DNA from: Schaalia odontolytica | GTDB taxonomy: Bacteria > Actinomycetota > Actinomycetes > Actinomycetales > Actinomycetaceae | Reading direction: 5' to 3' | DNA length: 32,000 nt | Assembly (NCBI RefSeq): GCF_005696695.1 | Contig: NZ_CP040006.1 | Location: 780,001 to 812,000 of the forward strand | Shown here: in pieces, positions 1-32,000 of the stretch | Layout: each line of letters begins with the position of its first letter | Position numbering within the stretch: position 1 is the first letter of the stretch | Notes under the pieces: generated by a model | Seen by the model: the letters and a program-made list of their open reading frames with translations, nothing else | Databases searched by the model: none | Told to the model about the DNA's origin: nothing | Made by a program: the position numbers and the translations under genes

Positions 1-364
1 CGGATGGGTGCTTGACGGTGGCCGGTGGTTCTACCACGAGGCCTCGGGGGCCCAGGTATTGGGCTGGGCCAACGTGAATGGCACCTGGTACTACCTGGAA
101 CCCCCCACGGGTGCGATGGTGACCGGTTGGGCTTATGTCGATGATGCCTGGTACTACTTGAGCGCTTCGGGTGCGATGGTGACCGGTTGGGCTTACGTCG
201 ATGGTGCCTGGTACTACCTCACGCCCTCCGGCGCGATGGCAATTGGCTGGTTGAACGACGGTGGGTCCTGGTACTACCTGGACGTGTCCGGTGCGATGGT
301 CACCGGCACTCGGCAGGTGGATGGTGTGACCTACACCTTCGGCCCGGACGGTCGCATGCAGTAG
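1..364 (+). CDS. C-terminal fragment of a cell-wall-binding-repeat protein (5' end outside window)
   Basis: The frame is open from base 2 (GWVLDGGRWFYHE...). It contains about five 20-aa repeats of the form GW..v.G.WYYL..SGAM.TGW, matching the choline/cell-wall-binding repeat (CW_binding_1) consensus. The same C-terminal module occurs on both S8 proteases in this window. Stop at 362-364. Confidence 0.8.
   Translation, partial: GWVLDGGRWFYHEASGAQVLGWANVNGTWYYLEPPTGAMVTGWAYVDDAWYYLSASGAMVTGWAYVDGAWYYLTPSGAMAIGWLNDGGSWYYLDVSGAMVTGTRQVDGVTYTFGPDGRMQ
111..230 (+). repeat. Two adjacent 60-nt coding repeat units, nearly identical
   Basis: 111-170 and 171-230 both begin gtgcgatggtgaccggttgggctta(t/c)gtcgatg(a/g)tgcctggtactac. 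By direct reading only 2 differences occur in the first ~47 nt. Each unit encodes one cell-wall-binding repeat. Confidence 0.9.
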
Positions 365-382
365 GTGTCTGAGGCTGCTTGT

Positions 383-424
383 CAAGGCGGGGACGCGCAT
401 CTGAGGGTGCGCGGCCCCGCCTTG
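383..424 (+). terminator. Putative stem-loop terminator after the partial CDS
   Basis: Arms caaggcggggacgcgca (383-399) and tgcgcggccccgccttg (408-424) form a 17-bp stem with one mismatch. It starts 19 nt after the stop. There is no clear T-tract. Confidence 0.45.
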
Positions 425-602
425 CTGTCGTGAGAGTTGGGCATAGGCGGGCAGGGGAGTGGTTACTTGAAATTCGTGCCTCTGGCCAGGTGTTGACCAA
501 TTTAAGTGACGCTAAATTGTGGCGAGTGACAAACTAAAGCATGATAGTTCTGATGGGTACATTGTCGTACTCGCCAGACCCACAACTGAAAGTCGAGGAA
601 CC

Positions 603-3600
603 ATGCGCCGCAATGTTGCACGCATCGGGCTCGTCGCCGCCCTCGCCCTGTCCATGGGCGTGGCCACAGCGACCGCCCCACCCACCCGGGCCGACGATCG
701 CACCGGCCTCATCGCGCCCGCTCGCGCCAGCGCCGGCCTGATGAACTACGCCATCAACCTCAGCCCTCAGGCCAGCGCCGAGGACCTTGCGCGCGCGACC
801 TCGCTCGTCGCATCCGCCGGTGGCGTCACGCTGGCCTCCTATCCGGAGCTGGGAACGTTCTTTGCCCAGAGCGAGTCGGCATCGTTCGCCCCGGACCTGG
901 CCGCAGCCCTGGGGAAGGCCGGAATTTCCGTGCACTCGGTGGGCCCGACGCGCGTGGCCGCCGTGCCCGAGGGGGAGCGCCAGGCCGCTCCCGACCCACA
1001 GCCGGCCCCGCAGTCCGGCGAGGCGAGCCCGGCTCAGTCCGGAGCCCAGTCGGGCGCTCAATCCGGAGCGCAGTCGGGTGGCCCGTCCTCCCTGCGCGGA
1101 CAGAGTGCGACCGAGGCCGATAAACCCGAGGAGGTCGTCAACTGGGGAGCCCAGGCGATGAGTGCCACCGACGCCGCGGCTGTGCCGATCGCTCACGCGC
1201 CCGTCACCGTCGGCGTCATCGACACCGGCATCGACGACACGCACCCTGACCTCGTGGGTCGCGTCGACACCTCCCGTTCCGTCTCCTGCGGGCACAACGG
1301 CATCCCTTCTCAGGCCTACGGGTCTTGGCGTGACGACTACTTCCACGGCACACACGTCGCGGGCATCATCGCCGCCAACCACAACGGCATCGGCATCGAT
1401 GGCATTGCGCCGACCGCGACCCTCGTGTCCATCAAGGCCTCCAACGACGAGCAGCTCATGTACCCCGAGTACGTGACCTGCGGCTTCATGTGGGCCGCCA
1501 GCCACGGCGTCGACATCGTCAACAACTCCTACTCGATGGATCCCTGGGTCTACTGGAGCCCGAGCGATCCCGAGCAGGCTGCCGGCCTCGAGGCCGCGAC
1601 CCGCGCCATCGCATACGCGCAGGGTAAGGGGCTGGCCGTCATCGCCTCGGCGGGCAACGACGGCATGGACAACGACAACGTCACGACCGACAGCGGGTCG
1701 CCGACCGACCTCGACACCCCGATCAAGGACCGCCCCGTGAAGGACGGCGTAAAGGTCCCCGCCATGGTCGAGGGCGTCAGCCAGGTCAGCGCCGCCACGC
1801 GCACCAACGTCGAGACCAAGCCCGAATGGGCGAACCTCAAGCGCGCCGACTTCTCCAACTACGGCAAGAGCGTCGACTTCACCGCGCCGGGGCAGGACAT
1901 CTACTCGACCGTACCCACGTCGATCTTCTCCTCGGGTTACGCCAAGACCAGCGGCACCTCCATGGCCACGCCCCACATCACGGGCATCGCCGCGCTCATT
2001 AAGTCGATCCACCCGGGATTCCAGGGCAAGCAGATCACCGACCTCATGCGCAAGCAGGCCGCCATGGAATACACGCGCCTGGAAGCGCCCGAGGACGGCA
2101 AGGAATTCCGCGGTTACGGCTTCATCAACGCGCTGACCACCATGCGCCGCGACCAGCCTCAGCCGACCGTCCAGACCCTGCAGTACCGGGTCGGCAAGGG
2201 CGAATGGAAGGACGTGCACGGAGCGACCCTGCCGGCCGGCCCCGTCACCTTCTACACCGAGGCGATCGCCCCGATCAGCCACCTGCACATGGATGTTGCC
2301 GGCCTGGCATCCGTCGACCGCGACGGCTCGGGCAAGTTCTTCGATAGTGCACTGGGTGCCTCGATCGAAAACGTGGATCTCAGCGCACTGCTGCCCGAGG
2401 GCACGGACTCCGTGACCGCCCGTGTCCAGGTCAGCGCCACCGGCATCAACTTCGATCGCCAGGCCGACGACGACACGGGCCGCGAGGCCGTCTTCACCGT
2501 CTCGCGCGACCCGAACGCCGCTGCGACCCCGGCCCCCGCGCCAGACACCGACGCGCCCGCGCCGTCGGGCCCCGCCAAGGCCGGCATCACCGCCCCCGCG
2601 CGCAGCAACGACCAGCTGCCCGCCAACTACGCGGTCAACCTGCCCAAGGGCACCGATAACGCCACCTTCCAGCGTGCGGCGGCCCAGGCCTCGTTCCACG
2701 GTGGCCTGTTGCTGGCGCAGTACCCGGCCTTCGGCACGTTCTTCGTGCAGTCGGCATCGCCCACCTTCTCGCCCGACCTGGGCGCGGCGCTCGTGAAGGA
2801 GGGCATCAGCTACGACTCGATCGGCCCGACCCGCCAGGCGCCCGTCGGCGGTAACGAGGCCATGGTTCCCATCTCCTACGAGACCCGAGTTGCGGCGGAT
2901 GCGGCGATTGCGGCCGCGCCCCGCTCGCAGGGCGCACAGAGTGACCAGGACGCGGCCCTCACCCCGGACCCGCAGACCGGCAACGGATGGCACCTCCAAG
3001 CCCTGCGAGCCCTCGAGGCGCAAGGCGTGGACGTCATGCGCGCGCCCGTCACGGTGGGCATCATGGACCAGTCCATCGATGACACCGTGCCGGACCTGGT
3101 CGGACAGGTCGATCACGACAAGTCTGTGTCCTGCTCGTTTAACGGCATCCCGAACCGCGACCCCGCCGCGTGGCGCTGGGACGACGCGACCCACGGCACG
3201 CACGTGGCCGGTTCGATTGCTGCGAAGCATGACGGCGTGGGCGTGGACGGCGTGAACCCGACGCTGCGCATCGCCGCGATCAACGTGGCCTCGCGTAACG
3301 GCGGATTCTTCTACCCCGAGTACATCGTGTGTGGCTTCGTGTGGGCTGCTGAGCACGGCATCTCGGTGACCAATGGTTCGTACTACGTGGACCCGTGGAA
3401 GTACTGGCTCCCCAACGACCCCGAGCAGGCCGCGGGCCAGGAGGCTGTGCAGCGCGCGGTCGACTACGCGACCTCGAAGGATGTTATCAACGTCGTGGCC
3501 GCCGGTAACTTCTCGACCGACCTGGACAACCTGCCCACGACCGACGACTCGGCCCCCGGCGACACCTGGGGTGCGCACGAGCGCGATGTGACGGGCGCGG

Positions 3601-4937
3601 TCTACATGCCGCCGAAGCTGCGCGGCACGCTCTCCGTGTCCGCCCTGCAGCTTCCCGAGGGTGCCGACCCTGCCACCGGCGTGCTCGAGCCGGCCTCCTG
3701 GTCGAACTGGGGTGCGAACAGCATCGACTTCGCCGCCCCCGGCGCGAAGATCTACGCGCCGCTGACGAGCTGGTACGGCAAGGCCTACGGCAACCTGTAC
3801 GGCACCTCGCAGGCCTCGCCTCTGGCAGCCGCCGTCATCGCGACGCTGCGCCAGGTCCACCCGGAGATGAATGCCGAGCAGATCATCGCCCTGGCCAAGA
3901 AGCAGGCGGGGGATCCGTCGAACTGGGATCGTCTCAAGCCCGTCGAGGGCCGCGAGTACCGAGGCGCGGGCCTGCCCAACGCCCTGGACGCCGTCCTTAA
4001 GGACCAGGCGAAGCCCGTCATCGGCAGCGTCGAATACTCCACCGATGGCACCACGTGGCAGCCGCTGGCGGGGGAGAGCGTCGCCGGACGCGTCTCCATC
4101 CGCGTGACGGTGAGCGGTCCGGTGACCTCCGCGCGTCTCCTCGTCGGTGAGCGTGAAGTCGTGACCGGCGTGGGCAACGGCGCCTTCGAGGGCAACTCGG
4201 TGATGCTGCAGGCCGACGGCGTGGACGTGTCCCACCCGAACGGCACGGGACGCTTCGCGGGCGCCGCGACGGTCACGGTCGAGGCCATGGGCCGCAACAA
4301 CGACTCGCGGGCCGACGACGATGCGACGCTCCAGGTTCCCTTCACGGTCAGCCCCGACCAGGTCGGCCCCGACGAGGCCCGCTCGGGCCGCTGGGTCTCC
4401 GGCGCCTTCGGCTGGTGGTGGCGCTACGAGGACGGTACCTACCCGACCTCGACGCAGCTGCGCATCGACGGGGCGATCTACCGCTTCGACGCCCGCGGGT
4501 ACATGGTGACCGGCTGGGTCAGCGAGGGCGGCCACTGGTTCTACTACGGACCCTCCGGCGGCCAGGCCTCTGGCTGGATGCAGGTGCGCGGAACCTGGTA
4601 CTACCTGGATCCCATCAGTGGCGAGATGGCGAGTGGTTGGACCAAGGTGCGCGACACCTGGTACTACCTGGGTTCCTCGGGCGCGATGCGCACGGGATGG
4701 ATGCGCGACGGCTCCACCTGGTACTACCTGTCCGACTCCGGCGCGATGACCACAGGCTGGGCACGCATCGGATCCTCCTGGTACCACTTCGCCACCTCCG
4801 GCGCGATGAGCACCGGCTGGGTGAAGGACGGCGGCTCCTGGTTCTACCTCTCCTCCTCCGGGGCGATGGTGACCGGGGCGCGCTGGATCGACGGCACGCG
4901 CTACGTGTTCGACGACGAGGGTCGCCTCCAGGAGTAA
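603..4937 (+). CDS. Secreted tandem (two-module) subtilisin-like serine protease, peptidase S8, with C-terminal cell-wall-binding repeats
   Basis: Start chosen at ATG 603 (MRRNVARIGLVAALALSMGVATATAPPTRA, a signal peptide), preceded by gaggaa. Module 1 has an I9-like propeptide (NYAINL...YPELGTFFAQS...SVGPTR) and catalytic motifs VIDTGID (Asp codon 1221-1223), HGTHVAG (His 1344-1346) and GTSMATPH (Ser 1959-1961). A Pro/Ala linker follows, then a second propeptide-like segment (NYAVNL...YPAFGTFFVQS...SIGPTR). Module 2 has IMDQSID (Asp 3066-3068), HGTHVAG (His 3192-3194), AAGNFS and GTSQASP (Ser 3807-3809). The C-terminus carries GW..G.WYYL..SGAM.TGW repeats. Confidence 0.93.
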   Translation: MRRNVARIGLVAALALSMGVATATAPPTRADDRTGLIAPARASAGLMNYAINLSPQASAEDLARATSLVASAGGVTLASYPELGTFFAQSESASFAPDLAAALGKAGISVHSVGPTRVAAVPEGERQAAPDPQPAPQSGEASPAQSGAQSGAQSGAQSGGPSSLRGQSATEADKPEEVVNWGAQAMSATDAAAVPIAHAPVTVGVIDTGIDDTHPDLVGRVDTSRSVSCGHNGIPSQAYGSWRDDYFHGTHVAGIIAANHNGIGIDGIAPTATLVSIKASNDEQLMYPEYVTCGFMWAASHGVDIVNNSYSMDPWVYWSPSDPEQAAGLEAATRAIAYAQGKGLAVIASAGNDGMDNDNVTTDSGSPTDLDTPIKDRPVKDGVKVPAMVEGVSQVSAATRTNVETKPEWANLKRADFSNYGKSVDFTAPGQDIYSTVPTSIFSSGYAKTSGTSMATPHITGIAALIKSIHPGFQGKQITDLMRKQAAMEYTRLEAPEDGKEFRGYGFINALTTMRRDQPQPTVQTLQYRVGKGEWKDVHGATLPAGPVTFYTEAIAPISHLHMDVAGLASVDRDGSGKFFDSALGASIENVDLSALLPEGTDSVTARVQVSATGINFDRQADDDTGREAVFTVSRDPNAAATPAPAPDTDAPAPSGPAKAGITAPARSNDQLPANYAVNLPKGTDNATFQRAAAQASFHGGLLLAQYPAFGTFFVQSASPTFSPDLGAALVKEGISYDSIGPTRQAPVGGNEAMVPISYETRVAADAAIAAAPRSQGAQSDQDAALTPDPQTGNGWHLQALRALEAQGVDVMRAPVTVGIMDQSIDDTVPDLVGQVDHDKSVSCSFNGIPNRDPAAWRWDDATHGTHVAGSIAAKHDGVGVDGVNPTLRIAAINVASRNGGFFYPEYIVCGFVWAAEHGISVTNGSYYVDPWKYWLPNDPEQAAGQEAVQRAVDYATSKDVINVVAAGNFSTDLDNLPTTDDSAPGDTWGAHERDVTGAVYMPPKLRGTLSVSALQLPEGADPATGVLEPASWSNWGANSIDFAAPGAKIYAPLTSWYGKAYGNLYGTSQASPLAAAVIATLRQVHPEMNAEQIIALAKKQAGDPSNWDRLKPVEGREYRGAGLPNALDAVLKDQAKPVIGSVEYSTDGTTWQPLAGESVAGRVSIRVTVSGPVTSARLLVGEREVVTGVGNGAFEGNSVMLQADGVDVSHPNGTGRFAGAATVTVEAMGRNNDSRADDDATLQVPFTVSPDQVGPDEARSGRWVSGAFGWWWRYEDGTYPTSTQLRIDGAIYRFDARGYMVTGWVSEGGHWFYYGPSGGQASGWMQVRGTWYYLDPISGEMASGWTKVRDTWYYLGSSGAMRTGWMRDGSTWYYLSDSGAMTTGWARIGSSWYHFATSGAMSTGWVKDGGSWFYLSSSGAMVTGARWIDGTRYVFDDEGRLQE
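1032..1079 (+). repeat. 12-nt x4 imperfect coding microrepeat, (AQSG)4
   Basis: The sequence reads gct cag tcc gga / gcc cag tcg ggc / gct caa tcc gga / gcg cag tcg ggt. It lies in the linker between propeptide 1 and catalytic domain 1. Confidence 0.9.
4387..4934 (+). repeat. Array of ~60-nt coding repeats (cell-wall-binding repeats) at the 3' end of the tandem protease gene
   Basis: The translated repeats are GWVSEGGHWFYYGPSGGQASGW / MQVRGTWYYLDPISGEMASGW / TKVRDTWYYLGSSGAMRTGW / MRDGSTWYYLSDSGAMTTGW / ARIGSSWYHFATSGAMSTGW / VKDGGSWFYLSSSGAMVTG. Confidence 0.9.
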
Positions 4938-4975
4938 ACATCACGAGGCCGGGGTTCCTTCCCGGTTGAGATGGT

Positions 4976-5011
4976 GAGGGGCCGCGCACGATGTCTCGTG
5001 CGCGGCCCCTC
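4976..5011 (+). terminator. Stem-loop terminator downstream of the tandem protease gene
   Basis: A perfect 16-bp GC-rich stem, gaggggccgcgcacga (4976-4991) / tcgtgcgcggcccctc (4996-5011), with loop tgtc. It starts 39 nt after the stop codon. Confidence 0.65.
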
Positions 5012-5077
5012 GCATGTGTGGGGAGGGTGTTTTCCGAGTTGGATCGCCATTATGAATTCGATAGTGTAAAGCGACAA

Positions 5078-5099
5078 TTTCGTATACGATATTCGTATG
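5078..5099 (+). promoter_or_regulatory. Candidate operator for the RHH antitoxin (direct repeats plus palindrome)
   Basis: TTCGTAT occurs twice (5079-5085 and 5092-5098), and the second copy overlaps the ATG at 5097. The palindrome tcgtatacga lies at 5080-5089. The region is AT-rich and sits immediately 5' of the antitoxin gene. RHH antitoxins typically autoregulate through such repeats. Confidence 0.3.
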
Positions 5100-5366
5100 A
5101 GTGAGCGTCTTCTTCATGGAAAGCCCGTCAGCGATGAACAGATTCAGGCGTGGGCTGATGAGGCTGAGCGCGGCTATGACCTGACCAAGCTGGCGCCCCC
5201 GCGTCCGGGCCGTCCTTCCGTCGGGAAGGGGCCGGGAGTGGCCGTCACGGTGCGTTTGGACGAGCAGACGCTCAGCGCGCTGATGGAACGTGCTGCTTCT
5301 GAGGGGATCGATAGCCGTTCCGACGCGATACGTGCTGCGGTGCGTGAGTGGACCCATGTCGCCTAA
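5097..5366 (+). CDS. Ribbon-helix-helix (CopG/BrnA-like) type II antitoxin
   Basis: 89 aa. The C-terminal segment VAVTVRLDEQTLSALMERAASEGIDSRSDAIRAAVREW fits the RHH pattern (beta strand, helix, helix). Its 3' end overlaps the next ORF by 11 nt (ATGTCGCCTAA). Confidence 0.75.
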   Translation: MSERLLHGKPVSDEQIQAWADEAERGYDLTKLAPPRPGRPSVGKGPGVAVTVRLDEQTLSALMERAASEGIDSRSDAIRAAVREWTHVA

Positions 5367-5616
5367 ACTGCACGCCAGTGCACGCAAGCATTTTGGGCGC
5401 GACCGGCTCACCGATGAGTCCGTCCTGTATGCCTATGAGCATGCCCTGAACTCTCGACCCCTCGATGATGAGGATGACCCCAGGCGGTGGCTCGTGGTGG
5501 GTATTGATCAATCTGGACGCGTTCTGGAAATGGTCGTCTTGGTTTTTGACAGTGGCGGTGAACTCCTGATTCATGCGATGAAGGCACGTCCGCAATTTCT
5601 AGAGGAACTTCGATAG
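5356..5616 (+). CDS. Small putative toxin partner (BrnT/DUF4258-like pattern; family uncertain)
   Basis: 86 aa starting at the internal ATG 5356 (MSPKLHASARKHFGRDRLTDE...RWLVVGIDQSGRVLEMVVLVFDSGGELLIHAMKARPQF). Size, overlap with the RHH gene, and the R.L.vG.D..GR.LevV....viHAM..R pattern resemble small RNase-type toxins. The assignment rests on pattern only. Confidence 0.55.
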   Translation: MSPKLHASARKHFGRDRLTDESVLYAYEHALNSRPLDDEDDPRRWLVVGIDQSGRVLEMVVLVFDSGGELLIHAMKARPQFLEELR

Positions 5617-5662
5617 TCCCTTTCTCGCAGCCTCTTGGCGCGAGAATGCCTTTAATGAACGT

Positions 5663-5705
5663 GGCTGCCCTCCGACCTGCACAAGGGGGCGATCGGAGGA
5701 CAGCC
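5663..5705. terminator. Possible bidirectional stem-loop between convergent genes
   Basis: Arms ggctgccctccga (5663-5675) and tcggaggacagcc (5693-5705) form a 13-bp stem with one mismatch and a 17-nt loop. It lies between the toxin stop (5616) and the membrane protein stop (5725). Confidence 0.3.
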
Positions 5706-5724
5706 GCGCAAAAATGCCGCTTCG

Positions 5725-6762
5725 CTACCTTTCTCTGGCGGACGTGAAGCCCGCCTTCTCGGGCGTTGTGCCCAGGCGTGCGGCGATCAGCTCCTTGTCC
5801 TCATCGGAGGCGAGGTCACGGACCCACGAGGCGTAGGTGGCCTCGTCGGCGTGGACCTCCTGCGTGAGCGGGTTACGCCGCTTGGAGACGATCGTGCGCA
5901 CGTGCGCCGCGAACACCCACACGTTCGCCACGAGGGCGGCCGCCGAGAGGATGACCATCGCCCAGGGGTTGTGGGCGCTGCGGTGGGCGAACATCGAATC
6001 CTGCATGAAATGCGGGAACGTGAGCACGACGGCCGACCACAGCGTGAGCGTGTACGCCCGGTACTGGATCCACGCGCCTCGCCCGAACTTCATGAGCGCC
6101 GGGATCGTGCACGAGGCCAGTAGCGCCACGCCCGAGTACCACGCCCGGTCCGCCAGGCAGTTGTACACGTAGGCGAGGTTCCACAGGTCGTAGGCGATGA
6201 TCCACCCGATCGTCAGGTCACCCCAGATGAGGGAGCGTTCCTTGCCTTTGGACATGAAGATCCCGACCCACCCGGAGATGGCGAGCAGGTTCAAGATGCC
6301 GGCAATGCCGTTCATGATGTTCCACGGCCCGCCCCACGTGACCATCCCCTGCGAGGGATCCACCCCGTGAATCCCGTAGCACTGGAAGTCGCGCACCACG
6401 GCCTCGGCGATGTTCACCGCCAGGATCGCGGGTGGGATGATCAGGTACCAGCGGTTGTAGCGCAGCCTCGGGAAGACTTGCAGGGCGACGAGGCACAGGG
6501 ACCCCGCCAGCGCCGAGTACTGTTTCACGATCGGGAACCAGCCCGCCGAGGCCGTCCCCGCCGTCGAGTGCGGCCACCAGAAGATGGTCAGCGCGATGGG
6601 CACGACCACGAAGAGCGCGAGGACCACCCACATGTTGCGCTGGGCCAGCCACGCCCCGCCGGCGAGGAGCACGATGACGAGGAGGAGCATCGCGTAGTCC
6701 CACCACTGGCCGACCTCGAAAAAGAAGAGCGTCGGGTAGTCCGGGGGAGTGACGGTGCCCAT
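5725..6762 (-). CDS. Uncharacterised polytopic membrane protein (~9 TM)
   Basis: Start taken at the internal ATG 6762 (MGTVTPPDYPTLFFFEVGQWW...), which overlaps the upstream stop as TGATG. About nine hydrophobic segments are visible. Conserved blocks are shared with the 7973-9247 paralog: LIWGDLTIGWIIAYDLWNLAYVYNCLADRAWY vs LIWVDMVWPWVIAYDLWNHAFLYNSLADYTWY. The track ORF extends to 7584 only by running through the upstream gene in another frame. Confidence 0.8.
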   Translation of the reverse strand: MGTVTPPDYPTLFFFEVGQWWDYAMLLLVIVLLAGGAWLAQRNMWVVLALFVVVPIALTIFWWPHSTAGTASAGWFPIVKQYSALAGSLCLVALQVFPRLRYNRWYLIIPPAILAVNIAEAVVRDFQCYGIHGVDPSQGMVTWGGPWNIMNGIAGILNLLAISGWVGIFMSKGKERSLIWGDLTIGWIIAYDLWNLAYVYNCLADRAWYSGVALLASCTIPALMKFGRGAWIQYRAYTLTLWSAVVLTFPHFMQDSMFAHRSAHNPWAMVILSAAALVANVWVFAAHVRTIVSKRRNPLTQEVHADEATYASWVRDLASDEDKELIAARLGTTPEKAGFTSARER

Positions 6763-7805
6763 CAGCGCTGCTCCTTCCCCCAATTGGGCAGGTAGGTGCG
6801 CTCCATCTTCTGGCGGATCTGCTCCTCCCAGGAGAAGGCCGGCTCGGTCCAGCCCTCGAAGTAGGAGAAGTCGACCTCGCCAGCCCACGGGCTGTCCGCT
6901 CCCGTCGGCGGCCACGACGGGTCGTCGGTGACGGGCGGACGTATCTCGGCGACGGCCGGGGCGGACCGTCCGTAGCGGAACCACTGGGTGAAGGTGTCTT
7001 CGAACAGGGGAGTGTTGTCGTAGCGCCCGGCGGGCGTGCCCGAGTTGAAGAATCGCCCGCCCAGCATCCCGCGCATGAAGCGGCCCGTCAGGTGCTGCTT
7101 CTTCTTGAACTCGAGGACGCGCTTGACGTAGAGGTTTTGCAGGTGGGTCATGCACCCGCCGATGAACTCGATGTTGATCCAGTTCAGGGCCTTCATGGCT
7201 GGGGAGGCGGGCTCGTAGCCGATGCGCCAGTGGTTGATGAGGCGCGTGCGCCCGCCCGACAGGGGCACCATGTAGAAGCACCAGGCGGCCGCGAAGTGCG
7301 TCATCCCGGGGAATCGGAACGCGTAGGAGCCGGGTGCTTTGGGCGGGTTCTTCGTGTCGACCCACTGGACCATGTACTTGCCGGGCACGACGTCCGCCCA
7401 CTCCATCGACATGCCGTGGAAGTCGAAGGCAGCGATGTCGCCGGGCACCATCGAGTCGGGCTGCTGGAACTCCTCCTGGATCTCGTAGGAGTTGAAGAAG
7501 GGCAGGCGCGCGAAGACGCGCTCGAGGAACTCCGAGGAGAAGGATCCGGACTTTTCCGCGCCGATCTGCTTGAAGAGTCGCCACACCGCGTAGGCGGGCG
7601 CGTCGATCGTGATCGCGTAGGTCGAGGAGTAGCCGTTGTCGTAGTTAGCGTCGATGAGGTCGTCGCCCGGGTAGTGCCAGGCCTGCTCCTCGGGCGTGGC
7701 CTTGCCGCTCAGCTGGCTGAAGGCGTACATGCCTCCCAGGAGCGCGGCGGTGCCGGTCAGGCCGGCGGCGCAGAGGGTACGACGGGGTAGGCGGTGGCGT
7801 GTCAT
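6762..7805 (-). CDS. Signal-anchored SRPBCC/START-like protein with a ~100-aa C-terminal extension
   Basis: Start at ATG 7805, preceded by AGGAGGAGG (reverse complement of cctcctcct at 7810-7818). The N-terminus MTRHRLPRRTLCAAGLTGTAALLGGMYAF has a Tat-like RR followed by a hydrophobic stretch. The core (ITIDAPAYAVWRLFKQIGAEKSG...GKYMVQWV...RTRLINHWRIGYE) resembles the SRPBCC fold signature. That domain call is from pattern only. Confidence 0.7.
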   Translation of the reverse strand: MTRHRLPRRTLCAAGLTGTAALLGGMYAFSQLSGKATPEEQAWHYPGDDLIDANYDNGYSSTYAITIDAPAYAVWRLFKQIGAEKSGSFSSEFLERVFARLPFFNSYEIQEEFQQPDSMVPGDIAAFDFHGMSMEWADVVPGKYMVQWVDTKNPPKAPGSYAFRFPGMTHFAAAWCFYMVPLSGGRTRLINHWRIGYEPASPAMKALNWINIEFIGGCMTHLQNLYVKRVLEFKKKQHLTGRFMRGMLGGRFFNSGTPAGRYDNTPLFEDTFTQWFRYGRSAPAVAEIRPPVTDDPSWPPTGADSPWAGEVDFSYFEGWTEPAFSWEEQIRQKMERTYLPNWGKEQR

Positions 7806-7972
7806 GGATCCTCCTCCTTGAGGAATTGACGAGGGGCGCCCGCGCTGGCGCTGGCTCGTGGGGAGCCCCGGAACGATGGGGATTTGACGGTGAACCCCGC
7901 ACACTAGGTTAGTGTTTCGGATTATGATAGCCGACAACTATTAGCCCGGTTGTGCGTTCGAAGGAGAATGCC

Positions 7973-9247
7973 GTGGACTCGCTTTTCCTGTGGGAGCTTG
8001 GGACTCCCAAGGTCTATCTCATCTGGCTGCTGGTGCTCGCTGCCCAGATCGTCGTCGCGGAGATTAACCGGCGGTGGAACTGGACGATCTTTGCCGTGTG
8101 GACCGTCGGCGGCATCGCCCTCATGCCATACGCGTGGATCCACGGGACACCCATGGTGGGGTGGTTCCCGTTCGGCAAGTACGCGATCATGATCCTGACA
8201 GCCACCATGACGGGCACGGTGCTGGTGTACGCGAAGCGCAACCCGGTCAAGGCCCACAAGTACGCGATCTGGCTGGGCGTGGCCCTGTGGATCGGCCTGG
8301 CCGTCAACATCATGGAGGCGAACATCCGCGACCTGACGATCTACTTCAACGCGGATGCGTACTACGCGTGCGGTGCAGACTGGCAGTGCCTGAAGGGCGT
8401 CAACGATGCGCACACGATCGACATGATTGCCGGCCTGCCCGAGGCCAGGGGCGTCACCGCCGAGCTGCACTCCCAGCAGTGGTATCAGGAGGTCGCCGCC
8501 AACCTCTCCGCCCGCCACGTCGGCATCGATCCGGAGACGGGCTTCCGCACGATTGGCGGCTACTGGAACCTGCTGTCCGCCGCGGCCGGCCTGCTCAACA
8601 TCATCACGATCACGGGCCTGGGCAAGATCATCGTGACCTCGCCCGGGAAGCGCTCCGTGCGAGGCCTCATCTGGGTGGACATGGTGTGGCCGTGGGTGAT
8701 CGCCTACGACCTGTGGAACCACGCGTTCTTGTACAACTCGCTGGCCGACTACACGTGGTACTGCACGCTCGCTCTGCTGCTCGCCTGCACGATCCCTGCG
8801 TTCACGTGGGCAAAGGGCCAGTGGATCTGGTTCCGCTGCTTCACGCTAGTCTTCTGGATCTCCATGAACACCCTCCTGCCCGAGGTCTTGGTCCCTCCTT
8901 CGGACATCTTCAACTTCGCGACGATGGACCCGCGCGCGAACATCGCGTGCGCGGCCCTGGCGCTCGCGGCCAACGTCGCGCTTTTCGCCTACTGGCTGTA
9001 CAAGATCGTGGCGTACAAGAGGAATCCGATCACGGGCGTCCTGTACTGCGAGCTGGCCGAGTTCCGCACCATCGTGCGCGAGCACTGCGACGACAAGGAC
9101 AAGTACTTCCTCGTCGACAGAATCCCAGAAACCCCCGAGGAGCTCGGCTTCGAGTCCGACTCGCCCACGCCGCCCGCTGATGGCTACCGTGCCTGGATGC
9201 CCTGGTGGAAGGGAGAGGATCGGCGGCACCCGTCAAAGCGCTCGTAG
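7973..9247 (+). CDS. Paralogous uncharacterised polytopic membrane protein with an enlarged Cys-containing loop
   Basis: In-frame GTG at 7973 lies 5 nt after aaggaga (7961-7967). GTG 7952 is an alternative start. It is homologous along its length to 5725-6762, including the C-terminal tail (KRNPITG...ETPEELGF vs KRRNPLTQ...TTPEKAGF). It carries an extra ~55-aa loop (YFNADAYYACGADWQCLKGVNDAHT...). Confidence 0.85.
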   Translation: MDSLFLWELGTPKVYLIWLLVLAAQIVVAEINRRWNWTIFAVWTVGGIALMPYAWIHGTPMVGWFPFGKYAIMILTATMTGTVLVYAKRNPVKAHKYAIWLGVALWIGLAVNIMEANIRDLTIYFNADAYYACGADWQCLKGVNDAHTIDMIAGLPEARGVTAELHSQQWYQEVAANLSARHVGIDPETGFRTIGGYWNLLSAAAGLLNIITITGLGKIIVTSPGKRSVRGLIWVDMVWPWVIAYDLWNHAFLYNSLADYTWYCTLALLLACTIPAFTWAKGQWIWFRCFTLVFWISMNTLLPEVLVPPSDIFNFATMDPRANIACAALALAANVALFAYWLYKIVAYKRNPITGVLYCELAEFRTIVREHCDDKDKYFLVDRIPETPEELGFESDSPTPPADGYRAWMPWWKGEDRRHPSKRS

Positions 9248-9494
9248 GTAGGCGACAAAACGGAGCCGTCAGTGGTTTGCGGGCCAGATGCTCCTCGCGT
9301 GGTGTGGGATGTGTGGGGGAGGGGGTGGTCCTCGCTGAGGCGCCATCCTCTCCACTTCTTCACCAAAAGGTCAAGAATTCTTAAATTGTGAAACTCTCTA
9401 GGAGGTTGTTGACAAACCTTGAGACGATGGAGCAATGGCGTGCCATCCGGAAAGCCCCGGAGACGCGTCCCCATCTGTACAGAAACGAGGAACA

Positions 9495-11933
9495 ATGATG
9501 CATCAACGCTCATGGAAGACCCTCATCGCGGGAGGCGCGGCGCTCGCTGTCGGCGTCACGCTCACCGCGTTCGGCGCCCCCGCCCACGCGGCGGGCGTCC
9601 CGGGGATCACCTCCGAGGCTCGCGCCCAGGACGAGGTCATGAACTACGCGGTCAACCTGACCGCCGACGCCTCCCACTACGACTTCAACGCGGCCGTCTC
9701 CAAGGCCTCGGAAAATGGTGTGGTCCTGGCCCAGTACCCCGAATTCAACACCTTCTTCGTCCAGTCGGTGAAGGCCTCCTTCGCCCCGACGCTCGGCAAG
9801 AGCCTCGTCGACGCCGGCATCTCCTACCAGTCGATCGGCCCCACCCGCTACAAGACGGTCACTGGCTCCGAGGTGCGCACCGAGCAGCCGCAGACCACCG
9901 CGTCCGAGGCCAACGCCGTCGCTGACGCCGCGGGCACCCGCTCGACCGGCCTGTCCGCCGACTCCCAGCTCAACGACTTCACCCCCGACGAGGGCGACGC
10001 CAACGCCTGGGGCCTGGCCGCCGTCGGCGCGCTCGAGGCCCAGCAGGTCGACGTCCCCCTCGAGAACGTGACTGTCGGCGTCATGGACACCGGCATCGAC
10101 CCCGACCACAAGGACCTCAAGGAGCACCTGGACGCTTCGCGTTCCGTGGGCTGCCAGATCAACGGCATCCCCAGCCAGAACCCCGCGGACTGGAAGGATG
10201 ACCACTACCACGGCACGCACGTCGCCGGCACTATCGCCGCCGCGCACAACGCCTATGGCGTGGACGGCGTGGCCCCCAGCGCGACCATCGTCGCGATCAA
10301 GACCTCGAACGAGGCCGGCTCCTTCTACCCCGAGTATGTGGCCTGCGCCTTCGACTGGGCTGCCGAGCACGACATCGACGTGACGAACTCCAGCTACTAC
10401 ATGGACCCCTACGCCTTCTGGATGCCCACCGAGGGCTCCCAGGCCGCGGGCCTTGAGGCTGCCTCGCGCGCGATCCGCTACGCGAAGAACCACGGCGTCG
10501 TCAACATCGCCGCCGAGGGTAACGACAACGACGACCACGACAACCCGACGATCGACAAGGCCTCGCCGAACGACGTCGAGGGCGCCGCGGTCGAGCGCAA
10601 CGTGGCCGGCGGCATTGACGTGCCCGCCATGGTCAACGACTCGGTCGTCTCCGTGGCCGCCGTCGCCCTGCCCACCGGTACCGACCCGGCCACGGCCAAG
10701 TTCGAGCGTTCCAAGTTCTCCAACTACGGCAAGACCTCCGTGGACGTGGCCGCCCCCGGCTCGCGCATCTGGTCGACCCTGCCGACCTGGAAGAAGGATC
10801 CGCCTTTCGGTTACCTGTCGGGTACCTCAATGGCTTCCCCGCACGCTGCGGGCGTCGCCGCGCTGATTAAGCAGATCCACCCGGACTACACGCCCGACCA
10901 GACGATCGCCCTGCTCAAGAAGCAGGCTGGCTACACCTACGACCGCCTCGCTGCGCCCGAGGATGGTAAGGAATACCGCGGCGCCGGCCTCGTCAACGCC
11001 CTGGCCGCAGTCCTCAAGGACCAGCCGCAGCCCGTCCTCGGCAGCCTTGAGTACTCCCACGACGGTGCCACCGACTGGCGTCCGCTGGCCGATGCGTCTG
11101 TCTCCGGTACCGTCTACGTGCGCACCACGGTCTCCGGCCCCGTCACCAAGGCCTCCCTGAAGGTCGGCGACAAGGAAGCCGTGACCGGCACCGGCACGGG
11201 CGCCTTCGAGGGGAACGAGGTCACGCTCGTGGCCGGCCCCTACAACGCCACCGACCTGATCGGCGACGCCCCCCATGTGGACGTCACGGTTGTCGCCGAG
11301 GGGCGCAACAAGGATTCCCGCGCCGATGACGACGTCAAGGACTCGATTCACTTCCGCGTGGATGAATCCCTGCGCGATGGCGGCGCCTGGACCAACAGCA
11401 CCGATGGCTGGAAGTACTGCTACAACGACGGCTACTGCGCCCGCAGCAAGTACATCGAGATTGACGGCGCCACCTACTACTTCAACGGCGACGCCGTGAT
11501 GGCGACCGGCTGGGTCACCTTCGATGCCGCGTGGCACTGGATGACTCCGTCCGGCCGCATGGCGACGGGCTGGGCCAACGTGGGTGGCACCTGGTACTAC
11601 CTCGATCCCGCCACCGGCGCGATGGCCACCGGCTGGGTTGACGTCGACGGCTCCTGGTACTACCTGAACGCCTCGGGCGCGATGGCGACCGGCTGGGTCA
11701 ACGTGGACGGTTACTGGTACTACCTGACCGGCAACGGCTCCATGGCCACCGGCTGGACCGCCGTCAACGGCAAGTGGTACTACCTGACCGGCAACGGCGC
11801 GATGGCGATCGGCTGGGTCAACGACGGCGGCACCTGGTACTACCTTGACGCCTCCGGCAAGATGGTGACCGGCTGGGTCTCCATCGATGGCACGCGCTAC
11901 CACTTCGCGCCCTCCGGCGCGTGGCTCGGCTGA
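9495..11933 (+). CDS. Secreted subtilisin-like serine protease (peptidase S8) with I9-like propeptide and cell-wall-binding repeats
   Basis: Start at ATG 9495 (MMHQRSWKTLIAGGAALAVGVTLTAFGAPAHA, a signal peptide), preceded by gaggaa. Propeptide: NYAVNL...YPEFNTFFVQS...SIGPTR. Catalytic motifs: VMDTGID, HGTHVAG, AAEGND, GTSMASPH. A beta-rich domain closely resembles module 2 of 603-4937 (SLEYSHDG..VRTTVSGPVTKASLKVG..GRNKDSRADDD). The C-terminus has GW..V.G.WYYL..(N/S)GAMATGW repeats. Confidence 0.93.
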   Translation: MMHQRSWKTLIAGGAALAVGVTLTAFGAPAHAAGVPGITSEARAQDEVMNYAVNLTADASHYDFNAAVSKASENGVVLAQYPEFNTFFVQSVKASFAPTLGKSLVDAGISYQSIGPTRYKTVTGSEVRTEQPQTTASEANAVADAAGTRSTGLSADSQLNDFTPDEGDANAWGLAAVGALEAQQVDVPLENVTVGVMDTGIDPDHKDLKEHLDASRSVGCQINGIPSQNPADWKDDHYHGTHVAGTIAAAHNAYGVDGVAPSATIVAIKTSNEAGSFYPEYVACAFDWAAEHDIDVTNSSYYMDPYAFWMPTEGSQAAGLEAASRAIRYAKNHGVVNIAAEGNDNDDHDNPTIDKASPNDVEGAAVERNVAGGIDVPAMVNDSVVSVAAVALPTGTDPATAKFERSKFSNYGKTSVDVAAPGSRIWSTLPTWKKDPPFGYLSGTSMASPHAAGVAALIKQIHPDYTPDQTIALLKKQAGYTYDRLAAPEDGKEYRGAGLVNALAAVLKDQPQPVLGSLEYSHDGATDWRPLADASVSGTVYVRTTVSGPVTKASLKVGDKEAVTGTGTGAFEGNEVTLVAGPYNATDLIGDAPHVDVTVVAEGRNKDSRADDDVKDSIHFRVDESLRDGGAWTNSTDGWKYCYNDGYCARSKYIEIDGATYYFNGDAVMATGWVTFDAAWHWMTPSGRMATGWANVGGTWYYLDPATGAMATGWVDVDGSWYYLNASGAMATGWVNVDGYWYYLTGNGSMATGWTAVNGKWYYLTGNGAMAIGWVNDGGTWYYLDASGKMVTGWVSIDGTRYHFAPSGAWLG
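11385..11930 (+). repeat. Array of ~60-nt coding repeats (cell-wall-binding repeats) at the 3' end of the protease gene
   Basis: The translated repeats are GWANVGGTWYYLDPATGAMATGW / VDVDGSWYYLNASGAMATGW / VNVDGYWYYLTGNGSMATGW / TAVNGKWYYLTGNGAMAIGW / VNDGGTWYYLDASGKMVTGW. Confidence 0.9.
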
Positions 11934-12013
11934 GCCAAAAGGGGACGAGGCCGGGGCTGGGACGTTCCGGCCTCGAACCCCGGGCTGAGCGCTGACAGCG
12001 CCCAACTGAAGAC

Positions 12014-12059
12014 AAACAGGGGCGGGTCCGAACCTAGCGTTCGGACCCGCCCCGTTTGT
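12014..12059. terminator. Bidirectional stem-loop terminator between convergent genes
   Basis: A perfect 15-bp GC stem, ggggcgggtccgaac / gttcggacccgcccc, with loop ctagc. It is extended by aaac/gttt flanks with one bulge. It lies between the protease stop (11933) and the reductase stop (12126). A second 9-bp hairpin, cgaggccgg/ccggcctcg, lies at 11946-11975. Confidence 0.7.
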
Positions 12060-12125
12060 TCCCTCACGCGTCCCGGGAGGGATCCGGGCGCGCCCCCAAC
12101 GGTGCCCAGGGGCGCGATGGGCGGA

Positions 12126-13523
12126 TCAGCCCAGGGAGTCGAAGAGGACCTGCAGGCCCTCGCCCATGGTCGGGTGCGCGATCGGCAGGAAGCGCAGCTG
12201 CTCGTAGGTCAGGCCGCCAGCCATGGCGACGTGCACGGCAGTGATGACCTCGGAGACGTTCGGGCCGATCAGCGTGGCGCCCAGGATCTGGTGCGTGTTC
12301 GCATCCACGACGGCCTTCCAGAAGCCCTCGCCCGCGTAGCGCATCGTCTTGGCGCGCGGAATCGCGGCCGTGGGAACCTTGGCGATACGCACGTCCAGGC
12401 CGGCCTCGCGGGCCTCGCCCTCGGACAGGCCGATGCGCGCCAGCTCGGGGGTGGCGAACACGGCGTAGGGGATCGTGCGGCCCTTCGTGGTGGTGGTCGC
12501 ATCGTCCAGGGACGCGCCGGTCAGCTGCGCGCGGATGATGCGGAAGTCCGACCAGGACGCGTGCGTGAACATGGGGGTGCCCGCGCAGTCGCCGGCCGCC
12601 CACACGCCCTCAGCGGAGGTGCGCAGGTGCTCATCCACCGCGACGAAACCACGATCGGTGAGTTCAACCCCGGCCTCGTCCAGGCCGATGCCGTCCGTGT
12701 TGGGCACGCGACCCACGGCCACCAGGACCGCCTCGGCGGACACCGTCGAGCCGTCGGAGAGCGTCAGGGTCGTCGTGTTGCCCTCGCGCGAGGCAGACTC
12801 AGCGCGGCCGGGCACGATGCGCACGCCGGCGGCTTCCAGGCCCGCCTCGACGACGCGGGCGGCGTCCTCGTCCTCGCGAGGCAGCACGTGATCACCCGAA
12901 GAGATAAGCGTGACGTCCACGCCGAACGTCGCCATCATCGACGCGAACTCCACGCCGATGTAGCTGGCGCCGATGATCGCCAGGGAGGAGGGGAGCTCCT
13001 CGAGACGCAGGATCTCCTCGTTCGTCCACGCGCCGGACTCCCACAGGCCCGGGATCGCGGGACGCGCCGGGCGCGAACCGAGGTTGATGAGGACGCGCTC
13101 ACCACGAATCGTGCGCTCGCCGCCGTCTTCCAGCGCGATGGTGACCGTGCGCTCGCCCGTGAAACGAGCCTCGCCACGGATGAAGTCCAGGCCGGGGGCT
13201 GCGAACATCTTCTCGTGCGCGCCGACCATGGCGCCGACGATGCCCTCCTTGTGGGCGCGGAGCTTGGCCAGGTCCACGCGCGCGCCCTCGGTGCCGACGA
13301 TGCCGAACGCCTCGTCCGTGCGGGCGTCACTGAGGCGACGAGCCGAGTTGACCAGCGACTTCGTGGGGATGCAGGCGACATTGATGCAGGTGCCGCCGAC
13401 GAACTGGCGCTCCACCATGGCGACCTTCCAGCCCGCCTTCGCGCGCTCCATCGCGAGGGACTTTCCGGCCTTGCCGCCGCCGACAACCAGCAGGTCGACG
13501 TTCTCGATTGCGTTCGTGGACAT
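12126..13523 (-). CDS. Class I FAD-dependent pyridine nucleotide-disulfide oxidoreductase (RclA/MerA-like)
   Basis: FAD-binding motif DLLVVGGGKAGKS, redox-active disulfide GGTCINVACIPTK, NAD(P) site LAIIGASYIGVEFA, and a C-terminal dimerisation domain ending in HPTMGEGL. Confidence 0.9.
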   Translation of the reverse strand: MSTNAIENVDLLVVGGGKAGKSLAMERAKAGWKVAMVERQFVGGTCINVACIPTKSLVNSARRLSDARTDEAFGIVGTEGARVDLAKLRAHKEGIVGAMVGAHEKMFAAPGLDFIRGEARFTGERTVTIALEDGGERTIRGERVLINLGSRPARPAIPGLWESGAWTNEEILRLEELPSSLAIIGASYIGVEFASMMATFGVDVTLISSGDHVLPREDEDAARVVEAGLEAAGVRIVPGRAESASREGNTTTLTLSDGSTVSAEAVLVAVGRVPNTDGIGLDEAGVELTDRGFVAVDEHLRTSAEGVWAAGDCAGTPMFTHASWSDFRIIRAQLTGASLDDATTTTKGRTIPYAVFATPELARIGLSEGEAREAGLDVRIAKVPTAAIPRAKTMRYAGEGFWKAVVDANTHQILGATLIGPNVSEVITAVHVAMAGGLTYEQLRFLPIAHPTMGEGLQVLFDSLG

Positions 13524-13723
13524 GTTTCTCCTTGGGTAGTAAAGGGTTACCTATCTCAACGCTCCGTGCCTGGATCTATTCCAACAGGTGGTCAATCATC
13601 GGGTGCGTATTATCACGTTGAAACGGCCATATGACGCTCGTTTGGCGGGTGTAAAGAAACGAAGGCTCACATAGTGATCGTGCCGTTCGTTCAAACCCCC
13701 TTCGGCATGCTTAGATTAGGGGT

Positions 13724-13978
13724 ATGAGGGCTCTAGAAATTGGTGATTTCAAAGAGGATGTGGGGGCCGCTCTGGCGCGCGCCTCATCCGGTGAAGTCGT
13801 CACGCTCACTGAGGAAGGTCAGCCCGTTGCCGAGCTGGGTCCCGTGCGCATGTCGACCTACGCGCAGTTGCGCGAACTGGGCCTCGAGCGCCCCGCTATG
13901 GCGGACCTCGACGCTTACCAGATGCCGTCCAAGAACCTGCCCGACGGGCGGGGGATCGTCGGCAAACTGGACGATTGA
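13724..13978 (+). CDS. Phd/YefM-like (prevent-host-death family) antitoxin, apparently orphan
   Basis: 84 aa. MRALEIGDFKEDVGAALARASSGEVVTLTEEGQPVAELGPV fits the Phd/YefM N-terminal pattern (..GE.V.lT..G.PVA.L.P). No toxin ORF can fit in the 26 nt before the convergent hrpB stop. Confidence 0.55.
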   Translation: MRALEIGDFKEDVGAALARASSGEVVTLTEEGQPVAELGPVRMSTYAQLRELGLERPAMADLDAYQMPSKNLPDGRGIVGKLDD

Positions 13979-14004
13979 TCGCCCGGCGCAGGGGGAGCGG
14001 ACAG

Positions 14005-16608
14005 CTACCCCCGGCGCTTGGCGCGGTTCGTGGGCTCCGCGTTGAGCGGGTCCTCGGGCCACGGATGCTTCGGGTAGCGCCCGCGTAGCTGTGCGCGCAC
14101 GTCCCGATACGGCCCCGCCCAAAACGACGTCAGGTCAGAGGTAACAGCAGCGGGGCGCCCCGCCGGATCCGTCAGATGCAGCACCAGGGGAACGCGCCCA
14201 TCCACCAGTCGGGGAGTGTCCGTCCACCCGAACGCCTGCTGGACGCGCAGCGTCAGCACCGGGTGCGCGCCGCTCCAGTCGATGGGCCGCGTACCTCCGG
14301 AAGGAATCGGCATCTTCTCTGGCGCCAGTTCGTCGAGACGTGCAGCGTCAGGCCACGGCAGCATCGAGCGCAGCGCCTCAAGCACCGACACGCTACTCAA
14401 GGAACCACCCTGTGCGAGGCGCTTCGCCCAGGGGAGGAGCCACTCGTGGGCGCTGCCCGCGAGGGCCTCATCCGACACGTCCGGCCACGGATCGCCGAGC
14501 ACCTCGTGGAGCACCCGCATGCGCTCGCGCAGGGACGAGGCCTCCTTCCCCCAGCCCAGATCGCCCAGTCCGCGCGCGGCCAGGTGCTCCGCCACCAGCG
14601 CGACCGCCTCCTCTTCGCTCAGGGACGAGGCCGGGGCGCTCTTGAGGGGGATAGCTCCCAGGGCGCGCGTGCGGGTCGCACGCAAGGCCCCCTTGTCGAT
14701 CGAGGCCTGTGTGCGGGTTTCCAGCAGTGCCGCGCCGGCCACCAGGGCGTCCTCCTCCGACAGTGGCACCGCCGCGAGAATACGCGCGTGGCGCGACGCC
14801 GGAGCCCGGTCGATCGAAGCAACAGCCAGCCACTCCTGCCCCTCAAGGGGAGAGCCCTGCGGCAGCTCGGCACCCACGCCGCCCGCCAGAATGTAGGCGG
14901 CAGACCCCGGGCGGCGCCGCGCGATCCACTCCGGGTACGCCAGCGCGCACGTCAGAGCCAGCTCGTCCTCGCGCGTGCGCGAGCCCGCCTCCTGGTGCGT
15001 AGTCACAACGGACGCGAGGGCGTCGTCCGACGCGGAATTCGGCAGACGCTGCGCCAGGCGCTCCAAGCGTGCCCGCGTCTCCTTCACCCGCGCCGCCTGC
15101 GCCTTCCCGACTCCCGCATCGCTGGCGCCACCGCGACCCAGCCGACGCTCCAGCGCACCCAGGTCAGCCCCCGGAACGCGCAGGTCCTCCGACAGGAGGG
15201 CAACGAAACGCGCCGCCTTTGACGTCCCCAGGATCGCGCTCGACGCCAGGAGGGCCCTGCCCAAGGGCGGGTCCAACGGCAGCGACGCCAGCGTACGGCC
15301 GAGAGCGGTGGCGGCCCCGGCCTCGTCGATGGCGCCCAGGGAGGACAGGCGCTGCCCGGCGGCCTCCCACGTACCCGCGGGTGGAGCGTCAAGCAGGGCG
15401 AGTTCCTCCACCGGGGTGCCCCACGCGGCGACCTGGAGTCGCGCGTCCGTCAGGTCCTGCGTGGCGATGCCCGGCGCCGACTGCGCGGGCCTGCGGGCCA
15501 CATCCACCGAGTCCATGACGCGCACGGCGACGCCCGGGCCGGTGCGCGCGGCGCGGCCCGCACGCTGGTCGAGTCGGGCGAGCGCCGCGGGAACGGTCAC
15601 GAGAGAGGAGAGGGAGCGCCCCGCGTCGAAGCGCGGCTCGCGCGCGAGCCCCGCGTCCACGACGACGGACACGCCGGGAACCGTGAGCGAGGACTCCGCG
15701 ATGGACGTGGAGAGGATGACGCGGCGACCGGAAGCGGGGGAGAGTGCGCGGTCCTGCTCGGCGGCGCTGAGCTGTCCATGAAGCGTCAGGACCGGGATGT
15801 TGCCCAGGTGCAGGTTGCCTCGGACGGTCTCGATCTCGCCCACGCCCGGTAGGAACACGAGGACCGAGCCCTCGGTGGCGGCGACCGTCTCCTCGACCGT
15901 GCGTGCCACGTGCGCCAGGTACTCGCGGCGCACACCCACGCGCTCGTTCCCGATCGCACCCACGGCCTCGACGCCGCGCGGCGGGGGAGTGTAGCGCAGC
16001 TCCAGCGGAAAAATATCCCCCGGAATATCAACGAGCGCGGGCTCCTCGCCCGTCGAGGCGCGCAGGAAATCAACCGTTCGCGAGGCCTCGAGCGTCGCCG
16101 AGGTAAGTGTAACGAAAAGGTCGTCGCGCAGCGCCGAGCGGGCATCCAATGCGAATGCCAGCGCCAAGTCAGTGTCCAGGTCGCGCTCATGGAACTCGTC
16201 GACGATCAGGGCAGATACCCCGGGCAGCTCGGGGTCACGCTGCAGGCGACGCAGCGCCACGCCCGGCGTCACCATCTCCACGCGCGTACGCTCGCTGACG
16301 CGCGAATCTCCGCGCACCGAATAGCCGACCTGCCCGCCGACCTCCTCGCCGAGCAGGCGCGCGATCCTGCGAGCGGCAGCCCGCGCGGCCACCCTGCGCG
16401 GCTGCGTGACGAGAACACGCCCCGCCGATGCGTCGTACTGGGCCAATGCCACCGCCACCGCGGGCGGCAGTAGCGTCGTCTTACCCGTGCCCGGAGGCGC
16501 CGTGATCACCGCGCAGCCACCCGGCCGCGTCGCCGCCGCGATATCGCCCAAGGCGCGCGTGACCGGCAGCTGCGGCGGGTGCGAAACGAGTTCTTCGAGG
16601 GTGGGCAT
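14005..16608 (-). CDS. hrpB: ATP-dependent DExH-box RNA helicase HrpB
   Basis: Walker A APPGTGKTT, DExH motif VDEFHERDLDTD, helicase motifs LVFLPG / TSIAESSLTV / QRAGRAAR, and a long HrpB-type C-terminal region. Start taken at ATG 16608 (MPTLEEL...). ATG 16644, 12 codons upstream, is an alternative and lies at the edge of the tandem repeat. Confidence 0.9.
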   Translation of the reverse strand: MPTLEELVSHPPQLPVTRALGDIAAATRPGGCAVITAPPGTGKTTLLPPAVAVALAQYDASAGRVLVTQPRRVAARAAARRIARLLGEEVGGQVGYSVRGDSRVSERTRVEMVTPGVALRRLQRDPELPGVSALIVDEFHERDLDTDLALAFALDARSALRDDLFVTLTSATLEASRTVDFLRASTGEEPALVDIPGDIFPLELRYTPPPRGVEAVGAIGNERVGVRREYLAHVARTVEETVAATEGSVLVFLPGVGEIETVRGNLHLGNIPVLTLHGQLSAAEQDRALSPASGRRVILSTSIAESSLTVPGVSVVVDAGLAREPRFDAGRSLSSLVTVPAALARLDQRAGRAARTGPGVAVRVMDSVDVARRPAQSAPGIATQDLTDARLQVAAWGTPVEELALLDAPPAGTWEAAGQRLSSLGAIDEAGAATALGRTLASLPLDPPLGRALLASSAILGTSKAARFVALLSEDLRVPGADLGALERRLGRGGASDAGVGKAQAARVKETRARLERLAQRLPNSASDDALASVVTTHQEAGSRTREDELALTCALAYPEWIARRRPGSAAYILAGGVGAELPQGSPLEGQEWLAVASIDRAPASRHARILAAVPLSEEDALVAGAALLETRTQASIDKGALRATRTRALGAIPLKSAPASSLSEEEAVALVAEHLAARGLGDLGWGKEASSLRERMRVLHEVLGDPWPDVSDEALAGSAHEWLLPWAKRLAQGGSLSSVSVLEALRSMLPWPDAARLDELAPEKMPIPSGGTRPIDWSGAHPVLTLRVQQAFGWTDTPRLVDGRVPLVLHLTDPAGRPAAVTSDLTSFWAGPYRDVRAQLRGRYPKHPWPEDPLNAEPTNRAKRRG

Positions 16609-16640
16609 GGCTTCATTGTGCGTGTACCCAGGGCATCCAT

Positions 16641-16749
16641 GCATCCGGGAACCATCCGCCGCGTCGCTCCGATGCGTCCGGGAACCATCCGCCGCGTCGC
16701 TCCGATGCGTCCGGGAACCATCCGCCGCGTCGCTCCGATGCGTCCGGGG
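16641..16749. repeat. 33-bp tandem repeat, about 3.3 copies, in the hrpB/phoH divergent intergenic region
   Basis: The unit gc(a/g)tccgggaaccatccgccgcgtcgctccgat occurs at 16641-16673, 16674-16706 and 16707-16739, followed by the partial copy gcgtccgggg. Copies 2 and 3 are identical. Copy 1 differs at one base (a for g). Confidence 0.95.
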
Positions 16750-16812
16750 TCACTGCGTGAGAGGGCAACGTGAAGCCTGTGGAGGGGCGCTCCAGCGTAG
16801 AATGGAAGCAGT

Positions 16813-17861
<1,049 letters not shown>

Positions 17862-17865
<4 letters not shown>

Positions 17866-18311
17866 CCGAGGTCATCAACGAGACCGACTACGAGATCAAC
17901 GAAGCCGAGTTTTCCGCGCTGGCCGACTACGTGCTCGACCAGATGCACGTCAGCTCCGACGCGGAAGTCAACATCATCTTCATCGAGCCCGAGCCGATGG
18001 AAGACCTGCACGTGCGCTGGCTGGACCTGCCCGGCCCCACCGACGTCATGAGCTTCCCCATGGACGAGCTGCGCCCCGGCACGGCGGATCACCCCACGCC
18101 CCCCGGCATGCTCGGTGATATCTGCATCTGCCCGCAGGTTGCCGCCCGCCAGGCCGCCGAGTCCGGCCACAGTGCCGCCGAGGAGATGCTCCTCCTGGCC
18201 ACGCACGGCATGCTGCACCTCCTGGGCTACGATCACGCGACCGACGCCGAGCGCGAGGTCATGTTCGCCCTCCAGCGCAAGCTCCTCCTGACCTTCCTGG
18301 CCACCCGATGA
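17862..18311 (+). CDS. ybeY: rRNA maturation endoribonuclease YbeY
   Basis: Zinc motif HGMLHLLGYDH. Size (149 aa) and position after phoH fit YbeY. Its stop overlaps the next start (ATGA at 18308-18311). Confidence 0.93.
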
Positions 18312-19663
18312 TCCTTCCCCTGCAGGCGTCCCCGGCCTTGCCGATCCTGGATGTGCCCTCCGTGGCGCTCCTGGTCCTCGCGGTCGTTGCCCTGGCGTTC
18401 GCGTCTGTCGCCCAGAGCGTCGAGCAGGCCGTCCAGCGCCTGACCCTGGCCGGCGTCGAGGATCTCATCGAGGAAGAGCGCCGGAACGCGCGCATCCTCT
18501 ATGGCCTCGTCGATCATCGCCAGCGCACCCTGCTGTCGCTGCGCGCCTTCCGTACCTTCTGGCAGGTCGTCTACGCGGTCATGGGCACGATCATCCTGGT
18601 CGATACACGCCTGCCGTGGTGGGCGGTCGCCCTCATCGCGGTGTTGGTGATCGCGGCCCTGCAACTGCTCTTCGTATCCTTCCTGCCCGCCCAGTGGGGC
18701 GCGCGCAACCCCGAGGGCATTGCCCTGGCAGGCACCAGGTTCGCGGACCGCCTCGCGCGCCTCAGCCACATGGTCGACCCGCTGCTGACCCGCGTGCGCT
18801 CCTCGCGCCCCGCCCCCGAGCCCACCGAGGCTCAGGTGCGCGCCGAACTGATCTCCGACCTGCGCGAGATCGTCGACGAGGTCGGCGAACCCGAGAGCTT
18901 CGAGGAAGAGGACCGCGACATGGTCCGCTCCGTCCTCGACCTCGGGCACACGCTCGTGCGTGAGGTCATGGTGCCGCGCACGGACATGGTGACCATCGAC
19001 GCCGACACGCCCGCCCCCTCCGCCCTGCGCCTGTTCGTGCGCTCCGGCTTCTCCCGCGTACCCGTCGTCGGCGACGACGTGGACGACATCCGCGGCATCC
19101 TGTACTTCAAGGACCTTGTGTCGCGCTGGGAGGCTACGGGCGGCCAACTCGACATGCGCGCCGAGCAGATGATGCGCCCCGCCGAGTTCGCCGTCGAAAT
19201 GAAGCCCGCGGACGACATGCTGCGCCAGATGCAGGCCGAGCGTTTCCACATGGCCATCGTCATCGACGAGTACGGCGGCGTCGCGGGCCTGGTGACCCTC
19301 GAGGATCTCCTTGAGGAAGTCGTCGGCGAGCTGACCGACGAGCACGACCGCCACTCCATCGAACCCGAGGAAGTCGAGCCGGGCGTTTGGCGCGTCCCCG
19401 CACGCTACCCGATCTCCGAGCTGGGTGAGCTCCTCGACCGCGAGATCGAAGACGAGGACGTCGACTCCGTCGGCGGCCTGCTCGCCAAGGCGATTGGGCG
19501 GGTGCCCCTCCCCGGCGCGACCGGCACCCTCGCCGGCGTCATAATGACGGCGGAAGAGGCGCGCGGGCGCCGTCGCCAAGTCTCCACGATTCTCTGCCGT
19601 CTCGACCCCGACGCACAGCTCCTGACCCCCGACCTCAACCCCGCCGACGACAAGGACAACTGA
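18308..19663 (+). CDS. CNNM/CorC-TlyC family membrane protein (DUF21 + CBS pair + CorC_HlyC domains)
   Basis: N-terminal TM segments; CBS region VMVPRTDMV...GFSRVPVV; HMAIVIDEYGGVAGLVTLEDLLEEVVGEL; and a C-terminal transporter-associated domain. Confidence 0.9.
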   Translation: MILPLQASPALPILDVPSVALLVLAVVALAFASVAQSVEQAVQRLTLAGVEDLIEEERRNARILYGLVDHRQRTLLSLRAFRTFWQVVYAVMGTIILVDTRLPWWAVALIAVLVIAALQLLFVSFLPAQWGARNPEGIALAGTRFADRLARLSHMVDPLLTRVRSSRPAPEPTEAQVRAELISDLREIVDEVGEPESFEEEDRDMVRSVLDLGHTLVREVMVPRTDMVTIDADTPAPSALRLFVRSGFSRVPVVGDDVDDIRGILYFKDLVSRWEATGGQLDMRAEQMMRPAEFAVEMKPADDMLRQMQAERFHMAIVIDEYGGVAGLVTLEDLLEEVVGELTDEHDRHSIEPEEVEPGVWRVPARYPISELGELLDREIEDEDVDSVGGLLAKAIGRVPLPGATGTLAGVIMTAEEARGRRRQVSTILCRLDPDAQLLTPDLNPADDKDN

Positions 19664-19664
19664 C

Positions 19665-20900
19665 ATGCGATTCCCCTCCGACGACGAACTCATGGCCGGC
19701 CCCAACGCCTTCGGCGACGCTCGCATTGAGGTTGCCCCCGACGCCGCCGACCCGGAAGCCGACGCTCGCGCGCAGATCGACGCCGGCCTCGGCGAAGAGA
19801 CCGCGGACGAGGCCGGGGCGCAGCCCGGCGACGACGAGGACTTTGAAGACTCCGAGGAAGACGAGGACGACGATTACGAGGACCTCGAGGGCCTGGAGGA
19901 CGAGGAGGACGCCGACCTCGATGCCTTCGAGGCGATGACCTCGCTGGCTTCCCTGCGCGAGGACGCGGCCGCGACCATCGAGATGCCGGACTTCCCGGAG
20001 GACTTCCGCGCCGGCTTCATCTCGATCGTCGGGCGCCCCAACGTCGGTAAGTCGACCCTGACGAACGCGCTGGTCGGGCACAAGATTGCGATCACCTCGG
20101 GCCGTCCCGAGACTACGCGCCATAACATTCGCGGCATCGTGCACGGGGATAACTACCAGCTGGTGCTCGTGGACACCCCCGGATACCACCGCCCACGCAC
20201 GCTGCTGGGCAAGCGACTCAACGACATGGTGCGCGAGGCCCTCTCCGAGGTTGACGTCGTGCTCTTCTGCCTGCCCGCCGACCAGCGCATCGGCCCCGGC
20301 GACCAGTTCATCGCACGTGAGCTGCGCGGCATCAAGCGACCCATCATTGCTGTGGCGACCAAGTGCGACGCCGTGCCGCGCGAGCGTGTCATGAAGCACC
20401 TGTTGTCCATTGAGAAGCTGGGGGAGTGGGCCGCCATTGTGCCGGTCTCCTCCGTGGAGGGCAAGGGCATCGACCACCTGCGCGAGGTGCTCGCGCAGAC
20501 TGTGCCGCTGTCGCCGCCGCTGTACCCCGAGGGTGACGTCACCGACGAGTCCCGTGACACCCTGATCGCCGAGTTTATCCGCGAGGCCGCCCTGGAGGGC
20601 GTGCGCGACGAGCTGCCCCACTCCCTGGCCGTCCAGGTCGAGGAGATCATCGAGAGGCCGCGCCGCGAGGGCGACGACCGCCCGCCCATGCTCGACATTC
20701 ATGTGAACGTCTACGTTGAGCGCGACTCCCAGAAGGCCATCATCATCGGCCGCAAGGGAAGCCGCCTCAAGCAGATCGGCACCCAGGCCCGCGCGCACAT
20801 TGAGGAGCTGCTGGGCCGCCGCGTGTACCTCGACCTGCACGTGCGCACCGCGAAGGACTGGCAGTCCGACCCGAAGATGCTGGGAAGGTTGGGGTTCTGA
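19665..20900 (+). CDS. era: GTPase Era with a ~105-aa acidic N-terminal extension
   Basis: G1 GRPNVGKST, G3 DTPG, G4 TKCD, and a C-terminal KH domain (VERDSQKAIIIGRKGSRLKQIG). ATG 19665 lies 2 nt after the upstream stop. The extension keeps G/C-rich third codon positions. Internal ATGs at 19935 and 19983 would give a canonical-length Era. Confidence 0.88.
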   Translation: MRFPSDDELMAGPNAFGDARIEVAPDAADPEADARAQIDAGLGEETADEAGAQPGDDEDFEDSEEDEDDDYEDLEGLEDEEDADLDAFEAMTSLASLREDAAATIEMPDFPEDFRAGFISIVGRPNVGKSTLTNALVGHKIAITSGRPETTRHNIRGIVHGDNYQLVLVDTPGYHRPRTLLGKRLNDMVREALSEVDVVLFCLPADQRIGPGDQFIARELRGIKRPIIAVATKCDAVPRERVMKHLLSIEKLGEWAAIVPVSSVEGKGIDHLREVLAQTVPLSPPLYPEGDVTDESRDTLIAEFIREAALEGVRDELPHSLAVQVEEIIERPRREGDDRPPMLDIHVNVYVERDSQKAIIIGRKGSRLKQIGTQARAHIEELLGRRVYLDLHVRTAKDWQSDPKMLGRLGF

Positions 20901-20901
20901 C

Positions 20902-23367
20902 ATGCCCAGCGTCATCCGTGTACGTGGCGCCCGCGTCCACAACTTGAAGAACGTGGACGTCGACGTTCCCTTGAACGAATTCGTCGCGGTCGCGGGCGTG
21001 TCCGGGTCGGGCAAATCCTCCCTGGCCCTGGGCACGCTCTATGCAGAGGGATCGCGGCGTTACCTGGAGTCCCTGGCGACCTACACGCGTCGGCGTATCT
21101 CCCAGGCTGCCAAGGCCTCGGTCGACGAGGTTGAGCACGTGCCCGCCGCGCTCGCGCTGCGCCAGCGCCCAGGTGTACCCGACGTGCGCTCCACCTTCGG
21201 TACGGCGACGGAGCTTCTCAACCACCTGCGCCTGCTGTTCTCACGCGTTGGCTCCTATCTGTGCCCCAATGGGCACCGCGTCCCACCCTCGCGCAACGTG
21301 GCCCTAGAAGTGCCTCTCACGTGCCCGCAGTGCGAGGAGTCCTTCTACGGCCTCGGTGCGGAGGAGATGGCATTTAACTCGGGCGGTGCGTGCCCGGTGT
21401 GTGAGGGGACGGGCGTCCAGCGCGTCGTCAACCGAGCCTCCCTCGTGCCCGATGAATCCCTCACTATTGACGAGGGCGCGGTTTCCCCGTGGGGATCCCT
21501 CATGTGGAAGCTCATGAAGGACGTCGCCCGCGAAATGGGCGTGCGTACGAACGTGCCCTTCCGGGACCTGACCGACGCCGAAAAAGCAATCGTCTACGAG
21601 GGGCCCGCCGAGAAACGTCACATCGTCGTCGCCACCAAGACCGGTGGCACGGAGCTGGACTTCACCTACTTCAACGCGTTCGCCACGGTCGAAAACGCCT
21701 TGTCGAAGGCGAAAGATGAGAAGGCCCTCGCCCGCGTGGAAAAATACCTCATCACCCGCACATGCCCCGCGTGCGACGGCACGCGCCTGGGGGAACGTGT
21801 ACGCTCCACGCTGATCGATGGCATCGACCTGGGCGAGGCCTCGCGCCTCACGCTCACCGAGCTGCGCGAGTGGGTCCAGCGCGTCCCCGGCCTCGTTCCG
21901 GATGAGGTAGCTCCCATGGCCCGCGTCATCGTCGAGGAAATGACCGAACCGATGGATCGCCTCGTGCAGCTCGGCCTGTCCTACCTGTCCCTCGACCGCG
22001 CGTCCTCGACGTTGTCCAACGGTGAGCGCCAGCGCGTGCAGCTCGCCCGTGCCTTACGTAACCGGACGACCGGGGTCCTCTACGTGCTGGACGAGCCGAC
22101 CATTGGCCTACACCCCTCCAACGTCGACGGCGTCCTGGCGATCATCCGGGAACTCCTCGCCGACGGGAATTCCGCTGTCGTCGTCGACCATGACACGCGT
22201 GTCCTCGCAGCCGCGGATCACCTGATCGAGATCGGACCCGGAGCGGGAGCGGACGGTGGTCGCGTCATCTTCCAGGGCTCCATCAACGAGGCCTCCCACG
22301 CCCCCGCGTCCCGCATCGGCCCGTACATGGCTGGGGTCCGTCGGGTTGAGCGTGCAGCGGGGGAGTTAGATCAGGGCGCGGATATCGATGGACGCGGTGC
22401 GCTTCACCTAGAGACTAACCAGATCCACACGGTGCGGCCCCTGAGTGTTGATATTCCGCTGGGTTCGTTGACGGCCGTCACGGGCGTCAGTGGGTCGGGT
22501 AAGACGACACTTGTCCTTGAGTCGCTGGTTCCCGCGCTGCGTGCGCGCCTTGCCGGTGAGCCTTTACCCGCTCACGTGCGCAACGTGGACGCCGCCGGTA
22601 TCTCACGGGTGAACCTGATCGACGCGACGCCGATCGGAGTGAACGTGCGCTCGACCGTGGCCACGTACTCCGGTGTCTTGGATGAGCTGCGCCGGGCGTT
22701 TGCGCGTACCGAGGAGGCGCAGGCTGCCGGGTTGAAGCCCGGTGCATTCTCGTACAACACGGGTTCGCTTCGATGCCCCACGTGCGACGGTACTGGGCAG
22801 ATCACCCTGGATGTGCAATTTTTGCCCGACGTGGACATTGAGTGCACGGATTGTCGAGGGAGCCGCTACGGCGCGCAGGCGTCGCAGATCCGCCGCGATG
22901 GGCTGAGCCTGCCCGACATCATGGCGATGAGTGTCGACGAGGCCCGGGTGGCCGTGCGTGGGCTAAAGAAAGCCGGAACGATCCTGGAGACTCTGGCCGG
23001 CCTCGGCCTGGGATACCTGACGCTGGGGGAAGCCACTCCCGCCCTCTCTGGTGGCGAGGCCCAGCGCCTCAAGCTTGCCTCCGAAATGGGTAGGCGCCAG
23101 GAGGGCACTCTCTTCATCTTCGACGAGCCGACGATCGGCCTGCACCCGGATGATGTGCAGGTCCTCCTGAACGTGCTCCAGCACCTCATTGAGCGCGGAG
23201 CGACGGTCATCGTCATCGAGCACGACCTGGACCTGATCCGTTGCGCTGACTGGGTCATTGATATGGGCCCGGGCGGTGGCATCGAAGGTGGTCGTATCGT
23301 CGCGCAGGGCACTCCGAGCGATATCGTGGACAGCGAGGCCTCGGTGACGGGACGCTACCTGCGCTGA
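20902..23367 (+). CDS. UvrA-like ABC ATPase (class II / UvrA2-DrrC-like, lacking the UvrB-binding insert)
   Basis: ATG 20902 lies 2 nt after the era stop. The N-terminus IRVRGARVHNLKNVDVDVP...GVSGSGKSSLA is UvrA-like. There are two Walker A motifs (GSGKSS, GSGKTT) and two ABC signatures (LSNGERQRVQLA, LSGGEAQRLKLA). CxxC zinc modules are present (CPQCEE, CPVCEGTG, CPACDGT, CPTCDGTG..CTDCRG). At 821 aa it is shorter than canonical UvrA, and the segment between the first zinc module motifs is short. Confidence 0.88.
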   Translation: MPSVIRVRGARVHNLKNVDVDVPLNEFVAVAGVSGSGKSSLALGTLYAEGSRRYLESLATYTRRRISQAAKASVDEVEHVPAALALRQRPGVPDVRSTFGTATELLNHLRLLFSRVGSYLCPNGHRVPPSRNVALEVPLTCPQCEESFYGLGAEEMAFNSGGACPVCEGTGVQRVVNRASLVPDESLTIDEGAVSPWGSLMWKLMKDVAREMGVRTNVPFRDLTDAEKAIVYEGPAEKRHIVVATKTGGTELDFTYFNAFATVENALSKAKDEKALARVEKYLITRTCPACDGTRLGERVRSTLIDGIDLGEASRLTLTELREWVQRVPGLVPDEVAPMARVIVEEMTEPMDRLVQLGLSYLSLDRASSTLSNGERQRVQLARALRNRTTGVLYVLDEPTIGLHPSNVDGVLAIIRELLADGNSAVVVDHDTRVLAAADHLIEIGPGAGADGGRVIFQGSINEASHAPASRIGPYMAGVRRVERAAGELDQGADIDGRGALHLETNQIHTVRPLSVDIPLGSLTAVTGVSGSGKTTLVLESLVPALRARLAGEPLPAHVRNVDAAGISRVNLIDATPIGVNVRSTVATYSGVLDELRRAFARTEEAQAAGLKPGAFSYNTGSLRCPTCDGTGQITLDVQFLPDVDIECTDCRGSRYGAQASQIRRDGLSLPDIMAMSVDEARVAVRGLKKAGTILETLAGLGLGYLTLGEATPALSGGEAQRLKLASEMGRRQEGTLFIFDEPTIGLHPDDVQVLLNVLQHLIERGATVIVIEHDLDLIRCADWVIDMGPGGGIEGGRIVAQGTPSDIVDSEASVTGRYLR

Positions 23368-23416
23368 GACTCTGTCGCAGGGAAACATCAGATGGGTCTT
23401 GGCCCAGATAAGCATG

Positions 23417-23446
23417 GTGCCCGGCTGCCGTGAGGCAGCCGGGCAC
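23417..23446. terminator. Bidirectional stem-loop terminator between the uvrA-like gene and lutC
   Basis: A perfect 13-bp stem, gtgcccggctgcc / ggcagccgggcac, with loop gtga, in the 97-nt convergent intergenic region. Confidence 0.65.
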
Positions 23447-23464
23447 TACTGCGTCGTGATCAGG

Positions 23465-24136
23465 TCACTTGACGATGACGACTCGCAGGAAGCGGGGGCC
23501 GTGCACGCCGTTGACGCGGACCAGCTCGATGTCGGAGGTCGCCGAACCGCCGGCGATCCAGGTCATCGGACGGGTCGGGTTCTTGCCGAGGATCTCGACG
23601 GCCTGGGGCACCGTGGGAACGATGTCGGAGGCCTTGAGGACGACGACGTGGGTGTCGGGCACGAGCGAAATCGCGCGGCGACCCTGGTCGGGCTCACCGT
23701 CGAGGACGATGGTGCCGGACAGGGAGATCGCGACGCGGCAACGCGTGACGACGGCGTCGATCTCGTCCAGCTCCAGCGTCGGGATCGCCTGCTCGCGGCT
23801 ATCCTCGCGCACCGTGCGGCCGTCGCGGGCGGCGGCCTTCTTGAAGGCTTCGTCCAGGCCGGTGGGGACCACGACGGAGGTGGCCTTCTGGTCGGCCAGG
23901 AACTTCGAGATCGCGTCGGCGACCTCGGACTCCTCGGAGACCACGACGACCTGCGCGGAGTAGTCCTCGAGCGTCTCGATCATTTCCTCGATGACCGCGT
24001 CCGAACCGGGCGCGTGCTCGGTGGATCGAATGTAGTCGCGGGGGATCGGGCGCACCGGACGGCCCTGCTGGGAACGAGAGATGGCGTCGCGTGCTCGCGC
24101 GAGGATCGCGGTCTTTGCATCCATGGTGGTGCTCAT
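23465..24136 (-). CDS. lutC: Lactate utilisation protein C (LUD domain, LutC/YkgG)
   Basis: 223 aa with a LUD-type sequence (..VTRCRVAISLSGTIVLDGEPDQGRRAISLVPDTHVVVL..). It immediately follows lutB: the lutB stop is at 24138 and this ATG is at 24136. Confidence 0.85.
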   Translation of the reverse strand: MSTTMDAKTAILARARDAISRSQQGRPVRPIPRDYIRSTEHAPGSDAVIEEMIETLEDYSAQVVVVSEESEVADAISKFLADQKATSVVVPTGLDEAFKKAAARDGRTVREDSREQAIPTLELDEIDAVVTRCRVAISLSGTIVLDGEPDQGRRAISLVPDTHVVVLKASDIVPTVPQAVEILGKNPTRPMTWIAGGSATSDIELVRVNGVHGPRFLRVVIVK

Positions 24137-24137
24137 G

Positions 24138-25760
24138 TCACGCCTCCTTCGGGGTCGTGTTGGTGGTCATGCCGTGCTCGGAAGCGAGCGGGACGCCCTT
24201 CGCGGGGGCGTCGGTGCGAGGCGCGTTGGCGTCGGAATCCTTGTGAGTGCGCTTCCACCACTGACGGAAGGTCTCCTTGGGAGCGACCGGCAGGTCGCGC
24301 GCGCGGGTCCACAGCGAGGCCGGGAAGGGCAGTGCGCCAATGGCGCCCTTCTTCGCGAAGAGGCGCGTCGCCTTGGTCGGCACGTTCGCAGCCTTCCACA
24401 GCTTTGCGTTCGACATGACCGGGGTGGTCACGCCCATCGCGAGGTCCCACACGTCCGGCACGAGGTTGCGCTTGACGTCAACCGTGCGTGCACGCATGTG
24501 GATGAGGATCGTCGGGATGTCGATCTTGACGGGGCAGACCTCGCCGCAGGCGCCGCACAGGGAGGACGCGAAGGGCAGGGTGTGCACGGGATCGTGCTCG
24601 TCGAGGCCCTGGGTGAGCTGCGGGGTCAGGATCGCGCCGATGGGGCCCGGGTAAACGGAGCCGTAGGCGTGGCCGGAGGTGTGCTGGTACACCGGGCAGA
24701 TGTTCATGCACGAGCCGCAGCGGATGCAGGCGAGTGCCTGGCGGCCGATCGGGTCACTGAGGACCTTGGTGCGGCCGTTGTCCATAAGGATCAGGTGGAA
24801 TTCCTGGGGGCCGTCGCCGGGGGTGACGCCCGTCCACATGGAGGTGTAGGGGTTCATGCGCTCGCCGGTGGCGGAGCGGGGCAGGAGCTGGGAGAAGATC
24901 TCGATGTCCTGGAAGCGAGGAACCAGCTTCTCGATGCCCATCAGGGTGATGAGCGTGTCGGGCAGGGTCAGGCACATGCGGCCGTTGCCCTCGGACTCGA
25001 AGATCGAGACGGTGCCGGTTTCCGCGATGCCCATGTTGGTGCCGGAGACGGCGACCTTGGCGTGCAGGAACTTCTTGCGCAGGTGGGAGCGTGCGGCGGC
25101 AGTCAGCTCGGTCGGGTCGTCGGAGAGGTCGCGGGGCGCGTCCTCCATGCGATCCAGGAAGATACCGCGGACCTCGGAACGGTTGCGGTGGATCGCGGGG
25201 ACCACGATGTGGCTGGGCATGTCGTCGGCCAGCTGGACGATCATCTCGGCGAGGTCGGTCTCGCGAGCGTGGATGCCCTGGTCCTTCAGGTACTCGTTGA
25301 GGTTGGTCTCCTGGGTGGCCATGGACTTGACCTTGACGACCTCGTCAACGCCCTTGGACTTGATGATGTCCGCGACGATGCGGTTGGCCTCGTGCTTGTC
25401 GCGCGCCCAGTGGACGATGCCGCCGCGGGCGGTCACGTTGCGCTCGAACTCTTCGAGGAGCTCGGGCATGCGGGACTCGACCTCGAACTTGACGGCCTCG
25501 GCGGCGTTACGCAGATCCTCCCAGTCCGGCATCTCCGCGACGCGCTGTCCGCGCTTGGTGCGGATCGTACGGGTGGCGTGACCCAGGTTGCGGCGCATCT
25601 GGGTGTTGGCCAGCGTCTTGTGGGCGCCTTCCGGGAAGGTGGGGCCCCAGCGGAGGGTGTCCTCAGGGATGGAGACGGTGGTGCGCCAGCCGCCGGTGTG
25701 TGCCTGGGCGTTTGAGTCGTCAGAGACCACGCCGGGCATGCCGATGAACGTTTCAGACAT
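24138..25760 (-). CDS. lutB: Lactate utilisation iron-sulfur protein LutB/YkgF
   Basis: Two ferredoxin-type clusters, CIRCGSCMNICPVY and CGACGEVCPVKI, with an N-terminal LUD/DUF162 region. It is tightly coupled to lutA (stop 25762, start 25760). Confidence 0.9.
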   Translation of the reverse strand: MSETFIGMPGVVSDDSNAQAHTGGWRTTVSIPEDTLRWGPTFPEGAHKTLANTQMRRNLGHATRTIRTKRGQRVAEMPDWEDLRNAAEAVKFEVESRMPELLEEFERNVTARGGIVHWARDKHEANRIVADIIKSKGVDEVVKVKSMATQETNLNEYLKDQGIHARETDLAEMIVQLADDMPSHIVVPAIHRNRSEVRGIFLDRMEDAPRDLSDDPTELTAAARSHLRKKFLHAKVAVSGTNMGIAETGTVSIFESEGNGRMCLTLPDTLITLMGIEKLVPRFQDIEIFSQLLPRSATGERMNPYTSMWTGVTPGDGPQEFHLILMDNGRTKVLSDPIGRQALACIRCGSCMNICPVYQHTSGHAYGSVYPGPIGAILTPQLTQGLDEHDPVHTLPFASSLCGACGEVCPVKIDIPTILIHMRARTVDVKRNLVPDVWDLAMGVTTPVMSNAKLWKAANVPTKATRLFAKKGAIGALPFPASLWTRARDLPVAPKETFRQWWKRTHKDSDANAPRTDAPAKGVPLASEHGMTTNTTPKEA

Positions 25761-25761
25761 A

Positions 25762-26559
25762 TCAGATCACCTGTGCGCTTTCGGGTGCGAAGGAGATGTT
25801 GCCCTCGAAGGGCTGATCCTTGGTGGATGCCAGGATCTCGGCGAGGTGCATCGGGCGGATGCCCGAGTTGAGTCGGGAGAGGCCGCCGCCGACGTGCATG
25901 AGGCAGGAGTAGTCGCCCATGACGAGGACCTCAGCGCGCGTGGACATGACGTTGGTGACCTTGTCCGCGAGCATCGACGTGGAGGTCTCAGAGTTCTTCA
26001 TGGAGAAGGTGCCACCGAAACCGCAGCAGACCTCGGCGTCGGGCAGGTCGACGAGAGTCAGTCCCTCGACGGCGCGCAGGAGGCGGTAGGGGCGGTCGCC
26101 GACCTTGGCGATACGCAGCGAGTGGCAGGTCGGGTGGTACGTGACGGTGTGGGGGAAGTACGCGCCCACGTCCTCGAGGCCCAGAACGTCGGTGATGAGC
26201 TCGGTGAGGTCGTAGGTGTGCTCAGCGATACGCTGGGATTGCTTCGCGAGATGCTCGTCGCCCACGTGCTCGGCGACGATCTTCTGCTCGTGGCGCGCTG
26301 CACCGGTGCAGGAGCCGGAGGGGACGACGATAGCGTCCCACTGGCCGTCGAGCACGGGCTCGAAGGTCTTGACGTGGTTGCGGGTAATCTTCGCGGCGTC
26401 TTCGAAGTAGCCGGTGTTTGCGTGCATCTGGCCGCAGCAGACCTGGTCTTCAGGGAAGACAACCTCGTGGCCGAGGCGTTCAAGCAGGGTCACTGTGGCC
26501 TGGGCAGCCTGGGGGAACATGACGTCTGCCAGGCAGGTGGAAAAGAGAGCGATGCGCAC
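25762..26559 (-). CDS. lutA: Lactate utilisation protein LutA/YkgE (cysteine-rich CCG-domain Fe-S oxidoreductase)
   Basis: Two CCG motifs (VCCGQMH, VCCGFGGTF). Start chosen at GTG 26559 (VRIALFSTCL..., the typical LutA N-terminus), preceded by GAGGAAGGA. The track ORF extends to 26691 through AT-rich sequence. Confidence 0.88.
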   Translation of the reverse strand: MRIALFSTCLADVMFPQAAQATVTLLERLGHEVVFPEDQVCCGQMHANTGYFEDAAKITRNHVKTFEPVLDGQWDAIVVPSGSCTGAARHEQKIVAEHVGDEHLAKQSQRIAEHTYDLTELITDVLGLEDVGAYFPHTVTYHPTCHSLRIAKVGDRPYRLLRAVEGLTLVDLPDAEVCCGFGGTFSMKNSETSTSMLADKVTNVMSTRAEVLVMGDYSCLMHVGGGLSRLNSGIRPMHLAEILASTKDQPFEGNISFAPESAQVI

Positions 26560-26871
26560 TGGGGGATCCTTCCTCGTGGGTGCTGTCCAGCCCAGGTTAT
26601 GACTGGGTCCGAGGTCCCAGCGGCCGTTTTTGTTCAGACAAGATAGGTGGGTGTGATTTTTTGGCTTTTTCGTGCGGAAAAATCGCCACACGTAATCAAC
26701 GAAAATTGGCCTCTCATTGGGCGTTTTAGGACCTTCGAGGCGCGACTTAGCTCAGGGTGAGTTTTCGTTTTTCAGTTTTGCGATGGTTTCGTGTGCACAA
26801 GAGGTCGCCCGGCCTCGAAAATGGACGAGGTTGGGGCGCGGTGGAGAGGACGAGTGGGAGGTCCCTGGGGC

Positions 26872-27420
26872 TCAGGAGTAGCCGAGGGCGGTGAACACGA
26901 GAAGGTGACAATCTTCCGACATGGCCAGCGCTTGGATGTCCATGGGACCGAAATCGTGTGGGATCTTCTCTTTATCCGGCGCGAGGGCCTTATCCGCGAA
27001 CTCCGGGTCGATCGTGGTGAACTGGCATCCCTGCGGCACGTACTCGTAGAGATCGGGATAGATGCCGGGCAGGAGCGTGTCGGTGGCTGCGCCCTCCGCG
27101 AGGAGCTGGATCGTCTCATCGGGGACAGCGGCAACGGCGGTGAGCCAGAATTCGGGGTCCTTGTCGGGAAGGAAGCCTGTTTGGCTGGAATAAGCGATGG
27201 TGAGGTGCGCTTCGCTTGCCTCCATGTTTGGCCAACGTAGGTTCACGGAGTCCGTCTGATCCTTGATGGTCGGCTCCTTATCGCTTTGGAAGACGAACTC
27301 CGCAAAGCGTGGATCCTTCGGGTACTGAGGAGCCGAAGACTTGTGTGCGAACGGGTTGCACGCGGCAGCGAGCGCCACGACCGCGAGTAGGGGCACGATG
27401 GTCTTGAGTGCGAGCTTCAT
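26872..27420 (-). CDS. Predicted lipoprotein, paralog 1 of 3 (unknown family)
   Basis: MKLALKTIVPLLAVVALAAAC has a lipobox-like L-A-A-A-C. It shares blocks with the other two: CNPFA..., DPRF.EFVF, LRWP, PEFW(L/I)TAVA.VPDETI, LLPGIYP.LYEYVP..CQFTTID, and DC/NC-HL(L/V)V.TALG. Confidence 0.75.
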   Translation of the reverse strand: MKLALKTIVPLLAVVALAAACNPFAHKSSAPQYPKDPRFAEFVFQSDKEPTIKDQTDSVNLRWPNMEASEAHLTIAYSSQTGFLPDKDPEFWLTAVAAVPDETIQLLAEGAATDTLLPGIYPDLYEYVPQGCQFTTIDPEFADKALAPDKEKIPHDFGPMDIQALAMSEDCHLLVFTALGYS

Positions 27421-27452
27421 GAGCGTCTTTCGGTCGCTGGTCGGTGGGGGAA

Positions 27453-28007
27453 TTAGGGGCGGCCGATCGCTGTGAGGACGAGCAGCTGGCAGTCCTTGGA
27501 CACCGCTATAGCGCTGATGGGCAGGGTTCTGAAATCCTTATTTCCCTTGCCTTTCTCGGGTGGGAGAATGGCGTTGGCGTGATCGGGGTTGATCGTCGAG
27601 AAGTGGCAGTTCTCGGGCACGAACTTGTGGAGCCGCGGATTGATTCCGGGCAGAACGCTCGCGTCCCCGGTTGCTCCTTCCATGAGGGTGTCGATCGTCG
27701 TGGTGGGGACGGTGGCGACTCCGGTCAACCAGTATTCGGGATCCTGCTCGAGGGAGTGGAGGATTCCCGAATGGGTGCGAGCGGCGACCACGTTGCCGTT
27801 GGTTGCTTGCATTCCCGGCCAACGCTCGTTGAACGAGTCGAGGCGTGTCTGCACCTTCGTCTTACGGTCGCTCGTGTAGGTAAACGGGGCGAAGCGTGGG
27901 TCCTGCAAGCCGTTCGAGCGGGAATTACCCTGCGCGAACGGGTTGCACGCGGTGGCGAGAGCCGCGACCGCGAGTAGGGGCACGATGGTCTTGAGGGGGA
28001 GCTTCAT
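27453..28007 (-). CDS. Predicted lipoprotein, paralog 2 of 3 (most divergent)
   Basis: MKLPLKTIVPLLAVAALATAC followed by NPFAQ. It has the same block order as paralogs 1 and 3, with many substitutions (DPRFAPFTY, ERWPGM, PEYWLTGVATVP, LPGINPRLHKFVPENCHFSTIN, DCQLLVLTAIG). Confidence 0.75.
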   Translation of the reverse strand: MKLPLKTIVPLLAVAALATACNPFAQGNSRSNGLQDPRFAPFTYTSDRKTKVQTRLDSFNERWPGMQATNGNVVAARTHSGILHSLEQDPEYWLTGVATVPTTTIDTLMEGATGDASVLPGINPRLHKFVPENCHFSTINPDHANAILPPEKGKGNKDFRTLPISAIAVSKDCQLLVLTAIGRP

Positions 28008-28112
28008 GGCTTTCCTTGGCTGGTCCTTTGGACTGTCATTGACGAGACCGGGGTGAGGGGCGTCAACGCGGTGCTTGAGAGCGTGTCTTGGCAGTTACGA
28101 CCATGCAACTGC

Positions 28113-28694
28113 TCACTGGGATTGGCCAGGATACGAAGGGGGAGTGTACTCATGCCCGAGCGCTGTCATCACGACCAGATGACAGTTCTTTGACACCGCA
28201 AAACCGGTGATTGGGATTGGGGTGAAGCCTTTCGTGGCCTTATCGATGTCTATCCCGAGGCGATCGTCGGCAAATTTGGCGTCGATGGTTGTGAACTGGC
28301 AGTCCTGAGGGACGTATTCATAGAGACCGGGGTAGATCCCGGGCAAGAGAGAGGTGTCGCCGATGTTGTTGTCAACCAGCTGAGTGATTGTCTCGTCCGG
28401 GACGGTCGCGACAGCGGTGATCCAAAACTCTGGTTCCGTCTGCGGAATACCAAAACCCGAACGAGAGTATTCGACCGTGATGTGGGCTTCAGAAGCTGCC
28501 AGCCCCGGCCAACGGAGGTTAAGTGAATCGACGCGCGTTTGGATCTTAGGTTCTTCATTAAAGTCGAAGACGAACTCAGAGAAACGCGGATCCTTCGGGT
28601 ACTGAGGAGCCGTCTTGTGTGCGAAGGGGTTGCACGCTGCCGTGAGAGCCACCGCGACGAGGATCGGGAGGATGAGTTGACGTATGGACTTCAC
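28113..28694 (-). CDS. Predicted lipoprotein, paralog 3 of 3
   Basis: GTG start at 28694, 3 nt after the upstream stop. MKSIRQLILPILVAVALTAAC followed by NPFAHKTAPQYPKDPRFSEFVF. It is close to paralog 1 and has a C-terminal EYTPPSYPGQSQ tail. Confidence 0.72.
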   Translation of the reverse strand: MKSIRQLILPILVAVALTAACNPFAHKTAPQYPKDPRFSEFVFDFNEEPKIQTRVDSLNLRWPGLAASEAHITVEYSRSGFGIPQTEPEFWITAVATVPDETITQLVDNNIGDTSLLPGIYPGLYEYVPQDCQFTTIDAKFADDRLGIDIDKATKGFTPIPITGFAVSKNCHLVVMTALGHEYTPPSYPGQSQ

Positions 28695-28697
28695 CCG

Positions 28698-29060
28698 TCA
28701 CACCCCGATGTGCGCGCAGACATACACATACTGTCCGCAGACCGCGACGCGGGTCGGGTAGCTGCTAATGCCGAGATAGGTCGGCAGGTCGGGACCGGTC
28801 ATCCAGCGCTGGCCTGCGAGGTGTTCAAGGGCCTCGGGAAGCCACAGATCACCCGTGTATTCGCCGGTGCAATTGTCGACGAGGAGGTCACTCCACTCCT
28901 GGTTCACCTCAACGCAGATCACCATGAACCTATCCGATGGAAGTGGAAGATCCGACTCGGACTTTAAAATGACGCGACGGTCAATGACGCGAAAAAACTC
29001 GTGGGTCGGCAGCAGTTCGTCGAGCATCTCCGCTGACATGAGCTGACGGAAACTCACCAT
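28698..29060 (-). CDS. Small cytosolic protein, candidate immunity protein (no recognised family)
   Basis: 120 aa. ATG 29060 is preceded by AAAGGAGG. No signal peptide is present. It sits directly downstream (33 nt) of the putative toxin gene. The assignment rests on position only. Confidence 0.5.
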   Translation of the reverse strand: MVSFRQLMSAEMLDELLPTHEFFRVIDRRVILKSESDLPLPSDRFMVICVEVNQEWSDLLVDNCTGEYTGDLWLPEALEHLAGQRWMTGPDLPTYLGISSYPTRVAVCGQYVYVCAHIGV

Positions 29061-29093
29061 GGGCTGCGGCCTCCTTTCTCGTTCCTGTTTTCT

Positions 29094-30278
29094 TTATCGG
29101 CGACCGTTATTGTCGTAGACCGGCTGAAAAGGTGGTTGTTGGCCGACCTTCCAGGTGTATGTCTTGGTCATGCTCCCACTGGTCTCGAAGCTTTTGGCCC
29201 ATCCGAGTTCCTCGAAACGGCCGTTGACATCATCGCCGAGGCCTGTAATTGAGTCGTGATCGCCCCTGTTGAAGTTCCACTTGTCCCGCGCATGAACGGT
29301 CACGGTCGCGGTGATCGTGTCCCCGTTGACCTGAACGTCGGTGTCGGTGTAGGTGTTGTGGCCGCCGAGTGTCCATCTCCAGTTCGCTGTCTCCGGATAA
29401 TTTCCGGTTGCGCCGAGACTGGTCTGGGGTCCATGGAGCGTGACGCCGGACTGGCCGGCCAAAGCCGCCTCGTTCGCCGCTGCCAGCGCACCATTGAGTT
29501 CTCCGTTGACGTGGTTACGGATACCTGCGTCCTCCTTGTACGCTCTCTCGTAATCGACAGACATGGGCGTGCCGGTGTTGTCGCGGAAATGCGCGTAGCA
29601 CCTCGCTGCGTCGGTCATGCCGAGGCTATATGCGCCGCCGAGGCCGCTCTGTCCCGCCTCCCAGAGGGCATAATCTCCGGCGTTGGCTTGCCCCTTCTTT
29701 GACCCCCAGACGAAATCTTCGTCCCATTTCTGGGTGCGATCGGGCTCGACGGTCGAATAGCCGCCCCATGTCGTGTAAGGCGTCGCTCCCGGTCCGGCCG
29801 TGATTGCAGCCTGCAAATCGTACTGCTCGAAGGCCGAGACCCGCGGGGCCAGGATGTTTCGATACTGAGTCGCCAGGATGAAGAGTCGTCCGATGTCCTT
29901 GGGGCTTGCAAACAGCAGGCGGTTTCGGAGCGGTCGAACACCCCACGTGTCAGTGACGACGAAACCATGGAGCTCGATCTGCTCTACCAGCGTAATAACG
30001 TCGCCCTGAAGGCTCGTCTTGTTCGTGCGATATGTCGTAACGACAGTCTGTAACTCTTCAACCAGCGCGATGTGAGTGTTGATCTGGCTTTCAATCTTCT
30101 GCAGATTGGCGAGGAGCGCGTCGGCGCTCTGGCCCTGCATCGTCTGTGTAATGAGCTCTTTTGCGTGCGCAATATCGTCCAACTTCGCCTGATCCTCGCG
30201 AAGTACCAAATCGCACCTGGCAATCGTGTCCGTGAAGCTGGACAAATCGAGTGCGTAGAGTTCCGTTTTCGTTACCAC
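29094..30278 (-). CDS. Candidate polymorphic toxin: WXG100/LXG-like N-terminal helical domain plus a C-terminal domain of unknown function
   Basis: GTG 30278 is preceded by GAAGGGGGA. The N-terminal ~120 aa is heptad-like helical, with a central MQGQSADALLANLQKI turn resembling the W/L-x-G..A..A loop of WXG100/LXG domains. No signal peptide is present. The C-terminal ~230 aa is Gly/Thr/Asn-rich (...AARCYAHFRDNTG...HARDKWNFNRGDHDSITGLGDDVNGRFEELGWAKSFETSG...) and I could not assign a motif. Confidence 0.6.
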   Translation of the reverse strand: MVTKTELYALDLSSFTDTIARCDLVLREDQAKLDDIAHAKELITQTMQGQSADALLANLQKIESQINTHIALVEELQTVVTTYRTNKTSLQGDVITLVEQIELHGFVVTDTWGVRPLRNRLLFASPKDIGRLFILATQYRNILAPRVSAFEQYDLQAAITAGPGATPYTTWGGYSTVEPDRTQKWDEDFVWGSKKGQANAGDYALWEAGQSGLGGAYSLGMTDAARCYAHFRDNTGTPMSVDYERAYKEDAGIRNHVNGELNGALAAANEAALAGQSGVTLHGPQTSLGATGNYPETANWRWTLGGHNTYTDTDVQVNGDTITATVTVHARDKWNFNRGDHDSITGLGDDVNGRFEELGWAKSFETSGSMTKTYTWKVGQQPPFQPVYDNNGRR

Positions 30279-30562
30279 GAAATGTCCCCCTTCAGGACGG
30301 AGGCAATCGAGTCGGAGATGTCGCGTTCCATGGCTTCGAAGGAATGGAGCGTCTTGAGCATGTTTGCGCGGGTCTTCTTCATCGCTTTCTGGATGCTCTT
30401 TTGTTCCTCATTGATGACCTGGATAGGCTCGCTGATCCGCTGTGCGTAGATGCGGCTGCACGGATCTCCCGCGGGGGGCGTGACCTCTGTGGTGGATGAT
30501 GACCCGTCGAGGTACTGAGCCGCCGTGCGTAAGGCGTCGCTCGAAAAACTCAAGTCCGGCAC
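30272..30562 (-). CDS. Small alpha-helical protein, candidate partner/chaperone of the downstream toxin
   Basis: 96 aa. GTG 30562 lies 6 nt after AAAGGAGA. Its stop overlaps the next start (GTGGTAA, 30272-30278). The C-terminal half is predicted helical (EEQKSIQKAMKKTRANMLKTLHSFEAMERDISDSIASVL). Its size and position match the small helical partners encoded upstream of LXG/WXG effectors. Confidence 0.5.
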   Translation of the reverse strand: MPDLSFSSDALRTAAQYLDGSSSTTEVTPPAGDPCSRIYAQRISEPIQVINEEQKSIQKAMKKTRANMLKTLHSFEAMERDISDSIASVLKGDISW

Positions 30563-30604
30563 TGTCGTCTCCTTTGTCCGTACTTCTGTTAGGAGCCTAC
30601 AAGG

Positions 30605-30643
30605 GGGAGGTCCCGGGAAGCAACTTGCTTCCCGGGACCTCCC
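30605..30643 (-). terminator. Strong stem-loop terminator after the lactate permease gene
   Basis: A perfect 17-bp stem, gggaggtcccgggaagc / gcttcccgggacctccc, with loop aactt. It begins 19 nt downstream of the permease stop (30662) on the minus strand. Confidence 0.7.
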
Positions 30644-30661
30644 GAGCCCATCCGCCGGCGA

Positions 30662-32000
30662 TCAGTGCGGCATGTAGGCGCCGAGCCAGCCCTGGGATGC
30701 GATGAACACCAGGGTGCACAGCACGAGGAGCAGGCCGATCGAGTAGGGGGCGGCCTTCTTGAGGATTTCCGCGTCGGAGCCCTTCGAATCCACCGCGGTC
30801 GCGGCGATCGCGAGGTTCTGCGGGGAAACGATCTTGCCGATACCGCCGCCGATTGTGTTGGCGGCCAGCAGGATCGACGGGTCGAGGCCCGCGCCGGCTG
30901 CGGCGGTCGACTGCAGGTTTGCGAAGAGCGCGCCCGCCGAGGTCGCGGAGCCTGCGACGGCCGTGCCGATCCAGCCCAGGATGGGGGAGAGGAACGCGAA
31001 GGCCGCGCCCGTCGTCGCCAGCGCGGCGCCGATCGAGGTGGTCTGGCCGGAGAAGTTCATGACGAAGGCGAGGGCCATGACGGAGGCGATCGTCAGGATG
31101 GCCATGCGCAGCGAGTAGATGGTGCGCGGCAGGACCGCGAACATCTCACCCACGGAGGTCTGGAAGCGTCCGTTCGAGGAGTTCGTGCCGTAGACGATGG
31201 CGACGATGATGCCGGTGACGAAGATCCAGGTGCCGGGGTTGGACAGGATCTGCAGGTTGTAGTTGGCGGCGGTCGAGGGGGAACCGTCGGCGGTCAGCAG
31301 GTTGCCGTAGATGCCGGGCCACGGGATCTTCACGTCTGTCGAGGAGAAGAAGGCAGCGACCGGCTTGGCCAGCTTCGTGATCGCGATGATGACGACGACG
31401 AGGACGTAGGGCAGCAGGGCCAGGCCGATGCGCGAGCCGGTGGGCTTGTCGGCCTCGTCGGCCTCGGTTGCGCACTCCGCAGGGGTCGTCGGGCCCCAGA
31501 CCAGCAGGAAGACGTAGCAGGCCGCGAAGCCCAGGAGTGAGGCGACGACGGCGGTTAGCTCGTAGGAGACCGATGGGGTGAAGAAGTGGCCCGCACCGGC
31601 AGCAAGGCCGGCAACGAGGGCGAGGGGCCAGAGCTGGCGCACGCCGCGGCTACCGTCGAGGATGAACAGCATTAGGACCGGGATGAACAGACAGAAGATC
31701 CAGGTCAGGTGGCCCATGTCGCCGGCGACGACAACGGGCTCTGCGCCGCCGAGCTTACCCGCGGTGGTCGTGGGGATCGCCATGGCACCAAAGCCCACGT
31801 TGATGGCGTTGCCGACGACGGTGACGACAGCAGCCTTGATCTTCGGGACGCCGAGGGTCACTAGCATGGCGCAGGTGATGGCCACGGGGGCGCCGAAGCC
31901 GGCCAGGCCCTCGAGCAGGCCGCAGAAGCACCAAGCGACGATGAGGGCCTGGGCGCGCTGGTCGCCGCGGCCGATCGTATTAAAGACGGCCTTCAGGTCA
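30662..32000 (-). CDS. lctP: L-lactate permease (LctP family), 5' end outside window
   Basis: The frame is open to the window edge (...DLKAVFNTIGRGDQRAQALIVAWCFCGLLEGLAGFGAPVAITCAMLVTLGVP...). The GFGAPVAI block and the multi-TM C-terminal half are typical of LldP/LctP. The first M in the track ORF is an internal GTG. Confidence 0.9.
   Translation of the reverse strand, partial: DLKAVFNTIGRGDQRAQALIVAWCFCGLLEGLAGFGAPVAITCAMLVTLGVPKIKAAVVTVVGNAINVGFGAMAIPTTTAGKLGGAEPVVVAGDMGHLTWIFCLFIPVLMLFILDGSRGVRQLWPLALVAGLAAGAGHFFTPSVSYELTAVVASLLGFAACYVFLLVWGPTTPAECATEADEADKPTGSRIGLALLPYVLVVVIIAITKLAKPVAAFFSSTDVKIPWPGIYGNLLTADGSPSTAANYNLQILSNPGTWIFVTGIIVAIVYGTNSSNGRFQTSVGEMFAVLPRTIYSLRMAILTIASVMALAFVMNFSGQTTSIGAALATTGAAFAFLSPILGWIGTAVAGSATSAGALFANLQSTAAAGAGLDPSILLAANTIGGGIGKIVSPQNLAIAATAVDSKGSDAEILKKAAPYSIGLLLVLCTLVFIASQGWLGAYMPH

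Follow-up and report, generated by a model that had tools for sequence, protein, structure and literature searches.

Organization and composition of the locus

What are six genes of accessory appearance doing between the lactate permease gene lctP and lutABC in Schaalia odontolytica, and how long have they been there? We analyzed a 32,000-nt stretch of the genome, hereafter the window, with positions counted from its first letter. In the interval 26692-30661, the ORF list contained six co-directional minus-strand genes, as originally predicted from the sequence, and no further plausible gene. These were c1 (30272-30562, 96 aa), c2 (29094-30278, 394 aa), c3 (28698-29060, 120 aa, no signal peptide), and three lipoprotein genes, c4 (28113-28694, 193 aa), c5 (27453-28007, 184 aa), and c6 (26872-27420, 182 aa). 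The predicted tight joins were exact on recount: the GTGGTAA overlap at 30272-30278, which holds the c1 stop and the c2 start, was followed by gaps of 33, 3, 105, and 32 nt.

The drop in composition, first noted from hand counts of G+C (30/60, 33/60, and 43/60, all exact on recount), was borne out by calculation. G+C content was 58.9% in 26692-30661 and 67.2% in the rest of the window, making this the lowest-G+C 3.97-kb stretch of the window; non-overlapping stretches of that length had a minimum of 63.8% (mean 67.3%, sd 1.8%). Third-position G+C was 0.66-0.81 in the cassette genes versus 0.83-0.92 in lutABC and lctP. When codon usage was fitted to the other window genes, c1-c4 were atypical (z = -3.0 to -3.9), whereas c5 and c6 were near native (z only -1.8 each). 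Matches to Pfam, NCBIfam, and PADLOC were zero for all six proteins, agreeing with the claim that they lack housekeeping motifs. Likewise, no integrase or transposase was found, nor were insertion-type flanking direct repeats, and the window contained no tRNA and no Rfam match.

Judged by their sequences, c1-c6 very probably constitute a toxin-immunity locus, and a polymorphic locus of the type VII (Esx) kind is a likely reading of 26692-30661. On this reading, c1 would be a small helper, c2 a secreted toxin, and c3 a cytoplasmic antidote, with c4-c6 as lipoprotein antidotes. The original prediction had the gene number and composition right, but it did not see that c4-c6 are paralogous lipoproteins or that c2 (394 aa) belongs to a widespread toxin family.

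The C-terminal domain of c2 resembles antibacterial toxins

The C-terminal domain of c2 (29094..29804, minus strand, about 236 aa plus stop) looks like the toxin of an unannotated but widespread polymorphic-toxin family. Of the 790 representative proteins that its profile retrieved at E<=1e-3, 148 reached E<=1e-30, and the domain was always C-terminal, in carriers of 300-3025 aa. The carriers included RHS-repeat proteins, and the 95 members scanned bore WXG100 (10), LXG (9), WXG100_2 (7), T7SS_signal, EspC, EspA/E, and, in one member, PAAR-like DUF4280. No Pfam or NCBIfam model covered the domain itself. Its occurrence on many delivery modules is a hallmark of a polymorphic toxin module.

A Foldseek search of the c2 model returned antibacterial toxins as all of its top PDB matches for this domain, namely BtpeA CTD, colicin M, pectocin M1, and syringacin M. 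The best was the CTD of BtpeA, a Bacteroides fragilis type VI effector (PDB 9jdi; E 2.3e-4, probability 1.0, 227 aligned columns), with 15% identity across the structural alignment. The colicin M-type matches were weak and by fold alone (E 0.08-0.13; TM 0.15-0.27, normalised on the full-length query), and no sequence-level link was found between the toxin domain and any solved structure. The family motif D-[KR]-[YW]-N-F-[ND], with an invariant aspartate, appears in c2 as a conserved D-K-W-N-F-N (29268-29285, minus strand). In sequence it resembles D226-K-Y-D-F-N, the hexapeptide that opens the catalytic motif of colicin M (PMC8469651), with N here in place of D229; the H235-R236 pair of colicin M is not conserved in the family. 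Neither Pfam Colicin_M nor DUF3289 matched c2, and the family listing of the 95 scanned relatives included neither. We consider an extracytoplasmic target fairly probable, while lipid II cleavage, to which the modelled fold points, is a tentative assignment.

A candidate type VII targeting domain and its probable partner

The N-terminal domain of c2 (29805..30278, minus strand, about 157 aa) was modelled as a WXG100/LXG-type helical hairpin plus a third helix (AF2, mean pLDDT of the c2 model 82.4; helices 13-45, 49-102, and 125-155). In Foldseek it matched EsxA:EsxB 4lws (target-normalised TM 0.81) and PE25-PPE41. Alignment by hhalign with the WxG-bearing N-termini of the wider family gave E 6.9e-8 and a probability of 94.6% (reversed control E 0.29), and placed the turn motif M-Q-G (30132-30140, minus strand) on WxG; the wider-family profile matched S. 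aureus EsxA 2vs0 (E 2e-4). The turn was MxG in 83, LxG in 21, and WxG in 11 of 120 close c2 homologues. The Pfam WXG100 and LXG models did not match c2 itself, the turn of which is MQG, not WxG. We propose that this region is a type VII (Esx) targeting domain. Esx genes were absent from the window; S. odontolytica has a functional Esx system, whose predicted distal substrates adjoin small WXG100-like hairpin genes (PMC13622651). Export of c2 by Esx is likely.

Every toxin-bearing locus had a small gene in the place of c1, and the motif [F/Y]-x-x-x-[E/Q] was kept near the C-terminus in nine aligned homologues. Family database matches were weak, with one member each (WXG100 E 0.013, EspC 0.019, LXG 0.047, PE 0.086), as was the structure match to T. 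curvata EsxA 4lws (E 0.11). c1 is probably a small helical secretion partner of the toxin, comparable to a WXG100/Lap-like targeting factor.

Lipoprotein and leaderless members of one putative immunity family

c4 carries a signal peptide and the lipobox L-T-A-A-C; the lipoboxes of c5 and c6 are L-A-T-A-C and L-A-A-A-C. We inspected the gene right after the toxin domain in 84 unrelated loci, 80 of which had a readable downstream ORF. At least 48 of these 80 genes encoded a lipoprotein or membrane-anchored protein of 155-200 aa, and the remainder were mostly c3-like proteins or wrong-frame calls. An immunity-family HMM built from 32 distant downstream proteins and run on 167 window ORFs placed c5 (E 1.8e-7), c4 (E 7.4e-6), and c6 (E 2.5e-3) as the top three, and hhalign of the Schaalia lipoproteins against the distant family gave E 5.8e-9 with clean controls. 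By these comparisons, c4-c6 are paralogous lipoproteins of the family that directly follows the toxin domain in other bacteria. In the fold search, the lipoprotein model matched no known immunity protein; BtpiA and Cmi were not among the matches.

The lipoproteins did not follow the toxin in their variation. c4 was 98% identical to the first lipoprotein of locus L167, though the L167 toxin domain was only 61% identical; conservation was 87-92% for c5 in L001-L004 and 85-91% for c6 in L001, L002, and L004, the last of which has no toxin. Identity of the first lipoprotein and of the toxin did not co-vary (r = 0.59), so no cognate pair emerges, and each of c3-c6 is at most a candidate antidote for a given toxin.

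The c3 ORF was not extendable upstream. The c3 family aligned by hhalign with the lipoproteins downstream of distant toxins over 113 columns, the whole of c3 (E 2.4e-8, probability 95.3%; reversed and shuffled controls E>=0.097), by which c3 is a leaderless homologue of the lipoprotein immunity domain. Across the loci compared, it occurred only where the toxin occurred, and its identity tracked toxin identity (r = 0.93). We propose that c3 may serve as a cytoplasmic neutraliser or chaperone of the toxin, although a cytoplasmic antidote fits less naturally with a toxin acting solely outside the membrane.

The lctP-lutA slot in relatives

In Arcanobacterium, Trueperella, Ancrocorticia, A. urinae, and one Actinomycetaceae MAG, the end of lctP and lutA are 30-70 nt apart, which supports an ancestral lctP-lutABC unit that the cassette interrupts. 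Homologous genes filled the slot in all Schaalia-clade loci sampled and in some Actinomyces loci (e.g., Actinomyces MAG L012). These fillings were homologous but strongly diverged and variable in gene number: some loci held lipoproteins only (one alone, or two without a toxin) and others c1-c2-c3 with two to four lipoproteins, the toxin-c3 module and the lipoprotein array varying independently of each other. A G+C deficit of 6-9 points was common to all occupied slots. LutA was 94-99% identical across loci versus 43-90% for the toxin, and such toxin divergence beside conserved flanks is consistent with an old insertion that then diversified rapidly and exchanged alleles. The cassette thus fits an old, fast-changing resident of the slot, not a recent import. 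Of the acquired island first proposed, the accessory character, the atypical composition, and the interruption of lctP-lutABC stand; an acquisition at strain level or in recent time does not, all Schaalia-clade slots examined being occupied.

A perfect 39-nt palindrome with a 19-bp stem (30605..30643, minus strand) lies just after the lctP stop. Folding of its 19-nt arms gave -48.4 kcal/mol (z = -4.65), but a U-tract is lacking, and the hairpin was not called in the terminator scan. Identical copies were found in L001, L002, L004, L155, L157, and L167; since the palindrome follows lctP in toxin-less loci as well, it is part of the lctP 3' end, not of the cassette, and is a probable lctP 3' hairpin or terminator. 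The strong terminator predicted to isolate the cassette from lctP is therefore a real hairpin that belongs to lctP. At the other end, a lower-G+C spacer of 303 nt (26569..26871, minus strand) separates c6 from lutA, whose homology-supported GTG start is at 26568. A comparable spacer measured 300-370 nt in all occupied loci versus 30-70 nt in cassette-free relatives. With the operon split, the promoter or regulatory region of lutABC probably lies here; no sigma-70-like site was detected.

Alternative explanations

Transfer of lower-G+C foreign DNA into the slot within the strain or species is improbable. It would account for the G+C of 58.9% against 67.2%, the codon usage of c1-c4 (z -3 to -3.9), and the adjacency of lctP and lutA in distant Actinomycetaceae, and the spread of the toxin family over many Actinomycetes and some low-G+C contigs makes a foreign origin at some point plausible. 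However, every Schaalia-clade locus sampled and Actinomyces MAG L012 have homologues in the slot, the G+C deficit is the same in all of them, c5 and c6 are close to native in codon usage, and no integrase, transposase, tRNA, or insertion-type flanking direct repeat was found; alleles at 43-90% beside flanks at 94-99% fit long residence, diversification, and allele exchange. In another reading, the tandem lipoproteins would be older slot residents with an unrelated surface function, leaving c3 as the sole true immunity protein against a toxin that acts in the cytoplasm. This is very improbable, even though c3 tracks the toxin and the first lipoprotein does not (r = 0.93 versus 0.59), lipoproteins also occur without any toxin, and c5 and c6 are near native in codon usage. 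Outside Schaalia/Actinomyces-type loci, the toxin domain is directly followed by a lipoprotein or anchored protein of the same family with no c3-like gene, c3 is itself a leaderless copy of the lipoprotein immunity domain, and non-producers can be expected to keep orphan immunity genes against toxins that come from outside (PMC12258717, PMC9484751).

Within the toxin-immunity architecture, a chemistry other than lipid II cleavage is possible, if doubtful, directed at another envelope target such as phospholipid, peptidoglycan, teichoic-acid or other polyprenyl-linked intermediates, or membrane integrity. Fold similarity to colicin M is weak, the H-R pair of the DxYD(x5)HR signature (PMC8469651) is missing, Pfam Colicin_M and DUF3289 are absent from c2 and from the family listing of the 95 relatives, the activity of BtpeA CTD was not found in the literature searched, and a lipase would also be compatible with lipoprotein immunity, as in TslA/TilA (10.1101/2023.07.29.551094). 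Against this, colicin M-type enzymes are three of the four best fold matches, and the family motif with its invariant aspartate mirrors the start of the colicin M catalytic motif. As for the victims, the main target may be Saccharibacteria (TM7) epibionts parasitising S. odontolytica rather than kin Schaalia, with the locus as part of an Esx anti-epibiont response; we regard this as unlikely, and it is not exclusive of the toxin-immunity explanation. The window is from S. odontolytica (locus tag FBF35_03495). In strain F0309 of this species, Esx restricts the growth of TM7, and TM7 induces several of the distal clusters predicted to encode Esx substrates, among them the 7-gene OBNOAD_00540-00546 (PMC13622651), a possible counterpart of the present locus; loci L081-L084 also have seven genes (c1, c2, c3, and four lipoproteins). 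Yet the elaborate arrays for self-immunity, together with the orphan immunity genes, point to Schaalia itself as exposed and toxin-sensitive, and only four proteins in the F0309 secretome, all from the main Esx cluster, were detected as Esx-dependent (PMC13622651).

Comparison with known systems

In TelC-TipC of Streptococcus intermedius, an LXG type VII toxin acts as a lipid II phosphatase and is countered by a membrane-anchored extracellular immunity protein (PMC5555719, PMC6193138). The present locus shares a predicted N-terminal targeting domain of the helical WXG/LXG type joined to a toxin at the C-terminus, a probable small helical partner gene upstream, a predicted immunity protein on the outer face of the membrane, and the proposed lipid II target. 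It differs in its actinobacterial host with an Esx (T7SSa-type) system and in having c3, a leaderless immunity homologue, as well as three lipoproteins in tandem; neither TelC nor TipC was among the sequence or fold matches. The colicin M family (ColM, pectocin M1, syringacin M; PF14859), with the structural homologue DUF3289/DUF943 in type VI effectors (PMC8469651, PMC5821083, PMC11148199), offers a similar toxin-domain fold, the D-K-[YW]-[DN]-F-N stretch, membrane-anchored extracytoplasmic immunity (predicted here), and reuse of the domain on several delivery modules. Unlike that family, c2 has no Pfam match, has N for D229, does not conserve H235-R236, and would be delivered by type VII or RHS, not by receptor-mediated import; the immunity fold was unrelated to Cmi in the fold search. 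BtpeA CTD, the best fold match, belongs to an antibacterial PAAR effector and was crystallised together with its immunity protein BtpiA, and one member of the c2 domain family also carries a PAAR-like DUF4280, but no sequence-level similarity was found, identity over the structural alignment was only 15%, and the lipoprotein model gave no BtpiA match.

The immunity arrays have counterparts in Staphylococcus aureus. In TslA-TilA, a type VII toxin that is a lipase is paired with immunity lipoproteins of the DUF576 family encoded in tandem (10.1101/2023.07.29.551094). It resembles our locus in a toxin that would work outside the membrane, in variable tandem arrays of paralogous lipoproteins, and in export that we propose needs small helical partners; it differs in the reversed domain order and the lipase domain of TslA and has no cytoplasmic immunity paralogue such as c3, and DUF576 was not detected in c1-c6. 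EsxX with ExiAB and ExiCD illustrates compartment-specific immunity (PMC12258717): one cytoplasmic antidote occurs only with the toxin, as c3 does, and the other is on the extracellular side and also orphan in non-producers, like c4-c6. However, c3 and c4-c6 share one fold, whereas ExiAB and ExiCD are unrelated families, and c2 is not a glycine-zipper membrane depolariser like EsxX. Tandem immunity arrays are known to be shaped by recombination (PMC9484751), and the array here may likewise be reshuffled between paralogues.

Proposed mechanism

In the model that we propose, c1 and the WXG100/LXG-type helical N-terminal domain of c2 would pair to form the export signal, and c2 would leave the cell through the Esx apparatus, whose genes lie elsewhere in the S. 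odontolytica genome. The C-terminal domain would be the toxic part, acting at the outer face of the cytoplasmic membrane of neighbours, where the likeliest chemistry would be that of colicin M, which cleaves lipid II, a lipid-linked precursor of the cell wall. c3, with the immunity fold and no signal peptide, would stay bound to the toxin domain in the producing cell up to its export, and would co-evolve with it. The tandem lipoproteins c4-c6, tethered outside the membrane, would neutralise incoming toxin variants; their repertoire would be reshuffled by recombination and retained even in strains that have lost the toxin.

Composition and layout of the cassette

Six minus-strand open reading frames (ORFs) occupied the space between lctP (30662 onward) and lutA: c1 (30272-30562, 96 aa), the candidate toxin c2 (29094-30278, 394 aa), c3 (28698-29060, 120 aa), and the lipoproteins c4 (28113-28694, 193 aa), c5 (27453-28007, 184 aa) and c6 (26872-27420, 182 aa). 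The original prediction had described six co-directional, operon-like genes of lower G+C content, and we recomputed the figures behind it. The GTGGTAA overlap and the gaps of 33, 3, 105 and 32 nt were exact, as were the three G+C hand counts. In composition the cassette is foreign to the surrounding DNA: the interval contained 58.9% G+C compared to 67.2% for the rest of the window, and was its lowest-G+C 3.97-kb stretch (other stretches: minimum 63.8%, mean 67.3%, sd 1.8%). Third-position G+C was 0.66-0.81 in the cassette and 0.83-0.92 in lutABC and lctP, and codon usage differed as well by a leave-one-out score (c1-c4: z = -3.0 to -3.9; c5 and c6: -1.8). Pfam, NCBIfam and PADLOC scans of all six products returned nothing significant, in line with the absence of housekeeping motifs in the original prediction.

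The strong terminator proposed at 30605-30643 is a hairpin (19-bp perfect stem, -48.4 kcal/mol, z = -4.65); a U-tract was absent, and a scan of the interval for sigma-70 promoters and intrinsic terminators called none. The same 39-nt palindrome was found, identical, 3' of lctP in toxin-less loci. Through a 26-nt direct repeat (26843-26868 and 30592-30617, 77% identity), the sequence of one arm of the lctP hairpin recurs immediately behind the c6 stop. We rejected this repeat as an insertion scar because it belongs to the spacer after c6-type genes in other arrays; its recurrence after such genes within arrays elsewhere points to duplications that took a portion of the spacer with them. The longest lutA ORF begins at GTG 26691, and homologues align only from GTG 26568 (VRIALFSTC...), which from these alignments is probably the true start; the c6-lutA spacer would then measure 303 nt, not 180 nt.

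The composition profile of the window also dipped to a G+C of 0.58-0.62 in two other patches, 5001-6000 and 13251-14000. The latter comprises the 3' end of a pyridine nucleotide-disulphide oxidoreductase gene (12126-13523) and a gap of about 480 nt before a helicase gene at 14005. Neither patch contained a tRNA or Rfam family, and Rfam and tRNA scans of the whole window gave no match. The window also encodes two large S8 subtilisin-type proteases with C-terminal choline-binding (cell-wall-binding) repeats (519-4937 and 9435-11933); between them lie a DUF5692 protein gene and an ORF without a Pfam match.

The lctP-lutA interval in related genomes

The genomic surroundings of LutA homologues were retrieved for 80 loci, and the proteins of the window were mapped onto each. 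The adjacency of lctP and lutA that an insertion would predict was found in Arcanobacterium (L018, L020), Trueperella (L025), Ancrocorticia (L026), A. urinae (L019) and an Actinomycetaceae MAG (L017), where 30-70 nt separate the end of lctP from lutA. That lctP directly precedes lutA in these six loci indicates an uninterrupted lctP-lutABC as the ancestral arrangement. Among the sampled loci of the Schaalia clade, the interval was always occupied, and its contents differed from locus to locus. It held a single lipoprotein gene only (L006, L007, L008, L028), two lipoproteins with the toxin absent (L004), at least four lipoproteins (L002), or c1-c2-c3 followed by two (L003), three (the window, L001) or four lipoproteins (L081-L084). 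An Actinomyces MAG (L012) carried a toxin 37% identical to c2, with c3 and one lipoprotein.

Schaalia meyeri DSM 20733 (L005:6922-9705) carried a truncated toxin without c3: its c2 homologue ends at 341 aa, before the conserved NGRFEELGW region, and its third lipoprotein ORF spans just 130 aa and lacks the N-terminal part, so the locus looks as if it is in decay. In Actinomyces oris (L009:8614-9471), a 285-aa ORF with RCC1-like repeats stands in place of the toxin cassette, and the interval may be a general hotspot for accessory genes.

The G+C content of the interval was 6-9 points below the flanks in every occupied locus, and toxin identity was 43-90% across loci where LutA was 94-99% identical. 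Taken together, these patterns show an old insertion whose contents vary. The original prediction of an acquired accessory island without integrase or transposase therefore stands as regards foreign composition and is not supported if read as a recent acquisition, the interval being occupied in all close relatives. No mobility genes were present among the ORFs or Pfam matches of the window, nor were there tRNAs or insertion-type repeats. The toxin domain does not form a plasmid-borne module, as a plasmid search gave just six weak matches, all annotated hypothetical; an anti-phage defence system was rejected on the lack of a PADLOC match and an unsuited architecture. The most fitting description of the cassette is a hypervariable toxin-immunity locus of long residence, not a recent island.

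The C-terminal domain of c2

The c2 protein shares 100% identity with "hypothetical protein FBF35_03495 [Schaalia odontolytica]". Alignment of 26 homologues placed its conserved part in the C-terminal half (domain at 29094..29804). We searched 1.84 billion representative proteins with a profile of this toxin domain, and obtained 790 matches at E ≤ 1e-3 and 148 at E ≤ 1e-30. The domain always lay at the C-terminal end, in proteins of 300 to 3025 residues that include RHS-repeat proteins. In the 95 members scanned, the N-terminal families were WXG100 (10), LXG (9), WXG100_2 (7), T7SS_signal, EspC, EspA/E, PAAR-like DUF4280 and dockerin, with 26 proteins matching one of the first three, and no Pfam model covered the toxin domain itself. 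Named carriers belonged to Lentzea, Propionibacteriaceae, Nocardioidaceae and unclassified Actinomycetes, and bore names such as "hypothetical", "WXG100 family type VII secretion target" and "RHS repeat-associated protein". One C-terminal domain thus sits on many different N-terminal delivery modules, which is the signature of a polymorphic-toxin C-terminal module.

The c2 AlphaFold2 model (mean pLDDT 82.4) showed an N-terminal helical hairpin (13-45, 49-102), a third helix (125-155) and an alpha/beta domain (199-376). The top four Foldseek matches of this model were all antibacterial toxins. The best (E 2.3e-4, probability 1.0) was the C-terminal domain of BtpeA, a type VI effector of Bacteroides fragilis that was co-crystallised with its immunity protein, followed by colicin M, pectocin M1 and syringacin M (3da4, 8jc1, 4fzn; E 0.083-0.13, probability 0.57-0.84); TM scores of the colicin M-type matches were low, the query being the full-length model. 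The toxin-domain consensus is D-[KR]-[YW]-N-F-[ND]-x-G-x-x-D with an invariant aspartate, read in the window as D-K-W-N-F-N at 29268-29285. Over six residues this motif resembles the start of the catalytic stretch of colicin M, D226-K-Y-D-F-N-A-S-T-H-R (PMC8469651). The colicin M signature is DxYD(x5)HR, with D226, Y228, D229, H235 and R236 essential (PMC8469651); judged by alignment, the toxin domain appears to keep the aspartate and the aromatic residue, whereas D229 is replaced by N and the H-R pair is absent, so that it departs from the signature. PF14859 Colicin_M did not match c2 and was missing from the family list of the 95 scanned relatives. Searches of PDB sequences with toxin-domain profiles connected the domain to neither colicin M, TelC and BtpeA nor any solved structure, and literature searches for BtpeA activity and for the locus tags found nothing. 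With no sequence-level link to solved structures and the H-R pair missing, cleavage of lipid II by the toxin domain, as the fold matches would suggest, is a lead and not a result.

The N-terminal domain of c2 and its proposed partner c1

The c2 model has the N-terminal helix-turn-helix of the WXG100/LXG superfamily type according to AlphaFold2, Foldseek and hhalign. Foldseek matched this part to the T. curvata EsxA:EsxB dimer (4lws, target-normalised TM 0.81) and to PE25-PPE41. Aligned by hhalign with the WxG-bearing N-termini of distant relatives, it gave E 6.9e-8 (probability 94.6%, 122 columns; reversed control E 0.29), with the M-Q-G of the window placed onto W-x-G. Among 120 close homologues, the turn motif was MxG in 83, LxG in 21 and WxG in 11, and c2 itself had no Pfam WXG100 or LXG match at E ≤ 1.

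The c1 gene overlaps the start of c2. Its family profile returned only coiled-coil noise and sub-threshold WXG100, EspC, LXG and PE matches from PDB and Pfam, and from these sub-threshold hits c1 may be WXG100-like. A [F/Y]xxx[E/Q] motif near the C-terminus was kept in 9/9 c1 homologues, reminiscent of the YxxxD/E signal of mycobacterial substrates. We propose that c1 and the c2 N-terminal domain would form a composite export signal, by which c2 would leave the cell through an Esx system. The window contained no Esx gene; in S. odontolytica F0309 the Esx system is functional, and predicted distal Esx substrates adjoin small WXG100-like hairpin genes (PMC13622651).

In two loci (L081:10346-11115 and L082:10347-11116), the four lipoprotein genes are followed by another c1-like gene, of 97 aa and 33% identity to c1. 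After this gene comes a 159-aa ORF whose similarity to a c2-like toxin is confined to the N-terminal helical domain; the two together resemble a displaced or orphan toxin module.

The lipoproteins and the proposed partner immunity family

The c4, c5 and c6 proteins are paralogues (41-59% identical) with a basic N-terminus, a hydrophobic stretch and a lipobox ending in Cys, in the pattern MK..(hydrophobic)..L-[AT]-[AT]-A-C-N-P-F, and with two further invariant Cys in the mature part. A protein search at E ≤ 1e-3 gave a close family of 461 members, none with a Pfam domain. One cluster carries the JGI name 'lipoprotein', and the few members with a source name came from Actinomyces or "Actinomycetes". 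A likeness to the immunity proteins Cmi, TipC, TilA and BtpiA was unsupported, the lipoprotein model having no meaningful PDB match (top: coronavirus RBDs, probability 0.02).

We then inspected the gene right after the toxin domain in loci from unrelated organisms. Of the 80 loci whose downstream ORF could be read, at least 48 encoded there a lipoprotein or membrane-anchored protein of 155-200 aa, and the gene often overlapped the toxin stop by 4 nt; most other downstream ORFs were c3-like proteins of 119-120 aa, from Schaalia-type contigs, or wrong-frame calls. From 32 distant downstream proteins we built an HMM, which ranked c5 (E 1.8e-7), c4 (E 7.4e-6) and c6 (E 2.5e-3) as the top three of 167 window ORFs, with alignments extending well past the signal peptide. 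Profile-profile comparison of the Schaalia lipoproteins with the distant downstream family gave E 5.8e-9 (probability 95.9%, 153 columns). As in other polymorphic toxin systems, the putative immunity gene lies directly downstream and occurs in orphan and tandem copies; toxin-less lipoprotein loci exist, and L081 and L082 hold the orphan toxin fragment. A lactate-related role for the lipoproteins was rejected because the family accompanies the toxin domain in genomic settings of unrelated kinds. Low-G+C contigs, too, held toxin-domain genes with a small anchored protein encoded behind them (L121, L142-L144, L159-L161; third-position G+C of the downstream gene 0.24-0.44), indicating that the pair extends beyond high-G+C Actinobacteria.

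Anchoring of the partner family on the outer face of the membrane argues that the toxin acts there, as do TelC with TipC (PMC6193138), TslA with TilA (10.1101/2023.07.29.551094) and colicin M with Cmi (PMC8469651). The c4-c6 lipoproteins would neutralise incoming toxin variants, forming a recombining surface repertoire against the toxin alleles of the population.

The c3 protein and recombination within the locus

We assembled the c3 family from the loci (18 distinct sequences), a word-index search with c3 having given six close relatives only. Compared with the distant downstream family by hhalign, it gave E 2.4e-8 (probability 95.3%, 113 columns), covering c3 in full together with the mature portion of the lipoproteins; controls with reversed or column-shuffled profiles gave E ≥ 0.097. 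The c3 ORF is maximal and leaves no space for a signal peptide, with GAAAGGAGG 8 nt upstream of the ATG. These results indicate that c3 is a leaderless copy of the immunity domain. It may hold the toxin inactive in the cytoplasm of the producer and co-evolve with it. The closest functional precedent is EsxX (PMC12258717), where a cytoplasmic antidote co-occurs with the toxin and a membrane antidote is also found as orphans; unlike in EsxX, the two kinds of proposed antidote share one fold here.

The c3 gene was present only alongside a toxin, and across 23 distinct loci its identity tracked that of the toxin domain (r = 0.93), whereas the first lipoprotein tracked it less (r = 0.59). The first lipoprotein of L167 shared 98% identity with the c4 of the window, and in that locus the toxin domain and c3 were 61% and 50% identical to those of the window. 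Conversely, in the locus with the nearest toxin (L003; toxin domain 93%, c3 93%), the next lipoprotein was just 45% identical to c4. The order of lipoprotein types also varied between loci. These patterns indicate that the toxin-plus-c3 module and the lipoprotein array recombine independently, a behaviour known from the tandem type VII immunity genes of Firmicutes (PMC9484751).

Significance of the locus

The kind of system, toxin-immunity, is already known; the toxin domain family, the partner immunity family and the leaderless immunity copy are unannotated in the libraries and literature searched. On the most far-reaching reading, the locus would be one immunity fold in two compartments against one toxin, with c3 in the cytoplasm and the lipoproteins at the surface, and the toxin an Esx-delivered, colicin M-like family perhaps within an arsenal induced by the Saccharibacteria epibionts (TM7). 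This full reading is tentative, and we consider it rather doubtful that all of it is right. In S. odontolytica F0309, a seven-gene 'predicted Esx substrate' cluster (OBNOAD_00540-00546) is induced by Saccharibacteria (PMC13622651), and the cassette may be part of this arsenal. Seven is also the count of c1, c2, c3 and four lipoproteins in L081-L084.

The locus offers a candidate Esx toxin with a folded, enzymatic-looking domain and a conserved partner immunity family, and toxin-plus, toxin-minus and shuffled arrays at one fixed chromosomal address constitute a natural experiment. It also suggests a route to compartment-specific immunity, in which an immunity lipoprotein loses its signal peptide. 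If the reading is true, the toxin would found an uncharacterised, widespread colicin M-like family (about 790 representative clusters), and c2 would rank among the earliest antibacterial Esx effectors to be defined in Actinomycetaceae; before AesA/AesB, no Esx effector from Actinomycetaceae had been identified experimentally, according to a preprint (PMC13622651), which also reports that the S. odontolytica Esx system matters for defence. The locus also gives a name to a large unannotated toxin domain family and to the matching immunity family, both now "hypothetical protein" in public records. The window matches S. odontolytica, the species that serves as a model host for Saccharibacteria epibionts.

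Follow-up and report, generated by a model that had tools for sequence, protein, structure and literature searches.

Within the 32-kb stretch of Schaalia odontolytica DNA that was analysed (the window), the gene under study occupies positions 29094..30278 on the minus strand, starts with GTG and encodes 394 amino acids in the ORF listing. The same 394-residue product is obtained from independent gene callers in six assemblies and is identical to WP_060566702.1 / QCT35165.1, "hypothetical protein FBF35_03495 [Schaalia odontolytica]," all of which upholds the reading frame described in the first-pass annotation, where the protein was put forward as a candidate toxin. The strings quoted there are likewise all present in the protein: ELITQTMQGQSADALLANLQKIESQ at residue 41, AITAGPGATPYTTWGGYS at 158, AARCYAHFRDNTG at 224, YPETANWRWTLGGHN at 294, HARDKWNFNRGDHDS at 329, and NGRFEELGWAKSFETSG at 352. 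The 90% cluster of the protein has 102 members, identical or nearly so across many isolates and metagenomes. An artefactual ORF is ruled out, because the protein is conserved and is called in many assemblies.

Upstream lies a gene for a 96-residue protein (30272..30562, minus strand), called in five of the six assemblies and translationally coupled to the toxin gene, its stop codon overlapping the toxin start in the sequence GTGGTAA. A GC-rich perfect hairpin read from the sequence (30605..30643, minus strand, coordinates ±2 nt) stands between the stop codon of the lactate permease gene and the toxin operon, and the AAGGAG ribosome-binding site and GTG of the 96-aa gene come after it. The hairpin resembles a terminator without a T tract, and because that tract is absent a consensus terminator scan is blank at this position; the scan for promoter and terminator consensus sequences gave nothing in this region of 60% GC.

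Downstream of the toxin gene, after a gap of 33 nt, comes a gene for a 120-residue cytosolic protein (28698..29060, minus strand). Beyond it are three paralogous lipoprotein genes, also on the minus strand and all members of one family found across phyla: paralogue 1 (28113..28694, 193 aa), which has a signal sequence and a lipobox (...LTAAC), paralogue 2 (27453..28007, 184 aa), and paralogue 3 (26872..27420, 182 aa). Thus, the "small downstream gene" of the first-pass annotation exists, but that phrase understated what follows the toxin. Paralogue 1 is missing from one strain whose toxin is identical, and the number of lipoprotein copies varies from two to four among Schaalia strains. The best explanation of the region 26872-30562 is that an island of toxin and immunity genes has inserted between lutABC and the gene for lactate permease. 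GC content is 0.57-0.62 over 26-31 kb versus 0.65-0.74 in most of the remaining window, and toxin alleles at this one chromosomal site are 51-58% identical. We regard the locus as a strain-variable competition island of a common oral commensal that hosts Saccharibacteria (TM7) epibionts.

The N-terminal hairpin and its small partner

In the AlphaFold2 model, the N-terminal domain (residues 1-157; 29808..30278, minus strand) contains two long helices, residues 14-46 and 50-103, around a turn formed by M47-Q48-G49 (30132..30140, minus strand), and a third helix, residues 126-156, which is followed by a low-confidence linker and then by an alpha+beta C-terminal domain. The pLDDT is mostly 85-96 across the N-terminal domain and about 87-96 in the hairpin helices. 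The model therefore agrees with the two helices around a turn that had been read from the sequence, and the lack of a signal peptide noted at the same time is also borne out, as no hydrophobic, signal-peptide-like stretch occurs in the first 60 residues.

The WXG/LXG-like character that had been assigned to this region stands in part. The ∼100-residue helix-turn-helix hairpin of the WXG100 superfamily is present by both AlphaFold2 and Foldseek; the latter superposes the N-terminus on the T. curvata EsxA/EsxB chain 4lws_A with a TM-score of 0.81 on the target and an rmsd of 2.1 over 95 columns. The best PDB profile matches of the N-terminus are to EsxA (E=0.07) and are in register at the turn motif, as seen in the HMM alignment to "NWEGQA" of S. 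aureus EsxA. Relatives (P0064, P0102, and P0119) carry W-E-G opposite M-Q-G of this toxin, and W.G occurs in the N-terminal part of 68 of the 80 toxins with the same C-terminal domain in other species. Moreover, relatives of the N-terminal domain show sub-threshold matches to WXG100, Hydro_N_hd, and LXG, those to WXG100 (PF06013) occurring in 12 of 25 family members (best E=1.8e-4). Set against these similarities, the Trp of W-x-G is missing from this toxin, its sequence has no WXG100 match at E≤1, and it has no match to LXG (PF04740), which 3 of the 25 relatives match at E≥0.01. The data support a WXG100-like helical hairpin in residues 1-157, with a sequence resemblance that lies below the family thresholds, and we read the region as a trafficking domain.

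In Schaalia, A. naeslundii, and Actinokineospora, small genes homologous to the 96-aa gene precede the toxin gene. Five partners from three genera share an aligned [F/Y]xxx[D/E] motif, which reads F-E-A-M-E in the 96-aa protein, itself without a Pfam or NCBIfam match above noise. This synteny, taken together with published accounts (PMC13622651, PMC13444075), suggests that the 96-aa protein is the targeting partner of the toxin, with a role like that of Tap, Lap, or WXG100-like factors.

There are no type VII secretion system (T7SS) core genes within the 32-kb window. In another strain of the species, F0309, a functional Esx system with eccC and EsxA/B has been described in a preprint (PMC13622651). 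The same preprint describes candidate Esx substrates encoded outside the cluster, each beside a small WXG100-like hairpin gene, and four eccC-dependent secretome proteins, all encoded inside it. With a functional Esx system documented in F0309, the combination that the first-pass annotation had named as counting against its reading, namely, no T7SS core genes and no profile match, probably does not apply here. We infer that the toxin is exported by a T7SS.

The toxin domain and the lipoprotein family

The toxin domain (about residues 170-380; 29139..29771, minus strand) is recognised by its recurrence behind varied N-termini, by AlphaFold2 and by Foldseek. An exhaustive profile search returned 750 cluster representatives (50% identity), 474 of them at E≤1e-10. 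Most often it forms the very end of the protein, in proteins ranging from about 250 to 3025 aa, and follows unrelated N-termini that include Rhs repeats, PF21725 (T7SS_signal) with WXG100, PF06013 (WXG100), PF25547, and TEN_YD-shell, and one protein is encoded in an eCIS locus. It is carried by at least 257 species-level genomes, mostly of Actinomycetota (Mycolicibacterium and Nocardia among them); the family is found widely in soil members of that phylum and also in Rhs toxins of Gram-negative bacteria. A single C-terminal domain is thus fused to different trafficking modules, and this modularity confirms the polymorphic-toxin architecture proposed at the outset. The eCIS copy has no adjacent immunity gene and, together with the Rhs copies, suggests that the domain may also act after intracellular delivery, an observation that runs counter to the main reading given below.

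Pfam and NCBIfam scans of the toxin (including Colicin_M PF14859, DUF3289, WXG100, and LXG) gave no model at threshold, and among 46 toxin-domain members there was no match to any Pfam model and no common family. PDB sequence and profile searches with the domain alone, with a broad family profile, and with an Rhs-only sub-profile yielded nothing significant and no bridge to 9JDI. The EngF carbohydrate-binding module 1j83 came up repeatedly as a weak match (E=0.2-0.4) and was dismissed, as the match covers one strand-loop, and Foldseek against viral structures returned levivirus coat-protein noise only. Nuclease, deaminase, ADP-ribosyltransferase, and NADase payloads were rejected on two grounds, the lack of fold or profile support and the extracytoplasmic immunity protein; profile and fold searches accord with the initial failure to recognise a nuclease, deaminase, or ADP-ribosyltransferase signature in the sequence.

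The blocks that had merely looked conserved proved to be so. Across 127 representatives at ≤50% mutual identity, D250, W300, G305, D332, F336, N352, and G359 are invariant or near-invariant, D332 and F336 being strictly so; position 334 is Y or W, N335 is kept in 94%, and D342 in 97%. The invariant residues form an Asp/Asn/Arg cluster of the kind typical of a metal-dependent active site, and the conservation analysis of the family revealed neither an invariant Cys nor a Ser-His-Asp set, nor any Glu that is strictly conserved. In the S. odontolytica clade, Ala and Trp replace Glu298 (91% of the family) and Lys302 (94%), respectively; all the invariant residues, D332 included, are intact in this allele.

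Pairing of the toxin domain with the lipoprotein family is near-obligate. In 78 of 80 species-level loci, an ORF of this family, encoding a lipoprotein or membrane-anchored protein, lies on the same strand within 2.5 kb downstream; a strict lipobox or anchor pattern is found in 71 of 82 such ORFs, and most of the others have a lipobox by eye. Rhs/YD loci and a WXG100 locus of Chloroflexi likewise have the family behind the toxin domain, and a candidate immunity gene is found downstream in T7SS and Rhs contexts alike. Pfam and NCBIfam searches with the three lipoproteins gave noise only, as did a PDB profile search with the immunity family, whose hits were to interleukin-6.

Comparison of loci marks the 120-aa protein as an accessory of the Schaalia locus. 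Its copies are 53-64% identical, co-diverge with the toxin, and are confined to Schaalia lctP-lutA loci; none of the A. naeslundii, Actinokineospora, Chloroflexi, and Rhs loci examined has the gene, and the protein has no Pfam, NCBIfam, or PDB match, including in a PDB search with a family profile. As a general immunity protein it is rejected, because it is missing from every non-Schaalia locus examined. The immunity function that the first-pass annotation implied for it passes to the lipoproteins, which are the partner conserved across phyla: with one of them downstream in 78 of 80 loci, the immunity gene is taken to be the lipoprotein and not the 120-aa gene. The lipoprotein genes most likely protect the producer, each of the three paralogues being a candidate for the cognate immunity protein, and the toxin target is probably outside the cytoplasmic membrane.

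Resemblance to colicin M and BtpeA

AlphaFold2 modelled the toxin domain alone with a pLDDT of 94.9 and a pTM of 0.90. Only two proteins of the PDB rose above noise in Foldseek with this domain-only model, both of them remote: the C-terminal domain of BtpeA and colicin M. BtpeA (9jdi_A) is the top match (E=1.3e-4, probability 1.0, TMq 0.50, 230 aligned columns) and also ranks first with the full-length model (E=2.1e-3); three family profiles searched against the PDB at E≤10 did not retrieve it. Colicin M occupies ranks 2 and 3 (E=0.017 and 0.027, probability 0.69 and 0.54), yet with TM-scores of only 0.17-0.26. No peptidoglycan hydrolase, lipase, or pore-former stands above noise among the Foldseek matches listed, and no TelC chain occurs among the 50 Foldseek PDB matches listed or in the PDB sequence searches.

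The colicin M family (ColM, PaeM, PsyM, pectocins M; PF14859) consists of lipid II-degrading phosphodiesterases. Aligned by hhalign to a colicin M catalytic-domain profile, which was built from the few homologues retrieved after two frameshifted sequences had been removed, the toxin family is collinear over the whole domain, with E-values of 0.001-0.018 and a probability of just 2-8%. The alignment pairs H230-F231 with colicin M H135-Y136 and D332-KWNFN with D226-KYDFN. In a control with 100 column shuffles, the global score was 18.0 versus 1.9 ± 1.8 (maximum 10.2) and the local score 21.1 versus 12.8 ± 2.5 (maximum 20.6); when single sequences were used, only the catalytic loop aligned. The candidate catalytic loop, D332-K-W-N-F-N-R-G-D-H-D342 (29253..29285, minus strand), lies opposite D226-K-Y-D-F-N-A-S-T-H-R236 of colicin M. 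In the colicin M motif DxYD(x5)HR, residues D226, Y228, D229, H235, and R236 are essential (PMC8469651). The motif is incomplete in the toxin family, where equivalents of D226 and Y228 alone are kept throughout (two of five), D229 is replaced by Asn, the H235 position is variable (His in this toxin), and the R236 position is Asp, giving the consensus D-x-[YW]-N-F-N-x4-D. The C-terminal domain, described as unassignable in the first-pass annotation, remains so with respect to Pfam and NCBIfam models but now appears to be a distant relative of colicin M, by structure and by profile, and of BtpeA.

Colicin M works only from the periplasmic side of the membrane, and its immunity protein is membrane-anchored and periplasmic (PMC8469651). 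This topology agrees with that at the S. odontolytica locus and was counted in favour of a colicin-M-like mechanism.

Proposed mechanism, alternatives, and known systems

These findings lead us to favour, by a modest measure, an Esx-exported toxin that cleaves lipid II or a related polyprenyl-linked precursor in the manner of colicin M and against which lipoproteins confer immunity. Both the toxicity of the domain and its enzymatic reaction are putative. In such a scheme, the N-terminal hairpin would pair with the co-translated 96-aa partner to form a WXG100-type helical bundle bearing a composite export signal, with the (W/M)xG turn supplied by the toxin and [F/Y]xxx[D/E] by the partner, and the Schaalia Esx/type VII system would export the pair. 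The C-terminal domain would then attack a neighbouring cell, working on the outer side of that cell's cytoplasmic membrane. If it behaves as colicin M does, a probably metal-dependent site centred on Asp, composed of D332 with D250, D342, D349, N352, and R354, may cut lipid II, or a related envelope precursor linked to a polyprenyl, at its pyrophosphate bond, which would block wall synthesis. The surface-anchored lipoproteins, three paralogues of one conserved family, would bind the toxin domain and shield the producer and its kin.

The architecture could be just as described and the chemistry different, the domain instead hydrolysing peptidoglycan, teichoic acid, or another wall polymer, acting as a lipase, or, without catalysis, binding to some component of the envelope and blocking it. 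We consider this unlikely, though it is the alternative that deserves most attention: the extracytoplasmic topology of immunity locates the target and says nothing of the reaction, three of the five essential colicin M residues are not conserved in the toxin family, and there is precedent for a non-enzymatic Bacteroides effector in the literature from which BtpeA comes (PMC12541434). Arguing for colicin-M-like chemistry over these options are the absence of peptidoglycan hydrolases, lipases, and pore-formers above noise among the Foldseek matches listed, the makeup of the invariant residues, an Asp/Asn/Arg cluster with no Cys, Ser-His-Asp set, or strict Glu among them, and a collinear colicin M alignment that beats all 100 shuffles.

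The remaining alternatives concern target and activity. That the toxin, with either chemistry, is an anti-parasite effector directed at the Saccharibacteria (TM7) epibionts of S. odontolytica seems improbable. The Esx system of F0309 limits TM7 growth, and TM7 infection induces five of eight extra-cluster candidate substrates (PMC13622651); however, action on TM7 was shown only for AesA/AesB, and the deletion of one other candidate substrate had no effect (PMC13622651). Moreover, the two to four diversified immunity lipoproteins and the 51-58% identical alleles are a signature of kin or strain competition, and the toxin family extends to soil Actinomycetota and Gram-negative Rhs toxins. Slightly more doubtful still is the idea that the S. 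odontolytica allele is decayed or retargeted, has little activity, and is merely retained within the island. The substitution of Glu298 and Lys302, each present in >90% of the family, and of the hairpin Trp by Met would fit such a history, but the invariant residues are intact, the ORF is full length and has 102 members in its 90% cluster, and the partner and immunity genes are also intact. Least probable of all is a cytoplasmic toxin countered by the 120-aa cytosolic protein, with the lipoproteins as unrelated island cargo, for although the 120-aa gene comes directly after the toxin and co-diverges with it in Schaalia, and although the use of the domain by Rhs and eCIS systems elsewhere as a rule points to delivery into cells, that gene is found in none of the non-Schaalia loci examined whereas the lipoprotein family is found in 78 of 80, and neither profile nor fold points to a nuclease, NADase, deaminase, or ADP-ribosyltransferase.

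Returning to the favoured reading, an exported toxin with colicin-M-like activity, we tentatively suggest, at somewhat less than even chances, that the family, large and unnamed, forms a sister clade within the colicin M superfamily, characterised by the active-site signature Y-x-H-[YF], T-E-N-W-Q-K, D-x-[YW]-N-F-N-x4-D, and N-G-R-F and by its own lipoprotein immunity. It would then be the first colicin-M-like toxin degrading lipid II (or a polyprenyl precursor) to travel by type VII secretion, with a distribution across Actinomycetota that takes in mycobacteria and oral Actinomycetaceae and a warhead re-used by Rhs/T6SS and eCIS, and in S. odontolytica it could also play a part in the defence that the Esx system mounts against Saccharibacteria. 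Antibacterial T7SS toxins of Actinomycetota are only just being described: the first inter-mycobacterial case appeared in a 2026 paper, and a 2026 preprint states that before its own work no Esx effector had been experimentally identified in the Actinomycetaceae. The present locus provides a widespread toxin-immunity pair with a clear immunity family, whose proposed active site (D332) and target compartment can both be put to the test. If the colicin-M-like chemistry is true, then lipid II cleavage would have been recruited separately by colicins, T6SS, Rhs, eCIS, and T7SS, and the domain would supply a new scaffold for enzymes that attack a target of antibiotics, one already validated in Gram-positive and mycolate bacteria.

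Several characterised systems share features with this one. Like the candidate toxin domain, to which it is linked by a remote fold match and by a collinear profile alignment above all shuffles, colicin M has an H-[YF] pair and, following a beta hairpin, a D-K-[YW]-x-F-N loop, is expected to act only outside the cytoplasmic membrane, is countered by a membrane-anchored extracytoplasmic immunity protein (PMC8469651), and has its domain found behind Rhs cores (P0338/P0339). In contrast, none of the 46 toxin-domain members matches PF14859 at E≤10, the DxYD(x5)HR motif is incomplete, and the toxin domain has an extra N-terminal four-helix sub-domain and invariant D250, W300, D349, and N352-G-R-F; its delivery would rely on T7SS, Rhs, or eCIS in place of TonB-dependent import, and the lipoprotein immunity family is unrelated to Cmi/PmiA/PmiB. 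BtpeA (Bfe5), a T6SS effector of Bacteroides fragilis (PDB 9JDI), is by far the best structural match; as in the protein described here, its toxin domain sits at the C-terminus of an antibacterial effector that is secreted and has an immunity protein of its own, BtpiA. It differs in its delivery by T6SS with a PAAR N-terminus, and the two share 13% identity, with no detectable sequence or profile link and TM-scores of 0.36-0.50. The DUF3289-DUF943 T6SS effector-immunity pair offers a parallel in that DUF3289 is a proposed structural homologue of colicin M, invisible to sequence search and toxic in the periplasm (PMC11148199), but none of the 46 members matches its Pfam profile, and it occurs in other phyla with another immunity family.

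Among type VII effectors, the TelC-TipC pair of Streptococcus intermedius resembles the one proposed here in T7SS export, a helical N-terminus, action on lipid II, and surface immunity, TelC being an LXG toxin and lipid II phosphatase that acts in the inner wall zone (PMC6193138). Its fold is unrelated, it belongs to a Firmicute T7SSb with Lap partners, and the reaction expected here is colicin-M-like. Closer in organisation are EatA, with TapA1-TapA2 and EatI, and related T7SSa loci of Actinomycetota, which combine upstream Tap/Lap-like gene(s), a helical bundle, a variable toxin domain, and, for extracellular targets, downstream immunity with a lipoprotein signal (PMC13444075); the EatA payload, unlike ours, is a GH183 arabinanase, and the present toxin family would belong to the 47% of payloads without predicted function in that study. 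Finally, AesA/AesB and the other predicted Esx substrates of F0309 come from the same species and belong to the secretion system proposed for this toxin (PMC13622651). AesB, whose C-terminus is disordered, lacks an immunity array, whereas the toxin described here has a folded, enzyme-like domain. This toxin is not among the four eccC-dependent secretome proteins of F0309, and its gene instead fits the candidate type that lies outside the Esx cluster beside a small WXG100-like hairpin gene (PMC13622651).

Layout of the predicted toxin locus

Sequence comparison predicts that the locus is an actinobacterial, type VII secretion system (T7SS)-associated polymorphic toxin. The toxin domain and its putative immunity protein both come from widespread families without a name. 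All of the genes concerned lie on the minus strand. The L-lactate permease gene, lctP (30662 to beyond 31885), comes first, and its stop codon is directly followed by a GC-rich perfect inverted repeat, GGGAGGTCCCGGGAAGC...GCTTCCCGGGACCTCCC (30605–30643), which lacks a T tract and is probably a terminator that sets the toxin operon apart as its own transcription unit. Next are the gene for a 96-aa partner (30272–30562), which has an AAGGAG ribosome-binding site and a stop codon overlapping the toxin start (GTGGTAA), the 394-aa toxin gene (29094–30278), a gene for a 120-aa cytosolic protein (28698–29060), and three paralogous lipoprotein genes (28113–28694, 27453–28007, and 26872–27420), with lutA, lutB, and lutC last. 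GC content is 0.57–0.62 across 26–31 kb, compared with 0.65–0.74 in most other parts of the window.

The toxin gene claimed in the first-pass annotation is real: it is a single minus-strand ORF of 394 codons that begins with GTG. The peptide strings quoted there were all found where it had placed them, and the toxin N terminus is indeed free of any hydrophobic, signal-peptide-like stretch. Gene callers agree on this product across six independent assemblies, and it is identical to WP_060566702.1/QCT35165.1, “hypothetical protein FBF35_03495 [Schaalia odontolytica].” Close homologs, each about 400 aa and at least 48% identical, number 136 and come from oral Schaalia/Actinomyces. The remaining genes of the window encode S8 subtilases, DUF5692 proteins, a helicase, PhoH, Era, a UvrA-like protein, and similar products; the two large secreted subtilases (519–4937, plus strand, 1472 aa; 9435–11933, plus strand, 832 aa) carry C-terminal choline-binding repeats and flank two DUF5692 membrane-protein genes.

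A recurrent predicted toxin domain and its probable immunity lipoproteins

An exhaustive search of 1.84 billion cluster representatives with the toxin-family profile yielded 750 matches, 474 of them with E ≤ 1e-10. Most cover only profile positions of about 182–385, a segment that forms the extreme C terminus of proteins of about 250 to 3025 aa. The regions preceding it include Rhs repeats (P0214, P0266, P0250, P0255, P0186, and P0258), PF21725 T7SS_signal (E = 5e-31) together with WXG100 (P0188), and, elsewhere in the family, PF06013, PF25547 (“WXG100-like domain-containing protein”), and Rhs core or TEN_YD-shell modules; in several Rhs proteins the toxin domain begins immediately after the DPxGL core end. 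Scanning one genome per species located the domain at 257 loci, mostly in Actinomycetota (Mycolicibacterium, Mycobacterium, Nocardia, Lentzea, Saccharothrix, Promicromonospora, Terrabacter, Frankia, Salinispora, and Propionibacteriaceae), with a few in Burkholderiales. Because C-terminal placement behind varied N termini defines polymorphic-toxin C-terminal domains, we assign the toxin domain, from its sequence context, to that class. The earlier proposal of a polymorphic toxin is supported and sharpened by the recurrence of the domain behind many N termini and by its putative immunity partner.

Many actinobacterial members (e.g., P0138, P0166, P0188, and P0196) extend past the domain in a conserved charged tail, ...R-N-P-G-R-E-D-R..., which is missing from the window protein, where the sequence ends ...YDNNGRR. 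A 282-aa member with a disordered, Ala/Lys/Gly-rich N terminus lies within an eCIS locus of Paenibacillus sp. PR3 (GCA_014779765.1, L010:8001–8849), where Baseplate_J and Tail_P2_I lie upstream of it and eCIS_core downstream, after which come a 1418-aa Toxin-deaminase and Imm3; no immunity-family gene adjoins the 282-aa member. The eCIS and Rhs contexts suggest that the domain may also be of use once it has been injected into a cell.

In A. naeslundii (191 aa), Actinokineospora (154 aa), a Chloroflexi WXG100 locus (164 aa), and two Rhs/YD loci (150 and 160 aa), the gene after the toxin domain encodes a small protein of one homologous group, with a lipobox or N-terminal anchor and a common “GPS.YW”-type motif. 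When an HMM of this immunity family was applied to the 80 best species loci, a matching ORF on the same strand and no more than 2.5 kb downstream was present in 78; under a strict pattern for a lipobox or anchor, 71 of the 82 such ORFs pass, and in most others a lipobox is visible by eye. At the lctP–lutA site, Schaalia strains carry two, three, or four paralogs and toxin alleles that are 51–58% identical, and one strain with an identical toxin is missing the 193-aa lipoprotein copy. From these sequence patterns we conclude that the conserved immunity partner would be extracytoplasmic, which makes a site of toxin action outside the cytoplasmic membrane the most likely one. That the locus is a toxin–immunity module with an envelope target is very probable. 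The first-pass annotation counted a small downstream gene as part of the arrangement; the partner conserved across phyla is the lipoprotein family rather than the 120-aa gene. The 120-aa protein is confined to Schaalia lctP–lutA islands (53–64% identity), and Pfam, NCBIfam, and PDB profile searches detected no functionally characterized relatives; a role as a chaperone or as a second safeguard inside the cell is conceivable.

The N-terminal hairpin and probable export

In the AlphaFold2 model of the full-length toxin (pLDDT 83 overall), helices 14–46 and 50–103 meet at M47-Q48-G49, which aligns with a W-E-G-Q/E-A/S-A turn in relatives, and a further helix spans 126–156. The best PDB match of the family profile is S. 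aureus EsxA (E = 0.07), in register at “NWEGQA,” and T. curvata 4lws also matches (E = 0.19); in a Foldseek superposition on 4lws_A, the hairpin reaches a target TM of 0.81. Among 25 relatives, 12 give subthreshold WXG100 matches (best E = 1.8e-4), 12 match Hydro_N_hd, and 3 match LXG. The WXG-like N terminus described previously is supported by the hairpin fold and the W-E-G of relatives, but the matches stay below the WXG100 and LXG profile thresholds. W.G occurs in canonical contexts in 68 of 80 toxins of other species with the same C-terminal domain, and the N-terminal families of these toxins diverge widely among themselves. In some toxins with this domain, from Paractinoplanes (L056), Salinispora (L064), and Cryptosporangium (L084), W-x-S (e.g., “VEWHSDAATLYEQRL”) replaces W-x-G at the turn, a further signal-motif variant beside M-x-G in S. 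odontolytica.

Copies of the small upstream gene are present in Schaalia, A. naeslundii, and Actinokineospora, each with an aligned [F/Y]xxx[D/E]. The same arrangement, in which a Tap-like gene precedes a helical bundle with its toxin and immunity is provided by a lipoprotein, is described in Actinomycetota (PMC13444075). No type VII core genes occur within the 32-kb window; in a different strain, S. odontolytica F0309, the Esx system (eccC, EsxA/B) is functional, and eight candidate substrates are encoded outside the Esx cluster, each next to a gene for a small WXG100-like hairpin (PMC13622651). Export of the toxin by Esx/T7SS is likely. In Actinomyces sp. (GCA_001057055.1, L014:10346–11115), a second small partner gene, whose product is 33% identical to the 96-aa protein, follows four immunity lipoprotein genes; the 159-aa ORF that comes after it matches the toxin N-terminal domain only (29% identity) and is an orphan trafficking module without a toxin domain.

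Resemblance to colicin M

The C-terminal domain had been called unassignable, and Pfam and NCBIfam indeed give nothing (no Pfam model is matched by 46 diverse members, and no NCBIfam model by the window protein), but it remotely resembles BtpeA and colicin M. [quoted passage not shown] A profile constructed for the colicin M catalytic domain is collinear with the entire toxin-family profile, aligning ColM H135-Y136 with toxin H230-F231, and ...V-R-S-Y-D-D226-K-Y-D-F-N with the toxin beta hairpin plus D332-K-W-N-F-N. In raw significance the alignment is weak, with E = 0.001 for the global and 0.018 for the local comparison; against 100 column-shuffled colicin M profiles, the global score was 18.0 versus 1.9 ± 1.8 (maximum 10.2), and the local score 21.1 versus 12.8 ± 2.5 (maximum 20.6).

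Colicin M requires D226, Y228, D229, H235, and R236, and D226 (D232 in PsyM) holds a divalent cation (PMC8469651). The D226 equivalent, D332, is invariant in the toxin family, and Y228 corresponds to Tyr or Trp. In contrast, D229 is replaced by Asn, H235 is variable (His in the window protein), and R236 is replaced by Asp (97%). By defining motif and profile, the toxin domain therefore falls outside the Colicin_M family, while resembling it in fold, core loop, and immunity topology: colicin M is lethal from the periplasmic side only, and its immunity protein, Cmi, is periplasmic and membrane-anchored (PMC8469651). Elsewhere in the domain, the polar residues that vary little or not at all are D202, D223, Y228, D250, N299, W300, D349, N352, and R354. 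As its most likely reaction, the domain would cleave lipid II, or else a related polyprenyl-pyrophosphate-linked precursor, in a metal-dependent manner. Colicin-M-like precursor-cleavage chemistry is a tentative assignment with close to an even chance of being correct, and such action offers a specific, testable hypothesis.

P0338 and P0339 contain genuine Colicin_M (PF14859) catalytic domains, complete with the DxYDFNASTHR motif, directly behind an Rhs core end (...DPADE..GxNLY.FCGNSP..FVDFLGL); colicin M too therefore serves as a polymorphic-toxin warhead. At residues 298–301 (29375–29386; the motif runs to 302), the family consensus T-E-N-W-Q-K is replaced by T-A-N-W-R-W in the S. odontolytica clade, with Ala at position 298 versus Glu in 115 of 127 representatives (91%) and Trp at position 302 versus Lys in 120 of 127 (94%).
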